In this document: positions 1-64,000 of the stretch, piece after piece
How positions within the stretch are numbered: the stretch's first letter is position 1
Layout: every line of letters starts with the position of its first letter
Assembly: GCA_049325535.1 (NCBI GenBank)
Contig: JBMOKY010000001.1
Span: 1,074,118 to 1,138,117 of the forward strand
Reading direction: 5' to 3'
Length of the DNA stretch: 64,000 bases
Source: Patescibacteria group bacterium
GTDB taxonomy: Bacteria > Patescibacteriota > Patescibacteriia > UBA10025 > JAHIVO01
Translations under genes and position numbers: made by a program
The notes under the pieces: generated by a model
The model's database searches: none
What the model saw: the letters and a program-made list of their open reading frames with translations, nothing else
Told to the model about the DNA's origin: nothing

Positions 1-78
1 GGTGGCGCTGATTTGAAATAGAATCAAAGGCAAACTATACTGACGACTGACCTCCCCACTAATCAATGGGGAGATTTT

Positions 79-381
79 ATGCATTACGTCTATATTCTAG
101 CTACGAAATATAATAAGATGCTGTATATCGGTATCACGAGTCACCTGGAGGGCAGGGTTCGACAGCATAAGGAAAAACAGATCGATGGGTATACGAGTAA
201 GTATAACGTTACCAAGCTAGTATACTTTGAGGAATTTCAGTATGTGTATGATGCGATAGTACGGGAAAAGCAATTGAAGGGTTGGTTACGCAGGAAAAAG
301 GATGCGCTGATTTCTGGTATGAATCCCGATTGGAAAGATCTCAGTGATGGTTGGTATAGCACGAACGAATCGTTATACTAA
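79..381 (+). CDS. GIY-YIG family nuclease (small standalone URI domain)
   Basis: Translation MHYVYILATKYNKMLYIGITSHLEGRVRQH has the GIY...YIG motif spacing plus a conserved R and E downstream. It is a 100 aa standalone domain. Confidence 0.8.
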   Translation: MHYVYILATKYNKMLYIGITSHLEGRVRQHKEKQIDGYTSKYNVTKLVYFEEFQYVYDAIVREKQLKGWLRRKKDALISGMNPDWKDLSDGWYSTNESLY

Positions 382-390
382 CTCTTCTTG

Positions 391-560
391 TTGTCATCCT
401 GAGGGAGCGGTCGAGCGACCGAAGGATATAATTATATCCTTCGCTACGCTCAGGATGACAAGTGTGGGTCAGGATGACAAGCGGGAAGGGCGCTCAGGAT
501 GACAATGAAAAAAGTTGTCATTGCGAGCGAACCGCGTTAATGAACGCGGAAGCGGGGCAA
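391..560. repeat. Cluster of palindromes and short tandem repeats (three copies of tcaggatgacaa, a 13-bp inverted repeat, nested perfect hairpins)
   Basis: ttgtcatcctgag (391-403) is the reverse complement of ctcaggatgacaa (449-461). Between them is the perfect hairpin cgaaggatata-att-atatccttcg. tcaggatgacaa recurs at about 450, 468 and 494. A second hairpin cgcgttaatgaacgcg lies at about 530. Confidence 0.6.
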
Positions 561-642
561 TCTCCCATTCGAGCCCGAAGGTAAAACGCCCTAGATTCAG
601 CATCTCCATAAGTTAACTTAATCCGGTGGCTTTTCTCTATCC

Positions 643-671
643 TTGACACCCTCTCCGATGCGAGTTATAAT
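643..671 (+). promoter_or_regulatory. Consensus sigma70-type promoter (TTGACA-17-TATAAT), likely the rRNA operon promoter
   Basis: ttgaca at 643-648, an exact 17-nt spacer, tataat at 666-671. It lies about 350 nt upstream of the mature 23S 5' end and is followed by a leader with several hairpins (about 740-870). Confidence 0.6.
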
Positions 672-1021
672 GCCAAATACGGAAAAGTAATACACACAAT
701 ATCCCCAGAAATATGCAAAAAACCTTATCATTAACCAAAATGGGCGACTAAATCACCATTATTTTAAAGTAATGATTTAGTCCCGCCCCAGCGGGATTTT
801 TGTTACCCCGCAACGGGGTAACAACCCCGAGCGAACAAAGCGAGTCGCGGGGTCGCATGAAAAAGCCACTAGCACTTTTCAATCAGTGAAATATCCGAAC
901 TGCCGATCACTCTATATATAAATAGAATGATTCCAGATCAGATATTCAGACGGGACATTGACAACTGAATAGGCATAACACGTATCTTCACAATCATTTG
1001 GATCACGGCCCATGTTTCTAT

Positions 1022-4099
<3,078 letters not shown>

Positions 4100-4177
4100 A
4101 TGTGAGCATGGGCAACTATGCGCGTGTTATGCCGATCAATTTTTGATCGCAAGAGGCGTAGGGAATAATATATTTGT

Positions 4178-4300
4178 TTCCTGGCCTCTGGTGATCCAAG
4201 CCCCAGGGCCACACCTGATCCCATCCCGAACTCAGTAGTTAAGCCTGGGAGCGCCGATGATACTACGGGGCAAACCGTGGGGAAAGTAGGCCGTTGCCAG
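4178..4300 (+). rRNA. rrf: 5S ribosomal RNA
   Basis: The sequence cctggcctctggtgatcc...cccatcccgaactcagtagttaagcctgggagcgccgatgatactacgggg...ccgttgccag shows helix I 5'/3' complementarity, is about 123 nt long, and sits about 80 nt after the 23S. Confidence 0.85.
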
Positions 4301-4310
4301 TTTATCAAAG

Positions 4311-4338
4311 AACGTTTCCAGAAATGGAGACGTTTTTT
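4311..4338 (+). terminator. Rho-independent terminator of the rRNA operon
   Basis: aacgtttcca-gaaa-tggagacgtt forms a 10-bp stem (one G-U) with a GAAA tetraloop, followed by a run of 6 T. Confidence 0.6.
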
Positions 4339-4618
4339 GATTGGCAATATCATCTCCACAACTTACGACAATCCCATCAGGCGTGATGCAGCCAAGAGAT
4401 CTGCCGTTGCCAGTTTTATATAGAACGCCTTTTTAGTGATGAAGGATGTTTTTTCTTTTTTTGTGGCACAGTGAAGCCTCCCTAGATAAGTGCTGCGTCA
4501 TTATTGGCGTTTGTCGAATTTAATTTTAACTGCTCTCTATTTACTACTCAAAAATTGCTCAACAGGTGTTATTTATACCTTATATTAGCCAAGAAATCAT
4601 AAGCTGTGGATACTGCCC

Positions 4619-4647
4619 TTGAATAAATAGTGCATATATTGTATGAT
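4619..4647 (+). promoter_or_regulatory. sigma70-like promoter TTGAAT-17-TATGAT
   Basis: ttgaat at 4619-4624, a 17-nt spacer, tatgat at 4642-4647, immediately upstream of the RHH-nucleotidyltransferase gene. Confidence 0.5.
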
Positions 4648-4672
4648 GGTGTATGAAAATTTACACCTACCT

Positions 4673-5509
4673 ATGGAACGTTCTCGACTTACCATTACCC
4701 TGAAAAAAGACCTTCTCCCCCTCGTGGATGAGGTTATTGATGGCACGCGAATACGTAACCGATCGCACGCGATCGAATACCTCCTCAGCCAGTCACTGCG
4801 TCCAAAAACGAACAAGGCGCTGGTTCTGGCCGCCGGTCGTGGAGTCAACATGCGTCCATTCACCTATGAAATCCCCAAAACCCTTATCCCTGTCCAGGGA
4901 AAACCAATCCTGGAATATTCGATAGAAATGCTTCGCGATGCAGGGTTTACGGACCTCTATGTCATGGTGGGTCATCTGGGCGACAAAATCATGTCGCACT
5001 TCGGCGACGGCTCGCGTTTTGGCGTGAAGATAACATATCTAAAAGAACGCAAGGAGCAAGGTACGGCCACCGCACTGCGCCACGCAGAGCGATATTTACA
5101 GCGCTCCCCCTTCCTCATGCTCTATGGTGATGTGCTCATCGACATCTCAATAAAAGACTTCGTGGAATTCCACCGGACACTGGGTGGTACAGCCACCATG
5201 GCTATCACCTCTAGCGATAAACCATATGAATTTGGCGTGGTGAGGCTGCACGGAAACAAGATCGTCAAATTCACCGAGAAACCAGAGCGGGGCAAACGCA
5301 TGGGGCATTTCGTCAATGCCGGGCTCTTCTTTCTCAATCCCGACATTTTTAAGTACGTCCCCAAGATGGGCTACTCCATGCTGGAAAAAGACGTTTTCCC
5401 CAAATTAGTAGCTGAGGGCAAGCTCATCGGTTATCCCTTCGAGGGACAATGGTTCGACGTCGGCACGCCGGAAATTTACGAGGAAGCGCTCAAGGACTGG
5501 CGACCTTAG
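4673..5509 (+). CDS. Ribbon-helix-helix (CopG/NikR-like) domain fused to a sugar-phosphate nucleotidyltransferase (RmlA/ManC-like)
   Basis: The N-terminus MERSRLTITLKKDLLPLVDEV...RNRSHAIEYLL fits the RHH beta-alpha-alpha pattern. It is followed by LVLAAGRGVNMRP...KTLIPVQGKPILEY, the NTP-transferase G-rich loop. The start at 4673 is chosen because the upstream ATG at 4643 lies inside the -10 element. Confidence 0.75.
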   Translation: MERSRLTITLKKDLLPLVDEVIDGTRIRNRSHAIEYLLSQSLRPKTNKALVLAAGRGVNMRPFTYEIPKTLIPVQGKPILEYSIEMLRDAGFTDLYVMVGHLGDKIMSHFGDGSRFGVKITYLKERKEQGTATALRHAERYLQRSPFLMLYGDVLIDISIKDFVEFHRTLGGTATMAITSSDKPYEFGVVRLHGNKIVKFTEKPERGKRMGHFVNAGLFFLNPDIFKYVPKMGYSMLEKDVFPKLVAEGKLIGYPFEGQWFDVGTPEIYEEALKDWRP

Positions 5510-5610
5510 TATTGATACTTTTTTAAAACACCTCCGCACCTTCGGTGGGAAGGCGTTTTAAAAAAGTAAACATAGCGATCTTTGTCATTCTAGCAGAAGG
5601 GATTTTGCAC

Positions 5611-6510
5611 ATGAGCAAATACCACCTCATCGGAGTGGACGTTGGCGGAACTCATCTGAAAGTGGGCATTCGGGAACCAGGGACGGATACGCTTGTTCGT
5701 TTCAAACGAACGGCGTCGTTATGTGGTGCACCTGCCGAAGAAGTCTGGTCAAATGTCTTCAATGAAATCGCGTCAGTCAATGGCGTGCTCCCGCACAATG
5801 CGGTAATCGGGCTTTCCATGCCAGGAGAACTCGACTCACTGCGTGGCGTCATCACCTCTCGTCGGCTTGGGCTGACCAATTTCTCATATGTTGAGCTTTT
5901 TGCCCAACGAGGGTTGCGTCCAGTCGGCATCAATGACGCTCAGGCAAGCGCCATCGGCGAGCTGCACTTCGGTGCAGGGCGGCATTACCAGGATATGGTT
6001 ATCCTAACACTCGGTACCAACATCGGTGGTGCAATAATCTACAACGGTAGGCTCATGACATCAAGTTCGGGCTATACGGTCGGGGTTGTTGCCCATGTGA
6101 CGGTGGACCCTCACGGTCCGGTCTGTCGCTGCGGCCGCCGCGGCTGCTGGGAAACCAAGTGTTCAAAGGCTACCATCCTGACCAGAGCTCGCCAGCTCGG
6201 TATTGACTGCCAGGAAGTCGAGGAGCTCGCCCAGCTGATCGAAACGGATGAGCGGGCACAGACGGTCTTCCGGGAACTCGGAGAGAATATCGCCCAGGGC
6301 ATTCTGGTATTCCTGGACATGCTGGCACCGCAGGCCATCGTCCTCAGCGGTGGCATTTCAAAGGTCGGATCCGTCCTGACGGATCGAATCAATGAAATCG
6401 TCCAGCCCCATGTCCGAGAAGGGCGGCAGCTCCAAATCATGTCTTCCCCGTTGGGTGACATGGCCGGTGTGCTCGGCGCCACCTACCTCGCCGAACACCA
6501 TTCTGCGTAA
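5611..6510 (+). CDS. ROK-family sugar kinase (glucokinase-like)
   Basis: The IGVDVGGTHLKVG ATP-binding motif and the CRCGRRGCWE ROK zinc motif are present. The start is taken as MSKYHL; the ORF extends upstream to 5545. Confidence 0.8.
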   Translation: MSKYHLIGVDVGGTHLKVGIREPGTDTLVRFKRTASLCGAPAEEVWSNVFNEIASVNGVLPHNAVIGLSMPGELDSLRGVITSRRLGLTNFSYVELFAQRGLRPVGINDAQASAIGELHFGAGRHYQDMVILTLGTNIGGAIIYNGRLMTSSSGYTVGVVAHVTVDPHGPVCRCGRRGCWETKCSKATILTRARQLGIDCQEVEELAQLIETDERAQTVFRELGENIAQGILVFLDMLAPQAIVLSGGISKVGSVLTDRINEIVQPHVREGRQLQIMSSPLGDMAGVLGATYLAEHHSA

Positions 6511-6536
6511 GCTCCTTCAGTCCGCTTTCGTCAAGC

Positions 6537-6580
6537 AGAGCGCCCAGTTCAAAATCACTGACCCGGGCGCTTTTTTTATT
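6537..6580 (+). terminator. Rho-independent terminator after the ROK kinase gene
   Basis: The gcgccc...gggcgc stem with a 17-nt loop is followed by 7 T. It overlaps the 3' end of the convergent suhB-like gene. Confidence 0.5.
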
Positions 6581-7346
6581 TGATAGCGCGGAGCAATTCG
6601 AGTACTGTTTTTTTATTCCCGGCAATCACATCATAGGTCCCCTGTGCAATCTGACGTGGCAGCGCATTGCCAGCAAGCGTATAGACGACACCACCAACCT
6701 CTTGCAACAATAAGATGCCGGCAGCGATATCCCAACTGGAGACATCGGTAAAAATTCCAGCGTTGATGCGGCCAGCTGCGCAGTATGCCAGCGTAATAGC
6801 GGTCGAGCCTAAATACCGTGTCTTGCGGGCTGACCGGATTATTTTTGGAATCAATCGTGCTCCCTGCTGACGATCTGCAAATGCGACGGCGGCGACAGCT
6901 TCATCGAGTCGGACCGGAGCTAATCGCGGCAATCGGGTGTTATTGAGCTTCACCCCGGCATGGGCGCTCCCGGCGAAAAATTCATCATGAATGGGATCAT
7001 ACATCGTGGCGTGGATGATCTGTCCATCTCTGAGAAGCGCAATCGTGGTACAATACAGAGGTAACCCAATCGGATAATTTGCCGTTCCATCAATCGGATC
7101 AATAATCCACGTGTATCGGCTTGATCCTTCCTGGACGCCCAGCTCCTCACCAATGATACGATCATGTGGGAAATATCGCTGTATCGAACGGCGAATCTGT
7201 CGCTCGGCGCTGACGTCGATGTCGGTCACTACGCTTTTTCTGTCATCCTTGTAGCTTACCCGCGCGATGCGGCTTTGACTCCGAAGAATATAGCGCCCTG
7301 CTCGTTTGGTGATAGTTAGTAATAGTGCTTCTCTGGTCATAGTCAC
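6576..7346 (-). CDS. Inositol monophosphatase family protein (SuhB-like)
   Basis: IMPase motifs WIIDPIDGTANY and WDIAAG are present. Confidence 0.8.
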   Translation of the reverse strand: MTMTREALLLTITKRAGRYILRSQSRIARVSYKDDRKSVVTDIDVSAERQIRRSIQRYFPHDRIIGEELGVQEGSSRYTWIIDPIDGTANYPIGLPLYCTTIALLRDGQIIHATMYDPIHDEFFAGSAHAGVKLNNTRLPRLAPVRLDEAVAAVAFADRQQGARLIPKIIRSARKTRYLGSTAITLAYCAAGRINAGIFTDVSSWDIAAGILLLQEVGGVVYTLAGNALPRQIAQGTYDVIAGNKKTVLELLRAIK

Positions 7347-7410
7347 TACGTATTATAATATTATTTTTCCTGTTCGCATTGTACCATAGGGTAGTCGGGC
7401 AAACCAGCCG

Positions 7411-7439
7411 TTGACATGCCCCTCGCTGACCGATATACT
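7411..7439 (+). promoter_or_regulatory. sigma70-like promoter TTGACA-17-TATACT
   Basis: ttgaca at 7411-7416, a 17-nt spacer, tatact at 7434-7439, upstream of gmk. Confidence 0.5.
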
Positions 7440-7469
7440 CTGTAATCATCATAAGCCACTACAAACAAT

Positions 7470-8288
7470 ATGAATCGAGAAAAAGAAATGTCCCCGGAAT
7501 TTAATAACGAAGCTATTCGTGAACAATACCAGGCTGTTCTCCGTGAGCTGCTAGAACAGCGAATTGCCATGGTCGGTGAAACAGCGGCTGAATCACATGA
7601 TCCAAATGCGAGTGTCGAGCAACAACTCGAATCACTGACGCTCCACGCAGAACAGATGCGACAGCAGCAGGGTGGAAAAACAAACGAATTTATCATCATG
7701 CAGGGGGCTTCAGGAGCAGGTAAAAGCACCATCGGCAAAGCGCTCGGCTTACCTCGATTTCCCCGCCATACCGATCGACAGCCCCGGCCCGGTGAAGTGG
7801 ACGGCGCTGACTACATCTTTATTTCCGCTGATGAATTTACCGCAAAACTCGAAGCCGGAGATTTTGTCGGCAATCCGGCCGAAACATACGGCGAGCGCCG
7901 AGGCATGGATCGCAGAACGTTGGATAGCTTTCTAGCCAAGGGGGGTTTTTATATCGATGGGAGTGCCCGCACACCACTGGATTTCTACTCTGACCCGGAA
8001 TACCACCACCATGAATTCCTGTCGGTTTTTGTGATGCCTCCGTCATTCGATGAATTGGTCCGCCGACTCCACGCCCGCACGCAGCAAGAACGCGGCCGGG
8101 CACAAACCGACCTACAGGTAAGTTCAGAGGATCAGATCCAAAAAAGGATAGCCGGAAGCGTGGAGCACCTGCGCAAAGCCTTGGCCTCGCAGGATGGCAA
8201 GCCCGTTACCGACCTGTTTCTAGTCAATGACCACATCGAACGGGCAACCGGTATCGTGCGGAGCGTCATCGGCAGCAATAAACGGTAG
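7470..8288 (+). CDS. gmk: Guanylate kinase (possibly with a roughly 60-aa N-terminal extension; alternative start 7656)
   Basis: The P-loop GASGAGKST and the motif RHTDRQPRPGEVDGADYIFIS...YGERRG match the guanylate kinase TTRPPRPGEVDGVDYHFVS signature. An internal Met at 7656 would give the canonical length of about 210 aa. Confidence 0.8.
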   Translation: MNREKEMSPEFNNEAIREQYQAVLRELLEQRIAMVGETAAESHDPNASVEQQLESLTLHAEQMRQQQGGKTNEFIIMQGASGAGKSTIGKALGLPRFPRHTDRQPRPGEVDGADYIFISADEFTAKLEAGDFVGNPAETYGERRGMDRRTLDSFLAKGGFYIDGSARTPLDFYSDPEYHHHEFLSVFVMPPSFDELVRRLHARTQQERGRAQTDLQVSSEDQIQKRIAGSVEHLRKALASQDGKPVTDLFLVNDHIERATGIVRSVIGSNKR

Positions 8289-8339
8289 CGTCCGATTCCA
8301 TCAAAGACCGTCCAGCCACGGACGCATTGTGCTATGGTA

Positions 8340-9503
8340 TCATGACTGAGCGATAGAATGTACCAGTCGTATATACTGCTCGTGCTGTCGCTGTGTATAC
8401 GACCCCAAAAACGGCTCGGCATATTGGAGGAATTTTTCCCGTACCTGGAATTTTTCAAAATCAAAATACGCATCATCCAGAAAACGCACTGCTCCCACCG
8501 CCTCGGCCAAAGGAATATCGGCAACATCGATTTCCATGCGCTGCATATCCGGACGCGACACACATGCCATCCGCCCAAACGATCCAGCCAGCAGTATCTC
8601 CACCGCCCGCTCTCCCAATGCTCGGGCGACGCGCGCGTCAACGTCAATGGGATTGCCCGTCTGCATGAAATTGCCGGGAAATAATGGTTTACCGCTAATC
8701 CCCAGCTCTTCGGTAATTTTCTTGCACAGGCCCATAGCCACAAATGCCTTCCGCTGTACCTGAAATGAATCGGCCGCATTGGCAGCCTGCAGCATCCCCT
8801 GCACATCACGATCAAAGCGCGCCTCTTCAGACAGCACGACCGTCACATAATTTCCATTTGCCTCATACCGTTGTTGTACTGCTTGTAGTACAGCATCGAG
8901 TTTGTACTCGCGCTCCGGCGGCAATATCACATCAGCCAGTCCGAACGCCGCAGCGGCGGTGAGCCACCCGGATTGACGGCCTAGCACTTCGATGACAAAC
9001 ACCCGGGATAGAGCATAGGCCGCGTCCATTTTGATATTGTAGGCATATTGTGCCGTCAAAAATGCCGCCGTGGGATAGCCGGGCGTCCAATAGGTCTGCT
9101 GCAGGTCATTGTCTATCGTTTTGGGAATCCCGACGATAGGGATCCCCTCGTGCTGAAATAATTTGTATGCCGCGCCCAGCGTATCGTCGCCGCCGATCGC
9201 CACCACATAGTCGACTTTATACTCGCGTAACTTTTCCTTGAGGATGGCCACTCCATCATCCACGGCAAAAGGATTGGTACGACTGGACCGTAAAAAGGTG
9301 CCGCCGACATGTTCGATCGGTGAGGTATCAAATTCGGTTAGGTCAATCACCCTACCGTTTGCCCCGAGGCTTGCCCAGCCGTGTAAACCGCCCAATATGC
9401 GCAGTTGAGATTTTTGTGCAGCGGTAATGACCCCGTATAATGTCGGATTGAGTGCCGGCGCCAGCCCACCGCCGGTAAATACCAGTACTGTTTTTTGATT
9501 CAT
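8340..9503 (-). CDS. pfk: 6-phosphofructokinase (ATP- or PPi-dependent)
   Basis: LVFTGGGLAPALN, AIGGDDTLGAA and IPKTIDNDL motifs are present. The start is taken at MNQKTVLVF; the ORF extends upstream to 9590. Confidence 0.85.
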   Translation of the reverse strand: MNQKTVLVFTGGGLAPALNPTLYGVITAAQKSQLRILGGLHGWASLGANGRVIDLTEFDTSPIEHVGGTFLRSSRTNPFAVDDGVAILKEKLREYKVDYVVAIGGDDTLGAAYKLFQHEGIPIVGIPKTIDNDLQQTYWTPGYPTAAFLTAQYAYNIKMDAAYALSRVFVIEVLGRQSGWLTAAAAFGLADVILPPEREYKLDAVLQAVQQRYEANGNYVTVVLSEEARFDRDVQGMLQAANAADSFQVQRKAFVAMGLCKKITEELGISGKPLFPGNFMQTGNPIDVDARVARALGERAVEILLAGSFGRMACVSRPDMQRMEIDVADIPLAEAVGAVRFLDDAYFDFEKFQVREKFLQYAEPFLGSYTQRQHEQYIRLVHSIAQS

Positions 9504-9643
9504 ATGATTACTCCACAGTGTACCAAAAAACCGCCCTCCTGGACAGCTTGACAATGCTGCCGGTATTGGGTATGCTACTGCATTACACAAAAAAACAATA
9601 AAAGAGAAACTTTACAACCCCACATACACGCTCAGAAGGAGGT

Positions 9644-10630
9644 GTGGTTATCATGGACACACCATTGTTTGACATTGACCCCCAGGCTAATTATCATGCC
9701 GCGACCGGTCTGTCCGTCTGCGAGGAAATCCTCGTGGTGCCGGACGATGCGAAAAACATCGACATGAGTAAGGAGCCCTCGGGCATCACCCGCTTGGCCA
9801 GTGGTACGGCGCTGAATATCACCAATATCCTGCGCAACACCTTTGGCTTTTCGGTCAAGCTGCTGGCCGCCGTCGATCATGTGGAAAAAGGCATTGGTCG
9901 GGGTTTTATATCCCGACGAATGGACCAGATGAATATCGATTGGCATCCCCTGCCAATCCTGGACGGCAGCCACACTGCGGTGATCGTGCGTCGCGACGGA
10001 GCGATGCACAAAATATTCTCGGACAAACGCCCGCTGTTGAAGGAGATGGTTCAGGAGGTGGGCAACCAGATTCGCTTGTCCAATCCGGCGGTGATCATCG
10101 CCAGCGGCGTCATGCCCGGCGAGGTGAACATGATCCGGGAAATGTTCACCACCAAACCGAGGGCCATCCGCGTGCTCAATCCACGCGTACAGCTCATCCG
10201 CGATACGGATAAATTTCAGCAGCTGCTGGAAAATACCGATCTGCTCATCCTCAACCATGAGGAGCTCGGGCATTGCCTCGGCAAGGAGATCACCTGCGAG
10301 GGAATATCTCTGGATGACATCAAACCCATCCACGACCGGGGGGTCTCGACGATCATCCTCACCTGCAATCTGCAAGGAGCGATAGTCTCCCATCCAGCTG
10401 GGGGAATCTGGCACCACCAGCCGGTTGTTGCGGCAAAACAGGTGGTCGATCCCACCGGCGCCGGTGACTCATTCACTGCCGGGGTGGCCGCAGCTATCCT
10501 GCACCAAAAACCGTACTCCGAGCTCATGCTCTGGGGTGCGGTGATGAGCAGTATCAATGTGGGTAAATGGGGGGGCGCCAACTGCCCCACACTGGACGAA
10601 TTTACCGAAACGGTAAACCACAACCGGTAA
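9644..10630 (+). CDS. PfkB-family carbohydrate kinase (ribokinase-like)
   Basis: The C-terminal DPTGAGDSFTAG PfkB signature is present. Confidence 0.8.
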   Translation: MVIMDTPLFDIDPQANYHAATGLSVCEEILVVPDDAKNIDMSKEPSGITRLASGTALNITNILRNTFGFSVKLLAAVDHVEKGIGRGFISRRMDQMNIDWHPLPILDGSHTAVIVRRDGAMHKIFSDKRPLLKEMVQEVGNQIRLSNPAVIIASGVMPGEVNMIREMFTTKPRAIRVLNPRVQLIRDTDKFQQLLENTDLLILNHEELGHCLGKEITCEGISLDDIKPIHDRGVSTIILTCNLQGAIVSHPAGGIWHHQPVVAAKQVVDPTGAGDSFTAGVAAAILHQKPYSELMLWGAVMSSINVGKWGGANCPTLDEFTETVNHNR

Positions 10631-10654
10631 TTTCCGTACGGAGTTCTCCGCTGC

Positions 10655-11659
10655 TCACTCTTCGACGGTCGCATGCATCTGTGCGGCCGTCTTTTTTATT
10701 TCATCGGGAAAAAGCGCGGCAATGCTGGCGGGGATAGCCATCAGCGCCAGCGGCACTAGCAGCCGTGTCTCATGCGGCCAGCCCATCAGCGCGGTGATGA
10801 GGAAAAAAATAACCATATAGGGCGCTGTCCGCCGCAGAAATACCGGCTTTTCTTTCAGCCGTATAAATGGCAGCACCCAAAGCATCCCAAGAAATGGGAT
10901 GAAATACAGGTATACGCTGACCAATGGATTGAGCCGCAGTCCCATACTCCATAAATGAATATTTTTTGAATACTGCCAAAACGCCGAATTGGCCCCCTCG
11001 TAGAATGCATTGCGCGTTAGGTAAAAAATTAGCCCCCAGACCGCCAGCAAGCCGGCGATCTCAACGGCCCGCCTAGCCGCCTGCCGCCAGTCGATGCGCC
11101 ACCACCGCCCTGCCGCCGGCCAGCGGTACAGGCCATACAACGGGACAAGCAGGACGATGGTCTCTTTGGCAAAACAGCCGGCACCGATGATCAGCATCAG
11201 CCACCAATATTTATAGTCACGGATAGCCCATACCCCGAGGAGGAAGAATGGATATAGTACGACGTCAGACTCCTGGAGAAACGGTAAAAACGTGATCGGC
11301 TGGATCGCCGCCAATATCACCGTCCCCAGCATAGCAATGGATGGACGGAACCAGGACAAGAGGAATAGATGAAATAAACACAGCAGTAAAAACGTCATGA
11401 GCAAACGGATAGTCAAATACGCGACGTAGGTCGGAACATCCATCAGCCGACTGACGCCATCGGCCATCCAAAATGACAGCAAGCGGAACTGGGTGGAGTC
11501 GGGCTGCTGACCATCCGCGATCTGCTGATGCCATGTCGCCCAGCCGCCGGGAACATGCTGTATATGGGTCAAAAAATACACGCCAACCAGCGACCAGGCA
11601 ATAAAAAAATAAAAAAGGAATATACACAGGAGTCGTTTGGACTGAGGGGAAAATTTCAT
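10655..11659 (-). CDS. Polytopic integral membrane protein of unknown function (about 9 TM)
   Basis: Multiple hydrophobic helices are present. No soluble domain is recognised. Confidence 0.5.
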   Translation of the reverse strand: MKFSPQSKRLLCIFLFYFFIAWSLVGVYFLTHIQHVPGGWATWHQQIADGQQPDSTQFRLLSFWMADGVSRLMDVPTYVAYLTIRLLMTFLLLCLFHLFLLSWFRPSIAMLGTVILAAIQPITFLPFLQESDVVLYPFFLLGVWAIRDYKYWWLMLIIGAGCFAKETIVLLVPLYGLYRWPAAGRWWRIDWRQAARRAVEIAGLLAVWGLIFYLTRNAFYEGANSAFWQYSKNIHLWSMGLRLNPLVSVYLYFIPFLGMLWVLPFIRLKEKPVFLRRTAPYMVIFFLITALMGWPHETRLLVPLALMAIPASIAALFPDEIKKTAAQMHATVEE

Positions 11660-11722
11660 GATACCAGTGTAGCATATTCTGCGGTGGTCTGGCGCACCAA
11701 CCCATGCTACAATAAGCCCACT

Positions 11723-12985
11723 ATGGCTGAATATATTGTCGATTTACATTTACACTCAAAATATTCACGTGCGGTGTCAAAAGACATGAATCTGGAAGCG
11801 ATGTCCCATTGGGCCGCGCGCAAAGGCATCACTGTACTCGCTTGCGCTGACTATACCCACCCGGCCTGGTATGCGGAGCTGAAGGAAAAACTGCAGCCCC
11901 AGGAAAACGGATTATTCCGGCTAAAAAACGCTCCGGAGCATACCTTTTTTATCCTCTCGACGGAACTGTCCTGTATCTATTCACAGGATGGTGCCACCCG
12001 ACGGATCCATATCGTGGTGGTATTCCCGACGCTGCTCGATGTGGCCACGTTTAATGCCAGTCTCAAACAAGAGGGTGCAAATCTACGCGCCGACGGCCGG
12101 CCGATTTTGGGGATGAGCGCGGAACGTATCGTGGAACTGGCCAAATCCGCCAGCCCGGAATCTATCATCATCCCCGCCCATATCTGGACACCGTGGTTTT
12201 CTATGTTCGGGTCCATGTCCGGTTTTGACAGCGTCGCCGAATGTTTCGGCAAGCAAACACAGTTCATCAAAGCGGTGGAAACAGGTCTATCCTCGGACCC
12301 GGCCATGAATTGGCGTCTATCACAACTCGATGGTATGCAAATCGTTTCGTTTTCAGATGCCCACTCAGCAAAAAAAATGGCACGGGAGGCAACCGTGTTG
12401 AATCTAGATAGATTGACCTATGCCAATCTGCGCCGTGCACTGGAATCGCCGGATGCGAAGAATTCCATCGCCTATACGATTGAATTCTACCCCGAGGAAG
12501 GCAAATACCATTTCGATGGGCATCGCGACTGTGATATTCGTCTGTCTCCGGCAGAAACGAAAAAACACCGGGGCGTCTGTCCTAAATGCAAAAAACCAGT
12601 CACTGTCGGAGTGATGAACCGTGTGGACGAACTTGCCGACCGACCAGAAGGATACCGGCCAAAAAATCGACCGCCATTCAAATCGATCGTGCCATTGCAG
12701 GAAATCATTGCTGATGCGTTTGGCGTCGGGGTCAATAGCAAACGCGTACAAACGGAATTTAATACGATTATTGACGCGATTGCCCCAGAATTCGAAGTGC
12801 TGCTCAATGCTGATCTGGAAAAAATTGCCTCGGCAGCTCAACCGATCGTCGTCGAGGGCATCAGGCGAGTCCGCCAAGGAACTTTGCATATTTTACCCGG
12901 CTATGACGGTGAATTCGGCACCGTCAGCGTATTTACCGATGAAGAGCGCGCCGCGGCAAGTACGAAACAAAAAACTCTATTCTAA
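11723..12985 (+). CDS. Endonuclease Q homolog (PHP domain plus Zn ribbon)
   Basis: DLHLHSKYSRAVSKDM matches the EndoQ/PHP N-terminus (DLHIHSHYSKAVSK in Pyrococcus EndoQ). IHIVVVFPTL, HIWTPWFSMF, SDAHS, CPKCKKPV and NRPPF are collinear with EndoQ motifs. The start is at MAEYIVD. Confidence 0.7.
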   Translation: MAEYIVDLHLHSKYSRAVSKDMNLEAMSHWAARKGITVLACADYTHPAWYAELKEKLQPQENGLFRLKNAPEHTFFILSTELSCIYSQDGATRRIHIVVVFPTLLDVATFNASLKQEGANLRADGRPILGMSAERIVELAKSASPESIIIPAHIWTPWFSMFGSMSGFDSVAECFGKQTQFIKAVETGLSSDPAMNWRLSQLDGMQIVSFSDAHSAKKMAREATVLNLDRLTYANLRRALESPDAKNSIAYTIEFYPEEGKYHFDGHRDCDIRLSPAETKKHRGVCPKCKKPVTVGVMNRVDELADRPEGYRPKNRPPFKSIVPLQEIIADAFGVGVNSKRVQTEFNTIIDAIAPEFEVLLNADLEKIASAAQPIVVEGIRRVRQGTLHILPGYDGEFGTVSVFTDEERAAASTKQKTLF

Positions 12986-12988
12986 ACC

Positions 12989-13531
12989 ATGGAACTTGTT
13001 ATTGCCCTGATCCTACTTATTGTTACCATATTTTTTGCCATACTGGCGATCTATATATTTATCATCCTCTTAAAAACGAAGGTTCCTTTTGTCCGGACGC
13101 CGCTCGCGGTCATCGACACGATTATCAATGCCGTCGGCATCACCAGCCGCGATACAGTATATGACCTCGGCTGCGGTAATGCCCGGGTGCTGATCGAGAT
13201 CGAACGAAAAACCGGCGCCCGGGTGGTCGGCTATGAACTGTCGCCCTGGGCGTATTTCTTGGCGCGATGGAATGTCCGCCTCCACCAATCAAAAACTCTG
13301 ATACGCTACGCGGATTTTTATAAAGCCGACCTGTCCCCGGCCACTGTCGTGTTCGCCTTCCTTATCGTGGCCGTCATGCCCAAAGTTGGGGCTCAATTAG
13401 AAAAGCAACTGAAGCCTGGCACTACGGTAGTCTGTTATGGATTTTCAATTCCCCAGTGGACCCCAACGAAAACCATCCCCACTAGACAAAACGACCCCAA
13501 AGCGAGTAAAATCTACATTTACAAACGATAA
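12989..13531 (+). CDS. Class I SAM-dependent methyltransferase with an N-terminal membrane anchor
   Basis: An N-terminal TM helix is followed by VYDLGCGNARVLIE (MTase motif I). The substrate is unknown. Confidence 0.6.
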   Translation: MELVIALILLIVTIFFAILAIYIFIILLKTKVPFVRTPLAVIDTIINAVGITSRDTVYDLGCGNARVLIEIERKTGARVVGYELSPWAYFLARWNVRLHQSKTLIRYADFYKADLSPATVVFAFLIVAVMPKVGAQLEKQLKPGTTVVCYGFSIPQWTPTKTIPTRQNDPKASKIYIYKR

Positions 13532-13691
13532 TTCGTGGGGGTGCGCCCGAGTCTCCGGGATCCATACTGGCCGGGATACATTCCGGCGCAGCCCTGCCCC
13601 GTACAGAGCGGAAGCGTGCGAGAGTCCCCGCGCCACGAGAGGGCGCGGGGCAAGAGTTAAGCGCAACATTATTAAATAATGCTCTCAGAAC

Positions 13692-13778
13692 GGAGGAGTG
13701 GCCGAGTGGTTGAAGGCGCAGCTCTCGAAAAGCTGTATACCCGCAAGGGTATCGTGAGTTCGAATCTCACCTCCTCCG
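13692..13778 (+). tRNA. tRNA-Ser (anticodon CGA)
   Basis: GGAGGAG acceptor stem, 3-bp D-stem, anticodon loop CTCGAAA (CGA), an 18-nt variable arm, GTTCGAAT T-loop and discriminator G. CCA is not encoded. Confidence 0.85.
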
Positions 13779-14012
13779 TTCTGAGAGACCCATAAGAATC
13801 TCAGAGACCCTGGACTCGAGTGTTACGAGTAGTTCAGGGCTCCCGTCTCCGCTCGGGGGAGTTCATCATGAGCCGAAATCAAATCCGACTTATGACGTCG
13901 CACAAGTATCATGATATCAGACGAATCGGGCCCCCTCCTCGATGAGAGACCGACGAGAACTTGAAGCCCCGATGATACGCATCCTGATAGTCGAGAAGTC
14001 CTATTTCCCATT

Positions 14013-14489
14013 ATGACAAACAATCGACGCGCGAACAATTACTGGACGCCAGCTGATCATTCAGTCGTCAGTGCGGCCCAATCATTCTCCGAGCTGCTCC
14101 CGACCGCCCTAACGATCATCAGGCGCATGCCTCAACCGGTAGCGATGGTGTCTGGCCCGATGTCCACGGGCGGTGCCGGGTCACTGGAAAAAAACGTGTC
14201 CCGTTTTGCCGCCGCCATCCATAATCTGAATGAGGCTGGGATCACCACCTTTGATCAGTTGCCATTCCAAAAAAGCATGATCCGTCTGCTTCAGCAACAC
14301 CACCATGCAACATCCTATTACATGCCGCTGCTGGAGGATTTCTACCTGCCCGTGTTCCAATCAGGCCTGATCGCTCGGGTGTATTTCCTTCCGGACTGGC
14401 ATACGTCATTCGGCGCTCGGTGGGAGCATGACCAATGCGAAAAACTGGGCATCCCGCAAATCCCGTTCCCGGACGCGCTACTCCCCTAA
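14013..14489 (+). CDS. DUF4406-like (nucleoside 2-deoxyribosyltransferase-like fold) hypothetical protein
   Basis: VSGPMSTGG and YFLPDWHTSFGARWEHDQCEKLGIPQI resemble the DUF4406 ...GPM/ITG... and ...LPGWEKSRGARIEHELAKALG... motifs. Confidence 0.5.
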   Translation: MTNNRRANNYWTPADHSVVSAAQSFSELLPTALTIIRRMPQPVAMVSGPMSTGGAGSLEKNVSRFAAAIHNLNEAGITTFDQLPFQKSMIRLLQQHHHATSYYMPLLEDFYLPVFQSGLIARVYFLPDWHTSFGARWEHDQCEKLGIPQIPFPDALLP

Positions 14490-14511
14490 TGGTGTGTTAT
14501 ACTTATAGTCT

Positions 14512-15405
14512 ATGAAGACGGAACTCATCATCGGCGTTATCGGTATCATACTGATCGGATTGATCGCCGGCAGCGCCTGGAATGATTATGATGCGCCAGA
14601 ACCGATCAACACCAGTAACGGCGCACTGACCAATGAACAAATAAATGCCCAGCTCCAAGCAGCAGCCGACGCCGGCAGCGCCACGCTCGATATGGAGCTC
14701 ATCTCCCAACATGCCAGCATTGATTCCTGTTGGCTACTTATTGATGGCAAAGTGTATGATGTGACGAGCTATCTCCGGCTTCATCCCGGCGGCCAGCCTA
14801 TTGTGCTTCCGTTCTGCGGTGCGGATGCTACCAGCGCATTTGGCACAAAAGCCGGACAAGGCAGCCACTCATCATTTGCCACAGAGCAGCTGGATACTTT
14901 TTATATTGGCGACTTCAACATGATACTCACCGTGCCAGCTGATGAACTGTCGGCAAACATAAACGCTCCTACCGCCGATCCGGAGACGATGCCCGTGCCC
15001 GCCGCAGTCAATCCGACTCCAGTGACACTCACCCTAAACGCCACTACCGTAGCGCAGCATAATACCGTTGATGACTGCTGGCTGATCATTTCAAACGCGG
15101 TATATGAGGTCACTGCGTACCTCTCCCGACACCCTGGTGGCCGGGCTATTATTGTTCCATACTGCGGAATGGATGCCACCAATGCATTTGGCACCCAAGC
15201 GGGCAAAGGCAGTCATTCATCGTTTGCGGTCAGCGAGCTCGCCTCACTCAAAATCGGTACGCTCGGCGGTACCACCACCGTTGACAGTATCCAGCAAGTA
15301 CAGCAAAATATTAATTCTTCCCCAGCACAACCGACGGGCGAAACCGATGACCAAAACGAAGAAGATGATGAGGAAGATGAAAAGGAGGAATCCGATGATG
15401 ACTAA
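14512..15405 (+). CDS. Membrane-anchored/secreted protein with two tandem cytochrome b5-like heme-binding domains and an acidic C-terminal tail
   Basis: An N-terminal TM helix is present. Two repeats each carry the b5 signature (CWLLIDGKVYDVTSYLRLHPGG...GADATSAFG...GSHSSFA and CWLIISNAVYEVTAYLSRHPGG...GMDATNAFG...GSHSSFA). The C-terminus is DDQNEEDDEEDEKEESDDD. Confidence 0.75.
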   Translation: MKTELIIGVIGIILIGLIAGSAWNDYDAPEPINTSNGALTNEQINAQLQAAADAGSATLDMELISQHASIDSCWLLIDGKVYDVTSYLRLHPGGQPIVLPFCGADATSAFGTKAGQGSHSSFATEQLDTFYIGDFNMILTVPADELSANINAPTADPETMPVPAAVNPTPVTLTLNATTVAQHNTVDDCWLIISNAVYEVTAYLSRHPGGRAIIVPYCGMDATNAFGTQAGKGSHSSFAVSELASLKIGTLGGTTTVDSIQQVQQNINSSPAQPTGETDDQNEEDDEEDEKEESDDD

Positions 15406-15697
15406 CACCTACCTCATCAGTAAAAAAATACACCGCCTGCTGGTACTGATCATTTTGACCATTGGATTACTCATGGCCGTCACCGGCCTCATGCTCAAAT
15501 ACCCGTCGTTCGCCATGGAGTATTTACCATTCTTGAACCTGGGAAAGATTCGCTATCTCCATAATTCGCTCAGCCTGTATTTTTCTATCGTCCTCGTGCT
15601 GATGATCATAACTGGTATCTGGATGTATATATACCCGAGCATCAAAAAATTCAGGTCCAAATCGTCCACGCCACCCGATGACCAGACTAACGGATAA
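15397..15697 (+). CDS. Small 2-TM membrane protein (hypothetical); start overlaps the b5 gene stop
   Basis: MMTNTYLISKKIHRLLVLIILTIGLLMAVTGL... The ATG at 15397 overlaps the upstream stop (15403-15405), suggesting translational coupling. Confidence 0.5.
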
Positions 15698-16244
15698 ACC
15701 CAGCCACCCGGCGAGCAGGGCAACTTTTGCCGCGGGGTGTTTTTGGTGTACCGAGGCTGTATACACCCGGCTGCGGGGTGTTTCCAGCGTGATCCCCGGC
15801 TATGCCAATGGCTCATCCGAATTCGCTACCTATGCGGATGTACAGGCCGGATCCGGGCACGCCGAAGCGGTGCAGATTACCTATGACCCAGCGGTAATCA
15901 GCTACGATCAGTTGCTGACTGTGTTTTTCGGCACTCACGACCCGACCACCCCTGACCGTCAGGGACACGATATCGGCCCCCAATACCGCTCGGCGATCTT
16001 TACCCATGACGAGGAGCAGCGTGAAGTGGCCGAACGCGTAAAAAAACAGCTGACGCATGACCAGATTTTCTCCGCGCCCATTATCACCTTGATTGAGCCG
16101 CTGAGAAATTTTACTCCCGCGGAACGATCCCACAAAAACTACTACGCGCTCAACCGGCAGGAACCCTATTGTCAGCTGGTCATCGATCCGAAAATTGCCA
16201 AACTCCGCAGTACCTACGCAGCACTACTCAAACCCGATATGTAA
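15678..16244 (+). CDS. msrA: Peptide methionine sulfoxide reductase MsrA
   Basis: The GCFWC active-site motif is present, and the protein is full length with collinearity to MsrA. Confidence 0.85.
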   Translation: MTRLTDKPSHPASRATFAAGCFWCTEAVYTRLRGVSSVIPGYANGSSEFATYADVQAGSGHAEAVQITYDPAVISYDQLLTVFFGTHDPTTPDRQGHDIGPQYRSAIFTHDEEQREVAERVKKQLTHDQIFSAPIITLIEPLRNFTPAERSHKNYYALNRQEPYCQLVIDPKIAKLRSTYAALLKPDM

Positions 16245-16336
16245 GCACTCCACTTCCTGAGTGCCCGTGCTATACTGAATTTGCCCGATACGGCCATCCG
16301 CGGCCGCCAGTAACAAATAACAAGATACTGACCACC

Positions 16337-17629
16337 ATGGACACAAAAAAATTCCTCTTTATCTCGGATACCGCGCTTATTTCCGATATAGCCTGGCAGG
16401 TCGTAAAAGAAGGGCACGAGGTCAAATACTACATCAGCGAAGAGGACGACCGGGACAGCGCTGACGGTTTCGTGCCAAAGGTGGCAAACTGGAAAGAACA
16501 TGTCGATTGGGCCGATGTCATCATATTTGATGATGTGATGGGGTACGGTGATGACGCCCAAAAACTGCGGAACCAGGGAAAGCGCGTCATCGGCGGCACA
16601 CCCTACACCGATCGCCTGGAGGACGACCGGACATTTGGCCAGGAAGAGCTGAAACGGCATGATGTCAATATCATCCCCTACCAGGAATTCACCGATTTTG
16701 GATTGGCCATCGAATACGTGAAAGAGCACCCCGATGAATACGTCGTTAAACCCTCGGGAGAAGCCCAAAATATCAAACGACTGCTGTTTGTCGGCATGGA
16801 AAAGGACGGCGCCGATGTCATCCGCATTTTGGAGGCCTACCGCCGGGTGTGGGCAAATAAAATCAAAGTATTCCAGCTGCAGCGGAGAATGAACGGGGTG
16901 GAAGTAGCGGTGGGCGCATTTTTCAACGGCCAACAATTCATTACTCCGATCAATATCAATTTCGAACATAAAAAATTGTTCCCCGGCAATATCGGCCCAG
17001 CCACCGGTGAAATGGGTACTAGCATGTTCTGGTCGGAGCCAAGCCGGCTATTTAACCAGACGCTAAAGAAAATGGAGCCGACCTTCGCCCGGGAACGGTA
17101 TGTCGGATACGTCGACCTGAATTGTATCGTTAATAGCAACGGCATCTACCCCCTCGAGTTCACCGCCCGCTTCGGCTACCCGACCATCAGCATCCAGCAG
17201 GAAAGTATGATCACGCCGATCGGAGAATTCCTCTATGCCCTCGCCGACGGACAGGATCCGAAGCTAAAAATCAAAAAAGGGTTCCATGTCGGCGTCCGGG
17301 TGGTCGTCCCTCCCTACCCCTACCGCGACAAGCGAACATTTGACGCCAATTCAAAAGGTGCGGTCGTCGTATTCAAAGGCAAAAATACCGATGGGGTGCA
17401 CATCGAAGATATCAAAATGGTGAACGGTGAATGGATCGTCACCGGCTCCACCGGTGTGGCATTGATCGTCGTCGGATCTGGGCCAACTATGCGCCAGGCC
17501 AAAGACCAGGCCTACAACCGCATCAAAAACATCCTCATCCCCAATATGTACTATCGCATGGATATCAGTGACCGCTGGAACGACGATTCGGATAAACTGC
17601 ACTCCTGGGGATATCTGCGGGAAATCTAG
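16337..17629 (+). CDS. ATP-grasp enzyme, PurD-like (phosphoribosylamine-glycine ligase family)
   Basis: EYVVKPSGEAQN and LEFTARFGYP resemble the PurD VVKADGLAAGKG and EFNCRFGDPE motifs. The start is at MDTKKFLFI. Assignment to PurD specifically is not certain. Confidence 0.6.
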   Translation: MDTKKFLFISDTALISDIAWQVVKEGHEVKYYISEEDDRDSADGFVPKVANWKEHVDWADVIIFDDVMGYGDDAQKLRNQGKRVIGGTPYTDRLEDDRTFGQEELKRHDVNIIPYQEFTDFGLAIEYVKEHPDEYVVKPSGEAQNIKRLLFVGMEKDGADVIRILEAYRRVWANKIKVFQLQRRMNGVEVAVGAFFNGQQFITPININFEHKKLFPGNIGPATGEMGTSMFWSEPSRLFNQTLKKMEPTFARERYVGYVDLNCIVNSNGIYPLEFTARFGYPTISIQQESMITPIGEFLYALADGQDPKLKIKKGFHVGVRVVVPPYPYRDKRTFDANSKGAVVVFKGKNTDGVHIEDIKMVNGEWIVTGSTGVALIVVGSGPTMRQAKDQAYNRIKNILIPNMYYRMDISDRWNDDSDKLHSWGYLREI

Positions 17630-18726
17630 TCTTTGAATTTAAACATCCTCCAGGCGATCAAAAACGACACGACCACCCAGGCGGCCATCAGACCCAGCTG
17701 GCTGCCGATGGCGCTCACGCTCTCGGCATCGATGGATACTTTTCGGAGTGCCTCAATCATCGGGGTCAACGGTAAATAGGCCACAATCCGCGCCACGATA
17801 CCGGGCAGGGCGTCAGTCGAAAAGAAAACTCCGGAAAAAAACATCATCGGCATCGTCACCACTTGCGACATGGCTTCAGCTGTTTTGGTATTTTTCGAGT
17901 ACCCCGCCACGGCAAATCCGAGATTGAGAAATATGATACTGCCAAAAATCGCCAAGCCATAGATAAGCAGGTAGCTCCCCTGCACCTGCACCTGGAAAGC
18001 GATGCGCGCCAGGAGAATAATCAGACTCACCTGAGCGATATTGACCACCAAATAGCTCGCCACCTCGGCCATCAGGAATGTACGCACCTTGAGCGGTGTC
18101 GCGGAGAGTCGTTTCAATAATTTCTGCTCCCGATACCGGGATATACCGGTGGAAATGCCGATGACCGCCGATGTCATGATGGCCATACCCAGGATGCCGG
18201 GCATAATCAGGTCGATATAACGGACGTTTTTCGCCTGGACACTCTCTGCGGTATAGGAAAAAATTTGCGGGGTCTGCGCGACTTGCATGTTCATTTTATC
18301 GACGAATGTGCTGACTATACTGACGCCCACCTGATTTGCCAGGATATTCGCCTCATCATAGTACACCTGCACCGGTTCCGGCAAAGCTGACGGTTGACCC
18401 GCTCCCGCTTCCATTGATTGAGTAAAACCGGGGGGAATCACCAGGACAAAATCGACATCCCCGTCTTTCAATGACTGACGCGCTTCATCGACGGTGCCGG
18501 CAAAATCCTGACGGTCCAATACGTCAATCTGCGAAAATCCTTCGAGGAATTGAGCAGATAAATCCGAATTCGCCTGATCAACCACTGCGTACTTGGCGCT
18601 GCCCATATTTTCAAAATCAAACAGGCCAAAAATGATGATAAACATCAGGGGGAACAGCAACGACCAAAAAATCGCTTGCTTGTCCCGCACGGTCATTTTT
18701 ATGTTTGCCCACAGAAGTTTCCACAT
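17626..18726 (-). CDS. ABC-2 type transporter permease
   Basis: Six-TM ABC-2 architecture; translationally adjacent to an ABC ATPase. Confidence 0.75.
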   Translation of the reverse strand: MWKLLWANIKMTVRDKQAIFWSLLFPLMFIIIFGLFDFENMGSAKYAVVDQANSDLSAQFLEGFSQIDVLDRQDFAGTVDEARQSLKDGDVDFVLVIPPGFTQSMEAGAGQPSALPEPVQVYYDEANILANQVGVSIVSTFVDKMNMQVAQTPQIFSYTAESVQAKNVRYIDLIMPGILGMAIMTSAVIGISTGISRYREQKLLKRLSATPLKVRTFLMAEVASYLVVNIAQVSLIILLARIAFQVQVQGSYLLIYGLAIFGSIIFLNLGFAVAGYSKNTKTAEAMSQVVTMPMMFFSGVFFSTDALPGIVARIVAYLPLTPMIEALRKVSIDAESVSAIGSQLGLMAAWVVVSFLIAWRMFKFKD

Positions 18727-18730
18727 ACCG

Positions 18731-19672
18731 TTACGAATGTTCTAATTTCTTTCCGGTTAATTCGAGAAATGCGTCCTCGAGGTCGGCTGATTTGAGCGTC
18801 AAATCGCCCATGAATACACGCTGTTGTTCAGCCCATTTATACAGGTTCGGTAGTACTTCGTTGCCCTTGGTCACCCGGACAGTGTACACATGATCGATTT
18901 TTTCCACGTCGATTACCCCGGGCACCGACCGGAGCGTCGCCAGGTCAAATTGTTCCTGTGCGCCAAATCGTATCTTTGACGACGAGTGTAATCGGGCGAT
19001 CAGCCGTTCCGGCGTATCCAGCGCGGCGATCACCCCGCCCTCCATGATTCCCACGCGATGGCAGAGATACTGCGCTTCCTCCATATAGTGCGTCGTCAAT
19101 ACGATGGTCTTTCCCTGTTTATTCACGCTCTCGATGAAATTCCACATGAGTCGCCGGGCATAGGGATCGAGCCCGGTGGTCGGCTCATCGAGAAAAACGA
19201 CCTCGGGGTCATTGACCAGCGCTGCGCATATGGAAAACCGCTGCTGCTGGCCGCCCGACAGCTGTTTGACGAGCGCTTTTTTCTTGTCCCGCAAATCGAC
19301 GATATCGAGCAGTGCGTCGGTGTCGACCTGCTGACCATAAAAACTTCCAAATAATTCCAGGATCTCCCCGAGCTGCAGATATTCATAATAGGCTGACGAC
19401 TGCAGCTGAATACCGATGATACGCTTGACCGCATCTTTCTGATGACGCGTATCCATACCTTTGATCATGGCCATTCCTGAGGTCGGCTCCTGCAGGCCCT
19501 CGATGATTTCCAGGGTAGTCGTTTTACCGGCACCATTGGGGCCAAGCAGCCCAAAAATTTCCCCCTCCGGCACGCTAAAGGAGAGGTGATTAACCGCGGT
19601 GAGATTGCCTTTTTTGTCCGGCGAAACAAATGTTTTGACGAGGTCACGGACCTCAATAATCGATGATGCCAT
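18731..19672 (-). CDS. ABC transporter ATP-binding protein
   Basis: Walker A GLLGPNGAGKTT, the signature LSGGQQQR and Walker B VVFLDEPTTGLD are present. The start is at MASSIIEV. Confidence 0.85.
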   Translation of the reverse strand: MASSIIEVRDLVKTFVSPDKKGNLTAVNHLSFSVPEGEIFGLLGPNGAGKTTTLEIIEGLQEPTSGMAMIKGMDTRHQKDAVKRIIGIQLQSSAYYEYLQLGEILELFGSFYGQQVDTDALLDIVDLRDKKKALVKQLSGGQQQRFSICAALVNDPEVVFLDEPTTGLDPYARRLMWNFIESVNKQGKTIVLTTHYMEEAQYLCHRVGIMEGGVIAALDTPERLIARLHSSSKIRFGAQEQFDLATLRSVPGVIDVEKIDHVYTVRVTKGNEVLPNLYKWAEQQRVFMGDLTLKSADLEDAFLELTGKKLEHS

Positions 19673-19755
19673 AACGTATAGTGACCTGCAGTATAGCATG
19701 CTCCAATATGCCCGTAAATGCAGAGGCATACTATTTCTGCTATACTGGGCATACT

Positions 19756-20253
19756 ATGCCCCTACTGCGCATCCCCTTTTTCCCTCAAAAAACCGATTAT
19801 ACCTGCGGCCCGGCGGCGATGCGGATGGTATTCGGATATTTCAAAAAAAGCGCTTCCGAAAAAAATCTAGCGCGACGGATGCGAACCAATCCGCGGCACG
19901 GCACCACCCATCAGGCCATGATCCGCGCCGCGCAGCAAGCCGGGTTCTATGTCTATGTCAATGAAATGGCAACGCTGGAAGAGCTTATATTCCTATTGTC
20001 CTGGCGCTGCCCGGTCATCGTCAACTATACTGAGCCGTCGGCAAATGAAGGACATTTCGCCGTCGTCACCGGCGTCACCAAAAAGAATGTCATCCTACAC
20101 GATCCCTGGAATGGAAAACGGTTTACCCTCAGCCGTCGCTCGTTTCTCGCCCGATGGCATGACCAATTGCCAAAAACCTACTCAAAAAACTGGCTGATGG
20201 CCATCAGCCGCAAAGATTTCCAGGTCGGCAAGCAATACCCACCAAAGAAATAA
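19756..20253 (+). CDS. Peptidase C39-like (papain-fold) domain protein, standalone
   Basis: QKTDYTCGPAAMRMV places the catalytic Cys in C39 context. There is a downstream His in a ...HFAVVTGV... region. No transporter is fused. Confidence 0.65.
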   Translation: MPLLRIPFFPQKTDYTCGPAAMRMVFGYFKKSASEKNLARRMRTNPRHGTTHQAMIRAAQQAGFYVYVNEMATLEELIFLLSWRCPVIVNYTEPSANEGHFAVVTGVTKKNVILHDPWNGKRFTLSRRSFLARWHDQLPKTYSKNWLMAISRKDFQVGKQYPPKK

Positions 20254-20260
20254 ACAACAA

Positions 20261-20602
20261 ATGTTTTTAAATGCACCTGTCAACCCCACACCCGTAAAGC
20301 GCCGCCTCTACCTCGCAGTCAGCGTATTGCTTGGGCTGCTGCTCTCGGTACTGCTGCATGTGGTAATCGAGCAACTCTTTCTCAGCTGGACAACGGATGC
20401 CGGCCACGCCGTCACCTGGTATGGCGGCTGTGCACTGCACCCTGCGCTGCAAATAGGATTGCTCGTGCTGGGCGCCCTCGGTGGCTACGGTCTCGGACGC
20501 ATGTGGTGGCGCATGGTATATATCGATCGCCGCTGGGCAAAAGGCATTATCAAAAAATATTCCCAATCCAATGAGCCAACCGCATCCACCCATCAACAAT
20601 AA
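20261..20602 (+). CDS. Small 2-TM membrane protein (hypothetical)
   Basis: Two hydrophobic helices are present. It lies between the C39 peptidase and msrB and overlaps the msrB start by about 30 nt. Confidence 0.4.
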
Positions 20603-20954
20603 TCTCACGCCCGAGCAATACACCATTTGCTTCCTGAAGGGTACCGAACCGCCGGGGTCAGGCAAATGGTTACATAACGACGCATCTGGTATGTACATCT
20701 GCGTTAATTGCGGCCAAGAATTATTCAGTTCCGAAACAAAATTTGATTCCGGAACCGGTTGGCCATCATTCTGGGATCCAGTGCACCATGCCAATATCAA
20801 AACCGAAACTGATGATTCACTGGGAGTCCGACGCACCGAGGTGCTCTGTAGCACATGCGGCGCGCATCTCGGGCATGTGTTCCCCGACGGGCCGGCACCA
20901 ACCGGCCAACGGTACTGCATCAATTCGTTGGCACTCAATTTCACAAAAAAATAG
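20571..20954 (+). CDS. msrB: Peptide methionine sulfoxide reductase MsrB (SelR)
   Basis: [40 protein letters not shown] and [12 protein letters not shown] carry the two CxxC zinc motifs and the catalytic Cys region. Confidence 0.85.
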
Positions 20955-20956
20955 CA

Positions 20957-21666
20957 TGCAATTGATCCACATGAGCTCTACCTGTGCGGACGGTAACATG
21001 TCATTCCGCTACGGCGAACGGCATGTGGTTCTGGATAATCGCGTTCGATTTTTGTCTCGCCTCGGAGTAGCGATAGATGATTGTGTTTCCATGAGCCTGG
21101 AACATGGGGTACGGTGCGTCACCGTCACCGCCAAAGATACAAAACGAGGAATGGTAACTGCCGACGGAATACCCGCTGATTGTTTCATCACCACTGAACC
21201 CAACGTCTTTCTCTTCCTCTATACCGCTGATTGTTTACCGGTCAGTATTTACGCCCCAGCACAGAACCTCGTCGCACTTGCCCACCTGGCCCGTAAAAAT
21301 GCTGAATTGCAGTTTGTTGATCAGATTATTCAAATCATTGCTACCACCAGCGGCTCCCTTCCGTCTAAACTGCAAGTCACGATCGGGCCGGGGATCCACC
21401 GTGAATCATACCGGCTGCCACTGTCCGCGGTACGCATTAATTATGAAGTGTGGGGCGCGCAGGCTGCGCAGGGGAATACCGAGGTTACGCTTGACCTGCC
21501 CGGCCTGGTAGTACGTCAACTGCAGCAAGCGGGGGTGGCACCGGAGAACATTACCTGCTCACCAGTAAATACGGCGACGTCTCGCGATTACTTCTCCCAT
21601 TACCGCAGCGCGCGATCACGCGAACCCGAAGCTCGTTTTGCCACGGTTATCGGCTTTAAAAATTAG
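20957..21666 (+). CDS. YfiH/PgeF family (DUF152, laccase-domain) purine nucleoside-processing enzyme
   Basis: LYTADCLPV (the conserved TADC motif) and the family length and layout are present. The start is at MQLIHMS. Confidence 0.7.
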
Positions 21667-21686
21667 ATATTAGTCATTATTCATTA

Positions 21687-22007
21687 TTGTCTATGTCACT
21701 CCACGACATCCAACACCAAACCCACGACTGGATCAGCCAGTACAAAGAAGGATACTGGCCGCCGCATGAGATCATGGCTCAAATGACCGAGGAAATGGGA
21801 GAAATCGCCCGTGAGGTCAATCATGCCTTTGGCATGAAAAAGAAAAAAGCCACTGAGGCGGAAAATAGTATCAGCAATGAACTGGGCGACCTGCTCTTCA
21901 ATATGTCCTGCCTGGCCAACTCGCTTGGCATTGATCTCGACGCGTCATTCGCCCACACCATGCATAAGGTGAATACGCGCGACAAAGATCGGTTTGCTAA
22001 AAAATAA
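21687..22007 (+). CDS. MazG-like nucleotide pyrophosphohydrolase domain protein
   Basis: EEMGEIAREVNH...ELGDLLFNMSCLANSLGIDLD matches the MazG EExxE / GDLLF motifs. Confidence 0.7.
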   Translation: MSMSLHDIQHQTHDWISQYKEGYWPPHEIMAQMTEEMGEIAREVNHAFGMKKKKATEAENSISNELGDLLFNMSCLANSLGIDLDASFAHTMHKVNTRDKDRFAKK

Positions 22008-22013
22008 TTCACA

Positions 22014-22055
22014 ACCAAAAAAACCGCCGGCTGTGTGAACCGGCGGTGTTTGGTG
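22014..22055. terminator. Bidirectional rho-independent terminator between MazG-like (+) and RND transporter (-)
   Basis: aaaaaaa-ccgccgg-ctgtgtgaa-ccggcgg-tgtttgg: a GC stem flanked by an A-run and a T-rich run. Confidence 0.5.
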
Positions 22056-22059
22056 TAAT

Positions 22060-25000
22060 TTACGAGACGACGGGTGAGGCGGTTTTTTTCCACTCGCGCC
22101 GGGCGCGATACCGATGGGTGAACTCGATGAAGAGCGGGATGAATACGAGCGTACCAATCGTGGAAAAAGCCAAACCAGCGATCAGCGCTGCGCCCAATCC
22201 AGTCCAAAAAGGATCAAAAATGGTGATGGGAAGTACACCGCCGATCGTGGTAATGGTAGTGGCGAATATCGGCTGGAGACGCGCCATACCGGAACGAACC
22301 AGCAATTCGGTTGGTGACGTATTCGGGTCGTCACGCCGGAACCGATTATAGGTAGTGATGAGAACGATGGCATTGTTCACCACGATACCGATCAGAGCGA
22401 CGATGCCCAGCCCTGATACCATATTGATTGAACTCTGCACCGCAACCAGTCCGGGAAAAACGCCGATCAGCGCGAGGGGGATGGTAAACATGATCATAGT
22501 TGGCTGCCAAAACGAATTGAATTGATACACCAGTATCAGATACACGGCAATCATTGCCAGAATAAATACGATTTGCAGCCGTGAATAATCCGTGCCAAAA
22601 TCGGCAAATGCCCCACCATAGCTGACCCCATTCTCCGTCAAACCATATGATTTCAATTTTTCCGGGGTCACATATGCCTTGACTGCCGTATCGACGGTAG
22701 CTACATCGATACCGTCATCCAGTACCACACCGACCGTCGCCACCCGTTGCGCATCTAACCGCTGGATAGTGATGGTGCTTTCCCGGCTCTCCACCGCGGC
22801 CACCGATGCCAGTGGCACAATCCCGCGGGCAGCCGGAATAGGCAGTCCTTTGAGTCCGTCAATCGAATCGGTTCCCGCCCCCCCGAAGCGTATCGTCACA
22901 TCATCACTGACGCCATCCTCACGGAAGGTTGCCGAGCCCACTTTTTGCGGGGCAAAAAGCGCATTGACTGTACCGGCGGCAATGAGCGGATTCACGCCGG
23001 CGGCGGCTAATTTCGCTTCATCCAATTCTACCTGCACCGAGGGAACCAACAAATCTTTTGTAGAGTTTGTGGTTTTGGACACGCCCTCATACGCGTCCAG
23101 AAAACGCTGTATATCATCAGCCGCAGTCGACAGGGCTGTCCGGTCGCTGCCCAGGAATTCTATTTCCAAATCATACGCGCTCGATGGAGGGCCATAACTG
23201 GTACCGGACGATTCGATGGCCACGCCCGATCCGGCCGATTCGACGATGGCTGCTACGTCAGCATTAAATTGGTCGCTGATCTGGTGGATCGTTTTTCCGT
23301 CTGGGCGGTCCGCCGGTTTTGCAAAATTTGCATAGACGACATTGTCAAAAAAGTAAAACGTCTGAAAATACGGCAGCGCCACAAACATATCCATCGACTG
23401 CTGGAGGATTTCTTTTTGTCGCTCCAATGTCATGGTAACCGGAAAGGTATAATTTACCTGCATGACGTCGCTGTCGGTGGTCGGAAACTGCTCAAATTTC
23501 AATTGGGGGGCAAACACCCCGATACTGACACCCAGCAGCACTACCGTCAGTACTACCGTCAGTACCATGCGGCTCATTTTCGCGTATATCCAGTGCATCA
23601 ACCGGCCGTACCCACGCGCCATCCAATCCACGAAATTTTGGATCCGATGAATCAGCGCAGGCAGCACCAGAGCTTTTTCCCAATCTTTGATTGTCGCCTG
23701 GCGCCGCTGGTCATACGTCTGCTGTTTGAGCATCCAGCTGCCGAGCAGCGGGGTGATGCAGATCGCCATCAGATATGAAGCGCCCAGCATGATGATCACC
23801 GTATAGGGGATAAATTTCAAAAAATCCCCAATAATACCTCCCAAAAAAGCAAATGGAATGAACGCCACCACCGTCGTCAGTGTGGACGCGGTCACTGCCG
23901 GTCCGAATTTCCGTACTGATATCAGCGCCGCCTCCCGCTTCGTCACGCCCCGTTCAATCTCATGTTTGATCCCCTGCGCGATGACGATGGCATTGTCCAC
24001 GATGATGCCCAGGGTAAAAATCATGCCAAACAATGTGAGGATATTCAGGCTAAATCCGATGACCGGTAAAACAAAAATGGTAACCAAGAATGTCAGCGGA
24101 ATAATAGCCGCCACCAGCAGCGAAGTACGCAAATCAATAAAGAGTAAAAGCACCAGCGCTACCAATATGAGGCCGTATAGTCCATTTTGCAGCAAACTCG
24201 ACAGCTGATCCTGCACGTACGGCGCATTATCGTAGGCGATGACGATATCCATGCCTTCCGGAATAATCTTGTCATCCTTTATCTCGGTAAATTCCGCGCG
24301 CAAATCCTCAGACAACGTGATGATATCACCGCTGTCTTTTTTATACGCCAGTAGGTAGACCGCTTCGCGGGCAAATGACCCAGCCTCAGTCGTATATCCA
24401 ATAAAATGAGCGGCAGTGGCATCATTCGGCGTGCGGGTGATTGTAGCCAGGTCGCCCAATGTCAAAGTCCCGAGCGGGACAGCCGCCAGATCATCGATGG
24501 TCTGGGCGGCGGCGGATATGGTAATCGTCTGCTCGCTACCGTCGTCCATACTGATACTACCGCCGGGGATGGAGGTGATATATGACTGCACCGCTCCCTT
24601 CACCGTATCAAAGGTGAGCCCGCTGGCGACAAAAGCCGCCGTGTCAATCTGAATCTCTACAGAAAAGGTATTGTCGGGAATGATATCAATTTTTTTCAAT
24701 TGATCGGACGATGCCTCCAGACGTGTTTTCACCGCACTGGCATATTCGAGCATTTCACTGACTGACCTGCCATCGGCACTGACGATCCCCAGTGCCATGG
24801 AAACACCGGCCGCGTCAATAGTCTCGACATTGGTCTCCACTCCGGCGGGGAGACTGAGTTTGCCCAGTTCATCAGAGAGCGTGGCGGCGATGGCCGACAC
24901 CTGCTGGGTATTTTCCAGAGTAGCCACGACGCTGCCAAAATTACTGGCGGCCGTGGAGCGCACTTTGGTCACTCCGTCGATATTTTGTGCAGCCTGTTCA

Positions 25001-25224
25001 ATCGGCACCAGTACCGCCTGCTCGACATCTACGGGAGACGCTCCGGGATACACAGCCGAAACCACGATGATATTGATGGGAATCTTGGGGAAATCCTGAC
25101 GCTGATTTGAAGTGATGCCCCATATCCCCGCAAGTACGACGGCTACCAGGAGCAACACGGAGATGCGATACCGATCCATAAAAAAATGAGCCAGCCGCTC
25201 AGTCCAGTTTTCGTGGGATGTCAT
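22060..25224 (-). CDS. RND/MmpL-type efflux transporter permease (12 TM, two large extracytoplasmic loops)
   Basis: About 1050 aa with the characteristic duplicated TM1-loop-TM2-6 architecture and conserved TM4/TM10 charged residues. The start is at MTSHENW. Confidence 0.8.
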   Translation of the reverse strand: MTSHENWTERLAHFFMDRYRISVLLLVAVVLAGIWGITSNQRQDFPKIPINIIVVSAVYPGASPVDVEQAVLVPIEQAAQNIDGVTKVRSTAASNFGSVVATLENTQQVSAIAATLSDELGKLSLPAGVETNVETIDAAGVSMALGIVSADGRSVSEMLEYASAVKTRLEASSDQLKKIDIIPDNTFSVEIQIDTAAFVASGLTFDTVKGAVQSYITSIPGGSISMDDGSEQTITISAAAQTIDDLAAVPLGTLTLGDLATITRTPNDATAAHFIGYTTEAGSFAREAVYLLAYKKDSGDIITLSEDLRAEFTEIKDDKIIPEGMDIVIAYDNAPYVQDQLSSLLQNGLYGLILVALVLLLFIDLRTSLLVAAIIPLTFLVTIFVLPVIGFSLNILTLFGMIFTLGIIVDNAIVIAQGIKHEIERGVTKREAALISVRKFGPAVTASTLTTVVAFIPFAFLGGIIGDFLKFIPYTVIIMLGASYLMAICITPLLGSWMLKQQTYDQRRQATIKDWEKALVLPALIHRIQNFVDWMARGYGRLMHWIYAKMSRMVLTVVLTVVLLGVSIGVFAPQLKFEQFPTTDSDVMQVNYTFPVTMTLERQKEILQQSMDMFVALPYFQTFYFFDNVVYANFAKPADRPDGKTIHQISDQFNADVAAIVESAGSGVAIESSGTSYGPPSSAYDLEIEFLGSDRTALSTAADDIQRFLDAYEGVSKTTNSTKDLLVPSVQVELDEAKLAAAGVNPLIAAGTVNALFAPQKVGSATFREDGVSDDVTIRFGGAGTDSIDGLKGLPIPAARGIVPLASVAAVESRESTITIQRLDAQRVATVGVVLDDGIDVATVDTAVKAYVTPEKLKSYGLTENGVSYGGAFADFGTDYSRLQIVFILAMIAVYLILVYQFNSFWQPTMIMFTIPLALIGVFPGLVAVQSSINMVSGLGIVALIGIVVNNAIVLITTYNRFRRDDPNTSPTELLVRSGMARLQPIFATTITTIGGVLPITIFDPFWTGLGAALIAGLAFSTIGTLVFIPLFIEFTHRYRARREWKKTASPVVS

Positions 25225-25416
25225 ATGAATAATATGTTTGTTATTCCGCTTAAATAATTGCCCCAGTATACCTGCATCAGGGAGGATTGTCAAAGCTCGG
25301 AAAAACGCGCATATGCCCAAGGGCTCAAGTACGCGCAATGCGCCTTGTATCTTCATGGTAATTTACTTTTTTGCTATTTTGTGATATAATAAATCGCGTT
25401 AGTAAATAAAAAAACC

Positions 25417-26295
25417 ATGAAAAAAGTCACGAAAGTAATCATCCCCGCCGCTGGCTTTGGCACGCGTTTTTTACCGGTGACCAAAGCACAACCGAAGGAG
25501 ATGCTGCCGATCGTGGATAAACCGGTCATACAGTACGTGGTGGAAGAGGCGGTTGCCTCGGGTATTACCGACGTGATCATCGTCACCAGCTGGCAGAAAC
25601 GGTCTCTGGAAGATCATTTTGATTTTTCCCCTGAACTGGAAAAGCAACTGGAGGAAGCCGGCAAAACAGAAAAATTAAAGGAAATACGAGCCATTGCCAA
25701 AATGGCTAATTTTATTTATGTCCGCCAAAAAGGCCCCTACGGTAATGCTACTCCCGTCCTGAGCGCCCAGCATGTGATCGGAGAAGACGAGCCTTTTGCG
25801 GTGCTCTGGGGAGACGAATTTATCGCCAGCAAACCGCCACGCTTGAAACAGCTGATCGACGCCTTTAATGAATACGGGCATACGGTGATCAGCGCCTGTC
25901 GTGTCGCACCCGAACATTTGAACCGGTATGGTATCGCCGACATAGAACCGGTGCGAGATAACATTTACAATATCAAATCAATCATCGAAAAACCGGACCA
26001 ATCAAATGCTCCCTCCGACCTGGGGCTGCTCGGCGGATACGTCTTCACCCCAGCCATCATCGACCACCTGAATGCCATCAAGCCAGGCAAAGACAATGAG
26101 CTGTGGCTCATCGACGCCATCAACGCCCTGATGAAACGAGAACCGGTCTACGCCTGTGAAATCCAGAATGGAACATATTATGACACAGGCAGTAAACTCG
26201 AATACCTCAAGGCCAACATCGACTACGCCCTCCAGCGATCTGATCTGAAAGAAGACCTGGCCCACTACCTGAAAAAGAAAGTAGAAGAATTATGA
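25417..26295 (+). CDS. galU: UTP-glucose-1-phosphate uridylyltransferase
   Basis: VIIPAAGFGTRFLPVTKAQPKEMLPIVDKPVIQY is the canonical GalU N-terminal motif. Confidence 0.85.
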   Translation: MKKVTKVIIPAAGFGTRFLPVTKAQPKEMLPIVDKPVIQYVVEEAVASGITDVIIVTSWQKRSLEDHFDFSPELEKQLEEAGKTEKLKEIRAIAKMANFIYVRQKGPYGNATPVLSAQHVIGEDEPFAVLWGDEFIASKPPRLKQLIDAFNEYGHTVISACRVAPEHLNRYGIADIEPVRDNIYNIKSIIEKPDQSNAPSDLGLLGGYVFTPAIIDHLNAIKPGKDNELWLIDAINALMKREPVYACEIQNGTYYDTGSKLEYLKANIDYALQRSDLKEDLAHYLKKKVEEL

Positions 26296-27677
26296 AGAAA
26301 AAAACCACCCAACACGGCATGTCAAAAGTCATCATCCTGGCGCTGTTTGGGTTTATCGCCCTGGTCATCGCCGGGGTTATATTTATCATCATCGGATCAA
26401 AAGCAGCGCCCGCGCCAAAAGCCATGACCCTCACCATCTGGGGCGTCTGGGACGAGACGTCTGACCTGCAATCGATCATCAGCGCCTACCAGGGCGCCCA
26501 TCCCTATATCACCATTCGCTATGTGAAATTGCGCAGTGAGGAATACGAAGAACGGCTGCTGAAAGGATGGGCGACCAATTCCGGTCCCGATATCTATGCC
26601 CTGCCGGCCAGCTGGATAACCAAATATAAAACTGATTTCATCACCCCCGTCCCCAAATCGACAAAAGTCGCCTACTACACCACTAAGAAGGTCCTCTTCA
26701 AAACTGAAACCGTAATCACCGAGCAAACTGATCCCTCGTTGACCCCGAGTGACGTGCGGAGGAATTATGTCGATGTCGTCTATGATGATGTAGTTATCAA
26801 TGATAAAATATACGGTCTGCCGCTGGGTATCGACACGCTGGTCATGTACTACAACCGTGAATTACTAAACCAGGCGTCGCTAGTCCAGCCACCGGCCACC
26901 TGGAATGAATTTACCGCGGCGGTCAGCCGTCTGGCCTTGGTCGACGAGCAACAAAACATCGTCCGCGCCGCCACCGCGCTTGGCACGACTAACAATATCA
27001 CCCCGGCAACCGATATACTCACCCTGCTCATGCTGCAAAACGGAACGGTCATGACCCGGGGCAATACTATCACCTTCACCAGCGCTTCCGCCACTGACCC
27101 GAGCTACAACCCCGGCATCGAAGCGCTCCGATTCTACACCGATTTTGCCAATCCCCAAAAAGCAGTCTACACCTGGAATCCGGAACAACCCAATGCCCTG
27201 GATCAATTCGCTCAGGGCGAGCTGGCCTTCTTCTTCGGGTATAAATTCAATGAGCCGGAAATCAAATCAAAAAACCGCGGAGTGGACTATGATATCGCCC
27301 CGGTGCCGCAGGTCGATTTGAATAGCACGGTTAATTTCGCCAGCTATAATGTCTACACGGTAGCTAAGCAAAGCACGCACGCTAATGAAGCATGGAATTT
27401 CATCCAGTTTGCCAGTAATCCCAAACGGCTGAAACAATACCTAGCCGGTACCAGCCAGGCCAGCGCCGTTCGATCCGTGCTGAATGAACAGCTGGCCGAC
27501 CCATCAACCGCGGTGTTTGCCCAACAGGCGCTGACGGCAAAAAGCTGGTTCCATGGAAAAAATCCGGAGACAGTCAAGGAATCATTCACGGAAATGATTG
27601 ATACGGTGCTGGCCGACCCCGGACAGCTCCAGGCCGCGGTCAAGACGGCCGCCCAAAAAATACAACTCGGATACTAA
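26292..27677 (+). CDS. Extracellular solute-binding protein (ABC family-1 SBP fold), TM-anchored, no cognate permease adjacent
   Basis: An N-terminal TM anchor is followed by an approximately 420-aa SBP-like domain (LTIWGVWDE..., YGLPLGIDTLVMYYN). Confidence 0.65.
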   Translation: MKKKTTQHGMSKVIILALFGFIALVIAGVIFIIIGSKAAPAPKAMTLTIWGVWDETSDLQSIISAYQGAHPYITIRYVKLRSEEYEERLLKGWATNSGPDIYALPASWITKYKTDFITPVPKSTKVAYYTTKKVLFKTETVITEQTDPSLTPSDVRRNYVDVVYDDVVINDKIYGLPLGIDTLVMYYNRELLNQASLVQPPATWNEFTAAVSRLALVDEQQNIVRAATALGTTNNITPATDILTLLMLQNGTVMTRGNTITFTSASATDPSYNPGIEALRFYTDFANPQKAVYTWNPEQPNALDQFAQGELAFFFGYKFNEPEIKSKNRGVDYDIAPVPQVDLNSTVNFASYNVYTVAKQSTHANEAWNFIQFASNPKRLKQYLAGTSQASAVRSVLNEQLADPSTAVFAQQALTAKSWFHGKNPETVKESFTEMIDTVLADPGQLQAAVKTAAQKIQLGY

Positions 27678-27681
27678 ACCT

Positions 27682-29253
27682 ATGAAACGCAACCGCACCA
27701 CCCATTATGTCATCCTTGGCCTGAGCTTGGTGCTGCTGGTCACCTCACTGCTGCCGCGCCTGACTGCGGCGGCCGAATATGAACGCTATGAAAATGGCTG
27801 GGTGATCGTCCCCCCCGAATGCATCGATCCCAGCGTCGGTACCTGCGGATTAAATTCATTGGTGCAGTTATTTATCAATCTGGCCAATGTCGGACTGAAA
27901 GTGCTGCCCTACCTGACCATGATCATGATGATCTGGGCGGGTTTTAATCTGATCATGGCCGGTGGCAACCCAGAAAAGGTCCAAAGCGGAAAAAAAATGA
28001 TCTCATCGGTTCTGCTCGGCGTCATCATCGTCACTGTGCTTGCTTGGGCGTGGTCGTATTTTGTTGTGGTTATACTAACCGGTGAATATAATTTATTCCC
28101 AAACACGATATTTGAAAAAGCCTGGTGGGGCGGCGGCACCGTGGCTGAAGCGCCGCCAGGTACCGGCTGCTGCGTCATCAACACGCTCGGCTGTACCAAT
28201 AATACCCAGGAGCAGTGCGACAGCGCCCGGGCCTCGCTCCAGGCACTGGCCTATGTCACCGGTGGCACGGCACCCCAGGTATTTTGGCAGGGCGAAAACC
28301 AATTCTGCTATGAATTTCCGACTCAATGTAAAAATTATCAATTCGGCTGCTGCGTGCCGGTCGATCCAAATAATAAAACATGCTATAACGGCAACGAACG
28401 CGGGTGTCTCGATGTCGTCTTCCCCGGCGCCGGACAGCAGCAAGTGGCGGTGACATTCAATCCGACTAAATGCGCCAATCTCGCCGATCGCTGCGAAAAT
28501 ATCGTGGGTGAAGCGACAACTCAAACGTCTGACGGCTGCTGCGTCACCGGCAATTCATGCAATGCCGGCAGCAGCAGTACATGCAGCGGCCAATTTTATC
28601 CCGGTCAGAGCTGCAACACAGTCAATGACTGTACGGTCGGCTGCTGTGTGGGTACTGCCTCCTGCAGCGCCGGCAAAATAAATTGCACTGGTGTGTGGAA
28701 TGCCACATCATGTACAGAAGCACCGAATGACACAAATTGCACCATCGGCTGCTGTGAAGACACGCGCCAAGGCGCTGACCATGTCTCCTGCTACACATCG
28801 ATGACCGTGGCCGCCTGTGATGCCCGCACCGGGGGCAGCTTCATCTTCGATCCGTCCTTTGCTAATTGCCAGGGTCTGGTGGAGTGTTTCAACGGGTGCT
28901 GTACCGCCAATAACCAGTGTTCGAGCGGTAACATCGACGGGTCGTGCCCTGACCCAGTAAACAACTATGACGCCAACAGCGCTTGTGCCGGCAATCCCGC
29001 CTGTGACGAAGGATGTTGTCTTTTTTCGGATGCCACTACCTGCACCGACGGCATCATCCGGGACAATTGCAATGGCGTCTTCTACGGCGGCTTCTGCTCT
29101 GACCGTCATGAATGCTCAACCATCGGGTGCTGTAAAGATGTCATCAATGCATCAGGCGCCTGTATCGATGGCTACGCCGACGCTGCTTGTGGTGGATTCC
29201 CAAATGAATTCCACGAAGGCAGTTGCTCAGACGCACCATTCACCTGTCCTTAA
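27682..29253 (+). CDS. T4SS-type (TrbC/VirB2-like) pilin-like N-terminal domain fused to a roughly 360-aa cysteine-rich extension with eight GCC-x(n)-C repeats
   Basis: Signal/TM segment, then the pilin-like motif WAGFNLIMAGGNPEKVQSGKKMISSVLLGVIIV shared with the two downstream paralogs. Then 8 repeats each starting G-C-C (TGCCVINTLGC..., FGCCVPVDPNNKTC..., DGCCVTGNSCNAG..., VGCCVGTASCSAG..., IGCCEDTRQG..., NGCCTANNQCSSG..., EGCCLFSDATTC..., IGCCKDVINASGAC...). There are about 45 Cys and many N-x-S/T sequons. Confidence 0.7.
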   Translation: MKRNRTTHYVILGLSLVLLVTSLLPRLTAAAEYERYENGWVIVPPECIDPSVGTCGLNSLVQLFINLANVGLKVLPYLTMIMMIWAGFNLIMAGGNPEKVQSGKKMISSVLLGVIIVTVLAWAWSYFVVVILTGEYNLFPNTIFEKAWWGGGTVAEAPPGTGCCVINTLGCTNNTQEQCDSARASLQALAYVTGGTAPQVFWQGENQFCYEFPTQCKNYQFGCCVPVDPNNKTCYNGNERGCLDVVFPGAGQQQVAVTFNPTKCANLADRCENIVGEATTQTSDGCCVTGNSCNAGSSSTCSGQFYPGQSCNTVNDCTVGCCVGTASCSAGKINCTGVWNATSCTEAPNDTNCTIGCCEDTRQGADHVSCYTSMTVAACDARTGGSFIFDPSFANCQGLVECFNGCCTANNQCSSGNIDGSCPDPVNNYDANSACAGNPACDEGCCLFSDATTCTDGIIRDNCNGVFYGGFCSDRHECSTIGCCKDVINASGACIDGYADAACGGFPNEFHEGSCSDAPFTCP

Positions 29254-29278
29254 TCCATATCCACTTGCACATAACCAT

Positions 29279-29689
29279 ATGAGTACTATGAGACCCAAAC
29301 TTTTACTCCTTGCCCTGATAGTGATGACAGGTGTATTGGTATGGTCGGTGATGTTACCCACCCCCGCTGCTCTAGCACAGGGTACCGGCACCAGCAGCGG
29401 GCCGACGCTACCAAACCCACTTGGTGAAAATGAAGATCATACGCCGATCAGTTTAATTGATGTGCTATTGCGTGTCTTGCAGATCGCGCTGGCAGCCGTG
29501 GATATTTTCGCCTTATTCATGTTCATCCTGGGCGGTTTCCAGCTCCTCATCTCCGCAGGGAATCCCGAGCGTATCAAAAAAGCCAAGGATACGCTGGTGT
29601 GGGCGACGCTGGGGGTGCTGGTCATCACCCTAAGCTATTCCATACTTAAATTCATTTTTGAAGCAGTTCGCAAGGAATTCGGTAATTAG
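29279..29689 (+). CDS. T4SS-type pilin-like protein (paralog 2)
   Basis: Signal peptide plus FMFILGGFQLLISAGNPERIKKAKDTLVWATLGVLVITL, the same motif as the neighbours. The start is at MSTMRPK or MRPK. Confidence 0.6.
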   Translation: MSTMRPKLLLLALIVMTGVLVWSVMLPTPAALAQGTGTSSGPTLPNPLGENEDHTPISLIDVLLRVLQIALAAVDIFALFMFILGGFQLLISAGNPERIKKAKDTLVWATLGVLVITLSYSILKFIFEAVRKEFGN

Positions 29690-29809
29690 CTGCTGCCCGC
29701 TGATTTGACATTTTGCCAAAAAGTGTGTATACTCATGGCATCTATTGACAAAAATCAATAAATACGATATATTGCATTATCCTAAAAAACGAAAGGGGGT
29801 GACAAAACA

Positions 29810-30163
29810 ATGAAAAAATTAATTTCTCTCGTCGCGCTGGTTGCCGTGTTGGCACTCCCGGCCGTTGCTTCAGCTCAGGTCAATATCAATGACAATTTAG
29901 GTTCAACCTTTGGTCTTGGTACCGCTGACCTGGAAAATACCGTGATCAATGTCGTTCAGTGGGTACTCGGATTCCTCGGCTTGATCGCTGTTATCATGAT
30001 TTTAATCGGTGGCTTCCAGTGGATTACTGCTGGTGGTAATGAAGAAAAAGTTGCTTCAGCCAAGAAAGTCATCTCAGCCGCCGTTATTGGTTTAATCATC
30101 GTCCTGCTCGCCTGGGCTATCGTCATCTTCGTGGTCTCTCAGACCAACGATCTGACCAACTAG
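29810..30163 (+). CDS. T4SS-type pilin-like protein (paralog 3, canonical about 117 aa)
   Basis: Signal peptide MKKLISLVALVAVLALPAVASAQ, then IMILIGGFQWITAGGNEEKVASAKKVISAAVIGLIIVLLAWAI. It is preceded by a well-spaced promoter-like AT-rich region and followed by a terminator. Confidence 0.7.
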   Translation: MKKLISLVALVAVLALPAVASAQVNINDNLGSTFGLGTADLENTVINVVQWVLGFLGLIAVIMILIGGFQWITAGGNEEKVASAKKVISAAVIGLIIVLLAWAIVIFVVSQTNDLTN

Positions 30164-30190
30164 TCTCAGTCTCGAGAAGTGAAAACCAAA

Positions 30191-30227
30191 CGACCCAGCC
30201 TCTCGTAAGGGGCTGGGTTTGTTTTTA
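30191..30227 (+). terminator. Rho-independent terminator after pilin paralog 3
   Basis: The cccagcc-tctcgtaag-ggctggg stem-loop is followed by tttgttttt. Confidence 0.55.
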
Positions 30228-30258
30228 TTCCCCCTCACTTCTGCTAAAATAACCGCAT

Positions 30259-32259
30259 ATGTATCTCTGGCTACAGCAATTCCGCAACCGCCATGACACG
30301 CGTGCCCTCCTGACTATCGGCGCAGGTATTATTTGCTTTGTCGCGATTATCACCACTCTCGGACTGTATAAATATGCCAGTTTCGCGTATGACGCGATCG
30401 ACCTGGGCATCTATAGCCAGGTTTTTTATAATTCCGCACACGGCGATCTCTTTAGTTTCAGCATCCACCCACATAATTATCTGGGTGATCACTTTGAATT
30501 ATTCATTTTGGCTCTGCTGCCGATGTATCGGCTGTTTCAGCATCCCGTTGCCCTCATCGTGCTGCAGGCCATCGGACTGGGCTTGGGCGCCTGGCCGCTC
30601 TACCTGATCGCACGACGCTGGCTCCCACGACACTGGAGCCTGGGTATCACGGGCGCCTACCTGCTCAATCCGGTCGTCTGGAACATGGCGCTCTTCGAAT
30701 TCCATATATTACCTTTCGCCATTCCACTCATACTGGCGATGTATTACACATACCTGACAAACCGCCTCGGGTGGTTCTGGGTCTGGAGCCTCGTCGCACT
30801 GACCATACGCGAAGACGTATCGCTGGTGCTGATGGGGTTTGGCATCCTCGGGCTGATCGAAAAGCGACGCTGGACATGGGCTCTGCCCCCGCTGCTGGCA
30901 GGTGGTGTTTGGCTGATTGGCGCCACGCACCTGAGCGGTTATTTCAATGGATCGGATACATACAAATTCATCGCACTGTATTCCTGGCTGGGAGACTCGC
31001 TGCCCGACATGATCACCACCGTACTGACTCGTCCCTGGGTCGTGCTGCTGCACCTGCTCCGACCGGACAACTGGCTGCTGATGCTGGGACTATCGCTTCC
31101 CCTCGCCGGACTGCCACTCCTGCGCTGGAAATACTGGATACCGACCAGTTTCATCACCGTACAATTGTTCCTCACCAGCATCAGTGCCACTATCGTCCTG
31201 CAGACGCACTACGCGGCGCTGCTGATCCCCTCGGTCTGCGTAGCGGCCATCGCTGTACTCCAGCCCATCGCCGCGGGCATACCAATCCGCCACCGCGTCC
31301 TGAACCGGCTAGCACACTATCGCCAGTGGGTGGCTATCGTCGGAAGCGTGGCGGTCATTTACAGCTTCGTCACCTTTAGTCCCGCTAGCGCTCTATTTTC
31401 CCGTCCGAGCTATACTGCGGAAATTCCCGCCACCATAAGCGAAAAAAATGTTATTCTCGGGGCACTGCCCGAAAAGGCGGCTGTCGTCTCTGGTTTTGAT
31501 ACCCTCGCTGAGCTGAGCAGCCGCACCAAGCTGTACTCGCTGCACTACGGATTTTTGGGAGTGCGTCAGTTTAGCGCTACGCCATACGCTATCCCATCAC
31601 CAGTTGACCATGTCATCATGGATACCACTGATTTCGTCATCTTCCAGCTCCAATCCCAGACCATCTCCAGCTACCATGCCCAGTACACGACTGGGGCAGA
31701 ACGCCTGCGTAAACTAGTGGCCGATAATAATTTACACATAGCGAAAATCATGGACAGCGTCGTCTGGTTCAGCGCAGCTGCAGCCCGGCCGATAACCCCC
31801 GTAGCCACGGATGCGCTGCCGGGCGCCGATGCCATTATACTCGACGCACCCATTGATGAAGCGCTCTCGCTGGTCGCCTGGGAACGGTTACCGAGCGAAC
31901 AAGTGGTTCCCGAAACAACCATCGTGCCGATCCAGCTGTCCTGGTATACCAATCAACCGGTCACCACTGATTATACACTGGCGCTGACCGTACGTTCCGA
32001 TACGGGTGCGTTAGTATACAAAAAATTCTACCCGGTCGGATACGGGCTCTGGCCCACCAGCTCATGGCAACCGCAGCGACCGGTGCAAAGCAGCTATTGG
32101 TTTGCACTGCCTGATACTGTCCTCAAACCGCGCTACACCGTTTCGCTACAGGTTGTCTCGCTCACCGGCTACATGACGCTCGACGCGCTCCGGTCCACCC
32201 AGATGCACATCTCCAGCGAACGGTCATTCGGGCCGTCTATTCAGATTGTCGCGGAGTGA
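30259..32259 (+). CDS. DUF2079-family polytopic membrane protein with a large C-terminal extracytoplasmic domain (GT-C-like)
   Basis: N-terminal block YDAIDLGIYSQVFYNSAHGDLFSFSIHPHNYLGDHFELFILALLP and about 11 TM, then an approximately 300-aa soluble C-terminal region. Confidence 0.55.
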   Translation: MYLWLQQFRNRHDTRALLTIGAGIICFVAIITTLGLYKYASFAYDAIDLGIYSQVFYNSAHGDLFSFSIHPHNYLGDHFELFILALLPMYRLFQHPVALIVLQAIGLGLGAWPLYLIARRWLPRHWSLGITGAYLLNPVVWNMALFEFHILPFAIPLILAMYYTYLTNRLGWFWVWSLVALTIREDVSLVLMGFGILGLIEKRRWTWALPPLLAGGVWLIGATHLSGYFNGSDTYKFIALYSWLGDSLPDMITTVLTRPWVVLLHLLRPDNWLLMLGLSLPLAGLPLLRWKYWIPTSFITVQLFLTSISATIVLQTHYAALLIPSVCVAAIAVLQPIAAGIPIRHRVLNRLAHYRQWVAIVGSVAVIYSFVTFSPASALFSRPSYTAEIPATISEKNVILGALPEKAAVVSGFDTLAELSSRTKLYSLHYGFLGVRQFSATPYAIPSPVDHVIMDTTDFVIFQLQSQTISSYHAQYTTGAERLRKLVADNNLHIAKIMDSVVWFSAAAARPITPVATDALPGADAIILDAPIDEALSLVAWERLPSEQVVPETTIVPIQLSWYTNQPVTTDYTLALTVRSDTGALVYKKFYPVGYGLWPTSSWQPQRPVQSSYWFALPDTVLKPRYTVSLQVVSLTGYMTLDALRSTQMHISSERSFGPSIQIVAE

Positions 32260-33880
32260 CCGAATAAATGACGACGTGCGGCGTGCGGTGTGCTTCACGG
32301 AGATAGGGTTTCGTGCTCGGATCAAAGGATCCGAGTTCCTTTTCTTTGCGGCCGTACCAGACATACGTCACACGTCCGTCGCGGAGCAATTGCTCTTTTT
32401 CCGGGGGGTCAGCATCATCTGACCAAAATGCCTCACTGTCCTCAAATTTATATGGGAGGTCGATTGTCTGCGGGCCATGGCCGATCCACACTACCCGTCC
32501 ACTGTACGCCGGAATATAATTGCCCATATAGTAGCTGGAAAAAATCACGTCGGTATAATCCGTATGGTCACGCAGCCAATGCATGGCATCAACCTCATCC
32601 TGCATCAGGTAGTACGGCAGATCGTGTTTGGTGGTAAAAAGGAAAAAATCCTGCCCGAGTACCTGCAGATTGGACAGCGGCAAGAAAATTATTAGGCCCA
32701 TGACACCGGCGGTGGCCCATATGCCTCCGCGTTGCCTCAGCCGAGACCAGCACCACCAGACGCCAAAAAATGCCAGTAGGACCAGGGGTATCTGTACCCC
32801 TTCGGACATCCTCCGCTGGAACGATACCGGCACATACATCAGCACCAGAGTAACTAAAAACCACACGACCAAAAAAACACGGCTGGACTGCTGATCTTTG
32901 ATGATGCGCCAGATTCCCACTAGCGCCAGTGGCAGGAGCAATCCAAACCCGATCATATACATCCACAGGCTGGGCGAAGGCAGTATATTTTGCGCGGACC
33001 AATTTCGGATGACCCAATCCCGCTGCGCCAGAAGCCATAAATACAGCACCGGCGGCAGCGTACCCATGCCCAGTACCACATAATGCTGGATCCACTTCCA
33101 GTGAATACGTTTTGTGTGTACAAACCGCACGAGCATATAGACCAACAGCACGACAAACACCGTCGGGCCATTGAACGGGTGAAACCATACCAGAAAAAAA
33201 CTGCTCACCGCGGCGCCGATGCTGTACCGCCACCGGTTGGTGTCAAACGCCCGCAGCATGCAATACAGTGTCAACACGAGAAGCGTCAGCGATGCGAGCA
33301 AATGAGGGGAGTGGAGCGCCGACAGAAAATTGACACTTTCTGCAATCCAGATGTCCGTCGGGTGCTCATAGATGTTATTCACATCAAATAAAAACGGATT
33401 AAAAAATACACCTAAACCGGAAGCAAACAGAAGCATGGCTAGTGCCCAGCGTCGAGCACGCGCATTCGTAATGAAATATGACAAAAACCGATAGAGCACA
33501 AAAACAAAAATAACGATCCAGATTGACCGAGCGATATGCAAAGCCAGTAAATTTGAAATACCGTCTTTCTTGGTGAGCCACCCGACGGACAGCCAGAGTG
33601 GATTGATAAAAGCTCGCGCCTGTTCTTCGTGCGTGTACAGATTGATAAAGACATTTTCCCCTTGCCTGACCTGCTCGATCATGGAAAGAAATACATTGGT
33701 GTCCCCCGGGGCCAGGTGATGCAGACCGGTAAAGACGGTGCCGGCAGGACGGGTCACATACCCATAGAGGAAAGGCGCGGCAGTAAGCAGCACGAGAACC
33801 AGGGCCATGCCAAGCGGAAATATCCACTCACGATGCCGTGTTTTAGACGTTGAATTTTTTTTCGTATGTATAGGTTCCAT
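32237..33880 (-). CDS. Polytopic membrane protein, GT-C-fold glycosyltransferase-like (YfhO/ArnT-like architecture)
   Basis: Roughly 13 TM plus a C-terminal soluble domain. No nucleotide-binding motifs are seen. Confidence 0.5.
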   Translation of the reverse strand: MEPIHTKKNSTSKTRHREWIFPLGMALVLVLLTAAPFLYGYVTRPAGTVFTGLHHLAPGDTNVFLSMIEQVRQGENVFINLYTHEEQARAFINPLWLSVGWLTKKDGISNLLALHIARSIWIVIFVFVLYRFLSYFITNARARRWALAMLLFASGLGVFFNPFLFDVNNIYEHPTDIWIAESVNFLSALHSPHLLASLTLLVLTLYCMLRAFDTNRWRYSIGAAVSSFFLVWFHPFNGPTVFVVLLVYMLVRFVHTKRIHWKWIQHYVVLGMGTLPPVLYLWLLAQRDWVIRNWSAQNILPSPSLWMYMIGFGLLLPLALVGIWRIIKDQQSSRVFLVVWFLVTLVLMYVPVSFQRRMSEGVQIPLVLLAFFGVWWCWSRLRQRGGIWATAGVMGLIIFLPLSNLQVLGQDFFLFTTKHDLPYYLMQDEVDAMHWLRDHTDYTDVIFSSYYMGNYIPAYSGRVVWIGHGPQTIDLPYKFEDSEAFWSDDADPPEKEQLLRDGRVTYVWYGRKEKELGSFDPSTKPYLREAHRTPHVVIYSVTPRQSE

Positions 33881-34000
33881 AAAACATGATGCCCGATCGG
33901 GATGGAGTTAGTATATCACACCCCGAGCTCAATAGTTGGAACGTGGCGCAAAGGACTTATTCCATATATACTGACTATGATCATATACTATTGTCCGCGT

Positions 34001-35302
34001 ATGGCATTTATCAAACAGAGCATGTACACGCTTATTACGCGTGGGATCCAGGTTATCAGCGCCTTTATCGTAACAATCGTCGTGGCGCAAACGCTCGGAA
34101 CGCTCGGAACGGGGACCTATGAGCTGTTCCAACTGCTGGTCACCTTTTCAGTAACGCTGGGTGCATTTGGCATCGGACACGCGAGCGTCTATCTCATTAA
34201 AAAAGAAAAGGCTGACATGCGCGAAACCCTCTCAACGGTATTCACCGTTGGGCTGGTCTGGGGCATCATACTGGGGGGCTTGGTGTATATATTTTACACT
34301 GTATTTCCCTCGCTGGTCGCTGGGCTGCCCCCATCGGCTATTCTGATTGGCGCAGCGCTCATCCCCTGCGCACTCATCGAATCCTATCTCATACAGGCGC
34401 TGCTCATTGAATTTTACATGCAAAAACAGGCGCTGTTGGTCGGGTTTAAAAACGGCTGTCTGCTCGTCTGCCTGGTGCTGGCCCTGCTGATATTTGACGC
34501 GGGAACAACCGGCGTCATATATTCGGTCGTCATCGCCTATATCCTAAGTTCCCTGATGACTACTACTGCGATCTGGCGGCTATATCGGCTGCGACTTCAA
34601 TTCTCCCGAGCGGTGTTTAATCGACTGCTCTCATTTGGTGTGCGGTCATGGCTCGCAAATATTTTCCTGATACTCAATTTCCGGCTCGACATGTTTCTCG
34701 TTAATCACTTCGCTGATATTCATGCTGTCGGCAGTTACTCGGTGGCGGTCACCGTAGCGGGGGGCTTATTTCTTCTGCCCAGCGCCATCGGTCCCTTATT
34801 GTATTCACGGTGGTCAGCCATGCCCCCTAAAAAAATCGCCGCCGAAACACCACAATTGAGCCGCCAAATACTTTTACTCAGCACCATCCTGGCATTAATA
34901 CTTGCGGCATATGGTCGCACGATCCTGTCGATTGTATATGGAAACTCTTTTATCGATGCATTTCCGGCCTTGGTCATACTCCTACCAGGGATCGTTATGA
35001 CGTCCATTAACTATGTGCTTTTTAATAGTTTGGCCGCGCTCGGCAAGCCGGGGTTAAACGCCATATCACTTATCGTTGGTTTGGTTATAAATATAGCCCT
35101 CAACATCGTTCTGATCCCTTATGGAGGAATCGTCGGTGCAGCGCTGGCAAGTACAGTCTCATATACGCTCACCACGCTCATCACGATTGCCTTTGTGCTG
35201 CGCTATCACCCCGGGCACGCATCACGAAATTTTATATTTCCTACACTATCTGATACTCTTATATTGGCAAAACGCTTAAAACAATTAGTGTCTCACTCAT
35301 AA
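34001..35302 (+). CDS. Polysaccharide/oligosaccharide flippase (Wzx-like, MOP superfamily)
   Basis: About 12-14 TM and an N-terminus of the usual Wzx form (two-helix start, G-rich TM1). It is translationally coupled to the downstream acetyltransferase. Confidence 0.65.
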   Translation: MAFIKQSMYTLITRGIQVISAFIVTIVVAQTLGTLGTGTYELFQLLVTFSVTLGAFGIGHASVYLIKKEKADMRETLSTVFTVGLVWGIILGGLVYIFYTVFPSLVAGLPPSAILIGAALIPCALIESYLIQALLIEFYMQKQALLVGFKNGCLLVCLVLALLIFDAGTTGVIYSVVIAYILSSLMTTTAIWRLYRLRLQFSRAVFNRLLSFGVRSWLANIFLILNFRLDMFLVNHFADIHAVGSYSVAVTVAGGLFLLPSAIGPLLYSRWSAMPPKKIAAETPQLSRQILLLSTILALILAAYGRTILSIVYGNSFIDAFPALVILLPGIVMTSINYVLFNSLAALGKPGLNAISLIVGLVINIALNIVLIPYGGIVGAALASTVSYTLTTLITIAFVLRYHPGHASRNFIFPTLSDTLILAKRLKQLVSHS

Positions 35303-35303
35303 T

Positions 35304-35795
35304 ATGCTTTTCTCGTGGTACAAAAAAACATCAAGCATTCCCCTGCTCATACTCAATGGCATTGTGCAGCGGATTTTCATGTTGAACGGCCGGTCGCGCT
35401 GGATGGTGCACTATACGTCCCGCGTGATATGCCCGCAAAAAATAACCATGGGCGCACATGTCGAGCGGAGTTTTGCGCGCAGTGGCGGGTGTTATATCCA
35501 GGCATTAAATGGCATTACCTTTGGTGATGATGTGCTGTTCGGGCCGGGAGTAAAAATCATTTCTGGCAATCATGGATTTGTCGCCCGTCATGCGATTACC
35601 GTCGCGCCCCCTATCCGCATCGGTAGCCGAGTATGGATTGGGGCCAATGCGATCATTCTGCCGGGCGTAGAAATCGGCGACGATTCGATTGTTGGCGCGG
35701 GAAGTGTCGTCACCCACTCGTTCCCCGAACATTCAGTCATCGCCGGCAACCCCGCCCGGCTGCTCCGCCACAACGATAGTGCGCACCAAACATGA
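35304..35795 (+). CDS. Hexapeptide-repeat (left-handed beta-helix) acetyltransferase
   Basis: Imperfect [LIV]-G-x-x-x-x hexapeptide repeats are present (IGSRVWIGANAIILPGVEIGDDSIVGAGSVV). Confidence 0.7.
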   Translation: MLFSWYKKTSSIPLLILNGIVQRIFMLNGRSRWMVHYTSRVICPQKITMGAHVERSFARSGGCYIQALNGITFGDDVLFGPGVKIISGNHGFVARHAITVAPPIRIGSRVWIGANAIILPGVEIGDDSIVGAGSVVTHSFPEHSVIAGNPARLLRHNDSAHQT

Positions 35796-37042
35796 GCCAA
35801 TCAGCATCCTCCACTCCTACCAAACGTATCCTGATACTGAGCGCTCTCGACATATGGTCAATGCGCGGTAATGCGGGCGCTCCGTCATTATTCCGCACAC
35901 TGACCGCCCTATCGAATCGATATACTCTTACCTTTATTACCGGCCACGCACAGACACCTTCGGGTCAAGACGAGAAGCTCAATGGAGTGCGCGTCATACG
36001 TTTTGGGATACCGTGGCTACAAAGTATGTTTGAACCACATCATGCTTTTTCAAATATTGGGAAAATTGTTTTTCCTATTTGGTGGCTGATATTCCAGCTC
36101 TGGGCCTACCGGCTCGTCTCTCGCGAAATTCGCCGTTCCGACTTCGACGCCCTCTACGCATATGAAATACTGGCTGTGCCGGTCATGGCCCGGTTAGCGC
36201 GGCGGCATCATATACCATTCATCGTTCGATTCCAGGGAACGGTACTGGCGCCGCTGCTTTCCAAACCGCTCTCCCGCGTGACCCATTTCCACCATTATTG
36301 CGCATTTCGAACAAGAGCGGACATGATTATCATGACAAATGACGGCACACAGGGAGATCGCGTACTCCGCAGCCTGCGCAACACCTCGCCACGCCAGTTC
36401 TTCTGGATGAATGGCGTCGACCGTTACCCCGATTCTCCTCCGTCCGACATTACCGCTCTGAAAAAACGGCTGGGGATCAGCGAGCGCGATATTTTCATCT
36501 TGGCAATCAGTCGGCTCAAACGGTGGAAACGTATAGACCGATGTATCGAAGCGATCATGCGACTCGATGACCCCCGTGTCCATCTCGCCATCATCGGTGA
36601 TGGTCCTGAACGAGCATCACTTGAGGCATTCGCACGACGGGGTTGCGCCTCCCCGCGCATACACATACATTTTGTTGGCAGTATGCCGCATGATGCGCTC
36701 GGTGCATACTACCAGGCAGCGGACATATTTATCTCGTGCTATAGTCTCTCAAATGTCGGCAACCCCCTGCTTGAGGCGATGCGCATGACAAAGCCCATCC
36801 TCACGCTCGATAATGGCGGTACTGCGCAGGTCATAACGCATGAAAAAACCGGTCTCCTCGCCCCAGAAGGCGATCCCGCGGCGCTCTGCGCCATGCTGAA
36901 ACGATTAGTCAACGACGCGCCGCTGCGACGCCAACTAGGAGAGGCGGCGCAGATCTATGCTGACACGCATTTTGATACATGGCACCAGCGCATGGACCGG
37001 GAATACGCGGCTATTACCGAGCTCCTGAACCAGCGCCCGTAG
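35792..37042 (+). CDS. Glycosyltransferase family 4 (GT-B)
   Basis: C-terminal E-x7-E-like region (GNPLLEAMRMTKPILTLDNGG) and the overall GT4 layout. Confidence 0.75.
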   Translation: MSQSASSTPTKRILILSALDIWSMRGNAGAPSLFRTLTALSNRYTLTFITGHAQTPSGQDEKLNGVRVIRFGIPWLQSMFEPHHAFSNIGKIVFPIWWLIFQLWAYRLVSREIRRSDFDALYAYEILAVPVMARLARRHHIPFIVRFQGTVLAPLLSKPLSRVTHFHHYCAFRTRADMIIMTNDGTQGDRVLRSLRNTSPRQFFWMNGVDRYPDSPPSDITALKKRLGISERDIFILAISRLKRWKRIDRCIEAIMRLDDPRVHLAIIGDGPERASLEAFARRGCASPRIHIHFVGSMPHDALGAYYQAADIFISCYSLSNVGNPLLEAMRMTKPILTLDNGGTAQVITHEKTGLLAPEGDPAALCAMLKRLVNDAPLRRQLGEAAQIYADTHFDTWHQRMDREYAAITELLNQRP

Positions 37043-38201
37043 CCTGAATATATACGTCGCGCAACTGCTGCGTCAGGCGCGCCGGATCCAGTTGCCGGCG
37101 AATCACGTCACGAGCCCGCTGACCGATAGCCTGCGCACGGGAATAGTCAGCACAGAGATACTCAAGCGCTGCTACCAATTCATTGCCCGCCTGAGATGAA
37201 ATAACCATGCCGGTTTCTTTGTCATGAATCATATCTGCCATGCCGCAGGTACGGGTAACTACCACTGGTCGAGCGCTGGCCATGCCCTCGACAGCGCTCA
37301 CACCAAACCCCTCCTGTTGGGATGGCAGCACTACTATATCCGCATGCTGAAAATATGATCTGAGGTTTTGGTGTGGTACGCTTCCCTGCAGAGTGACACG
37401 ACGGGACAGCCCGTACTGAACGATAAGTCGCACAATCCGCTGATATTCATTTCCGTCTCCGACCAACGTAAGATGAGCGGTAGGGTGCTGATTTAAAAAA
37501 GGCCGGATCGATTCAATGAGCCAGGGTATATTTTTCACGGGTATGAGCCGCCCCACCCAGAGCACCGCCCCCGTCTGCGGATACTCGTGCGACACGTCAA
37601 ATAAAGCGGGCAGCTCCGGCACCATGTCAGGAATCACCGTGGCCGATGCAATACTGCTGATGTCACGCTGTGCCTGCTGTATGAGGCGGGGACTCACGGA
37701 GATAACATGATCTACGCGGCGGACAACCCAGCGTGCAATCCGGCGCAGGAGTGGGTGCGATACTGCAAATTGTACGTCAGTACCATGAAGCGTCATCACA
37801 ATCGGCCGATGTTGCCACATCCGCGCGAGCAGGGCAACAGCAGCAGCCGGCCACCAATGCGCATGTACTATATCACTCTGTGATGCCCATCGTATCACGG
37901 ACAAGACAAATGCCATGATAAAAAAAGGCGCCTGCACCTTTGATAACCACGATCGACGGATATTCTCGATCAGACCGTCACCATACGCCACAGCATGCTG
38001 ACGATCGCTATACCAGTACCGAAACCGGCGGATCACAACGCCATCATACGTTTCAGTAGGATGCGCCCCCGGAGCAAATGGCGCAATGACCGTTACCGAT
38101 AAGCCTGCCAAGACTAGTTGCCGAGCCTGTTCATGGATAAATATCCCCGCGGTATCACCGGCGAAGCGAGGATAGGAACTGGTCACCACAAGGACGCGCA
38201 T
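37014..38201 (-). CDS. Glycosyltransferase family 4 (GT-B)
   Basis: MRVLVVTSSYP...EGFGVSAVEGMASARPVVVTRTCGMADMI matches the GT4 EX7E motif. Its 3' end overlaps the convergent GT4 by 29 nt. Confidence 0.8.
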   Translation of the reverse strand: MRVLVVTSSYPRFAGDTAGIFIHEQARQLVLAGLSVTVIAPFAPGAHPTETYDGVVIRRFRYWYSDRQHAVAYGDGLIENIRRSWLSKVQAPFFIMAFVLSVIRWASQSDIVHAHWWPAAAVALLARMWQHRPIVMTLHGTDVQFAVSHPLLRRIARWVVRRVDHVISVSPRLIQQAQRDISSIASATVIPDMVPELPALFDVSHEYPQTGAVLWVGRLIPVKNIPWLIESIRPFLNQHPTAHLTLVGDGNEYQRIVRLIVQYGLSRRVTLQGSVPHQNLRSYFQHADIVVLPSQQEGFGVSAVEGMASARPVVVTRTCGMADMIHDKETGMVISSQAGNELVAALEYLCADYSRAQAIGQRARDVIRRQLDPARLTQQLRDVYIQATGAGSGAR

Positions 38202-38204
38202 ACA

Positions 38205-39155
38205 TTACTGCTGCAAATCCTTATTCGACTCCATATCAAACCACATAGCGAAAAACAACGACTGCGTGCCAAATAGAAAAAAGAGGGCGGCAAACAATGC
38301 GCTGGTTTCTGACACCGGCCCGGTTACAATCCGGTACATCAGCAGATACAGTCCAAACACAAACCCAACAATAAAAGACATGAATCCAAAAAAATAGAAA
38401 AAGACGAGCGGGTGGAAATCCCGCACTACGTACTTCTCCCGCATCCGCCAGAAAAAATCTTTTACCAATAACCAGCTAATTCGGGGGACAACGTGAGCGA
38501 TGCGAATACCTGATTTTTCTCCCTGGTAAATCGGCTTGATCGGTACCTCATGTACACGAGCATTCAACACATTCAATTTAACCAACAGATCATTCGGGAA
38601 GCCATACCGTCGATACAATTTTCGTAACGGTATGGTCCGGGCCGCTTCCCGGCTGATGGCGGTATACCCCGTCTGAAAATCAGACAGCTTCCAGTAGCCC
38701 GAGGCGATTTTCGTCAGCAGTGAAAGGATAGCGTTGCCGATAAATCGATACCGGGGCATAACCTCCCATGCCGTTCCATAGTGAAATCGGTTTCCTTTGA
38801 CATAATCAGCTGCGCCGTCGATGACGGGCTGCACCACCGTGGCCAGCTCAGCCGGATCCATCTGCGCGTCACCAGCCATGACGGCCAGCACATCGTCGCC
38901 GGCAGAGATACCGAGCTCATACCCGGTGACGATGGCTGCGCCGACGCCGCGATTACTATCATGGCGGTGCACCGTTACTGTGGTCGTGCCGACCGGGGCC
39001 GTACTCCGTGCTCGATCGCCAGTCCCGTCGGTGCTAGAGTCATCGATGACATATATGTGATCCACAAATGCCGGCATGGTACTGATAACCGCACCAATCC
39101 GTTCCGCTTCCTGAAAAGCCGGGATGACAACGCCAATTTTTTTATTATGTAGCAT
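38205..39155 (-). CDS. GT2 glycosyltransferase with C-terminal TM helices (polyprenyl-phosphate mannose/glucose synthase-like, Dpm1/GtrB type)
   Basis: IGVVIPAFQEAERIG...VIDDSSTDGT (GT-A DxD region) plus two C-terminal TM helices. Confidence 0.75.
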   Translation of the reverse strand: MLHNKKIGVVIPAFQEAERIGAVISTMPAFVDHIYVIDDSSTDGTGDRARSTAPVGTTTVTVHRHDSNRGVGAAIVTGYELGISAGDDVLAVMAGDAQMDPAELATVVQPVIDGAADYVKGNRFHYGTAWEVMPRYRFIGNAILSLLTKIASGYWKLSDFQTGYTAISREAARTIPLRKLYRRYGFPNDLLVKLNVLNARVHEVPIKPIYQGEKSGIRIAHVVPRISWLLVKDFFWRMREKYVVRDFHPLVFFYFFGFMSFIVGFVFGLYLLMYRIVTGPVSETSALFAALFFLFGTQSLFFAMWFDMESNKDLQQ

Positions 39156-39158
39156 AGA

Positions 39159-40607
39159 CTACGATGAGTGGGGCATGACTCTACCGGGCCATTTTTTCCC
39201 CATGATTGTATTCCATTGTACCATGAGGAAATAAAGTGCAACACTGACGCCAAAGAGCACATTCGGGAAGAAAACGCTCAGGCTGGCATAGTACATAAAA
39301 CCATAGAGAGTCGTCAATATGATCAGCGGCCGATAGTGCCGCTCGGGGACCAGCAGTGCCAATGGCACAAACCACAGGGTATACCAAACATTAAACTTCC
39401 CTCCCAATAAAAACAAGAACACCAATAACACCCAAAACCACCGCTTGATAAATGTATCAACCAGTGTCTCACTCCGCCGGAAAAGAAGCATGATATACAC
39501 CACGAGGAAGGTCAATAAATAGCTGGCGCGCTGGGTCACCAGATCAAAATGAAATCCTGGAATCACCCCATCCAACCACGACATGAGAGCGTAGAGCATA
39601 CTCTGGGGAAGCGTCAGATTATTATCAGTGACAAAAGCGCGGCCCAAATTGCCAATATTACGGTCAAAATTGTGCAGCGGTGCATAGGTTGCCAGCACCA
39701 TGCCGGTCACAATCAAGGCTCCGAGACCGATCGTCCGCCAGGCCTGGCGACGGGGCAAACGCAATGCCAGGAGCGCCACAAACGGCAATAAAATAATCGG
39801 GCCGAATTTGATGAGAAACGCGCCAGTGAGAAAGGTCGCCGCCCAGAGATAGCGAGTGCGAATCACCGCATACACTGCCGCCAGGACAAGCGTCATCATA
39901 AAGACGTCATTATGCGCCGAGTGAACCGCCTCGAACAGTATAAAAGGATTCCAGGCAAAAAGCGCGGTGACCGCATATCGACTCTGGGGTATGACACGCT
40001 CGGCGATTTTGTATACCAGCCATACGCACAGTAAAAATGCGGCGGCAGCGACCAGCCGATAGCCTATCAGGTTTGCTACCACATCCCCGCCGATGAGGCG
40101 GGACAGCAGCAAGGAGTAATTCATAAATAAGGGCCCATACACCGACACCTGTTCCGGCCAAGCTACCACCCCGCTATAGCCGAGCGCTGCGGGGGATATT
40201 TGGTATGGATTTGCATCGTGGGTATTGGCAATGACAGCCCGAGAGATATAGCCGTACACATCCGAAGAAAAAAATGGTGGGCTTAAAAATAAAATGCATA
40301 TGAATATGCAGACAAAGAAAATAACAATGGCGAGAGTCCGTGAATCATGTGCCAATTTCGCACCCTTCCACAAAAATAAAATATATACACCCAAAAACGC
40401 AAATAGAAAAAACGCGACCATTCCCAGGTGAGTAAAGAATACCCCGGCATGCCGCATCAGCGGTTTCGTTTCCTCCGGAGAACTAGAAATGACCATCAGG
40501 GTAAAGGCAAAAAAGAACGCGGCAAACAGGGTGCCCCACTGCCACAGGCGGCGATAGCGCTCATCGCGGGCCGAACTGAAAAAATTTGCAATTGTTGCCA
40601 ACATCAT
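39159..40607 (-). CDS. GT-C-fold membrane glycosyltransferase-like protein (DUF2029/GT87-like)
   Basis: About 12 TM with short loops. Translationally coupled within the operon. Confidence 0.5.
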   Translation of the reverse strand: MMLATIANFFSSARDERYRRLWQWGTLFAAFFFAFTLMVISSSPEETKPLMRHAGVFFTHLGMVAFFLFAFLGVYILFLWKGAKLAHDSRTLAIVIFFVCIFICILFLSPPFFSSDVYGYISRAVIANTHDANPYQISPAALGYSGVVAWPEQVSVYGPLFMNYSLLLSRLIGGDVVANLIGYRLVAAAAFLLCVWLVYKIAERVIPQSRYAVTALFAWNPFILFEAVHSAHNDVFMMTLVLAAVYAVIRTRYLWAATFLTGAFLIKFGPIILLPFVALLALRLPRRQAWRTIGLGALIVTGMVLATYAPLHNFDRNIGNLGRAFVTDNNLTLPQSMLYALMSWLDGVIPGFHFDLVTQRASYLLTFLVVYIMLLFRRSETLVDTFIKRWFWVLLVFLFLLGGKFNVWYTLWFVPLALLVPERHYRPLIILTTLYGFMYYASLSVFFPNVLFGVSVALYFLMVQWNTIMGKKWPGRVMPHSS

Positions 40608-40609
40608 AA

Positions 40610-41836
40610 TTATTTGAGCTGGTGGTTTACCCTGAGCGCATCATCAACGGAACTGTTCATCCGGATCAAATACAAAGTATAGATAATAAGTACCGTACAC
40701 AGGATGATGACCGCTGAAATAGCGGCGTACCCAAATGACTGCGGCCCCCACACCTGCCAGATCAATGGAAACGACGCATAATTAAGTATATCATACACCA
40801 CCACCAGCCATATCAAGCGTTTGTCCGCCACCAGGATGATAAGTGGCACGGCCCAGATGATCCACTGAGGTGAATAAAACCGCGAGCAGAGGGTAAAAAT
40901 GAGCACGCCGAGCGCCATCCAGCCAGCCAGCTGCGCCGGCGTGGTGAGATACCGCATCAGCACCCGGGGCTGTATGAGCGCCACCAGCGGCAATGAGAAT
41001 TGCAGCAGCAGGAATATCGTCAGACCAAGGTAATTCAGCTGTTCAATCCCGGTCGAGAGCAACGGCCCCTGCACGAACAGATAATACAGGCTACCCACGC
41101 CTCCCGGACGCGCTCCGTGAAAAAAATACGGCCTGAGCGAAGTAAATCCGTCAAAAACAAAAGACAGTGCCAAAAAGCCGATGACGACGGCAGCGCCATA
41201 CCCCAGGAACTGCCGCTGGGATGATCGAGCCATGACACCTTCGGTCTGCCGGATATACAGATACATCAGCGGCACAAAAATAACCGGATACCATTTGGTG
41301 AGTATGGCGATGGCAAAGACGATGGCGGCCATACGCCAGCGCCGCGATAGTACCAGCCACAGGCCAATCTGTACCCCAAGCGCCACCAACACGTCAAAAC
41401 GATTCATACCAAAATACAGTAACGACGGCAGCGCCAGAAGCAGCACCAACCACGGCGACCGCTGCAATCTTCGCAAGAGTCGCACGGTGACATAGACGAG
41501 GCCAAGGTACACCGCCAGATTCATGATGATAAATACCGTGCGATATGTATCATAGCCACCGGTAAAGATATACGGGAGGGTGATATACCCCAGTCCAATC
41601 TGCGGATACTCCTGAAAAATGCTGGCATCATAGGGAGTGACCCCCTGGGTGACCCAGCTGCCGCGATCATGAAATACGCTGATCTCATGGTCATCCCGCA
41701 GCAAGCGAGCCCGCGTCCCTTCGCTGAGCCAGTCAGTGGCGACAAAATCCGGAGCAAATAGCACAAATGTGCCGGCGGCCCCGACGATGATCATGGCCAG
41801 CCACATTGCCCATCGGGATGAAACCAATCTCATCAT
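40610..41836 (-). CDS. GT-C-fold membrane glycosyltransferase-like protein (DUF2029/GT87-like)
   Basis: About 11 TM. Translationally coupled to both neighbours. Confidence 0.5.
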   Translation of the reverse strand: MMRLVSSRWAMWLAMIIVGAAGTFVLFAPDFVATDWLSEGTRARLLRDDHEISVFHDRGSWVTQGVTPYDASIFQEYPQIGLGYITLPYIFTGGYDTYRTVFIIMNLAVYLGLVYVTVRLLRRLQRSPWLVLLLALPSLLYFGMNRFDVLVALGVQIGLWLVLSRRWRMAAIVFAIAILTKWYPVIFVPLMYLYIRQTEGVMARSSQRQFLGYGAAVVIGFLALSFVFDGFTSLRPYFFHGARPGGVGSLYYLFVQGPLLSTGIEQLNYLGLTIFLLLQFSLPLVALIQPRVLMRYLTTPAQLAGWMALGVLIFTLCSRFYSPQWIIWAVPLIILVADKRLIWLVVVYDILNYASFPLIWQVWGPQSFGYAAISAVIILCTVLIIYTLYLIRMNSSVDDALRVNHQLK

Positions 41837-43449
41837 AGCGATTGGGGCAATACCTCATAAATCGAAGCTTCGTCGTCACGATACGCACGGCGCAAACCAT
41901 TCGATTCCTCAGCCATGCGTTCCATGGCATGATGTGACGACTCAATAAAGACATACCGAGCATGAAACGTATCCCGGATCAGCTCATACCCCTTGTCCGT
42001 ATCCTTTCCGGTCGTGATGTCTACGATATGCCGATACAATTCCGGGCTGTATTCATAGGTAAAAGTCGGGTCCAGTCCGCTGATATAATAGGTGGACGGG
42101 CTTCGAAAAAAAAGTATAGGGAATTCGTCCCAGCTGGAATGGAATACGATATCCCCTGGCTGGGCATGGGTAGACAGCCATTGGCCGGCGCCGGCAAACC
42201 TCGTGACGGGTATGCCACCCATATAATCACTGCGGAGACGGACGAGATCCTTCGCCACGACCGCCGGAACGCCAACGGCAAAGTACACCACCAGTATAGT
42301 GGTGACCACCGAGTACCGGGTCGCGAACTGCCATACTGCTTTCCCTATGTCGCCCATGGTCTGCCGGCGTAATACGTGCTGCACTGTAAAGGCGATCCAG
42401 GTGACTGTGACTGGAATATAATACTCCACATACCGCCGTGATTTCAGGGTAAATGCCAAATAAAAAATAAAAAGTAAAAACAGCGCCAATTGCTTTCGGG
42501 AGTACGTCCGGTACAGGCCCATCAGTATGGCGGCCAATACGGCTAACACCGTGACTAAGACCGACTGGGTCCATAAATCAAATAGTTTATACGGGTACCA
42601 CTCCCCACCCACCGGGATGACCGTCTGATAGTTGACCACCCCGATTTGCACCAATTGCTGCCAATAAAACTGCAGGTTGGTGGGGAAATGCGGGTTGATG
42701 ATGATGCCCGCTAGGGTGCCTGCAAGCACGATCGCCATCATGCGGAGCTCCCGACTGTGTGAAATCACCAGCCAAAAAGAACGGCGCACATCCCGAAACC
42801 AATCGAGACCGATGCTCACCAGCGCATACGCACCGGCGGCGATGGGCAATACAATAAACCCCCCATACGCCCAGACAAACGCCCCGGAGATAAAAAGCAG
42901 GGTCAGGTACCGATACCGGAACAAGGCGTACAATCCACCAAATAAAAAGAGCAGGGAAACTACCGGCGCCTTGACCAGATTCAGCCGAAACATAAACGGC
43001 GTGGTCACCAGCAGCAGCACGGTAAACCAAAATGCAAACGGCACCCGGTGACGCCTGAAGAGGCTGTACATCAGGACGATCAGCGCAGTATTGAGCATGA
43101 CCTGGACAAATTTCGCCCCCAGAATCGGATCGGCAAATTCCGTAAATGGGATCAACAATACATGGTAGAGAAAATGCTGATTGATATATGCATCCTTCAG
43201 CGTCGATACTTGGAGCCAGGGGAATTCAGTGATGACGCCATGTTCCACGATACTGCGCGACATCTGGATATGGTAAAACGAATCCGGATCAGGAAATGTG
43301 GAAATCGTCTGAACATAGGTAAAAAGCGACAGGCTCATGATGATGACAAGCAGATACGACACATACCACCATTGGCGCCTCATCCATCCTAAAATTGTAC
43401 TGAGTCTGTTCATAATGACGAAAGGGTACCAATAGTCTCCGCCAAGCAT
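41833..43449 (-). CDS. Large GT-C-A type membrane protein (about 13 TM plus a roughly 140-aa C-terminal extracytoplasmic domain; STT3/ArnT/PMT-like architecture)
   Basis: The first external loop has FPDPDSFYH (a D-x-D-type acidic motif). The C-terminal domain after the last TM contains HSSWDEFP. Confidence 0.5.
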   Translation of the reverse strand: MLGGDYWYPFVIMNRLSTILGWMRRQWWYVSYLLVIIMSLSLFTYVQTISTFPDPDSFYHIQMSRSIVEHGVITEFPWLQVSTLKDAYINQHFLYHVLLIPFTEFADPILGAKFVQVMLNTALIVLMYSLFRRHRVPFAFWFTVLLLVTTPFMFRLNLVKAPVVSLLFLFGGLYALFRYRYLTLLFISGAFVWAYGGFIVLPIAAGAYALVSIGLDWFRDVRRSFWLVISHSRELRMMAIVLAGTLAGIIINPHFPTNLQFYWQQLVQIGVVNYQTVIPVGGEWYPYKLFDLWTQSVLVTVLAVLAAILMGLYRTYSRKQLALFLLFIFYLAFTLKSRRYVEYYIPVTVTWIAFTVQHVLRRQTMGDIGKAVWQFATRYSVVTTILVVYFAVGVPAVVAKDLVRLRSDYMGGIPVTRFAGAGQWLSTHAQPGDIVFHSSWDEFPILFFRSPSTYYISGLDPTFTYEYSPELYRHIVDITTGKDTDKGYELIRDTFHARYVFIESSHHAMERMAEESNGLRRAYRDDEASIYEVLPQSL

Positions 43450-43504
43450 GGGGGCGGAGACTACGAAGACAGCTTAGCAATCATACGGACATCCGACAAG
43501 TAAT

Positions 43505-44572
43505 CTACCGTAATTGTTTTTTAAAATAATCAACAACCGGTATCGGAGATGGATCCACACCATTGAGGATGCCCAGATAGAAACTAACATAACTGGACAA
43601 TAACAATAATTCCACTATCTGTTGTAAATCACCGGCTCCGCGGGTCTGATATGTCATTGCGTTGATGCCGGCCCTCCGCAGCACTCGCTCAGTTATGATA
43701 AAACGTTTCCGATTACGCTGATGGTATTGAGAAGATTGTAGCAAAATAAAAGCAAGGGTGCGCGGATTAGTCCGGGGAAAGGGCAGCCCCTCCATCAGGT
43801 GATGATTCATTTCGGAAATGAGAAAATAGTTGGCAAAGGACTTTCCATTTTCATTTATTTGATTAGCCATAATATGCGCATTGCCCGCTAAATGCTCAGC
43901 GGCAATAACAACCCCTTGGCGACCATGGAGGTACGAAGCGATTTTTTTTGCTTGGTTGCGGGTAGTGGGCACCGCGACACCAAATTGCTTGTGCAAAACG
44001 ATGATATGCCGGATGGCAGCATTGAATTCAGCATTGGCAATATGTACAAATCCAGCCTGCTGCAACAACGACAAAACGCCAATCAAAGAATACCCCAGCC
44101 CCATCCGCGGCTGATTTGAGGGGTTGAACCGGGGGTCAAAAATATAGGCGGGAATGTGGTGCTGTTTCGCCTGCGCCGCCAGCACACCGCCCGCGCCAAT
44201 CAACAGTATCTTGTTTGTCCGCTTTCGGGCTTCCGTAAGCGAAGCGGTCACCTCTTCAGTCGTCCCCGAATAGCTGGAACAAATAGCCAGCGTATGCCGA
44301 TCGACGAAGCGAGGCACGCGGTATTGATTAGTCACGATAAATGGGACTGCGAGCCGAGCTTGAAATGCGTGACGCACCACGTCCGCTCCCAGCGCTGAGC
44401 CGCCCATACCATTGAACCATATTGTGCGCGCTGAGCGGTACGCGGCCGGGATGCGAATCGTGGAAACATCATCACGCGCCTGCTGGCACTGCAGCGCCAA
44501 GGATTCAATTGATCCGATCATCCCTTGCTGGTCAAGTTTTTTTATGGCTTTAAAATTATCGAGACGATGCAT
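43505..44572 (-). CDS. Bifunctional phosphoglucose/phosphomannose isomerase (SIS-domain, archaeal-type PGI/PMI)
   Basis: Two SIS-like segments (FNGMGGSALGADV..., ICSSYSGTTEE) and length typical of the bifunctional PGI/PMI family. Confidence 0.7.
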   Translation of the reverse strand: MHRLDNFKAIKKLDQQGMIGSIESLALQCQQARDDVSTIRIPAAYRSARTIWFNGMGGSALGADVVRHAFQARLAVPFIVTNQYRVPRFVDRHTLAICSSYSGTTEEVTASLTEARKRTNKILLIGAGGVLAAQAKQHHIPAYIFDPRFNPSNQPRMGLGYSLIGVLSLLQQAGFVHIANAEFNAAIRHIIVLHKQFGVAVPTTRNQAKKIASYLHGRQGVVIAAEHLAGNAHIMANQINENGKSFANYFLISEMNHHLMEGLPFPRTNPRTLAFILLQSSQYHQRNRKRFIITERVLRRAGINAMTYQTRGAGDLQQIVELLLLSSYVSFYLGILNGVDPSPIPVVDYFKKQLR

Positions 44573-44669
44573 ATGGCATCAGGCTAATTAAAAAATGATG
44601 TATTGATAATACCACATAAATATGGTATAGTAAACGTATTCAGACCTGTTTTGCGGTATCAAAAAAAGT

Positions 44670-45392
44670 ATGTCCGGACACTCCAAGTGGGCTCAAATAA
44701 AACGCCAGAAAGCGGTCACCGACCAACGTCGTAGTGGCCTTTTTACCAAACTGGCAAACGCCATCACCATCGCGGCCAAACAAGGAGGAACGGATCCCAA
44801 CATGAATTTTCGCCTACGTATGGCCATCGATAAAGCGAAGGAAGGAAATATGCCGAATGACAATATTGACCGGGCGATCCAGCGGGCTGCGGGGGGAGAA
44901 GACGGTGCCAGCATTGAGGAAATCGTGTACGAAGGGTATGGGCCCCATGGGGTGGCGCTGGTTATCGAAGCGGCCACGGATAACAAAAACCGCACCGCCA
45001 GTACCATTAAACAAATACTGGCAAAAAATAACGCCAGCCTCGGCGGTCCGAACAGCGTCATGTGGATGTTTGACCGCAAAGGCGTGGTCCTGGTTGCTGC
45101 CGACCAGATATCCGACGCCGATGCTTTTGAACTGCGGGCGATTGATGCCGGGGCCGATGACATCGTCCGCTCACCCGAAGGATTTACCATCTATACGAGC
45201 TACGACCGGCTCACTGCCCTGAAAAAAAATTTGGAATCAACAGGATGCGTCGTCACATCCGCCGATATCGCCCTAGTTCCGCAAACAACCGTTCCACTCT
45301 CGGAAAAAGACGCATCGGGGATCCGCACATTGCTCGATGAACTCGAGCACAATGAAGATGTCACGAATTACTACACGAATGCCGACGTCTAA
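44670..45392 (+). CDS. yebC: YebC/PmpR family transcriptional regulator
   Basis: MSGHSKWAQIKRQKAVTDQRRSGLFTKLANAI is the canonical N-terminus. Confidence 0.85.
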   Translation: MSGHSKWAQIKRQKAVTDQRRSGLFTKLANAITIAAKQGGTDPNMNFRLRMAIDKAKEGNMPNDNIDRAIQRAAGGEDGASIEEIVYEGYGPHGVALVIEAATDNKNRTASTIKQILAKNNASLGGPNSVMWMFDRKGVVLVAADQISDADAFELRAIDAGADDIVRSPEGFTIYTSYDRLTALKKNLESTGCVVTSADIALVPQTTVPLSEKDASGIRTLLDELEHNEDVTNYYTNADV

Positions 45393-45891
45393 ACGGACGC
45401 CAATCGTCATGGGGATCGACCCCGGACTGGCCACCACCGGATACGGCATCATTCAGGAATCAGGCAGTGGATACCGCCTGATCGCCGCAGGGGCCATCAT
45501 CACGAAGCCGACCCTCACCTTCGGCAAACGACTCCAGCGTATATACAGCGACATCGGCCGACTGATTACCCGCCACCACCCGAGTATCATCGGCATTGAG
45601 CAGCTATTCTTCGCTCGCAATGTCAGCACCGCGCTGACGGTCGGTCAGGCACGCGGGGTCATCTGTCTCGCCTGCGCCCACCATGCCTGTACTATCCGCG
45701 AATTTACACCGCTGCAGATTAAACAAGCGCTCACCGGATACGGTCATGCCGACAAAGTGCAAATGCAAAAAATGGTGACACTGATACTCAAACTTAAGAC
45801 CGCCCCACAGCCCGACGACGTGGCCGACGCATTGGCCATCGCCCTCTGTACTGCCCAGACTAAGCATTTTGTTAATCAAAAAACTCGATAA
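45379..45891 (+). CDS. ruvC: Holliday junction resolvase RuvC
   Basis: MGIDPGLATTGYGI and the downstream acidic catalytic residues are present. The start is uncertain (45379 or 45409). Confidence 0.8.
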   Translation: MPTSKRTPIVMGIDPGLATTGYGIIQESGSGYRLIAAGAIITKPTLTFGKRLQRIYSDIGRLITRHHPSIIGIEQLFFARNVSTALTVGQARGVICLACAHHACTIREFTPLQIKQALTGYGHADKVQMQKMVTLILKLKTAPQPDDVADALAIALCTAQTKHFVNQKTR

Positions 45892-47366
45892 TGCCCGCGC
45901 AAAAAAAACTACGCATCGCCTGTGTCGCCTCCGAGGTGGCGCCGTACTCAAAAACCGGCGGGCTCGGTGACGTGGCGAAGGCGTTGCCAAAAGCGCTGTC
46001 CGAAAAAGGACACCAAGTATTCATCATCACCCCCTTCTACAAATTCATGCGGGAGCAAAATTTGGATACCCATCCAGTTCCAGTAAAAACCAGCGTCACC
46101 ATCGGCAAAACAAAATATAGTATTCACTTTAGTTCACTTAATTATTCCGACCACCTGACTATATTTTTCATCCACAATGGACCGCTCTTTAGTGATCGAT
46201 CCCGAGTCTACGGGTATCCTAACGACAGCATTCGTTTTCTGGTTTTCGACGCTGCGGCATTGAAGCTTCTGGAACTGCTGAAACTGAAGCCAGATGTCAT
46301 CCACTGCCATGATTGGCAAACCGGACTCATCCCCAACATCCTCTGCAAACAAAAAAAACGATACCCGTCATTGCGAAAAACGGCGACTCTGTTCACTATC
46401 CACAATCTGACCTACCAAATGGCCGGCAACTGGTGGGAGGTCAAGCCTCGATACGCCGATAACGGTCGCTGTGATCCCACGCTCAAAACACAAGCTGAAA
46501 CCAAACATCTCAATTTTACAAAACGCGCCATTTTTTATGCTGACCTGATAAGCACGGTCAGTGAGCGGTATGCCGAGGAAATCACCACGCCAGAACTCGG
46601 CCAAGGCATGGATCGCTATTTGCGGCAGCGTAAAGATGACCTCTACGGTATCATCAATGGTATCGATTACACCGTCTACAATCCCGCCTATGACCGACAC
46701 CTGCCCTACCCCTACGACTGGAATAGCCTCGGCGGCAAAAAGAAAAACAAGCTCGCCCTACAAAAAAAAGTTAAGCTTGAGCAAAACATCGATATTCCAC
46801 TTATCGGGGTGGTGAACCGCCTGACGGAACAAAAGGGATTCCAGCTGATCATGGAATCAATCGACATACTCACCCGGCTTCCTCTGCAAATGGTAATCGT
46901 CGGCAGCGGGTTTAAAGAATATGTTGCCTTCTTCAAACGGGTAGCAAAAAAACATCCTAAAAAAATCAGTATCTACACCCCATTTTCTGAAGAATTGGCC
47001 TCACTCGTATATGCCGGCTCTGACATGTTTCTGATGCCGTCTCGTTTCGAGCCCTGCGGCCTGTCCCAACTGATCAGCCTGCGCTATGGATCAGTGCCGA
47101 TCGTGCACGAAACAGGGGGCCTGTCCGACACTGTTACCCATTACAACCCGCGGACAAAAAAAGGGAACGGTTTTGTCTTCAAACAATATAGCACCGCTGA
47201 TTTTCTCATTGCCGTCACCCGGGCTATGGAAAATTATAAATACAGCGACGCCTGGGAGCAGCTGACCCGCCGGGGGATGCAACAAACCTATTCCTGGGAA
47301 CTGCCCGCGCAAAAATATATCCAACTGTACTTTTTGGCGCAAAAAAAGAAAGGGGGTCGACCATGA
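45891..47366 (+). CDS. glgA: Glycogen (starch) synthase, GT5
   Basis: LRIACVASEVAPYSKTGGLGDVAKALPKAL is the canonical GlgA N-terminal K-T-G-G-L motif. Confidence 0.85.
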   Translation: MPAQKKLRIACVASEVAPYSKTGGLGDVAKALPKALSEKGHQVFIITPFYKFMREQNLDTHPVPVKTSVTIGKTKYSIHFSSLNYSDHLTIFFIHNGPLFSDRSRVYGYPNDSIRFLVFDAAALKLLELLKLKPDVIHCHDWQTGLIPNILCKQKKRYPSLRKTATLFTIHNLTYQMAGNWWEVKPRYADNGRCDPTLKTQAETKHLNFTKRAIFYADLISTVSERYAEEITTPELGQGMDRYLRQRKDDLYGIINGIDYTVYNPAYDRHLPYPYDWNSLGGKKKNKLALQKKVKLEQNIDIPLIGVVNRLTEQKGFQLIMESIDILTRLPLQMVIVGSGFKEYVAFFKRVAKKHPKKISIYTPFSEELASLVYAGSDMFLMPSRFEPCGLSQLISLRYGSVPIVHETGGLSDTVTHYNPRTKKGNGFVFKQYSTADFLIAVTRAMENYKYSDAWEQLTRRGMQQTYSWELPAQKYIQLYFLAQKKKGGRP

Positions 47367-48577
47367 TGCGCTGGGCAAATTTTTTTCATATCTATCAGCC
47401 GCCCCGTTGGGCGGCGTCAACCATCCGCAAGGTTACTCGTGAGAGCTATCGGCCATTGGTCCGCATTTTGAAACTCCATCCGCGCATTCATCTGACGCTG
47501 AACATTGCCGGCTCACTGACGGAACAATTGGCTGCGCTCGGCTACCGGAATCTGCTCCAGGATATCCGCCTATTGCTGAGACGCGGACAGATAGAAATAA
47601 CCGGAACGGCGCTCTATCACCCTATCTTGCCCAAACTACCCTCCACTGAGATCCGCCGGCAAATACTGCTCAATACCCGCATCAATCAGAAATTTTTTGG
47701 CGCCGACTTCCACCCCCGGGGTATATATTTTCCTGAAATGGCCTACGGCCACGCGGCGGCCACCGTCAGCAAAAAACTCGGGTACCGCTGGATGATCCTG
47801 GATGAGATTGCTTATGATGGAACACTCGGACGCACTCAGTTCACCAGCCATTACCGCCATGCCCGCACCGGACAATCGATCATCCTGCGCAATAAAATCG
47901 TCAGTGACTACATCGCTTTTTCCGCACCACTGCGACAGCCAGCGGCATTCTGGCGGCATCTGGAAGAAGATGGACGATCTGACCGCGTCCTAGTGACCGC
48001 TATGGATGGGGAAACGCTCGGGCACCACCGTCCCGGGGCTGACACGTTGTGGCAACGGCTTGTCACTGACCCGCGAGTGCACGCCATGACCATGACTGAG
48101 TTACTGGCGACTCTTGACCGCCCCCGGCGGCTGTTGCCCCGGCCGTCGAGCTGGTCATCCCGGCCGACGGAACTGCGCCATCACCACCCCTATCTGCTCT
48201 GGGATGACCCGACAAATCCCATCCATCCGCTCCAGTGGCAACTGCTTAATCGGGTGCTGCGGCTCGTCCAGCGCTCATCTCATGCCCAGGCGCGGATGCT
48301 GATGGATCAGACGCTGGCCTCTGATCAATTTTGGTGGGCGTCGGCCAAACCATGGTGGAGCAAAAAAATAGTCGACGCCAAGGTTCGCGAGCTAGCCGCC
48401 ATTGCCATGCTGCTACAGCCTCCGGCCACCTGGGCCAACCGGCTGGCCGACCGGATCATTACCCTGACCAGCCAATGGCAAACGAGCGGCCGGTACCAGC
48501 GCATCACCCAGCGCTACCTGGCCAGTAGCCCGTATGAATTTGTACACTATATCGGTGGCAAACGAATAACTTCCTAA
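47363..48577 (+). CDS. Glycoside hydrolase family 57 protein (alpha-glucan branching/processing enzyme type)
   Basis: N-terminal FFHIYQPP and the catalytic-region motif TAMDGETLGHHRPG, similar to the GH57 FDTELFGHWW motif. Confidence 0.7.
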   Translation: MMRWANFFHIYQPPRWAASTIRKVTRESYRPLVRILKLHPRIHLTLNIAGSLTEQLAALGYRNLLQDIRLLLRRGQIEITGTALYHPILPKLPSTEIRRQILLNTRINQKFFGADFHPRGIYFPEMAYGHAAATVSKKLGYRWMILDEIAYDGTLGRTQFTSHYRHARTGQSIILRNKIVSDYIAFSAPLRQPAAFWRHLEEDGRSDRVLVTAMDGETLGHHRPGADTLWQRLVTDPRVHAMTMTELLATLDRPRRLLPRPSSWSSRPTELRHHHPYLLWDDPTNPIHPLQWQLLNRVLRLVQRSSHAQARMLMDQTLASDQFWWASAKPWWSKKIVDAKVRELAAIAMLLQPPATWANRLADRIITLTSQWQTSGRYQRITQRYLASSPYEFVHYIGGKRITS

Positions 48578-48586
48578 CACGATACT

Positions 48587-49969
48587 ATGTATTGGTCAAA
48601 CTTCCTTCATATTTATCAACCGCCAACACAAAAGGAGTATTGGGTAAAGAAAATCGCCAATGAAAGTTACCGCAAATTAATGACCGGCTTAAAAAAACAT
48701 CCGAGTGCAAAAGTCACGCTCAACATAAATGCCGGCCTGACCGACCTCTTCCACCAGTACGGCTGCCATGACGTCATCCATGACATCAAATTCTTGGCCG
48801 AGCAGGGACAGATAGAGCTTACCGCCAGCGCAAAATACCACCCCTTCCTTCCGCTGATGCCGGAAAAGGAAATTATCCGTCAAATCAAGCTCAACACCGA
48901 AACTAATAAAAAATATTTTGGTGATGTATATAATCCGACAGGTTTTTTCCCGCCGGAAATGGCCTATAGCCGTGCGGTCGGTGATACCGTTGCCAAACTC
49001 GGTTACCGCTGGATGATCCTGGACGAGCTGGCGCATTCGGGTAGTCTCAACACGGTCGACTGGTCAACTATATATACTCTGGCGGGACATGACGACTTTT
49101 TCGTATTCTTTCGCGAACGGGCGGCTAGTTTTCGCATCCTGTCAGCAGAAATTGGGATGAGTGTTTTTTCTGGGAGTATGCTTATTCAACTGCTGGGCGA
49201 ACGCGTGACAAATAATGAATACCTGATTACCGCCATGGACGGGGAAACATTTGGACACCACCGTCCCGGGCTGGAGCAGCTGCTGTTTGATCTCTATGAA
49301 ACCCCGGAACTGCGGGCCGTCACTATGAGTGAGCTTCCCCAGCTCTTCAACCAGCGCACGAGCATCGAACCGCGCCCCTCTTCCTGGGCGCTGATGAAAC
49401 GCGACGTCGAACAAAATACCCCCTACTCCCGTTGGCAGGACAAAGACAATGAAATCCACGATATGCAATGGGAATTAACCTACATGGCCATTGCCGCGGT
49501 CGAAGCGCTTGATCCGACAGACCAGCGCTATACAGCACTCCGCACCAAACTCGATCGCGCCGTTCACTCTGACCAATACTGGTGGGCATCGGCCATGCCC
49601 TGGTGGAGCATCGAGATGGTAGAGGCCGGCGCCAAAGACCTAAAAGATATCATCCAGGATTCTCAAGCATCCGATTCAGAAAAAAAACACGCACAAGTAC
49701 TCTACCAGAACATTCTCTTTACCGCCTTTGACTGGCAGCGCAGCGGCAAAGTCGATGTGATGGCGAAATCAGCCGATGAAGATGTCACCCAGCGCATCAC
49801 GACTGACATCCCCTACATCCCGGAGGAGGAATTTGACACCATGGTGGAAAATCTAAAAAAGCAGATGCTCGAGGCGGCGGACGCCGAAGAATATGAGCGC
49901 GCCGCCCAAATACGCAATCGGGTCCATGAATTGCTGGAGAAAAAAGATCAATTGACCCACAAACACTAG
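48587..49969 (+). CDS. GH57 family protein (paralog) with a C-terminal UVR domain
   Basis: FLHIYQPP and TAMDGETFGHHRPG indicate GH57. The C-terminus LKKQMLEAADAEEYERAAQIRNRVHELLEKK matches the UvrB/UvrC UVR motif. Confidence 0.7.
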   Translation: MYWSNFLHIYQPPTQKEYWVKKIANESYRKLMTGLKKHPSAKVTLNINAGLTDLFHQYGCHDVIHDIKFLAEQGQIELTASAKYHPFLPLMPEKEIIRQIKLNTETNKKYFGDVYNPTGFFPPEMAYSRAVGDTVAKLGYRWMILDELAHSGSLNTVDWSTIYTLAGHDDFFVFFRERAASFRILSAEIGMSVFSGSMLIQLLGERVTNNEYLITAMDGETFGHHRPGLEQLLFDLYETPELRAVTMSELPQLFNQRTSIEPRPSSWALMKRDVEQNTPYSRWQDKDNEIHDMQWELTYMAIAAVEALDPTDQRYTALRTKLDRAVHSDQYWWASAMPWWSIEMVEAGAKDLKDIIQDSQASDSEKKHAQVLYQNILFTAFDWQRSGKVDVMAKSADEDVTQRITTDIPYIPEEEFDTMVENLKKQMLEAADAEEYERAAQIRNRVHELLEKKDQLTHKH

Positions 49970-49970
49970 C

Positions 49971-50984
49971 ATGGTAATGGGCACCTATCCGCCGCTGACC
50001 AGCGCTGAGCGCATTCGGACAGCGCGGCTGATGCGAAATATAGCGGACACCGCTGGTTTTGTGCGTCAGCGAGTCATTCGCCGCGGACCACGATATCACA
50101 TCGAGCAAGGAGCACGATACGGAGCACCGGCAATCGCCAAGCTCAGCCTGCGCCCCCGCTCGCAAGACCACTTGACCAATGAAAAATTTGGCCGGGAAAT
50201 TTTATGGCTTCAGTTTCTAGGCGGGCGGCGTTCGTCACCATTGGTTCGGGCGGTACCGCAGCTATATGCCGCAGCGACGTCACCTCGGGCATGGTATGTG
50301 CGCGAACACATCACCGGAACCCCGTTTCATGCGGGTAACAATGAAGCTCAATTTACCGATCGTTTTTTCACCTCCCAAAACCTCCGCTGGCTTTCCGCGC
50401 TGCTTTACGATTTGCACTATATCAAAAAAAATGAACTGCCACATCCATTCCGCGCTCTACTCCACCAACCAGAACTCCCTCAATATCTCTGGCGTTTTAT
50501 TCAGCCCTACGCCCGGCGCATTGAGTCATTCACTCGCGCTCCCGGGCTGACCCAGCGGCTGAAACCGCGCGTCATCGCACTCCAGGACGTCTTTTCCCGC
50601 GCACCACGCGTACTCGGGCACCAAGAGCTCTACCCAGCTCATGTCCTCCAGACGCGCCATGGGCTGCGCCTGATTGATTGGGAAAACATCGGCTGGGCGC
50701 TGCCGAGTTATGACTGGGTCACCGTGTGGCTACGAGCATTCGGCCACCCCAGCTGGCAGCGATCCCTGTACCGGGAGTACTGCCGACACTACCGACACTA
50801 CCCCCAAGCAACGGAACTCTGGCGCGGCACCATATTGCTACAATCAGTATTCAATGTCGTCGGATATCATTTCTACCCGGTCCGCCGGCATTTCCGCCCT
50901 TTAGCTGATTACTGCGCCGCACAGCTGATCGGATCCCAGCCCTCAAAAAAAATGTGGTACAATACACAAAGAGCATCCAACTGA
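49971..50984 (+). CDS. Protein-kinase-like fold phosphotransferase (APH/maltokinase/choline kinase superfamily)
   Basis: HQELYPAHVLQTRHGLRLIDWENIGWALPSYDW matches the APH catalytic loop H-G-D-x-x-x-N plus the IDWE/D activation motif. Confidence 0.6.
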   Translation: MVMGTYPPLTSAERIRTARLMRNIADTAGFVRQRVIRRGPRYHIEQGARYGAPAIAKLSLRPRSQDHLTNEKFGREILWLQFLGGRRSSPLVRAVPQLYAAATSPRAWYVREHITGTPFHAGNNEAQFTDRFFTSQNLRWLSALLYDLHYIKKNELPHPFRALLHQPELPQYLWRFIQPYARRIESFTRAPGLTQRLKPRVIALQDVFSRAPRVLGHQELYPAHVLQTRHGLRLIDWENIGWALPSYDWVTVWLRAFGHPSWQRSLYREYCRHYRHYPQATELWRGTILLQSVFNVVGYHFYPVRRHFRPLADYCAAQLIGSQPSKKMWYNTQRASN

Positions 50985-51030
50985 AGTCGGTTGTCCTGAT
51001 GCGCATCTAACGCATTGAACGCTGCCCATC

Positions 51031-52491
51031 ATGAATGTACTATTTATTACCGCCGAAATGGCTCCGCTGGCAAAAGTTGGCGGACTCGCCGATGTCGCCG
51101 GCGCTTTGCCTAAAGCGCTCAAACAATTAGGAGTGGACATCCGCGTGGTCATGCCAAAATATGCCAGTATCGACACCAGCCAATACCCCCTCCAGCACGT
51201 CGCAGATGGGATTACCATACCATTTAAAGGCACAACTGAGGTGGTATCACTCTACGCCACCACCATTCCCGGCAGCGATGTGCCCGTTTACCTAATTGAA
51301 CACCCGGGGTATTTGAGCACACATGCGATATACTTTGAGGACATCGAGCGGCAGGACAAAACACAGCTGGAGGCGGAACGATTCCTCTTCTTCTCCCGAG
51401 CCAGCCTGGCCATTCCCGCCTCGACCGGTTGGTATCCCGACATTATTCACTGTCAGGACTGGCATGTCGGACTGGTACCGATTCTCAGAGACATCCTAGG
51501 GAAAAAAGACGCTCGGCTGGCCAGAGCAAAGACACTCCTGACAATCCACAATCTCGAATACCAGGGCTGGTACCAAAAACAAACGGTATTTGACTTGCTC
51601 GGACTCACTCCATCGGATCATCCGGCCTTACGTGACACACCCCGCGACCAGATCATCAGCTTACGGCATGGGATTCTTACGGCTGATTATCTCAATACGG
51701 TTTCGGAAACGTACGCCCACGAAATTCTGACACCTGAATTTGGCGCCCATCTCGAACACGACTTGCATAACCGACAACGGCAGCTCCGTGGCATCGTCAA
51801 TGGGATCGACACGGAACGATTCGATCCGGAAACCGACACGGCCATAGCCGCCACGTACACCGCCGCACACCCGGAAAATAAAAAACAGTGCAAAACCGCC
51901 CTGCAAAAATTATGCGATTTGCCAACTGACACTGAAGCGCCGCTGCTCGGGATCGTCAGTCGATTGGCCCAGCAAAAAGGTATCGACTTATTGGTCGACA
52001 TCATTGATGACATCGCTGAATCAGGGGCTCAGCTGGTCGTCCTCGGGACCGGATTGCCCGATATCGAACAGGCGGTACAGGCCGCCGCAAAACGCAACCC
52101 CGCATCCGTATCGGCACAAATCGGATTTGATGGGACACTCGCCCGACGAATATACGCCGGATGCGACTTTTTCCTCATGCCATCACGATACGAGCCATGC
52201 GGACTTGGGCAAATGATTGCCATGCGCTATGGTACCGTGCCGGTAGTCCGTGCCACTGGCGGGCTGAAGGATACGGTACACGAAATTACCGTCAATGGCG
52301 CTGCCGGCGAAGGATTTGTATTTGACGAATATAGCGCACCTCAATTTCTACAGGCAATACAGCGAGGTCTGGGACTTTATCAGAACGAAAAAGCATGGCA
52401 TACTGTAATCAGCCGCATTATGCGCCTCGACTTTTCCTGGGACGCGTCAGCCAGACAATATTACCAGCTCTACCAAACACTCAAGCCCTAA
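51031..52491 (+). CDS. glgA: Glycogen (starch) synthase, GT5 (second paralog)
   Basis: MNVLFITAEMAPLAKVGGLADVAGALPKAL. Confidence 0.85.
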   Translation: MNVLFITAEMAPLAKVGGLADVAGALPKALKQLGVDIRVVMPKYASIDTSQYPLQHVADGITIPFKGTTEVVSLYATTIPGSDVPVYLIEHPGYLSTHAIYFEDIERQDKTQLEAERFLFFSRASLAIPASTGWYPDIIHCQDWHVGLVPILRDILGKKDARLARAKTLLTIHNLEYQGWYQKQTVFDLLGLTPSDHPALRDTPRDQIISLRHGILTADYLNTVSETYAHEILTPEFGAHLEHDLHNRQRQLRGIVNGIDTERFDPETDTAIAATYTAAHPENKKQCKTALQKLCDLPTDTEAPLLGIVSRLAQQKGIDLLVDIIDDIAESGAQLVVLGTGLPDIEQAVQAAAKRNPASVSAQIGFDGTLARRIYAGCDFFLMPSRYEPCGLGQMIAMRYGTVPVVRATGGLKDTVHEITVNGAAGEGFVFDEYSAPQFLQAIQRGLGLYQNEKAWHTVISRIMRLDFSWDASARQYYQLYQTLKP

Positions 52492-53487
52492 ATGACCCCA
52501 CTTACTCCCAAATCAAAAACAGCGAAAGAAAAACCGCTGAAAGAAGTAAGAATAGAACCAACTAACAGTGAGGTGCGCATCGACGAAATTCACGATCGCT
52601 TCATTATTATAGCGCCGAAACGAGGAAAACGACCGCATGACACCAAACAACACATCCAGGACGTCCCCGTCAAATCAAAAGACTGTCCCTTTTGTTTGGA
52701 AACAAAAATGATGTCCCAGTCCCCGCTGTACCAGGAAGGTCCGGACGAATGGTGGGAGATTAAAGTAATAAAAAACATATTTCCTTTTGTCAGTCCGGAC
52801 AATCCAAATGCCTATGGTCATCAGGAGGTGATTATTGAAACCCCGCATCACAATAAAGAATTTGCGGATTTTGGTGAATCCCATGTGTACCGGGTACTCA
52901 AGGCATATGTAGCGCGGACGAAATCGCTGATGAAGGACCCAAAAATCAAATACATCATCATTTTCAAAAACCATGGCGGTAAGGCCGGCGCCTCCTTGGT
53001 GCATGCGCACTCCCAAATTATGGCAGCAGGCTTTGTGCCAAGCCATATCGTCAATAAATTAAGTCGCGCCCGGGCCTACCAGATCAAGCACGGTGCCTCA
53101 TACTATGCCAAACTGGCCCATGACGAAGTCAGGGGTCCGCGTAAAATCTATAGCGACAAATATATCGCCGCGTTCTGCCCCTATGCTTCTTCATATAACT
53201 ATGAAGCGTGGATTTTACCGAAACGGCAGGTTGATAATATTTCCCAGCTGGACGAAGAGGAATTAAAGTCGCTAGCAAAAGTGCTGAAACACATCATTAA
53301 AAAGGTCAATCAGCTGGAACTCCCGTATAATTTTTACATGCATCAGACGGTTACCGATCCCAATGAATATTTTTATCTGAGGGTGTGCCCCCGCCGGGAC
53401 ACCTGGGCAGGGGTTGAGCTGGGTTCCCGGGTCATCATCAATACGGTCGCCCCGGAAGACGCGGCAAAATTTTACCGCGGACGATAG
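52492..53487 (+). CDS. Galactose-1-phosphate uridylyltransferase family enzyme (GalT class I HIT branch; could be NDP-glucose phosphorylase-type)
   Basis: The zinc motif CPFC and the active site FKNHGGKAGASLVHAHSQIMA are present (GalT HPHGQ-type H-x-H-x-Q). Confidence 0.8.
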   Translation: MTPLTPKSKTAKEKPLKEVRIEPTNSEVRIDEIHDRFIIIAPKRGKRPHDTKQHIQDVPVKSKDCPFCLETKMMSQSPLYQEGPDEWWEIKVIKNIFPFVSPDNPNAYGHQEVIIETPHHNKEFADFGESHVYRVLKAYVARTKSLMKDPKIKYIIIFKNHGGKAGASLVHAHSQIMAAGFVPSHIVNKLSRARAYQIKHGASYYAKLAHDEVRGPRKIYSDKYIAAFCPYASSYNYEAWILPKRQVDNISQLDEEELKSLAKVLKHIIKKVNQLELPYNFYMHQTVTDPNEYFYLRVCPRRDTWAGVELGSRVIINTVAPEDAAKFYRGR

Positions 53488-53539
53488 TCGGTCCGAGCTT
53501 GACGAAAATATATGCTCGGGTAAGATAGAGGTCACTCGT

Positions 53540-53887
53540 ATGTCATACGCCTCCCCCTATTTTTATATCGTTGCCATTGTCCTGATTGCTGTCGTTGGAG
53601 GTGGCTTTATCTGGGCGTACGAAGCGGAAGCCCCTCAGCCCGAATACCAACCGCCGGCTCTCCACCAGCCGACGGTGCTTGGTGCCGCCACCGGAGAACC
53701 GATCATACAGCCCCTCGCCGCGGAATCAGCCCCGCTTGAGCAGGCCGATCTGATACCCAGCCAAGTAAATGTTGAGTATCTATCATACTGCCACCGCCCC
53801 GCCCGACTCGCTGAACTGGACCTATGGTCAGGCCAGCCAACCCTCCGACTGCGGGCACACCTGGCCAATCCTACTGCCTGCAAATAA
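53540..53887 (+). CDS. Small membrane-anchored hypothetical protein (Pro/Gln-rich)
   Basis: An N-terminal TM helix, YFYIVAIVLIAVVGGGF, is present. No recognisable domain. Confidence 0.35.
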   Translation: MSYASPYFYIVAIVLIAVVGGGFIWAYEAEAPQPEYQPPALHQPTVLGAATGEPIIQPLAAESAPLEQADLIPSQVNVEYLSYCHRPARLAELDLWSGQPTLRLRAHLANPTACK

Positions 53888-53902
53888 CCGACGAAAAACA
53901 CA

Positions 53903-53936
53903 AAACAGCCGTTCCATGCTTGCGGCTGTTTTTTGG
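53903..53936. terminator. Bidirectional rho-independent terminator
   Basis: The aacagccg-ttccatgctt-gcggctgtt stem-loop is flanked by an A-run (upstream) and tttttt (downstream). It lies between convergent genes, 53540-53887 (+) and tyrS (-). Confidence 0.55.
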
Positions 53937-54024
53937 CGCCCCGATCGGCCACGAAAAAGAGGTGCCCCCTTGCTGGAGTGGGGCCGGCCACAGCGCCAAG
54001 TTGAACCTAGGTCTGGGTCGTCAT

Positions 54025-55221
54025 TTAAACAAATCGGACAAACTTTCGTTTGCCGACCTGGAGCACCGTGCCATGAGTGACTCGGACTTTTTTCTTCCAG
54101 TCCGTAATCTTGACGCCATCATAGACGACGCCGCCTTGTTCTATCAGACGCTTAGCTTCACTTTTTGAGGTGATGAGCTTGGTCTCGACGATCATGTCCA
54201 CCGGGCTATAATCGCCGATTTTAGGCAAATGAAAGGTCGGCATGTCTTCCGGTGCGCGCTTGTCTTTAAACACGCTCGTAAATTCCGCTTCTGCCCGGAT
54301 AGCGGCGGCCGTACTATGGTACATGCCAACCAATTCGCGCGCCAATCGCGCCTTAAAATCACGCGGATTGGCACCATGCTTCATTTCCTGCTCCATCTGC
54401 ACGATGTCCTTCAGCGGAACGCCAGTTACCAGTGTAAAATATTTGAAAATCAGTGCATCGGGAATCGACATGACCTTGCCGTACATATCAGTCGGCGAAT
54501 CTTCCAGATCAATAGTATTGCCGACACTTTTACTCATCTTGTGCACGCCATCAGTACCCTCCAGCAGCGGAACCGTCAAAATGTCCTGAGGTGGCTGATG
54601 GTAACGCGGTTGGATGGTACGGGCAGCCAGCACATTGAACGTCTGGTCAGTGCCGCCCAATTCCACGTCCGCTTGGAGCGCCACCGAATCATAGCCCTGT
54701 AAAATCGGATACGTCAGTTCGTGTACCCAGAGTGGTTTGCCGCGTTTCAGTCGCTCCTGAAACATGTCACGCTCCAGCATCTGATTCACTGAAAAATAGC
54801 TCAGGAGCTGAAATAGCTCGGCAAAATCCATTTGTCCGTGCCATTCTGAATTATGGCGCACCTCAACCCGGGCCATGTCTAGCACCTGGCCGATTTGCCG
54901 TACATAGGACTTCATATTCAGCTGGATCTGATGGACCGTCAAAGGCTGGCGAGCGGATAATTTATCGGTCGGATCACCGATGCGGGCGGTAAAATCACCT
55001 ACCAAAAAAATAATCTGATGGCCCAATTCCTGAAACTGACGCAATTTGCGTAGCACTACGGTGTGCCCAAGGTGTAGACGCGGCGCGGTTGGGTCTATAC
55101 CAAGCTTAATACGCAACCGCTTCCCCGAGTCGAGCTTTTGTGCTAGACTTCGTTTCACGATTATTTGGTCGACGCCACGGGTGAGTACCTCGTGTTTCTG
55201 GTCAGAAGTGGGCTTTTTCAT
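54025..55221 (-). CDS. tyrS: Tyrosine-tRNA ligase
   Basis: The class I HIGH motif (PTAPRLHLGH), KMSKSVGN and a C-terminal S4-like domain are present. Confidence 0.9.
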   Translation of the reverse strand: MKKPTSDQKHEVLTRGVDQIIVKRSLAQKLDSGKRLRIKLGIDPTAPRLHLGHTVVLRKLRQFQELGHQIIFLVGDFTARIGDPTDKLSARQPLTVHQIQLNMKSYVRQIGQVLDMARVEVRHNSEWHGQMDFAELFQLLSYFSVNQMLERDMFQERLKRGKPLWVHELTYPILQGYDSVALQADVELGGTDQTFNVLAARTIQPRYHQPPQDILTVPLLEGTDGVHKMSKSVGNTIDLEDSPTDMYGKVMSIPDALIFKYFTLVTGVPLKDIVQMEQEMKHGANPRDFKARLARELVGMYHSTAAAIRAEAEFTSVFKDKRAPEDMPTFHLPKIGDYSPVDMIVETKLITSKSEAKRLIEQGGVVYDGVKITDWKKKVRVTHGTVLQVGKRKFVRFV

Positions 55222-55288
55222 ACGTATGATAGTTTATAGTATACCGTAACTCTGGTATAATAAAAAGGCTAATGTACTGCTTATTCTC

Positions 55289-56185
55289 ATGCCGAAACAT
55301 ACCATAGGATTAGACGTCGGGGGTACCAAAATACAGGCGGGGGTCATCACGCGAACCGGGCGCGTCATCGATTCGGTTCAGTTTGCCAACGACATCAGCA
55401 CCACCCGTCGTACACTTGCCCAGATTATGGCCGCCATTGATCATTTTTTTCGTACTCATACCATTGGTGGCATTGGCGTCGGTATAACTGGGGTAGTGGA
55501 GTCAGCTGCGGGTGTGGTAGTCAGTTCCCCCAATCTCCCGCGTGACTGGCATCGCATACCGCTCGGCCGGCTGCTCAAAAATAAATATCACGTCCCAATA
55601 TCTATTGATAATGATGCAAATTGCTGCGCGCTGGCCGAGGCGCTTATTGGTCGCGGCAAACGCTACAGCGTGGTACTCGGCCTGACAATCGGTACCGGCA
55701 TCGGCACGGGCCTGGTTATCGATAAAAAATTGTACCGTGGCGGTTTACAGGCCGTCGAGTTTGGCCATACGGTCATCAGTGATTCCCAGGTTCGCTGTAG
55801 CTGTGGTCGCCCCGGGCATTTCGAAGCGCTGGTTTCAGGTACAGCGTTGGTTGCTGCTTACCGCCGTCAAACCGGCACTACAAAGACCTCATACCAGATC
55901 ATTGCCGAAGCACGAGCCGGGAAACGAGCCGCACGCCAAACGCTGCACACCATGAGCGGCTATCTCGCCCGTGGATTGGCCAATGCCACTCAGGCCTACT
56001 CACCGGACATTATCGTGCTCGGCGGGGGACTGGCTCGTGTCTCTGCCTTAGTGAAACCGGCGCTGAAAAAGGTGCCCACACTAGTTCGCGCGGTGCAAAC
56101 ACGACGGCCCCATATAGTTACGTCACGACTTCACTATGACGCCGGCATCATCGGAGCCGCCCTCCTCGCTCACCAGCCTCGCTAA
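55289..56185 (+). CDS. ROK-family sugar kinase (glucokinase-like, second copy)
   Basis: IGLDVGGTKIQAG and the CSCGRPGHFEA zinc motif. Confidence 0.8.
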   Translation: MPKHTIGLDVGGTKIQAGVITRTGRVIDSVQFANDISTTRRTLAQIMAAIDHFFRTHTIGGIGVGITGVVESAAGVVVSSPNLPRDWHRIPLGRLLKNKYHVPISIDNDANCCALAEALIGRGKRYSVVLGLTIGTGIGTGLVIDKKLYRGGLQAVEFGHTVISDSQVRCSCGRPGHFEALVSGTALVAAYRRQTGTTKTSYQIIAEARAGKRAARQTLHTMSGYLARGLANATQAYSPDIIVLGGGLARVSALVKPALKKVPTLVRAVQTRRPHIVTSRLHYDAGIIGAALLAHQPR

Positions 56186-56188
56186 CAT

Positions 56189-58867
56189 ATGCCCATACCC
56201 CATTTGCACAAGCCCCAATTCCGCATCAAACCAATCGGCCAGCGCATGAGCCAGGCCAGTCTGCGCCAGCATGGCAAAAATTTTGGGCACCATAATTCGT
56301 CACCGACGAAAAAGCCTTCCGTGCGGGGCTGGAGAAATAAAATCGTTCGCTATGGACTGCCCGCGCTTGGCGGAATGGTGCTGCTGCTCATCATTGGCGG
56401 TGTTGCTGCGTTTGCCCTTGTTTCTCGTGACCTTCCCGATCCGGATAAAGTCATCGATCGTTCAGTAGCACAAAGCACCAAAATATACGCCCGCGATGAA
56501 ACCACTCTTCTGTATGAGATTCATGGCGACATTCGGCGCACCCTGATCCAGATTGAGGATGTGCCGGACATCATGAAATACGCCACAATCGCCATCGAAG
56601 ATCAAGATTTTTACAACCACCAAGGATTTGACCTGGGAGGTATCATTAAGGCGGCTTGTCATGAAGCGTTCGGTAATCTCGGCGGGCTCTGCCCGCAGCG
56701 TGGCGGATCCACCATTACCCAGCAATTCGTAAAAAATGCCATTCTGACAACCGAACGGTCCTACACGCGCAAAATTAAGGAATTGGTCATTGCCTACCAG
56801 CTGGAAAAAAAATTCTCAAAAGACCAAATACTCCAGCTCTATTTCAATGAGATTCCCTTTGGCTCCACCCTCTACGGTGTGGAGGCGGCGGCGCAATCGT
56901 TCTTCGGCAAGTCAGTGCGGGATGTCACGCTGGCTGAAGCCGCTTTCCTGGCAGCAATTCCCAATCGACCCACCTACTATTCCCCCTACGGTAACAATAC
57001 TGATGCGCTCTCGGCACGCATCCATCTCATTCTGGACGAGATGGTTGCTCAGGGATATGCGACCGAAGCAGAGGCAGCCGAAGCGAAAACGGTTAATTTA
57101 CTTGAGCAGCTACGACCGCCGTACCAAAATATCACCGCCCCCCATTTCGTACTCTGGGTCAAGGAACAACTGGCGGAAAAATATGGCGAAACCGTGGTGG
57201 AAACCGGCGGCCTGAAGGTTATTACGACACTTGATATCGACAAACAACGAGTGGCCGAAGAGGTGATTGCTGAACAAGCGCCAAAAAACGCTGATCGGTA
57301 CGGGGCCAGTAATGCCGCGCTAGTCAGCATCGACACGAAAACCGGACAAATCACGGCCATGGTCGGGTCAAAAGATTATTTTGATGATAGTATCGATGGG
57401 CAGGTGAACGTAACCCTGCGCCCCCGCCAACCCGGTTCATCGTTTAAGCCGGTTGTCTATGCCTCAGCCTTTGAAAAGGGATATACGGCGGACACTATTC
57501 TTTTTGACCTGGTCACGAATTTCAAAACCGATACCGGTAATTACACCCCAAAAAATTACGATCTCCGTGAACACGGTCCCGTCACCATGCGCCAGGCTTT
57601 GGCCGGCTCACTCAATATCCCCGCGGTTAAAACGCTGTATCTAGCGGGCGTGGATACAGTGCTTGATAATGCCCAAAAGCTCGGTTACACCACACTGGGC
57701 GATCGAAGTCGTTTTGGGCTGTCACTCGTGCTCGGCGGCGGGGAGGTGACACTCCTAGAACACACCGCTGCATTTGCCACCTTTGCCCGCGAAGGTGAAT
57801 ACCATCCACCCACTGGGGTGCTCCGCGTAGAAGACGCTAATGGTAAAGTGCTGGAGCAATTTGAAGAACGTTCTGAGCAAGTAATGGACACAAAGGCGAT
57901 TCGTCTTCTCAATAATATCTTATCCGATGACGGCGCACGCGCATATATATTCGGCGCCGGTGGCTACCTGACGCTTCCCGGCCGGCCAGTCGCCGCGAAA
58001 ACAGGCACCACGAATGATTACCGTGACGCCTGGACGATGGGTTTTACGCCCTATGAGGCCACGGGCGTCTGGGTTGGGAATAATGACTTTTCGGAAATGA
58101 AGCGCGGCGCGGACGGATCAATTGTGGCCGCACCTATTTGGCATAATTTTATGGTACGCACTATATCCGGCCCGGCACAGCCCTTCAATCAGCCTGACGC
58201 AAATAATGCGGAAAAGCCCGTACTGCGCGGCCAACTCGAGGGGGGCACCACCGTCAAGGTGGATCGCGTTACCGGCAAACGGATACCGGACGAATGCCGG
58301 GATTCCTATCCAGTTGAATTCGTCACTGAGAAAACCCTGCGCATTGCCCATTCCATTCTCTTTTACGTCAACCGTGATGACCCGCGGGGCGCGGTGCCGG
58401 CCGATCCTACCGCCGATCCTCAGTACGCCAGCTGGGAAGAGCCCGTGAGGCGCTGGGCTGAAGCCAATAATTATTTGGAGAGCTTGCCGGCACTTGAGAG
58501 CTGTGACCGGCGCAGCACCGACAATAAACCAATGGTTTCATTTGCGTCTCCGAAAACGGGTGACACGATAACCGGCAATACCCTTTCGGCAACCGTTCAG
58601 ACAACAGCGGCCACCGGGCGAACCGTGACTAAAGTAGTGTATCAGCTCGATGATGAAATAATCGGCACCGCAACGAAAAAGCCCTTCAGCTTAACGTACA
58701 CATATAAAACCGTAATGAGTAATGGGTTTCACGATCTGACTGCCACTGTTTATGATGACATTGAGAATGTCAGCACCGCTACGATTACCGTCAACTATCT
58801 AAAAAATGTGCCGACAAACACAAATACCACGAATACCAATTCAACTTCGAATACAAACAACCCTTAG
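56189..58867 (+). CDS. Class A penicillin-binding protein (bifunctional transglycosylase/transpeptidase, PBP1A-type)
   Basis: GT51 motifs (EDQDFYNHQGFD, GGSTITQQ) and transpeptidase motifs (SSFKP SxxK, SLN, KTGT). There is a C-terminal Thr/Asn-rich low-complexity tail. The start may be 56246. Confidence 0.85.
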   Translation: MPIPHLHKPQFRIKPIGQRMSQASLRQHGKNFGHHNSSPTKKPSVRGWRNKIVRYGLPALGGMVLLLIIGGVAAFALVSRDLPDPDKVIDRSVAQSTKIYARDETTLLYEIHGDIRRTLIQIEDVPDIMKYATIAIEDQDFYNHQGFDLGGIIKAACHEAFGNLGGLCPQRGGSTITQQFVKNAILTTERSYTRKIKELVIAYQLEKKFSKDQILQLYFNEIPFGSTLYGVEAAAQSFFGKSVRDVTLAEAAFLAAIPNRPTYYSPYGNNTDALSARIHLILDEMVAQGYATEAEAAEAKTVNLLEQLRPPYQNITAPHFVLWVKEQLAEKYGETVVETGGLKVITTLDIDKQRVAEEVIAEQAPKNADRYGASNAALVSIDTKTGQITAMVGSKDYFDDSIDGQVNVTLRPRQPGSSFKPVVYASAFEKGYTADTILFDLVTNFKTDTGNYTPKNYDLREHGPVTMRQALAGSLNIPAVKTLYLAGVDTVLDNAQKLGYTTLGDRSRFGLSLVLGGGEVTLLEHTAAFATFAREGEYHPPTGVLRVEDANGKVLEQFEERSEQVMDTKAIRLLNNILSDDGARAYIFGAGGYLTLPGRPVAAKTGTTNDYRDAWTMGFTPYEATGVWVGNNDFSEMKRGADGSIVAAPIWHNFMVRTISGPAQPFNQPDANNAEKPVLRGQLEGGTTVKVDRVTGKRIPDECRDSYPVEFVTEKTLRIAHSILFYVNRDDPRGAVPADPTADPQYASWEEPVRRWAEANNYLESLPALESCDRRSTDNKPMVSFASPKTGDTITGNTLSATVQTTAATGRTVTKVVYQLDDEIIGTATKKPFSLTYTYKTVMSNGFHDLTATVYDDIENVSTATITVNYLKNVPTNTNTTNTNSTSNTNNP

Positions 58868-58955
58868 CGCGACTAAAAATCAATGCCACTGAACCCTCAC
58901 TCAATAAAGCACCCCACGGCCGTGGGGTGCTTTGGCATCAACGGTCAAATCGTAA

Positions 58956-60056
58956 CTATTGTTTTATAGGCATGATGATGTACAAATAGTCGCTGGCGTC
59001 TTTTGGTTTCAGCAGGCCCGGGCTACTATTTGTCGTCAGCTCGAGGACACACTCTTCGGTGGCGATATTCTGCAAGCCTTCTTGTAAAAAGCGGTGATTG
59101 AAAATAATGTCATTGCTCTGGCCGGTAATAATAGCGTCCTGTTCTGCCTGACTTTCGCCGATTTGTACGTTTGCCGCGGAAACGGTGATACGACCGGCCG
59201 GTTGATCAAATACCAGTTGGACGTCATTACTACCCGGCTTACAAAAGAGGCTGGCCTGTTTCACCGTGTTTGCAAAAGCCCTCGTGTTGATTTGCGCACG
59301 GGTAATGCTATCGCTTGGTATAATTTGTTTATAATCAGGATATTGACCTTCGATCACGCGCGAGGTCAGGGTTACCGGACCGGCAATAAACACAATTTGG
59401 TTTTCGTTGCTCCGGATCGTTACCTGATCGTCCGCCTCGCTTAAAATCCGAATAAGTTCCTGGGCGGTACGCATGGGAATAATGACCCGATAATCAGCCG
59501 CGCCCGTCTTGACCGAAACGGTACGCTCGGCCAGCCGATAGCTGTCAGTAGCCGCGAGGATGATGCCCATATCAGTAAACTGCATGAATACCCCACTTAT
59601 CTCCGGGCGCGTCTCATCATACGCAACGGCAAATGCTACTGAGGTGAGAGCCTCTTTGAGAGTGGCCGCCGGTACAATAATTTCCCGTTTTGCTTCCACT
59701 TCAGGAATAAGCGGAAATTCAGCAGGGTCGACACCTTTCATGGTTGTTTTCGCTTTTATCGACCGTACATGCAGCGTCTGTTCGACAGATTCTAGTTCGA
59801 CATTACCACTCGGCAAAAGGCCCACATAATCACTTAACGTTTTAGCTTGGACCGTTACCGCCCCCTCTTCACTTACTTTTCCGCGAACCTGAGTCACGAC
59901 GCCAATCTCCAGATTTGTTGTCATCAGCGACAGTCCACCTTTTTCAGCTTTTAATAAAACATTATTTAAAATAGGTAAAGAAATATTTTTACTGGCGACA
60001 TGGCTGACAATGGCAAGTCCGGATGATAAATTTTCTTGGGTGCAGGTAATTTTCAT
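58956..60056 (-). CDS. dnaN: DNA polymerase III beta sliding clamp
   Basis: MKITCTQENLSSGLAIVSHVASKNISLPILNNVLLKA and the three-domain length. Confidence 0.9.
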   Translation of the reverse strand: MKITCTQENLSSGLAIVSHVASKNISLPILNNVLLKAEKGGLSLMTTNLEIGVVTQVRGKVSEEGAVTVQAKTLSDYVGLLPSGNVELESVEQTLHVRSIKAKTTMKGVDPAEFPLIPEVEAKREIIVPAATLKEALTSVAFAVAYDETRPEISGVFMQFTDMGIILAATDSYRLAERTVSVKTGAADYRVIIPMRTAQELIRILSEADDQVTIRSNENQIVFIAGPVTLTSRVIEGQYPDYKQIIPSDSITRAQINTRAFANTVKQASLFCKPGSNDVQLVFDQPAGRITVSAANVQIGESQAEQDAIITGQSNDIIFNHRFLQEGLQNIATEECVLELTTNSSPGLLKPKDASDYLYIIMPIKQ

Positions 60057-60328
60057 AGAGTGTTTAAATTAATACAATGATAGTAAGAATAATAAGGTGG
60101 GTGGATAAGTGGATAAATGTATTTATATTTATTTCCATTGGATGAAATTTATGAGATGCCGGGAAAAATTGTGGGTGAGGGTGTGCGGGAAATGATGTTT
60201 GGTTGGGGATGATGCGTAGTGCCGATTCAGATCAGAGCCGGCAGCGAATACTTATACTCTTTTGATGAACGGTTTATGCTCAGACTTGCCACCGAAACAC
60301 ATCCGCTCATACGCATGTTATACACAGG
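60057..60328. promoter_or_regulatory. Candidate oriC (dnaA-dnaN intergenic): AT-rich unwinding region plus DnaA-box-like 9-mers
   Basis: GGTGGATAA (60100-60108) and AGTGGATAA (60108-60116) are each 1 mismatch from TGTGGATAA. TTATACACA (60318-60326) is 1 mismatch from TTATCCACA. AT-rich stretches lie at 60060-60095 and 60120-60150. Confidence 0.5.
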
Positions 60329-61690
60329 TTAGGCGTACAACCGTTGACGGATAAGCGTTATGTCCTGACGAATTTTTTCGTCTTCATTCGTCGCTCTTTT
60401 AATTTTTTCATACGCGTGCATGGCGGTTGTGTGATCGCGTCCGCCAAGTTCCTGGCCGATTGTTGGGTATGAACATTTCGCCTCTTCACGCATGAGGAAC
60501 ATGGTAATCTGGCGTGGCACCACCAATTCTTTTTTCCGGCTACTGCCAAGTAAATCGTCGGCACTAATATCAAAAAAGTCGGCTACCGTACTCATTATTT
60601 GTTTGACCGTGATTGCGCCGTCCCGGCGGTGCTGTTCGGATAAGCTTGAGAGGATTGATTTGACGGATTCAACGGTTGGAGAAGAATTATTGAGCTGGTG
60701 AAAGGCCACAATTCTATTGAGTGCACCCTCCAGCTCGCGAACATTGCTATGGACAGTTTGTGCCACGGCATTGATGATTTCATCTGAGATTGAGTATGAT
60801 TTTTCTCTAACTTTAGCCTTTAATATAGCGACTCGATTTTCAAAATCCGGTTCAGTTATGTCGGCAATCATACCCCATTCGAAGCGGGACACGAGTCGCG
60901 TTTCCAGAGCAGGGATTGCTTTTGGCGGACGATCGGAGGAGATGACGATTTGTTTATTTTGTTGGTGCAGGGCATTGAATGTATGGAAAAATTCTTCCTG
61001 GGTGCCTTCTTTTCCGGCGAGAAACTGGATGTCGTCAATAAGCAGCAAATCAGCCGAGCGGTAATGTGATTTGAATCGTTCGGCTTCCCCGCGACTGATT
61101 GATTGGATAAATTCATTTGTGAATTTTTCACAGGTAACATAAATAATACTCTTATCTGGCCAATGCCGGAGTACCTCGTGTGCGATCGCTTGCATCAGGT
61201 GAGTTTTACCTAGCCCGGCACCGCCGTAGAGAAAAAGCGGATTATATACTTCTCCGGGGCGTTGCGCTACAGCCAGGCAAGCGGCATGAGCCAACTCGTT
61301 GCTTTTGCCGACGATAAAGGAATCGAACGTATACCGTGCGTTCAGGCCGAATCCGTTTTGCTCAGTTTGCCGCACGGCTGCCTGCTGGATGGTAGGAGGG
61401 GTGGTATGGGCAGAGTCTATAGTCGGTGCGTCACGCTGAGCGGAGGTTTTCACCCGGTAGGTCACATTGGCGACGGTATTGTTAGTCGCGTTTTGTATTG
61501 CTTTTATGATTTCCTTGTGGTACTTGTTTTCCAGCCACGTTTTAGTAAATGTATTAGGTACGCCAATGACCACATTCTCGCCTTCGCAGCTGTCGATGAA
61601 CGTGTTTTTAAACCAAGTCGTAAAATTAGCCTTACTCAATGAAAGCTCAAGCTCCCCGAGAACCGCTTCCCACAATTGCTTCGTGTCCAT
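60329..61690 (-). CDS. dnaA: Chromosomal replication initiator protein DnaA
   Basis: The AAA+ Walker A NPLFLYGGAGLGKTHL and the C-terminal DNA-binding domain are present. The N-terminus is MDTKQLWEAVLGELE. Confidence 0.92.
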   Translation of the reverse strand: MDTKQLWEAVLGELELSLSKANFTTWFKNTFIDSCEGENVVIGVPNTFTKTWLENKYHKEIIKAIQNATNNTVANVTYRVKTSAQRDAPTIDSAHTTPPTIQQAAVRQTEQNGFGLNARYTFDSFIVGKSNELAHAACLAVAQRPGEVYNPLFLYGGAGLGKTHLMQAIAHEVLRHWPDKSIIYVTCEKFTNEFIQSISRGEAERFKSHYRSADLLLIDDIQFLAGKEGTQEEFFHTFNALHQQNKQIVISSDRPPKAIPALETRLVSRFEWGMIADITEPDFENRVAILKAKVREKSYSISDEIINAVAQTVHSNVRELEGALNRIVAFHQLNNSSPTVESVKSILSSLSEQHRRDGAITVKQIMSTVADFFDISADDLLGSSRKKELVVPRQITMFLMREEAKCSYPTIGQELGGRDHTTAMHAYEKIKRATNEDEKIRQDITLIRQRLYA

Positions 61691-61885
61691 ATGCTGTAGA
61701 AAAATTACTGTTATCTCATGGTACCATAGATAGCATCAGCAAAACATATAGCTCATTGGGCATTTTGTGTATAAACTGTGAGTAATCTGCGTATAACCAT
61801 AATTCGTTGACCGGAGACCCCTGACCTGATATACTCGGGTGTAGCCCAGTGAGGGCGCCTTAATTTTTTATGTAACTCTAAGGAC

Positions 61886-62023
61886 ATGCCAAAGCGCACA
61901 CACCAGCCGAAAGTTAAACACCGCAAACGCGTGCATGGCTATCGTAAGCGTTCCTTGACCCGAAGTGGGAAAAAAGTGCTCGCACGCCGCCGCCGCCGGG
62001 GACGCGCGGTAATCAGCCGATAA
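61886..62023 (+). CDS. rpmH: 50S ribosomal protein L34
   Basis: The 45-aa [48 protein letters not shown] is missing from the supplied ORF track because it is shorter than 60 aa. It is typical L34, in the classic position upstream of rnpA. Confidence 0.85.
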
Positions 62024-62031
62024 TTCTGCGC

Positions 62032-62382
62032 TTGCGTATGCTCCCCCGCCCACATCGGATTGCGGCCAGTCGTGATTGGCGAATGATGCATGCGCGCGCC
62101 CGGACGGTTTATAGTCGGGATATTGTCATGAAATTTCAGCGCGGTTATGCAGCACAATCTCGATATGGATTTATTGTTGGTACTAAGGTGAGCAAGCGCG
62201 CTACCGTCCGCAATCTGATCAAGCGTCGACTGCGCGCCATCATTACCAAACACCAGCGAGTCATTCGACCGAGCCAGGACATCGTATTCATCGCTCGATC
62301 TTCGATTGTCGGCATCCCGTACGCCACTATGGAGCAGCAGGTACTCGACGTATTACATAAGGCACGATTGATCCAGAAGTAA
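62032..62382 (+). CDS. rnpA: Ribonuclease P protein component
   Basis: FIVGTKVSKRATVRNLIKRRLRA matches the RnpA RNR-motif region. It lies between rpmH and yidD. Confidence 0.8.
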   Translation: MRMLPRPHRIAASRDWRMMHARARTVYSRDIVMKFQRGYAAQSRYGFIVGTKVSKRATVRNLIKRRLRAIITKHQRVIRPSQDIVFIARSSIVGIPYATMEQQVLDVLHKARLIQK

Positions 62383-62385
62383 CAT

Positions 62386-62640
62386 ATGCGATTTTTTATT
62401 TTATTACTGATCCGTCTTTATCAACGCACGTTGTCTCCCGACCACGGCTGGTTTGCTTACCGCCACCCGTATGGGTATTGCCGTTTTTACCCGACGTGTT
62501 CCGAGTATGCGCACCGAGCCATCCACCGTCACGGCATCCTGCGGGGAGGGTATTTGGCGGGCAGGCGGGTATTACGCTGCAATCCCTGGCATCAGCCAGG
62601 ATATGACCCCGTTCCATTAACTGATGATCACCACGTATGA
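62386..62640 (+). CDS. yidD: Membrane protein insertion efficiency factor YidD
   Basis: [11 protein letters not shown]...[11 protein letters not shown] is the conserved YidD motif. Confidence 0.8.
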
Positions 62641-63437
62641 TAGGTACTATTTTCAACGCCATATTACTTGAGCCGATTCTCAATGCTCTGGTACTGATAT
62701 ACCATTACATACCGAATCTCGGCGTAGCCATTATTTTATTGACGCTGATAATCAAAGCGCTTTTGTATTTTCCGTCCCGATCATCGATCGTGGCGCAGAA
62801 GCGGCTTCAGGAAACCCAGCCAAAATTACAGGAATTACAAAAGAAATATAAAAACGACCGGGAGGAATTGGGCCGCCAAACCATGAAATTTTATAAAGAG
62901 AACAAGGTGAATCCCCTGTCTTCCTGCCTGCCACTCCTCATTCAGCTGCCGATTCTCATAGCGTTGTATCAGGCATTTCTGGCGGTAGCCCAGACTGATC
63001 CGACCACGAATATTTTAGTAGCCGAGAAATTACAGCATTTGTATGGTCCCTTGCGCGACATCTTTACCACCACCCCGATTGACCCGACTTTTCTCGGGTT
63101 GATCGACCTGTCGGCAACCGGCAACTGGGTACTGGCAATTTTATCCGGCCTCGCCGCGTATGTGCAGACCAACATGCTGATGCGCAAGCAGCCGCCGAAA
63201 GTTCCCGGAGCGAAGGATGAAAGCATGGCCGCGGGTATCAATAAACAGATGCGGTATGTCATGCCGGCGATTACCGTTTTTTTTGGTGTTCAGTTCCCGG
63301 CCGGCCTGACGCTCTATTGGCTGGTGTCCACCCTATTTACCATTGGTCAGCAGCAGTTAATTTTGAGAAAAGATACTAATCATACTACCGGAGGAGCATC
63401 TCATGGCACCCCGCTTGCAGAAAAAACAACTTCTTGA
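62637..63437 (+). CDS. yidC: Membrane protein insertase YidC/Oxa1 (short, monoderm-type)
   Basis: [17 protein letters not shown]...[23 protein letters not shown] matches the conserved YidC core. Confidence 0.85.
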
Positions 63438-63684
63438 CCTGCCGGTCTATACCAAGTCAGGGCAGCACCTGGGGCGGGTAATTGACTTTACGTTCGATGC
63501 CGCGTCTCAAACCATCATTCAGTATACCGTCGGCAGTTCAGATATTCTGAAAAAAATTCTCAACCAACAAGAATTAATCGTGGGGGCACACCAGGTGCTG
63601 AATATTACCACGAAAAAAATGACTGTTGACGACACCACAACCGGCATTCCGGTAACATCGCCCAAGCCAGTCCCCGCAGGCTAA
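63403..63684 (+). CDS. PRC-barrel domain protein (YlmC/YmxH-like)
   Basis: [32 protein letters not shown] fits the PRC-barrel pattern. It occupies the position usually taken by jag. Confidence 0.45.
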   Translation: MAPRLQKKQLLDLPVYTKSGQHLGRVIDFTFDAASQTIIQYTVGSSDILKKILNQQELIVGAHQVLNITTKKMTVDDTTTGIPVTSPKPVPAG

Positions 63685-64000
63685 TGGCGTCTCGCCAATC
63701 GTCGCCGCTGGGAAATGCGGCGTTTTTTTGATTCGATAAAATCAAAAGTGAATTCGGTATGGTCATGGCGGCGCAGCACCGGCGCGATACGATCCGCCCA
63801 TTCGATGAGGGTGATCGTATCGGATCGGCCCAGCCATTCAAATAATCCCAGCTCGGCGATTTCATCAATCGCTCGAACGCGGTATGCGTCTACGTGGCAA
63901 AAAAATTTGACATCAGCTCGTTTGTGCACCGGGTAGATTTTAAGCAGAATAAACGTCGGACTGGCAATCACCCCCGGAATGCCCAGGCCACGGGCAAATC
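63681..64000 (-). CDS. tsaE: tRNA threonylcarbamoyladenosine biosynthesis protein TsaE (C-terminal part; gene continues beyond window end)
   Basis: FFCHVDAYRVRAIDEIAELGLFEWLGRSDTITLIEWADR matches the TsaE C-terminal HFDLYRL...EELG...LIEWPE block. The N-terminus (Walker A) lies outside the window. Confidence 0.5.
   Translation of the reverse strand, partial: FARGLGIPGVIASPTFILLKIYPVHKRADVKFFCHVDAYRVRAIDEIAELGLFEWLGRSDTITLIEWADRIAPVLRRHDHTEFTFDFIESKKRRISQRRRLARRH

Follow-up and report, generated by a model that had tools for sequence, protein, structure and literature searches.

A stretch of 64,000 nucleotides from a Patescibacteria group bacterium (the window) carries a gene for a tandem cytochrome b5 protein, a gene for a 100-aa protein with two transmembrane helices (the 2-TM protein) and msrA as an overlapping series, which raises the question of where the electrons of such a heme protein go. 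The original prediction held that the b5 and 2-TM proteins form an electron supply to MsrA that is independent of DsbD/CcdA. The genes and signals of the locus are given below.

14013..14489, plus strand: DUF4406-like gene (Pfam DUF4406, 22.8 bits), 22 nt upstream of the b5 start
14512..15405, plus strand: tandem cytochrome b5 gene, an ORF of 297 aa matched twice by Pfam Cyt-b5
15381..15389, plus strand: Shine-Dalgarno sequence AAAGGAGGA of the 2-TM gene, read from the sequence and lying within the b5 coding region
15395..15697, plus strand: 2-TM gene, 100 aa, a predicted half-size di-heme cytochrome b with His13 at the cytoplasmic face and His56 at the outer face
15678..16244, plus strand: msrA, peptide-methionine (S)-S-oxide reductase (Pfam PMSR, TIGR00401)
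about 20571..20954, plus strand: msrB (SelR; Pfam SelR E 2.7e-49), placed by the gene call in the near-identical contig L089

The 2-TM gene was found to start at the ATG at 15395, giving an overlap of 11 nt with the b5 gene, whose stop codon occupies 15403-15405; the overlap had been recognized before, with the start placed at 15397, and public gene calls use a second ATG at 15398. The end of the b5 tail (GAT GAT GAC TAA) holds ATG ATG in the +1 frame, the Shine-Dalgarno sequence before the start is strong, and similar purine-rich motifs were observed 5′ of the 2-TM start in other lineages. The ATG of msrA at 15678 lies 20 nt ahead of the 2-TM stop (15695-15697), the overlap of 15678 with 15697 being as described earlier, and no earlier in-frame msrA start is possible upstream of 15678. 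From these overlaps the b5, 2-TM and msrA genes are probably co-translated, as the proposal of a translationally coupled unit had it. The DUF4406-like gene is possibly in the same transcript as b5; this neighbor is not conserved with the pair and recurs only in L001, the closest relative. A scan for promoters and terminators around the operon gave sites no more numerous than in shuffled sequence. Since a purD-like gene and two convergent minus-strand ABC-transporter genes (17626-19729) intervene between msrA and msrB, msrB belongs to a different transcription unit, in keeping with the second operon assigned to it before.

We then considered the b5 protein, in which Pfam Cyt-b5 (PF00173) matched two stretches (E 2.5e-36, 123.9 bits against a cut-off of 23.7). 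The duplicated motifs on which the two b5 domains had been proposed were located at residues 91-94 and 207-210 (HPGG) and at 117-121 and 233-237 (GSHSS). The parts of the protein are as follows.

14518..14583, plus strand: N-terminal signal-anchor or possible signal peptide, residues 3-24, a helix in the AF2 model with Lys before and acidic residues after the hydrophobic stretch
14683..14919, plus strand: b5 domain 1, residues 58-136 (Pfam stretch 63-135), with axial His91/His119 and with Cys73/Cys102
15031..15264, plus strand: b5 domain 2, residues 174-251 (second Pfam stretch, pLDDT 84-96), with axial His207/His235 and with Cys189/Cys218
15337..15402, plus strand: disordered poly-acidic C-terminal tail (pLDDT below 50), whose last codons carry the start of the next gene

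In the AF2 model both b5 domains were obtained at pLDDT 80-96, and residues 3-24 formed a hydrophobic helix. The expected N-terminal anchor and poly-acidic C-terminus were thus both found, with 15 Asp/Glu in the final 20 residues, and the acidic tail is kept in orthologues. The top Foldseek matches were all b5 proteins, the best being cytochrome b558 (1CXY; rmsd 1.0 A, TM 0.89, 41% identity). In an alignment of 21 orthologues the residues H91, H119, H207 and H235 were invariant, with no loss of an axial histidine of the kind that the original prediction had allowed for, and the pairs Cys73/Cys102 and Cys189/Cys218 were invariant as well and aligned to the Cys positions of 1CXY. The two domains are therefore predicted to be genuine bis-His heme domains. 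The b5 protein has a GSA-W motif at which cleavage could occur; lipoprotein signal peptides are present on the homologues L044 and L038, and relatives have two to five b5 repeats. On the basis of the signal-anchor, the lipoprotein signals of the homologues and the Cys pairs common with b558, which we take to be exported and periplasmic, the b5 protein is extracytoplasmic, and its earlier description as an extracytoplasmic heme protein was borne out. C-terminal tails that looked PepSY-like by eye in the distant tandem-b5 proteins L019, L020, L022 and L025 were dropped, since Pfam gave no PepSY support in these domains.

Cytochrome b558 of Ectothiorhodospira vacuolata was also the best sequence match of each b5 domain (E 1.8e-15), and it shares with them the HPGG and second-His ligands and the two Cys positions. 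However, b558 is a single soluble domain, whereas the window protein has tandem domains, flexible linkers, an anchor, an acidic tail and a 2-TM partner. In Proteobacteria, among them Ectothiorhodospiraceae (L050) and Thioalkalivibrio (L065), the gene ahead of a b558-type gene is a NOX-like one. NCBIfam offered no model for either the b5 or the 2-TM protein, and in the literature nothing was found on a disulfide in b558 or on a ferric reductase in Patescibacteria.

The identity of MsrA is clear from Pfam PMSR (PF01625; E 8.8e-58, 195 bits), from TIGR00401 (159.9 bits, its cut-off being 108.1) and from the catalytic Cys in GCFW. Neither a signal peptide nor a transmembrane segment was detected on MsrA in the window or in the syntenic loci (L004, L015 and L001), and its N-terminus is polar. 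Because it has no export signal and contains the GCFWC motif, presumably of the CXXC type that is recycled by thioredoxin, MsrA is placed in the cytoplasm in every locus, and with the b5 domains outside, the surface hemes cannot reach it. The thiol-disulfide chemistry that we associate with this motif points the same way, as one-electron hemes are poor donors to disulfides. Where a CPR bacterium exports an Msr, as with the TM-anchored MsrB of L020, a DsbD_TM-Redoxin-Thioredoxin fusion is encoded directly upstream, i.e. the conventional route. The overlap and probable translational coupling of the three genes speak for a supply of MsrA by the hemes, as does the recurrence of the trio in L004 and L015/L099, which together with the window make three deep lineages in which it is syntenic; however, 27 of the 30 evaluable 2-TM lineages are without msrA. 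The proposed route to MsrA fails on topology and gene distribution, and we consider it to be highly improbable.

The co-occurrence of the genes, which had been suggested as a check, held for one part of the trio and not for the other: of 33 distinct 2-TM lineages, 25 have b5 immediately before the 2-TM gene, but msrA follows the latter in only three of 30. Where both members of the pair occur, the distance from b5 stop to 2-TM start is within about 60 nt, and overlaps of 8 or 11 nt were seen in several lineages. The conserved unit is the b5 and 2-TM gene pair, and msrA is a co-expressed neighbor.

To what family the 2-TM protein belongs was addressed with Pfam, in which PepSY_TM (PF03929) gave a marginal match (29.3 bits against a cut-off of 28.8). 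DUF4405, b561 and Ni_hydr_CYTB were matched too, DUF4405 scoring 23.2 bits on the window protein, below its cut-off of 26.7. The family comprises 197 clusters, nearly all of 70-125 aa and nearly all stand-alone genes; at E<=0.01, PepSY_TM was matched by 34, DUF4405 by 29 and Cytochrom_B561 by 15 of 48 family members. Among 48 diverse members the only invariant residues were H13, G31, H56 and G74. The structure model is a helical hairpin, and charge (positive-inside) statistics gave an N-in/C-in topology, by which H13 and H56 lie at opposite membrane faces. The second helix repeats the first (hhalign probability 94%) with the in-register pattern [KR]-x-[IL]-H-x13-M-x2-T-G, and this repeat with one His per helix fits a homodimer. 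The family profile aligned with TM1-TM2 of HyaC and FdnI, where His56 came opposite the His of 'RLIH'/'RILH', which we take to be a heme ligand in those proteins; the PDB profile search retrieved only HyaC (E 0.013) and FdnI (E 0.072), both weakly, and FoxB was not retrieved from the PDB by profiles of the family. No b5-to-2-TM fusion was present among the 150 best family matches. The one long match, P0269, was rejected as a fusion, its extra membrane domain being unrelated, and a 105-aa gene just upstream of msrA in L001 was rejected as a second 2-TM copy (14% identity, no His motif). From its sequence the 2-TM protein is predicted to be a heme-b protein of the PepSY_TM/DUF4405/b561 group, in which H13 and H56 would ligate heme. 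It would thus not be the passive partner that had been supposed, given the Pfam matches and the invariant histidines.

Known members of this group indicate how so small a protein might work. The siderophore reductase FoxB, a PepSY_TM protein, has 4 TM helices and two hemes, which lie at the edges of the bilayer with basic residues at their propionates (bioRxiv 10.1101/2021.01.28.428567). As in FoxB (7ABW), the 2-TM protein has one conserved His per helix with basic residues alongside (KKIHR, RYLH), which are comparable to the propionate-binding R10, K373 and R342 of FoxB; its hemes are likewise predicted at both bilayer edges, and its relatives occur in an iron-uptake context. FoxB, however, is a single chain of four TM helices with two periplasmic PepSY domains, whereas the 2-TM protein has two helices and no PepSY domain; it must therefore dimerize, unlike FoxB, and with its 100 aa it is not filed as FoxB-type. 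Its outer domain would be supplied in trans by the b5 protein, again unlike FoxB. DUF4405 and FezC bind heme b, and FezC has been modelled with heme sites that arise from homodimerization (PMC11334425). The 2-TM protein resembles them as a small His-bearing membrane protein, and FezC is tied to iron transport, but the studied DUF4405 protein has six TM helices and flavinylated partners (PMC11334425), while the partner here is b5. We infer that a homodimer of the 2-TM protein would form a four-helix, two-heme wire like that of FoxB or FezC.

Taking these data together, we propose that the b5 and 2-TM proteins form a transmembrane conduit of b-type hemes only for the reduction of extracellular Fe(III) or another metal, a proposal to which we give an even chance. 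Both ends of the 2-TM protein would be cytoplasmic, with one His at the inner end of helix 1 and the other at the outer end of helix 2, and the presumed homodimer would be a four-helix bundle with two hemes, one near each membrane face, as in FoxB, FezC or the cytochromes b FdnI and HyaC. A cytoplasmic reductase would load the inner heme, from which electrons would pass by way of the outer heme to the bis-His b5 domains, both tethered at the cell surface by the N-terminal anchor and flexible linkers. Judging from the gene context of relatives, the acceptor would most likely be Fe(III) or another metal outside the cell, whose reduction would serve its uptake. The msrA gene would share the transcript and probably be induced under the same oxic or oxidative conditions, with MsrA receiving no electrons from the hemes. 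No electron donor of the cytoplasm is encoded next to the pair, and the 64-kb window contained no NOX-like reductase, FNR-like reductase or thioredoxin CxxC motif.

A metal as the acceptor is suggested by the neighborhoods of related genes. A ZIP metal importer directly follows the 2-TM gene in six of 30 lineages, one of which has b5 as well, the other such 2-TM genes being without it; in L057 a b5 gene overlaps that of an FTR1 iron permease, next to ZIP and Fur genes. In plants FRO2 works with the ZIP protein IRT1, and in mammals Dcytb with DMT1: a di-heme cytochrome b reduces external Fe(III), and an importer takes Fe(II). The ZIP gene after the 2-TM gene in six lineages recalls these pairs, by analogy only; unlike them, the window has no ZIP gene, and its proteins are much smaller. 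Several observations count against the metal reading. The ZIP-linked 2-TM genes form a different subclade from that of the window, and in the tandem-b5 clade msrA is the sole recurrent extra neighbor, with no metal transporter. Moreover, a search of the window gave no iron importer, be it ZIP, FTR1 or another, in all 64 kb. It also counts against the conduit that, to our knowledge, Patescibacteria usually lack heme synthesis, as do the marginal PepSY_TM score and the absence of FoxB from the matches of the family profile in the PDB.

This lack would instead suit heme scavenging, in which the surface b5 domains act as hemophore-like collectors for a heme auxotroph, with the 2-TM protein as recipient or store of the heme. 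Heme is bound non-covalently in the b5 fold, and heme-chaperone roles have been speculated upon for other CPR b5-like proteins (bioRxiv 10.1101/2021.11.17.468889). Against such a role, related b5 genes are accompanied by those of redox proteins (NOX-like, Ferric_reduct, DoxX) and not by those of heme importers, and the 2-TM protein is too small for a transporter. Strict bis-His ligation, as generally understood, is typical of electron carriers and not of hemophores. We regard scavenging as very unlikely.

The redox partners also count in favor of the conduit. NOX-like Ferric_reduct+FAD+NAD genes adjoin related exported b5 genes at 32 of 80 genome loci, b5 is fused to a Ferric_reduct TM domain in L024 and to His-bearing TM helices in L032 and L034, and DoxX occurs among the neighbors of related b5 genes. 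Clusters of pFre (ferric-reductase-domain) and b5 genes have been described in CPR bacteria, where an undefined membrane redox complex was proposed (bioRxiv 10.1101/2021.11.17.468889). These belong to the same phylum-level group and likewise combine an exported or membrane b5 with a heme membrane redox protein, and we found the pFre-b5 pairing in L018, L021, L022 and L025. In the window, on the other hand, the place of the NOX-like flavocytochrome of 430 aa is taken by a 100-aa protein of two helices without a flavin or NAD(P)H domain, a partner not described in that preprint (10.1101/2021.11.17.468889). The preprint also called pFre-b5 CPR-specific (10.1101/2021.11.17.468889), which the Proteobacteria loci found here contradict.

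The NAD(P)H-oxidizing, NOX-like partners raise a further explanation, namely that a fermentative cell without a respiratory chain uses the pair as an outlet, dumping excess reductant on Fe(III) minerals, humics, O2 or a host surface in a way that resembles the flavin-based extracellular electron transfer of Gram-positive bacteria. The architecture would be the same as that of the uptake conduit, with membrane hemes, a surface heme chain on flexible linkers and 2-5 b5 repeats in relatives, and CPR electron carriers may reoxidize NADH or ferredoxin (PMC8080830). However, a wire of two tethered b5 hemes is only short, the 2-TM type comes without a gene for an NAD(P)H-binding partner, and the ZIP and FTR1 contexts point to assimilation and not to dissimilation. 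An outlet of this kind seems to us distinctly unlikely.

The main rival to metal reduction is a defense against oxidative damage. Here the conduit would feed extracytoplasmic repair or detoxification, for example an MsrP-like enzyme encoded elsewhere, or scavenge superoxide as E. coli cytochrome b561 CybB does, and would be co-regulated with msrA in an oxidative-stress regulon. The position of msrA, directly downstream in three deep tandem-b5 lineages and 4.5 kb off in a fourth, agrees with such a role, and a rough NJ tree suggests an old msrA linkage with repeated loss. In addition, of 83 distinct loci with exported b5 genes, 6 have msrA and 5 have msrB as a neighbor, which puts both among the most recurrent specific ones, and in L006 genes for SOD and an MsrQ-like Ferric_reduct protein lie at a distance of 2 kb. 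The archaeal locus L044 also speaks for this reading: there the genes of a b5 lipoprotein and of a small 2-TM protein with His residues are flanked on one side by desulfoferrodoxin, rubrerythrin and PerR-like genes and on the other by genes for an exported MsrP-like molybdoenzyme (Oxidored_molyb), MsrB, MsrA, an FNR-like reductase and Ogg. A kernel of the heme-to-Msr idea survives at L044. A precedent exists in MsrPQ, where a methionine-sulfoxide reductase outside the cytoplasm obtains its electrons from a heme-b membrane protein (PMC12525009), and which is the closest real counterpart of the route first proposed, an MsrP-like gene lying beside b5 and the small 2-TM gene in L044.

Nevertheless, neither an MsrP-like nor another exported repair enzyme was found in the window or in any locus of its 2-TM family. 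Searching all 64 kb with the MsrP-like protein of L044 and with the NOX/FRD profile, we obtained no MsrP-like enzyme (Oxidored_molyb) and no MsrQ (Ferric_reduct), and in contrast to MsrPQ, MsrA and MsrB of the window are thiol-based enzymes of the cytoplasm. In L044 the small 2-TM protein is of another family, with HX13H on one helix and no match to that of the window, and the absence of msrA from 27 of 30 2-TM lineages weighs here as well. The acidic tail would be expected to repel superoxide. As to the overlap with msrA, overlaps of unrelated genes are common in compact genomes, and one other case was seen here, msrB overlapping the membrane-protein gene that precedes it. We thus consider oxidative defense unlikely as the function of the pair.

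Returning to the transmembrane conduit, its strongest form would make the 100-aa protein the smallest self-sufficient transmembrane electron wire yet described. It would be an inverted repeat of a one-helix 'His...Thr-Gly' unit whose homodimer holds two hemes, and with the tethered b5 chain it would form, in non-respiring Patescibacteria, a complete pathway from cytoplasm to surface, kept in one operon with msrA in the clade of the window since that clade arose. This extended claim we put forward only tentatively, as unlikely in full. If it holds, the shared operon could mean that the conduit also serves the repair of oxidized surface proteins, besides metal reduction.

Membrane heme reductases are the general partners of exported b5 proteins, the relatives of b558 included, in Proteobacteria and CPR alike. 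The 2-TM protein is an undescribed and very small branch of the PepSY_TM/DUF4405/b561 group, and it may offer a minimal model for transmembrane electron transfer. Patescibacteria are usually seen as fermenters without electron-transport chains, and their iron supply and oxygen handling are poorly understood. If the proposal is correct, a conserved two-gene module of about 400 residues could move electrons from the cytoplasm to the surface with b-type hemes only, and for this large uncultured group the pair would be a simple candidate, open to testing, for the reductive uptake of metals or for redox repair at the surface.

Reading of the ORFs, Pfam domains and gene junctions bore out the original prediction of an overlapping trio of a tandem cytochrome b5 gene, a small two-TM (2-TM) gene and msrA at 14512-16244. 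The features are as follows.

14512-15405, + strand: b5 gene, ORF of 297 aa with two Cyt-b5 domains (Pfam, E 2.5e-36)
15381-15389: Shine-Dalgarno sequence of the 2-TM gene, AAAGGAGGA
15395: ATG of the 2-TM gene (100 aa)
15678: start of msrA, 20 nt ahead of the 2-TM stop
~20571-20954: msrB, past two convergent ABC-transporter genes

The 2-TM start had been placed at 15397; the correct ATG is at 15395, and the overlap with the b5 stop stood, at 11 nt. This junction (15381-15405) codes twice over: the 2-TM ATG is embedded in the final Asp codons (GAT GAx) of the b5 gene, and the Shine-Dalgarno sequence of the 2-TM gene in the Glu/Gly codons ahead of them. The same arrangement was found in the comparison loci L002, L014, L033, L102, L106, L119 and L121. 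Because these tail codons serve both genes, the conserved '...EDD' C-terminus of the b5 protein may be partly constrained by the initiation signals of the 2-TM gene. The window belongs to a Patescibacteria (CPR) bacterium, and its gene order is shared by near-identical contigs.

Elsewhere in the window, the 23S rRNA (1028-4302) matched over 3068 nt against a 2925-position model, the ~140 nt extra possibly being an insertion, and is followed by a 5S rRNA; no 16S rRNA match was obtained anywhere in the 64 kb, the 1 kb ahead of the 23S included. An 87-nt tRNA, of the long variable-arm type by its length, lies at 13692-13778 between a methyltransferase gene and a DUF4406 gene. In the msrB region (19879-20954), the 3' end of a gene for a 113-aa membrane protein (20261-20602) runs ~32 nt into msrB, and this gene comes after a C39-peptidase-like gene; a Cu-oxidase_4 (YfiH-like) gene and then a MazG gene lie downstream of msrB.

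The b5 protein was divided as follows.

Residues 3-24: hydrophobic helix (AF2)
Residues ~58-136: b5 domain 1
Between the domains: disordered linker, rich in Asn, Thr and Pro
Residues ~174-251: b5 domain 2
C-terminal tail: disordered, Asp or Glu at 15 of the last 20 residues

The axial His residues are conserved, as the original prediction required: all four (H91, H119, H207 and H235) were invariant in 21 orthologues (32-62% identity), and so was a Cys pair in each domain (C73/C102 and C189/C218). Among solved structures the best match is 1CXY, the cytochrome b558 from Ectothiorhodospira vacuolata (sequence E 1.8e-15); the AF2 models of the domains superpose on it at 1.0 A, and both Cys positions align to Cys. 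At the N-terminus a Lys stands ahead of the hydrophobic segment and acidic residues behind it, and the b5 homologues of L044 and L038 have signal peptides of the lipoprotein type. Together with the invariant Cys pairs and the low-complexity linkers, these features point to b5 domains lying outside the cytoplasmic membrane, as had been claimed. The family has 2-5 b5 domains per protein and is almost restricted to Patescibacteria and DPANN archaea. As a speculation, the acidic tail might hold cations or form a docking contact with the basic outer loop of the 2-TM protein, in which close relatives all keep K35 and R53.

The 2-TM protein, previously treated as a mere partner, turned out to be the overlooked key and is itself a predicted heme-b protein. 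Pfam assigned it to PepSY_TM (29.3 bits; cut-off 28.8), with weaker matches to DUF4405, eukaryotic b561 and prokaryotic b561; each of these four families consists of heme-b membrane proteins. Profile searching, carried out exhaustively, gave 197 clusters, nearly all of 70-125 aa and stand-alone. Among 48 diverse members the sole invariant residues were H13, G31, H56 and G74, and matches were to PepSY_TM (34), DUF4405 (29), b561 (15) and Ni_hydr_CYTB (15). TM segments were predicted from hydropathy, charge statistics and AF2, the AF2 model being a helical hairpin. The mean charges in the family were:

N-terminal tail: Lys+Arg 3.5, Asp+Glu 0.04
Inter-helix loop: Lys+Arg 1.5, Asp+Glu 1.4
C-terminal tail: Lys+Arg 3.8, Asp+Glu 0.8

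The tails compared with the loop thus predict a clear N-in/C-in topology, by which H13 (KKIHR) would lie on the cytoplasmic side of the membrane and H56 (RYLHN) on the outer side. The 2-TM profile aligned weakly with TM1-TM2 of HyaC (E 0.013) and FdnI (E 0.072), and H56 lined up with the His in the 'RLIH'/'RILH' motifs of these two proteins, a heme ligand. The protein contains an internal repeat, TM1 and TM2 being in register on the pattern [KR]-x-[IL]-H-x13-M-x2-T-G (hhalign probability 94%), with each Gly 18 residues past a His; owing to this spacing, each Gly would lie at the opposite face from its own His, beside the putative heme of the other helix's His. The simplest reading is that the protein would bind heme and homodimerise into a four-helix, two-heme wire. 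In FoxB, from which the PepSY_TM structure is known, a bundle of four TM helices holds two hemes at the edges of the bilayer; each helix supplies one His, and Arg/Lys bind the propionates (10.1101/2021.01.28.428567). DUF4405 and FezC were shown as heme-b proteins in 2024, and the sites of FezC, a small DUF4405-like binder, were modelled as formed by homodimerisation (PMC11334425).

Gene neighbours were surveyed in 80 genome loci (b5 alignment), 30 metagenome loci (2-TM alignment) and contigs looked up per protein, with 34 distinct 2-TM lineages at 85% identity; the counts come from plain ORF calling and HMM matching on contigs without annotation.

b5 gene immediately upstream of the 2-TM gene: 25 of 33 evaluable lineages
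Upstream b5 gene with at least two b5 domains: 10 of those 25
ZIP metal transporter immediately downstream: 6 of 30 evaluable lineages
msrA immediately downstream: 3 of 30 evaluable lineages

Wherever b5 was present, its stop lay at most ~60 nt from the 2-TM start, and several divergent lineages show an overlap of 8 or 11 nt. The trio is syntenic in the window, L004 and L015/L099, the three lineages in which msrA adjoins the 2-TM gene. In a rough NJ tree the msrA-linked loci branch deep within the tandem-b5 clade; the linkage is probably ancient and has been broken repeatedly. In L001 msrA is 4.5 kb away. ZIP genes were found mainly in lineages lacking b5, L106 alone having all of b5, 2-TM and ZIP. 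In Roizmanbacteria-type contigs (L092:1914-2943, L110:4989-6022 and similar) the 2-TM gene has no upstream b5 and is abutted or overlapped by the ZIP gene, which in L092 is followed by a DsbA-like gene.

The hemes had been proposed as the electron supply of MsrA, and this was contradicted. No signal peptide, TM segment or upstream start was found for MsrA in the window, L004, L015 or L001; its GCFWC motif is of the CXXC type recycled by thioredoxin, and the b5 hemes are predicted to lie across the membrane from it. A conventional thiol route in a CPR bacterium is present in L020 (9698-12043), where a 593-aa DsbD_TM-Redoxin-Thioredoxin_10 fusion stands immediately upstream of a TM-anchored, exported MsrB, 4 kb from a triple-b5 gene. 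Of 83 distinct loci, 6 had msrA and 5 had msrB within +/-6 kb of b5; against a rough estimate of ~1% for a gene present once per 1-Mb genome this is more than noise, a comparison weakened by phylogenetic non-independence.

The conduit could alternatively be tied to oxidative-damage repair, for which the strongest case is an oxidative-stress island of a Woesearchaeota archaeon, with all genes on the same strand (L044:4200-9631). Its genes run in the order Fur/PerR-like regulator, rubrerythrin, glutaredoxin, desulfoferrodoxin, b5 lipoprotein, 73-aa 2-TM protein (HX13H), exported MsrP-like Oxidored_molyb lipoprotein, MsrB, MsrA, FNR-like FAD/NAD reductase and Ogg. With a b5 lipoprotein and a small His-bearing 2-TM protein beside MsrP-like, MsrB and MsrA proteins, it looks like a split MsrPQ-type system using b5. 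However, the 73-aa protein belongs to a different family from the 2-TM protein of the window, and an MsrP-like gene was not found in the 64-kb window.

Among more distant exported b5 genes, a NOX-like Ferric_reduct+FAD_binding_8+NAD_binding_1 gene was present in 32 of the 80 genome loci, mostly immediately upstream and Proteobacteria included, and in L024 a Ferric_reduct domain is fused with five b5 domains. DoxX is fused or adjacent to b5 in L016, L023 and L027. In L032 (5734-6465) and L034 (5824-6609) b5 is fused to an N-terminal three-TM domain without a Pfam match, the second helix of which has two His 14 residues apart, the HX13H motif it has in common with the stand-alone 73-aa protein of L044. 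The Woesebacteria locus L057 (3979-9003) carries msrA, msrB, an FTR1 iron permease and b5 head to tail, next to genes for a ZIP transporter, a regulator of the Fur family and an MsrQ-like protein of 218 aa that has a Ferric_reduct domain alone.

In Proteobacteria the NOX-like gene stands directly 5' of a b558-type exported b5, as in L050, L065, L068, L071, L074, L075, L078 and L081 (Ectothiorhodospiraceae, Thioalkalivibrio, Pseudomonas, Rhodoblastus, Polyangium, Alcanivorax); the b5 match is near 6001 in most of them and the NOX-like ORF ends just before. A 2021 preprint reported co-localised ferric-reductase-domain and b5 genes in CPR genomes and proposed an undefined membrane complex; the proteobacterial pairs contradict its claim of CPR-only co-localisation (10.1101/2021.11.17.468889). 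This neighbour may be a candidate for the long-unknown partner of cytochrome b558. In the distant tandem-b5 loci L017, L019 and L020 a putative membrane-anchored cyclophilin-type peptidyl-prolyl isomerase, called by the motif FHR[IV]V...GGDP (ORFs ending ~5830-5960), lies directly upstream of the tandem b5.

In the proposed mechanism, a putative cytoplasmic reductase would load the inner heme (H13/H13'), and electrons would pass to the outer heme (H56/H56') and then through the b5 domain(s) to an external acceptor; we infer this direction, as well as the donor and acceptor. Fe(III) or another metal is favoured as acceptor, because known PepSY_TM members are siderophore or metal reductases, ZIP and FTR1/Fur genes occur in the gene contexts, the partners of sister b5 genes carry ferric-reductase domains, and FRO2-IRT1 is an analogue of the iron-uptake route considered here. 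Since oxic conditions precipitate iron and oxidise methionine alike, expression shared with msrA would be explained without an electron link. Our literature search found no description of the b5 and 100-aa 2-TM pair, the 2-TM family, the internal repeat or the ZIP linkage.

Follow-up and report, generated by a model that had tools for sequence, protein, structure and literature searches.

The window, the whole 64-kb stretch of DNA analysed here, encodes an extended VirB2-like pilin with a Cys-rich tail (27682..29253, stop codon included; 523 aa by ORF list and translation; this and all other features given with coordinates below lie on the + strand), whose product runs from a signal peptide through a VirB2-like two-helix hairpin and a WWGG motif into eight modules (aa 162-523). 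The likely start is the ATG at 27682 (MKRNRTT...), with the stop of the upstream gene 4 nt before it; a longer form initiated at the TTG at 27598 is unlikely, because homologues begin at the position aligned with the ATG. Directly upstream, here and consistently in relatives, is the gene for a membrane-anchored SBP_bac_1 solute-binding protein (SBP; 26292..27677; Pfam, E=4e-22). The long pilin is followed by a short VirB2-like pilin of about 136 aa that has no Cys tail (29279..29689, ATG at 29279; PF18895, 30.3 bits) and by a third array gene, a short VirB2-like pilin of 117 aa with the best PF18895 match (29810..30163; 50.1 bits), both of which pass the gathering score of 26.6. A DUF2079 polytopic membrane protein (30259..32259; Pfam, E=1.8e-45) comes after the three pilins in all loci.

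This cassette, in the order NTP_transferase, SBP, long pilin, pilin, pilin and DUF2079, recurs in four distant loci (L001, L003-L005), in which the positions of both short paralogues are kept and the long pilins are 35-60% identical to the window protein. It sits within a cell-envelope glycan cluster comprising DUF2079, GT87/PMT_2, GT2, GT4 and flippase genes. No VirB4, VirD4 or VirB6 was found among the 46 ORFs of the window scanned with Pfam, or within 10 kb of L001, L003, L004 and L005. VirB2-like pilin arrays of 2-11 genes are described as known and essential in Patescibacteria, and the essential arrays of Saccharibacteria as lying inside T4SS loci (Quinonero-Coronel 2025, PMC12102498; Wang 2023, PMC10633639). 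The tandem array of divergent pilin genes found here resembles those arrays (PMC12102498), but it is adjoined by no VirB4 or T4SS genes and lies instead within the NTP-transferase, SBP, three-pilin, DUF2079 cassette. Extended pilins are not mentioned in passages of the Patescibacteria and T4SS literature (including PMC12102498, PMC10633639 and PMC6744442), and a full-text search returned no paper joining Patescibacteria, cysteine-rich and pilin.

The original prediction had placed a Cys-rich repeat extension on a pilin-like protein at this locus, and its ORF, repeats and coordinates proved real. It had also raised the concern that the region might be an artefact, a frameshifted fusion such as an assembly chimera; a pilin gene would then have been joined to an unrelated Cys-rich ORF. 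By sequence comparison the probability of such an artefact is practically negligible: no point in its favour was found, and the 523-aa pilin is a single uninterrupted reading frame. A near-identical protein (P0001) comes from an independent Logan assembly, a 1.1-Mb Kerfeldbacteria contig carries a full-length orthologue that is 60% identical, and 18 further full-length homologues were recovered from NCBI, JGI, ENA and Logan. These 20 homologues, from independent Patescibacteria/Kerfeldbacteria assemblies, have the same architecture with 2-11 modules each, and their modules align one to one across species.

The VirB2-like hairpin and its predicted topology

The N-terminus carries a signal peptide or N-terminal anchor (aa 1-31, MKRNRTTHYVILGLSLVLLVTSLLPRLTAAA; 27682..27774), visible as a hydropathy segment at aa 6-31 and as a helix at residues 4-27 of the model, and the signal peptide would be cleaved. 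Ahead of helix 1 is a Cys pair, C47/C55 (C-x7-C; 27820..27846); in the homologue alignment every sequence has C55, and the place of the first Cys is also conserved. The VirB2/T4SS_pilin-like hairpin itself (27850..28080) consists of helix 1 (aa 57-92), a basic loop (NPEKVQSGKKM) and helix 2 (aa 97-133). Between helix 2 and the first module, the linker contains a WWGGG motif (aa 148-152; 28123..28137), of which W148, W149, G150 and G151 are invariant columns of the alignment; the surrounding residues 142-156 were modelled at pLDDT below 50. Cleavage at WWGG by a C39-like peptidase, encoded 8 kb upstream, was another idea, dropped because no evidence supported it.

By hydropathy and model, the long pilin has the T4SS_pilin layout of a signal peptide, two hydrophobic helices and a short charged loop (AGGNPEKVQSGK), and VirB2/TrbC-type conjugative pilins likewise have a signal peptide, two hydrophobic helices and a short basic loop. 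Its PF18895 (T4SS_pilin) match of 20.3 bits falls under the gathering score of 26.6, and a precomputed match to this family is present in several full-length homologues. The helical hairpin can be overlaid on TrwL, TraM and an archaeal conjugative pilin, and may share the fold of such pilins. The description of the N-terminal domain as pilin-like stands in the sense of a VirB2-like protein with a weak PF18895 match; the pilins of type IV pili are a different kind. In classical VirB2 pilins, which measure about 70-120 aa, no further domain is appended, whereas here a 362-aa Cys-rich ectodomain follows helix 2.

The predicted topology would put this extension outside the cell, as originally proposed, given the signal peptide, the basic loop between the helices and the position of the C-terminus after helix 2. 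Sec export and signal-peptide cleavage would leave the loop in the cytoplasm and both ends of the hairpin outside, so that the whole Cys-rich tail would lie beyond the membrane, where oxidation can occur.

Eight six-cysteine modules

The tail consists of eight tandem modules that follow the formula G-C-C-x5-11-C-x6-8-C-x8-29-C-x5-8-C. The original prediction had counted 5-7 Cys per repeat and about 45 in all; the repeats were borne out and the counts were not, since every one of the eight modules has exactly six Cys, giving 48 in 362 aa (13% Cys). The G-C-C codons begin at 28165, 28345, 28534, 28639, 28747, 28894, 29011 and 29125, each within 9 nt of the position first given for it. Module 1 (aa 162-221, 60 aa; 28165..28344) has a long loop 4 with a predicted helix, and module 2 (aa 222-284, 63 aa; 28345..28533) includes a 13-aa linker. 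They are followed by module 3 (aa 285-319, 35 aa; 28534..28638), module 4 (aa 320-355, 36 aa; 28639..28746), module 5 (aa 356-404, 49 aa; 28747..28893) and module 6 (aa 405-443, 39 aa; 28894..29010). Module 7 (aa 444-481, 38 aa; 29011..29124) resembles the family consensus most closely and gave pLDDT 82 when modelled by itself, and module 8 (aa 482-523, 42 aa; 29125..29250) forms the C-terminal end, ...C-P.

The modules are thus 35-63 aa long, most are joined by linkers of 2-3 residues, and their pairwise identity is only about 25-40%. Where 9.4 matches to GGNTGYTGY would be expected, the 64-kb window contains 21, a count reached by none of 100 shuffles, and eight of the 21 matches share one frame inside about 1 kb. 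TRF found no DNA-level tandem repeat, which indicates that the module duplications are old and rules out a recent DNA duplication. The tail is acidic (36 D/E vs 12 K/R) and rich in Asn, Ser, Thr and Gly. AlphaFold models of the modules, at pLDDT 80-88, show a small beta-hairpin with a third strand and short helical turns; the model of the long pilin has a pTM of 0.43, at which inter-module geometry is unreliable.

The view that this is not a known disulfide-rich module held up: the tail, searched whole and in thirds, has no match in Pfam or NCBIfam at E<=10, GCC2_GCC3 included, and phmmer found none among PDB sequences. EGF, TNFR CRD, granulin and thionin/crambin modules are also 35-45 aa long with six Cys, tandem with short linkers, and extracellular, but the register of the modules described here differs in opening with a CC doublet and in its putative C1-C5 pairing. 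Crambin and EGF sequences gave background scores against the module profile.

Conservation across the homologues bears on the state of the Cys residues. Exactly six Cys are present in 140 of the 160 CC-delimited units of the 21 proteins, and the Cys count of the extension is even in all 21. Module 4 has an orthologue in P0016, P0017 and P0034 from which both C1 (GCC to GTC) and C5 are gone, while all its other Cys are kept. Because the number is always even and C1 and C5 disappear as a pair, the tail is very probably disulfide-bonded, as had been predicted, most likely with three disulfides per module, one of which is C1-C5. Furthermore, the Cys columns are invariant, the other residues of the tail are 17-51% identical and the hairpin is 55-75% identical; invariant Cys with variable residues elsewhere is the pattern expected of a disulfide scaffold with exposed variable loops. 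Oxidative folding of the tail is plausible, since an MdbA-like oxidoreductase and VKOR are enriched among CPR genomes (PMC6744442); the scanned window ORFs include no Dsb, MdbA or VKOR gene by Pfam.

The very high Cys content and the acidity of the domain would also suit a metal-binding or redox cluster, in which the 48 Cys ligate Zn, Fe or Cu or buffer thiols. Many Patescibacteria inhabit anoxic groundwater, where disulfide formation is harder, and this counts for the same explanation. It is nevertheless highly improbable, because an extracytoplasmic site, a strictly even Cys number and the paired loss of C1 and C5 fit disulfides and not sites with three or four ligands, and because the tail has no His or CxxC-type motifs. 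The compact, beta-rich knots given by AlphaFold are typical of disulfide domains, and the 16 Cys of the possibly related IRHD of iRhom (see below) form 8 disulfides in cryo-EM structures (PMC11248996). The idea that the tail carries a modification of the ranthipeptide or sactipeptide type was set aside, as no radical-SAM neighbour was seen.

The tail had also been described as dense in sequons and possibly glycosylated, a claim that fared less well. Seven N-x-S/T sites are present, and the composition of the tail, rich in Asn, Ser and Thr, predicts 5.1 +/- 2.0 (shuffle test, P=0.23), so that the sequons are no independent feature; none of the 21 proteins shows an enrichment. An N-glycosylated tip adhesin, in which these sequons serve as N-linked sites coating the Cys-rich domain, could draw on the seven sites, on that composition and on the nearby genes for GT-C-type membrane glycosyltransferases (DUF2079, GT87/PMT_2). 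It is improbable, however, since only one site in the tail has the extended D/E-x-N-x-S/T form, sequon positions are poorly conserved among homologues, and no STT3/PglB-type enzyme was found with Pfam among the window ORFs scanned. The most recurrent sequon of the homologues, an N-x-T after C3 of module 5, is absent from the window protein and falls on a polar-x-x-Thr consensus that is conserved in the module itself. O-glycosylation of the tail by PMT-like enzymes is possible.

Possible roles of the extended pilin

The interpretation preferred here, which we regard as somewhat probable, is that the first gene of the three-pilin array encodes a surface-displayed, disulfide-stapled stalk or adhesin. 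The eight six-Cys modules would form a genuine C-terminal ectodomain, each locked by three disulfides, and the short linkers of 2-3 residues would make of them a semi-rigid stalk, acidic and rich in Asn, Ser, Thr and Gly, that hangs from the VirB2-like (T4SS_pilin) helix-loop-helix hairpin. The hairpin may join the two short pilins in low copy or may just remain anchored in the membrane, and the stalk would reach out across the cell wall, serving as a spacer or as an adhesin that touches a host cell or a surface. If each subunit bore a 360-aa tail, a tightly packed VirB2-type fibre could probably not accommodate them, so that incorporation, if it occurs, must be sparse or terminal. Within this proposal the architecture, how it is conserved, the regular Cys pattern and the absence of matches to catalogued families are observed, the disulfides, the topology and the rigidity of the tail are predicted features, adhesion and incorporation into a pilus are hypothetical, and the "tip" or "adhesin" role put forward originally is a reasonable inference.

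Alternatively, the hairpin might never polymerise, and the protein would then be a bitopic envelope protein with the tail as a strut or spacer in, or just above, the wall or S-layer; such a strut would not be a fibre adhesin but could set a constant spacing for the envelope or for the SBP next to it. This anchor-only role is possible but rather unlikely. In other relatives with this hairpin, helix 2 is immediately followed by a PG_binding_1 domain (PF01471, E 1e-7 to 1e-9), at the position of the modules, which suggests that it lies near the wall, but a PG-binding passenger might just as well target the wall of a host. The lack of T4SS machinery in the scanned window and around the four cassette loci, the envelope-glycan setting of the cassette and the tight coupling of the anchored SBP upstream are likewise in keeping with an anchor. 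Against it, the fixed order of three paralogous pilins and the conservation of the hairpin suggest constraints from subunit-subunit packing, and the pilin arrays of Saccharibacteria, as noted above, are essential and belong to T4SS loci. The variation in module number (2-11) and the occurrence of PG_binding_1 at the same position make the hairpin look like a carrier, perhaps a general one, for extracellular passenger domains.

VirB2-like arrays are among the few features experimentally tied to the host-dependent life of Patescibacteria, and they are essential in Southlakia epibionticum. One concrete candidate for the contact-making part is this conserved pilin, with its ectodomain of 2-11 modules or, in relatives, a PG-binding domain. 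For experiments, it could supply an epitope for antibodies, be targeted by CRISPRi or deletion, or be expressed recombinantly.

Relatives of the module and the iRhom lead

The original prediction had proposed a wider search for the repeat, and a profile built from the module finds 175 representative proteins at E<=1e-3, the best of them at E 1e-44. The majority come from other bacteria and are secreted repeat proteins without a pilin part; one is amoebal (Mastigamoeba balamuthi). Among 839 aligned module matches, 732 have all six Cys. The family register, CC-x(3-17)-C-x(6-11)-C-x(8-29)-C-x(3-15)-C in tandem, with Gly before CC and Gly-x-aromatic before C5, describes all eight window modules and 140 of the 160 homologue units. 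The consensus of the secreted bacterial "G-x-C-C" repeat is GACCLPDGSCxxxTxxxCxxxGGxFxGxGxxCxxxxC. These proteins share with the pilin modules the CC, C, C, C, C register, the Gly before CC with an aliphatic residue after it, and the Gly-x-aromatic before C5, and they too are tandem, with 2-28 modules (28 copies in the amoebozoan protein). They differ in that 133 of 163 have no pilin hairpin, in that they end, unlike the long pilin, in IPTL-CTERM, GC-type dockerin or PEP-CTERM-like tags, and in that their modules show less variation (about 38-45 aa). Because neither Pfam nor NCBIfam has a model of the repeat in the "G-x-C-C" proteins, the pilin modules are related to an uncatalogued family and not to a characterised one, and the module defines a protein repeat family missing from both collections.

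When the module profile was compared with the PDB at E<=10, the only matches were two stretches of iRhom2 (E=0.002), in one of which, 36 residues long, all six Cys are in register. Both stretches reach 20-22 bits, whereas shuffles with the Cys held fixed give 4-7 bits and none of 3000 attains the real score; crambin and EGF controls gave no signal. The hhalign comparison of the modules with the IRHD gave a probability of only 26% (P=7e-4). Two IRHD fragments searched against a large protein collection recovered only short vertebrate exon fragments, too uniform for a useful IRHD profile. The IRHD, as seen by cryo-EM (8snl, 9o58), is luminal or extracellular and fully disulfide-bonded, but it forms a single compact domain with 16 Cys that sits between TM1 and TM2 in a rhomboid-like protein, whereas the modules here form a tandem array on a pilin; neither Pfam nor the model shows a rhomboid core in the long pilin. 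The relationship is accordingly offered as a lead, a weak but specific profile match.

A joint reading can be built on this lead, in which an ancient, scattered and uncatalogued G-C-C module, the unit of the animal IRHD, was grafted onto a VirB2-like pilin, yielding "extended pilins" for host contact that would equip a T4SS-related filament of the Gram-positive type with an adhesive stalk braced by disulfides. Taken as a whole this combination is doubtful; if the iRhom link is true, the modules would be the first non-animal relatives of the IRHD. The fold of the IRHD has been called unprecedented.

Architecture of the long pilin and its cysteine-rich modules

The first gene of the three-pilin array (27682-29253, + strand) encodes a 523-aa protein (MKRNRTT...). 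An N-terminal signal peptide or anchor occupies aa 1-31 and precedes two paired cysteines, C47 and C55. Next come two long hydrophobic helices, at aa 57-92 and 97-133, with the basic loop NPEKVQSGKKM between them, and then a linker, modelled with low confidence, that contains an invariant WWGG motif. The remainder of the protein, starting at aa 162, consists of eight units, all opening with Gly-Cys-Cys. While a mechanical ORF call opens further 5', at TTG 27598, the ATG at 27682 is the likely start codon, because it lies 4 nt past the stop of the upstream gene, aligns with the starts of all homologues and directly precedes a hydrophobic signal-like segment. The N-terminal domain, which contains the VirB2-like two-helix hairpin, scored 20.3 bits against the T4SS_pilin family (PF18895), under its gathering score of 26.6, which the two genes downstream exceed with 30.3 and 50.1 bits. 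By the positive-inside rule, the tail would be extracytoplasmic.

The original prediction described eight cysteine-rich GCC repeats with five to seven cysteines apiece. The repeats are present, and the positions first given are all within 9 nt of the actual G-C-C codons (28165, 28345, 28534, 28639, 28747, 28894, 29011 and 29125, + strand), but each contains exactly six cysteines. The arrangement is more regular than had been described: all eight units follow G-C-C-x5-11-C-x6-8-C-x8-29-C-x5-8-C, accounting for 48 cysteines in the 362-residue tail. The eight-repeat observation is real and statistically solid. The 64-kb window contains 21 matches to GGNTGYTGY versus 9.4 expected (0 of 100 shuffles reached 21), with 8 of the 21 sharing one frame inside 1 kb. 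The units vary in length from 35 to 63 aa and are 25-40% identical to one another, and TRF detected no DNA-level tandem repeat in the array, which together argue that it is old.

Homologues, probable disulfides and predicted structure

A search covering 5.8 billion proteins recovered the same protein from an independent assembly, along with 20 homologues, several of which bear the name 'pilin' or a Patescibacteria/Kerfeldbacteria assignment. For nineteen of them, identity to the window protein is 33-60%; P0021, the weakest, shows 28% over 29% of the query, with the hairpin as the main shared part. All 20 have a cysteine-rich tail as well as hairpin and WWG motif, module k aligns with module k across species, and the cysteine columns are invariant or nearly so. 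A frameshift or chimeric assembly was ruled out as the source of the protein by the independent assembly and by this shared architecture, with its modules aligned one-to-one. When one genome per species was scanned, 19 loci were recovered. Most come from MAGs titled Patescibacteria or Kerfeldbacteria; the title 'uncultured Gammaproteobacteria' on five TPA bins was taken to be a mislabelling.

Across homologues, identity is 55-75% in the hairpin and 17-51% at non-cysteine tail residues, and hairpin relatives carry 2, 4, 5, 7, 8, 10 or 11 modules. Others carry a PG_binding_1 domain (E values of 1e-7 to 1e-9), with or without cysteine modules or a beta-rich domain; it seems that this hairpin serves Patescibacteria as a general carrier for passenger domains outside the cell. 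A conserved carrier with an apparently exposed passenger, variable in both sequence and length, fits a surface stalk or adhesin. The more distant relatives with PG_binding_1 (PF01471) after helix 2 include P0021 and the pilin ORFs of four related loci (L019, L021, L022 and L023); in some, two G-C-C modules follow PF01471, and others end in a beta-rich C-terminal domain.

Disulfide stabilisation of the tail, as originally proposed, is probable, given its predicted extracytoplasmic location, the even number of tail cysteines in all 21 proteins (range 12-66) and the paired loss of two cysteines. Exactly six cysteines are found in 140 of 160 CC-delimited units, and 13 contain ten, comprising a six-cysteine module and then a degenerate four-cysteine one. 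In three homologues (P0016, P0017 and P0034), the module 4 orthologue starts with G-T-C and has Leu or Ile at the fifth cysteine position (C5), while C2, C3, C4 and C6 are kept; this joint loss of C1 and C5 argues for a C1-C5 cystine. An MdbA-like thiol-disulfide oxidoreductase and VKOR are reported to be over-represented in CPR genomes (PMC6744442); genes for neither were found among the window ORFs scanned.

An AlphaFold2 model built with an 18-sequence alignment had a mean pLDDT of 76 and a pTM of 0.43, with values up to 80-88 in the modules and below 50 at the N-terminus and in the linker (aa 142-156). Each module is predicted to comprise a beta-hairpin, formed by the GCC strand and a strand beside C3, then a short turn of helix, a third beta-strand bearing the conserved aromatic residue and, close to C5-C6, a short helix. 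One module modelled alone, using 121 paralogous modules as the alignment, reached a pLDDT of 82. Only 2-3 residues separate C6 from the next G-C-C, which suggests that the array may be fairly stiff.

The expectation of dense sequons and a glycosylated domain fared less well. The tail contains 7 N-x-S/T sequons versus 5.1 ± 2.0 in same-composition shuffles (P=0.23), only one of the extended D/E-x-N-x-S/T type, and none of 21 homologues (0/21) showed an excess. The window protein lacks the sequon that recurs most often among homologues (N-x-T following C3 in module 5), which overlaps a polar...Thr position conserved in the module as such. Membrane glycosyltransferases abound nearby (DUF2079, two GT87/PMT_2-like, one GT2 and two GT4 proteins), accompanied by one flippase, and no STT3-type enzyme was seen among the window ORFs scanned. 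Because sequons are at the level set by composition and no such enzyme was seen, N-glycosylation is unsupported.

A wider module family and its possible link to iRhom

Neither the whole tail nor its thirds matched Pfam or NCBIfam at E<=10, phmmer found no match among all PDB sequences, and Foldseek against the PDB returned noise only. The initial impression was borne out: a pilin-like protein is fused to an unrecognised, extracytoplasmic module that is probably rich in disulfides. When a profile built from 121 modules was run against 1.84 billion representative proteins, it matched 175 at E<=1e-3, with 38 of them reaching E<=1e-10; the pilin hairpin was present in 30 of 163 examined and absent from 133. 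Nearly all of the latter are repeat proteins of 2-28 modules (consensus GACCLPDGSC-x3-T-x3-C-x3-GG-x-F-x-G-x3-C-x4-C), most of which open with a signal-peptide-like N-terminus and many of which end in IPTL-CTERM, GC-type dockerin, PEP-CTERM-like or 'SWGxIKSIYR' tails; the CC doublet is missing from a few of the lowest-scoring matches. The 28-module protein, P0024, is from the amoebozoan Mastigamoeba balamuthi (EukProt). Together with P0022 and P0023 (both bacterial; 1143-1672 aa), it consists almost wholly of 21-28 copies of the six-cysteine module. No Pfam or NCBIfam model covered the repeat in ten profile-matched proteins. The repeat family is absent from Pfam, NCBIfam and the PDB, and it supplies a novel passenger for the VirB2-like pilin.

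At E<=10, the module profile matched iRhom2 alone in the PDB (8snl_B and 9o58_B; E=0.002-0.003), in two stretches, GCCVQNDHSGCIQTQRKDC...F and one of 36 letters, that correspond to cysteine-rich units of the luminal iRhom homology domain (IRHD; 8snl_B residues 469-495 and 571-608). Shuffles of these stretches with cysteines fixed scored 4-7 bits versus 20-22 for the real sequences (0 of 3000 reached the real score), and no signal was obtained with EGF or with crambin, another CC-start six-cysteine fold. Against a relationship, alignment of module and IRHD by hhalign gave a probability of only 26% (P=7e-4), and two structure searches found no connection between the models and iRhom2. The IRHD contains 8 disulfides in a fold that was called unprecedented (PMC11248996). 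The likeness is a specific, as yet unproven, similarity and, if true, bacterial and amoebozoan relatives of the IRHD would be new.

Genomic setting and proposed function

The same gene order is found in four loci where the long pilin has 35-60% identity to the one described here: NTP_transferase, anchored SBP_bac_1, long pilin, ~135-aa pilin, 117-aa pilin and DUF2079, followed on the opposite strand by a ~540-aa membrane protein without a Pfam match; PGA_cap lies just upstream in three of the four. The N-terminally anchored solute-binding protein (26292-27677, + strand) stops 4 nt before the long pilin start, and SBP-to-pilin gaps are a few nucleotides. In all four loci it lies directly upstream of the array with no adjoining ABC permease or ATPase, and this orphan protein may work with the pilins. 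VirB4, VirD4 and VirB6 were found neither within 10 kb in the four loci nor among the window ORFs scanned. Arrays of 2-11 VirB2-like pilin genes occur in Patescibacteria and are essential in Southlakia epibionticum, according to the accessible portions of two reports (PMC12102498, PMC10633639), and no mention of pilins with a large C-terminal domain was found in those portions of the literature on such arrays. As the most likely function we slightly favour that the first pilin of the array displays a disulfide-stapled stalk or adhesin; the main rival, a purely membrane-anchored envelope strut, appears less likely.

Large polytopic membrane proteins flank the array, including DUF2079 (30259-32259, +) and others at 32237-33880 (−) and 39159-43449 (−); the set comprises DUF2079, two proteins without Pfam match (547 and 538 aa) and two GT87/PMT_2-like proteins, accompanied by a Polysacc_synt flippase, a hexapeptide acyltransferase, two GT4 and one GT2. 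The surroundings look like a cell-envelope glycan cluster. An AcrB/RND-family transporter (22060-25356, −; 1098 aa, E=1.9e-133) lies directly upstream of the cassette, in an organism that is presumably monoderm. A stand-alone 190-aa Peptidase_C39-like cysteine protease (19681-20253, +) is encoded ~7.4 kb upstream of the long pilin, with a similar gene in the same neighbourhood of two related loci (L001 and L003). C39 enzymes cleave after Gly-Gly; that this one might process the long pilin at its invariant WWGG(G), which separates hairpin from tail, is pure speculation.

The positions of dnaN and dnaA (58956-61690, −) and yidC (62637-63437, +), together with a GC-skew sign change near 60-62 kb, place the replication origin probably at ~61.7-62.6 kb, ~31 kb from the pilin array. 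In some Patescibacteria, T4SS genes are reported to be close to dnaA (PMC12102498).

The window contains 23S (1028-4095, +) and 5S (4187-4302, +) rRNA genes and no 16S rRNA gene; the 23S match spans 3068 nt versus 2925 model positions, and the gene may hold a small insertion. A 297-aa protein (14512-15405, +) has two cytochrome b5-like heme/steroid-binding domains (E=2.5e-36), which are unusual for a member of a group said to lack a respiratory chain.

Follow-up and report, generated by a model that had tools for sequence, protein, structure and literature searches.

In Pseudomonas aeruginosa, the GT-C enzyme TfpW glycosylates a pilin whose gene neighbors its own (bioRxiv 10.1101/2020.04.19.049825). 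The gene for TfpW (and for TfpO/PilO) lies beside pilA, the pilin is decorated outside the membrane by a GT-C enzyme drawing on a polyprenyl-phosphate sugar, and the glycan varies among strains. The three-component systems GtrA/GtrB/GtrC and CsbB/GtcA/YfhO use a GT2 protein with C-terminal transmembrane (TM) helices to make the polyprenyl-phosphate sugar for an outer-face GT-C. In the mycobacterial and corynebacterial PIM-LM-LAM pathway, labor is divided among GT4 enzymes inside (PimA/PimB), a GT2 synthase (Ppm1), and GT87-type GT-Cs outside (PimE/MptA/MptB). The pgl/agl enzymes STT3/AglB/PglB (CAZy GT66) join a GT-C membrane domain to a C-terminal domain and carry acidic residues in the first external loop. 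Finally, the available text of a report on Patescibacteria describes tandem arrays of divergent PF18895 pilin genes in 383 assemblies, and in that text we found no link of the VirB2-like array to GalU, a solute-binding protein (SBP), or GT-Cs (PMC12102498).

The window considered here, i.e., the whole 64-kb stretch of DNA that was analyzed, comes from a Kerfeldbacteria-like Patescibacterium. We conclude that it very probably contains a locus for extracytoplasmic glycosylation by GT-C enzymes, with a variable cassette inside it, and the region is best explained as a cell-surface glycosylation locus conserved within a lineage, the Kerfeldbacteria/Uhrbacteria-type Patescibacteria. Our preferred reading, to which we assign a probability of roughly 0.45, is that this variable locus assembles a surface glycan by means of polyprenyl-phosphate sugars and is coupled in evolution to the adjacent pilin array, whose proteins are the candidate acceptor.

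All 11 ORFs that the initial annotation had placed in the glycosylation island are present where it had placed them, with the abutting or overlapping junctions that it had described (35302/35304, 35792/35795, 38201/38205, 39155/39159, 40607/40610, and 41833/41836). Families were assigned from Pfam and NCBIfam profiles, which bear out the identities proposed for the Wzx, acetyltransferase, two GT4, membrane-anchored GT2, PGI/PMI, and DUF2079 genes. The conserved frame opens with a GalU-like UTP-glucose-1-phosphate uridylyltransferase (25417..26295, plus strand; NTP_transferase; TIGR01099 galU, 319 bits versus a cut-off of 326.8), which keeps its position in related loci. The next gene encodes a membrane-anchored sugar-type SBP (26292..27677, plus strand; Pfam SBP_bac_1) with one N-terminal TM segment; it adjoins the pilin array in relatives too and is an orphan, with no adjacent permease gene. 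The variable cassette of the window includes a Wzx/MOP-type flippase (33902..35302, plus strand; Polysacc_synt and Polysacc_synt_3 at 42.7 and 44.2 bits, both exceeding their cut-offs) with 14 hydrophobic segments, where about 12 to 14 are expected of Wzx/MOP. By family profiles, the cassette also encodes a WbbJ/WcaF-like hexapeptide-repeat sugar O-acetyltransferase (35304..35795, plus strand) and two cytoplasmic GT4 glycosyltransferases, a (35792..37042, plus strand) and b (37014..38201, minus strand). A bifunctional phosphoglucose/phosphomannose isomerase (PGI/PMI; 43505..44572, minus strand), likewise assigned by family profiles, forms the outer edge of the conserved frame. Neither a priming phosphoglycosyltransferase (PGT) nor a GtrA-type flippase gene was found in the island.

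The initial annotation counted five GT-C proteins; two GT87 proteins qualify by family match and two unclassified proteins, P2 and P10, by confident models, whereas the fifth, DUF2079, has remote profile matches only. DUF2079 (30259..32259, plus strand; Pfam 156 bits) is a polytopic membrane protein with a TM domain of ~430 aa and a C-terminal domain of ~235 aa. It belongs to a family without known function that we did not find mentioned in the literature searched, and a PDB sequence search gave no match. Based on two remote hhalign matches, to P10 (probability 69%, E 4e-5) and to GT87a (69%), DUF2079 is probably a GT-C; the hhalign probabilities to P2 and GT87b are 12% and <1%. GT87a (39159..40607, minus strand), an MptA-MptB-like GT-C whose copy number differs among relatives, matches PF09594 (28.0 bits; cut-off 25), PMT_2, PF26314 (MptA_B_family on record), and TIGR03459 (E 2e-17), and it reaches 39.8 bits against the NCBIfam MptB cut-off of 40. 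GT87b (40610..41836, minus strand; PF09594, 38.7 bits; cut-off 25) is a GT87-like GT-C and a member of the conserved frame, and its profile matches GPI mannosyltransferase 1 at E 3e-4. Polyprenyl-phosphate-mannose may be the GT87/MptA-B donor, to which the presence of PGI/PMI in the locus is at most a circumstantial pointer. The GT2 protein (38205..39155, minus strand; PF00535, 67 bits), with C-terminal TM helices (segments at 250-304), resembles polyprenyl-phosphate hexose synthases of the AglJ/PpgS/GtrB type; its best full-length match is to AglJ/PpgS-type synthases (AglJ model residues 7-310, E 1e-26; PpgS, E 2e-16), at scores far under the equivalog cut-offs, and among PDB sequences it has no more than a weak match, to GpgS.

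P2 (32237..33880, minus strand) and P10 (41833..43449, minus strand) have no Pfam match even at E values up to 10, STT3 included, and no NCBIfam assignment. Their predicted structures show a confidently modeled polytopic membrane domain with the GT-C fold, followed by a globular AglB/STT3-type C-terminal domain homologous to that of Archaeoglobus fulgidus AglB. The P10 model is closest to the catalytic subunits of oligosaccharyltransferases (OSTs; STT3/AglB/PglB) and also resembles Pmt4. A sequence search of the PDB with the P10 profile gave no match at E values up to 10; P2, compared with OST sequences, matches the C-terminal domain of AglB-S2 only (E 0.004). D60 of P2 (34 sequences) and D54 and D56 of P10 (DPD; 32 sequences) never vary, and the models place them in the first external loop, right behind TM1. 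The WWDYG motif, which in OSTs binds the +2 Ser/Thr of the sequon, is lost in P2, where HMMER aligns SSYYMGN with SWWDYGN of AglB and only G-N is kept across the family. At the WWDYG position, P10 has HSSWDEFP, invariant in 32 sequences; transitive alignment and the helix starts in the models equate W440 with the second W and D441 with the D of WWDYG, although the register may be off by one residue, and the sequon-binding motif is only arguably kept in P10. NCBI labels a 526-aa version of P10 an “ArnT family glycosyltransferase.” One could still take the polytopic proteins for transporters or other membrane proteins that are not glycosyltransferases, and the cluster for something other than a glycosylation island, given that P2 and P10 lack Pfam and NCBIfam assignments and that the function of DUF2079 is not known. 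For P2, P10, and the two GT87 proteins, such a reassignment is effectively refuted, and for the cluster as a whole we regard it as hardly tenable. The logic of extracytoplasmic glycosylation seen by the initial annotation in the combination of a lipid-phosphate-sugar synthase, a flippase, and GT-Cs is backed by the families and by the two confident GT-C models.

Three PF18895 (VirB2-like “T4SS_pilin”) genes end directly 5' of DUF2079, so that the island does lie immediately downstream of pilin genes, as had been proposed; the array is ~30 kb from dnaA. The large array protein (27682..29253, plus strand) has a VirB2-like domain at its N terminus and, after it, eight Cys-rich “GCC...” repeats (50 Cys); its PF18895 match is weak (20.2 bits, under the cut-off of 26.6), and a lineage pilin HMM finds it at E 2.4e-18. 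The two small paralogues are pil2 (29288..29689, plus strand; PF18895, 28.6 bits) and pil3 (29810..30163, plus strand; 50.1 bits), both above the same cut-off. Each of the three proteins has 3 hydrophobic segments, where the T4SS pilin layout is a signal peptide plus two TM helices. The mature N terminus of pil2 carries a Ser/Thr/Gly-rich tail, 0 to 19 residues long among 16 aligned orthologues, ahead of a conserved LPNPLG motif. The best-conserved gene of the locus is pil3 (92% identity to the closest relative), and its product has a Thr-rich C-terminal tail in the orthologue alignment.

These pilins are not “sequon-rich,” as they had been called. The large one has 8 N-x-S/T sequons versus 5.8 expected from composition, its orthologues have 2 to 13 versus 1.8 to 8.3 expected with no consistent excess, and pil2 and pil3 have 0. 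Canonical N-glycosylation of N-x-S/T in the pilin-like proteins by an STT3/PglB-type OST, the strongest form of the initial idea, would suit the STT3/AglB-like architecture of P10 and P2 and the pgl-like logic of a Wzx, two GT4s, and an acetyltransferase. The sequon counts, the SSYYMGN of P2 in place of SWWDYGN, the lack of a Pfam STT3 match for P2 and P10, and the absence of a priming PGT nonetheless make it very improbable. The suggestion of an oligosaccharyltransferase-type system agrees with the structural kinship of P10 with STT3/AglB/PglB and disagrees with the sequon counts and with the WWD motif, lost in P2 and only arguably kept in P10.

How constant is the association between these enzymes and the pilins? 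The comparison covered 20 related loci with DNA present, plus the window. A frame of GalU, SBP, VirB2-like pilin array, and DUF2079 recurs in the 20 related loci, almost always along with a P2- or P10-type GT-C, and the array is beside DUF2079 in 20/20 of them (L026, L029, L030, and L031 included) as in the window; none of the 20 has a DUF2079 of the same subfamily without adjacent pilins. The initial annotation had held that a GT block present without the pilin genes in relatives would speak against the link, and instead the pairing persists throughout, even in L029, an Uhrbacteria contig with different flanks and three unassigned ORFs between array and DUF2079. In that same contig, GT2 is fused to a P2-type GT-C, which links the synthase of the lipid sugar to its presumed user, the GT-C. 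The fixed frame as a whole has two sides: GalU, the orphan SBP, the pilin array, DUF2079, and P2 make up one, and GT87b, P10, and PGI/PMI the other. The space between P2 and GT87b is taken by a cassette that varies from strain to strain; in the window, it holds the Wzx, O-acetyltransferase, two GT4, GT2, and GT87a genes. These genes, that for Wzx among them, are missing from most relatives; minimal loci pass directly from P2 to GT87b, and the cassettes of other loci carry instead PMT_2, methyltransferase, formyltransferase, DegT, or extra GT87 genes. The cassette therefore cannot be the pilins' conserved partner. In most relatives the shared synteny is wider and includes the housekeeping genes YebC, RuvC, and GlgA, so that part of the pilin-GT adjacency may be phylogenetic inertia.

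The same data bear on protein O-glycosylation of a general kind, comparable to actinobacterial Pmt/Ppm1 O-mannosylation or Neisseria pgl, in which many surface or secreted proteins would be substrates and the pilins at most a few of them. The likeness of P10 to OSTs and Pmt4, a GT2 of the polyprenyl-phosphate-sugar synthase type, and a variable glycan cassette, typical of such loci, are all consistent with it. A system of that kind, however, would have no need to stay strictly beside the pilin array in one relative after another, and we consider this explanation improbable.

We posit the array proteins as the leading, if tentative, candidate for the acceptor. In favor of the preferred reading as a whole are the enzyme families, the invariant first-loop Asp residues of P2 and P10, the fusion in L029, the array-DUF2079 synteny, the variability of the cassette, the variable-length Ser/Thr-rich tail of pil2 and the Thr-rich tail of pil3, and the precedent of TfpW. 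Other observations weigh against it. Two promoter-like sites with 11/12 matches (29705..29773, plus strand) lie upstream of pil3, and an intrinsic terminator-like hairpin with a 12-bp stem followed by TGTTTTTATT (30192..30219, plus strand) separates pil3 from DUF2079. A GC hairpin plus TTTGTTTTT stands at the equivalent position in 12/16 orthologous loci, with differing stem sequences; a strong terminator conserved there implies that the pilin genes are transcribed separately from the GT genes rather than in one operon with them. The wider synteny and the absence of a priming PGT or GtrA-type flippase in the island count against it as well, and Pfam found no VirB4, VirB6, VirD4, or other T4SS machinery among the scanned ORFs of the window. 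We know of no demonstrated case of glycosylation of a VirB2-type pilin. Of the dedicated pilin/surface-protein glycosylation system first proposed, the constant DUF2079-pilin adjacency stands, while the sequons, the terminator, and the changeable cassette tell against it.

A further difficulty for pilins as acceptors is that the locus has more glycosyltransferases than pilin decoration needs: they number five to ten, and several are MptA/MptB-like; such a count is typical of polymer or lipoglycan elongation. The main rival, and a possibility to be taken seriously, is a nonprotein surface glycopolymer, either a polysaccharide linked to the wall or a lipoglycan of the lipomannan/LAM type. In the cytoplasm, GT4s would act on a lipid anchor, Wzx would flip the product, and GT87/MptA-B-like and other GT-Cs would elongate it outside from polyprenyl-phosphate-hexose, the pilins being mere neighboring surface genes. 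The enzyme set suits such a polymer about equally well. Against it, DUF2079 keeps its pilin-array neighbor in L029 despite the loss of flanking synteny, and P10 has OSTs as its nearest structures and an AglB-type C-terminal domain that is absent from lipid-directed enzymes such as ArnT and PimE. We are aware of no lipoglycan described from Patescibacteria.

Based on the folds and family memberships described above, we infer the following steps. PGI/PMI and GalU would supply hexose phosphates and UDP-glucose, and the membrane-anchored GT2, working on the cytoplasmic side, would place a hexose on polyprenyl phosphate. A lipid-linked oligosaccharide would be made by the two GT4s and the acetyltransferase and flipped by Wzx. 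Outside, the glycan would be lengthened from polyprenyl-phosphate-hexose by the GT87-type enzymes and DUF2079, and the STT3/AglB-like P10 and/or P2 would hand a sugar or glycan to the final acceptor. Our best guess is that this acceptor would be the adjacent pilin-array proteins, O-linked on exposed Ser/Thr-rich termini and not at N-x-S/T sequons. In this model, the outcome would be a conserved pilin with a strain-variable sugar coat.

More specifically, we speculate that P10, and perhaps its paralogue P2, may belong to an unrecognized bacterial STT3/AglB-like branch that glycosylates the VirB2-like T4SS pilins of Patescibacteria on Ser/Thr-rich termini with a strain-variable glycan, a proposal that we rate as unlikely. 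If it were true, these would be the first glycosylated T4SS pilins, and the candidate phyla radiation would gain its first OST-like system for protein glycosylation; such a coat could set the host or phage specificity of Patescibacteria episymbionts. More broadly, a bacterium with a tiny genome retains a block of membrane sugar transferases beside its pilins, P2 and P10 are kin to the archaeal/eukaryotic protein-glycosylating enzyme, and the constant GT-pilin adjacency points to sugar-coating of a cell-surface structure.

The locus overlaps in part with each of the described systems. With STT3/AglB/PglB, P2 and P10 share the GT-C membrane domain, the AglB-homologous C-terminal domain, and the acidic first-loop residues, and the window shares GT4s, a hexapeptide acetyltransferase, and a flippase with pgl loci. 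P2 and P10 differ in lacking an STT3 sequence match and in the WWDYG motif (lost in P2, SWDEFP in P10); at the locus, no sequon signal, priming phosphoglycosyltransferase, or DK/MI motif was identified, and most relatives are without the Wzx/GT4 part. The division of labor is that of the PIM-LM-LAM pathway, with GT4s inside, a synthase, and GT87/MptA-B-like enzymes outside, but here the host is a Patescibacterium, no phosphatidylinositol anchor genes were identified, Wzx and STT3-like enzymes are present, and a VirB2-like array is linked. The GT2 with its C-terminal TM helices is like that of the three-component systems, from which the island differs by having no GtrA-type flippase gene and many GT-Cs instead of one. 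Compared with the Patescibacteria arrays in the available text of the report cited above (PMC12102498), the tandem divergent PF18895 array of the window is alike, with no T4SS gene such as virB4 among the window ORFs scanned. The acceptors of TfpW/TfpO are type IV pilins, not VirB2/TrbC-type pilins, and TfpW is a single enzyme versus four or more GT-Cs here; we liken the two by arrangement, in that a glycosyltransferase gene is conserved next to pilins.

The island is best read as a locus for extracytoplasmic glycosylation by GT-C enzymes, arranged around a variable cassette, and we put the probability of this reading at about 85%. Every open reading frame (ORF) that the initial annotation had claimed is present in the window exactly where it had been placed, the abutting and overlapping junctions are as described, and two additional convergent overlaps join DUF2079 to P2 (32237-32259) and GT4a to GT4b (37014-37042). 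Pfam and NCBIfam assignments bear out the gene content as well: DUF2079 (30259-32259), a Wzx/MOP-type flippase (33902-35302), a WbbJ/WcaF-like hexapeptide acetyltransferase (35304-35795), two GT4 enzymes (GT4a, 35792-37042; GT4b, 37014-38201), a GT2 enzyme (38205-39155), a GT87/PMT_2 protein with matches to the MptA/MptB models (GT87a, 39159-40607), a second GT87 protein (GT87b, 40610-41836), and a bifunctional PGI/PMI (43505-44572). The top full-length match of the GT2 enzyme is AglJ, an archaeal dolichyl-phosphate hexose synthase, followed by PpgS, a polyprenyl-phospho-GalNAc synthase, and hydrophobic helices occupy residues 250-304; among PDB sequences, it matched neither GtrB nor DPMS and found only glucosyl-3-phosphoglycerate synthase, weakly. 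Sequence searches of the PDB returned no match for GT87a or DUF2079. As listed, the divergent P2 and Wzx ORFs start 21 bp apart (33880-33902); the true Wzx start is probably an internal Met (MAFIKQ...) ~100 nt further downstream, a distance that would give promoters space between the two genes.

The GT-C proteins without an assigned family, P2 (32237-33880, minus strand) and P10 (41833-43449, minus strand), gave no meaningful match in Pfam or NCBIfam at E values up to 10. For both, homologues were gathered and aligned and structures were predicted (mean pLDDT, 94 for P2 and 92 for P10). Comparison of the P10 prediction with known structures gave scores of 22.2 for AglB, 21.6 for Pmt4, 21.0 for STT3B, and 19.1 for AftA. 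Foldseek was the better discriminating of the structure comparisons for P10: its best 15 solved structures were exclusively oligosaccharyltransferase (OST) catalytic subunits (human STT3A/B, yeast Stt3, AglB, and PglB; E of 5e-10 to 3e-7), with DPY19, ALG12, ArnT (4e-6), AftA (4e-3), and Pmt (>0.06) ranked below them. Against PDB sequences, neither the whole P10 profile nor its C-terminal domain alone found anything genuine at E values up to 10, and the matches of the C-terminal profile were dismissed as spurious. P2 has lost the WWDYG hallmark of OSTs, its SSYYMGN aligning with SWWDYGN of AglB; P10 has the invariant sequence HSSWDEFP at this position, and a transitive alignment and the helix starts of the models suggest that its W440-D441 arguably takes the place of the last two residues of WWD. 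Because sequence membership fails and P2 is without the WWD motif, P2 and P10 should not be classed as GT66. Based on the models, they look like two families, as yet unmodelled in Pfam and NCBIfam, that resemble a stripped-down STT3/AglB, having its architecture in common and probably working in a like manner. The similarity of P2 and P10 to GT-C and OST structures led us to reject the alternative that the polytopic proteins are transporters. Four of the five GT-C proteins proposed initially are solid, and the fifth, DUF2079, is probable, its profile matching P10 and GT87a at 69% probability; these five enzymes take up at least 13 kb of genome. Our literature search found no paper that mentions DUF2079.

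To what extent is this arrangement shared? About 25 related loci, among them those retrieved with the P2 alignment trimmed to closer sequences, were inspected, with orthologues mapped by BLAST and HMM. Named homologues are from records labelled 'Candidatus Kerfeldbacteria' or 'Patescibacteria group bacterium'; five public metagenome-assembled genome records (L010, L012, L016, L017, and L021), each with a Patescibacteria-type locus of unchanged gene order, are titled 'uncultured Gammaproteobacteria bacterium', taxonomic labels that look wrong. The recurrent frame consists of a GalU-like NTP-transferase, a membrane-anchored SBP_bac_1 protein, a large pilin-like protein, one to six small VirB2-like pilins, DUF2079, P2, a variable part, GT87b, P10, and PGI/PMI, followed in most loci by YebC, RuvC, GlgA, and GH57. 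The strain-specific insert of the window comprises Wzx, the acetyltransferase, GT4a, GT4b, GT2, and GT87a (33881-40609). Seven loci (L009, L011, L012, L014, L015, L016, and L024) have none of these six genes in the P2-GT87b interval; P2 and GT87b abut in six of them, and L009 has ~0.9 kb between the two. The Kerfeldbacteria chromosome CP181398 carries PMT_2, LPG_synthase_TM, methyltransferases, a formyltransferase, DegT, GT4, and GT2 at this site; some relatives have additional GT87 copies there, and L028 and L030 have ~10 glycosyltransferase genes. Base composition gives no hint of a foreign cassette (GC, 0.51-0.55 throughout). A 1,098-aa RND (AcrB/MMPL-like) transporter immediately upstream of the frame (22060-25356, minus strand) is probably outside the system and was dropped as a member, since relatives hold other genes there.

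Several features of the surroundings deserve mention in their own right. Downstream of the island lies a glycogen-type cluster (45891-53487) with two GlgA-like starch synthases (45891-47366 and 51031-52491), two GH57 genes, an APH-like kinase, and a GalT/HIT-like protein; the order of GlgA, both GH57 genes, and the kinase beside the island is kept in relatives, among which a second GlgA at the matching position occurs in L026 only. A sugar-activation/glycolysis block upstream (4643-10630) contains a second NTP-transferase, with MurU and mannose-1-P guanylyltransferase-like matches, a ROK kinase, an inositol-monophosphatase-family protein, PFK, and a PfkB kinase and could supply sugar nucleotides to the island. 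It is followed by a group of ORFs (10655-11659, minus strand; 11528-12985 and 14512-15405, plus strand) in which two sizeable ORFs have no Pfam family and a 297-aa protein carries a pair of cytochrome-b5-like haem/steroid-binding domains, an unusual feature in a reduced-genome bacterium. The 23S rRNA (1028-4302) matches over 3,068 nt versus a model of 2,925 positions and may carry an insertion; 5S follows it, and a split rRNA operon is possible, as neither a 16S rRNA nor a tRNA was found in the upstream 1 kb. At the other end, dnaN (58956-60056, minus strand), dnaA (60329-61690, minus strand), and yidC (62637-63437, plus strand), together with a cumulative GC skew minimum near 60 kb, place the replication origin inside the window, ~17-34 kb from the pilin array and island.

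In the window, three PF18895 'T4SS_pilin' (VirB2/TrbC-like) genes lie immediately upstream of DUF2079, and the proposed co-occurrence of pilins and glycosyltransferase block holds in relatives: a VirB2-like array sits beside DUF2079 not only in the window but also in each of the 20 relatives with DNA available beyond DUF2079. Since conservation extends to housekeeping neighbours, phylogenetic inertia could account for much of this adjacency. L029, a 'Candidatus Uhrbacteria' contig (JAFGIV010000005.1), speaks against inertia, since it has lost the YebC/RuvC/GlgA context and keeps SBP, GalU, SBP, six pilins, three unassigned ORFs, and DUF2079, the last convergent toward a P2-type gene as in the window. 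That gene (L029:12751-15075, minus strand) encodes a 774-aa protein in which a GT2 domain at the N terminus (25% identity to the GT2 enzyme of the window) is fused to a P2-type GT-C protein (P2 HMM over residues 243-773; E of 2.5e-144), independent evidence suggesting that P2 would use the product of such a GT2. Distant P2 homologues outside the clade (L006 and L025) have no pilins nearby, and the window ORFs scanned include no T4SS machinery.

Adjacency does not extend to a single pilin-to-DUF2079 operon, which is ruled out by a conserved terminator. The strongest terminator-like hairpin of the region (30192-30219; 12-bp stem plus T-run) lies 3' of the last pilin gene, pil3 (29810-30163), and the two best promoter-like sites are upstream of pil3. 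Of 16 orthologous loci, 12 (besides the window, L002, L003, L008-L012, L014-L016, L022, and L024) have a GC-rich hairpin plus TTTGTTTTT 3' of their last pilin gene; stem sequences differ among loci, so that structure, not sequence, is kept. A TACAAT-like box often follows the hairpin, shortly upstream of DUF2079. Based on these promoter-like sites before and the hairpin after it, pil3 would seem to form a monocistronic unit with high expression, and DUF2079 appears to be transcribed on its own or via read-through.

The large pilin-like protein (27682-29253; 523 aa) has an N-terminal pilin-like, VirB2-like membrane domain and, from ~28160, eight Cys-rich repeats beginning 'GCC', with 50 cysteines in total; the repeat region has no family match in Pfam, NCBIfam, or PDB. 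Its orthologues are only 31-59% identical, with 283-666 aa, four to nine repeats, and 30-70 cysteines. The pilins had been described as sequon rich. This did not hold: the large protein has 8 N-x-S/T sequons versus 5.8 expected, its orthologues have 2-13 versus 1.8-8.3 expected, and the small pilins have none, counts that led us to reject sequon-based N-glycosylation. In the orthologue alignment, the mature N terminus of pil2 (29288-29689) is a low-complexity Ser/Thr/Gly/Asn-rich tail of hypervariable length (0-19 residues; e.g., QSTNTGNTNTGATTTTGTPS in L015), directly followed by a conserved (S/T)LPNPLG motif, and pil3 has a C-terminal tail rich in Thr. Both termini of VirB2 proteins face outward. 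From composition and position, both tails would be plausible O-glycosylation sites.

How might these parts work together? Starting from the observed folds and family memberships, we infer the chemistry and the acceptor and posit, as the most economical scheme, that activated hexose would come from PGI/PMI and GalU, that GT2 would charge polyprenyl phosphate, and that the GT4 enzymes and the acetyltransferase would build a lipid-linked oligosaccharide to be flipped by Wzx. Outside, GT87a, GT87b, and DUF2079 would extend the glycan, and STT3/AglB-like P10 and/or P2 would carry out a transfer to the final acceptor. Our tentative choice of acceptor is the proteins of the pilin array, favoured because array and island are strictly adjacent, P10 and P2 have an OST-like architecture, the pilins bear tails, and TfpW, a GT-C protein encoded beside pilA, sets a precedent (bioRxiv 10.1101/2020.04.19.049825). 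Second in rank, and also possible, is a lipoglycan or wall polymer: the enzyme set mirrors its counterpart PimA/B, Ppm1, PimE, and MptA/B, and the island is without a priming phosphoglycosyltransferase. The remaining probability falls to broader protein glycosylation. Of the dedicated pilin/surface-protein glycosylation proposed initially, the extracytoplasmic GT-C logic and the array adjacency are supported, and sequon richness is not.

Patescibacteria, with genomes of ~1 Mb, live attached to other microbes; host recognition and the range of attacking phages are therefore probably set by their surface display. If P2 and P10 do modify the pilins, the essential, enigmatic CPR T4SS pilin arrays would gain a link with a variable glycan coat, and OST-like enzymes would be a wider group than now known; a lipoglycan would instead be a new envelope component for CPR. 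A recent Saccharibacteria pilus paper terms glycosylation in Patescibacteria 'unexplored' (PMC11623550), and our literature searches found no paper on CPR and GT-C enzymes or on Parcubacteria and protein glycosylation and no relevant one on Patescibacteria/CPR and oligosaccharyltransferase. A further study, focused on virB4 neighbourhoods, describes 441 Patescibacteria VirB2-like pilin arrays of 2-11 genes each, some essential, and T4SS genes near dnaA in some Patescibacteria (PMC12102498). The island itself is of a kind already known, namely, polyprenyl-phosphate-sugar/GT-C surface glycosylation with a hypervariable cassette, and its constant frame and hypervariable middle give it a layout similar to that of O-antigen and capsule loci. 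What is distinctive is that its coupling to a VirB2-like pilin array is conserved and that it contains two unmodelled STT3/AglB-like GT-C families.
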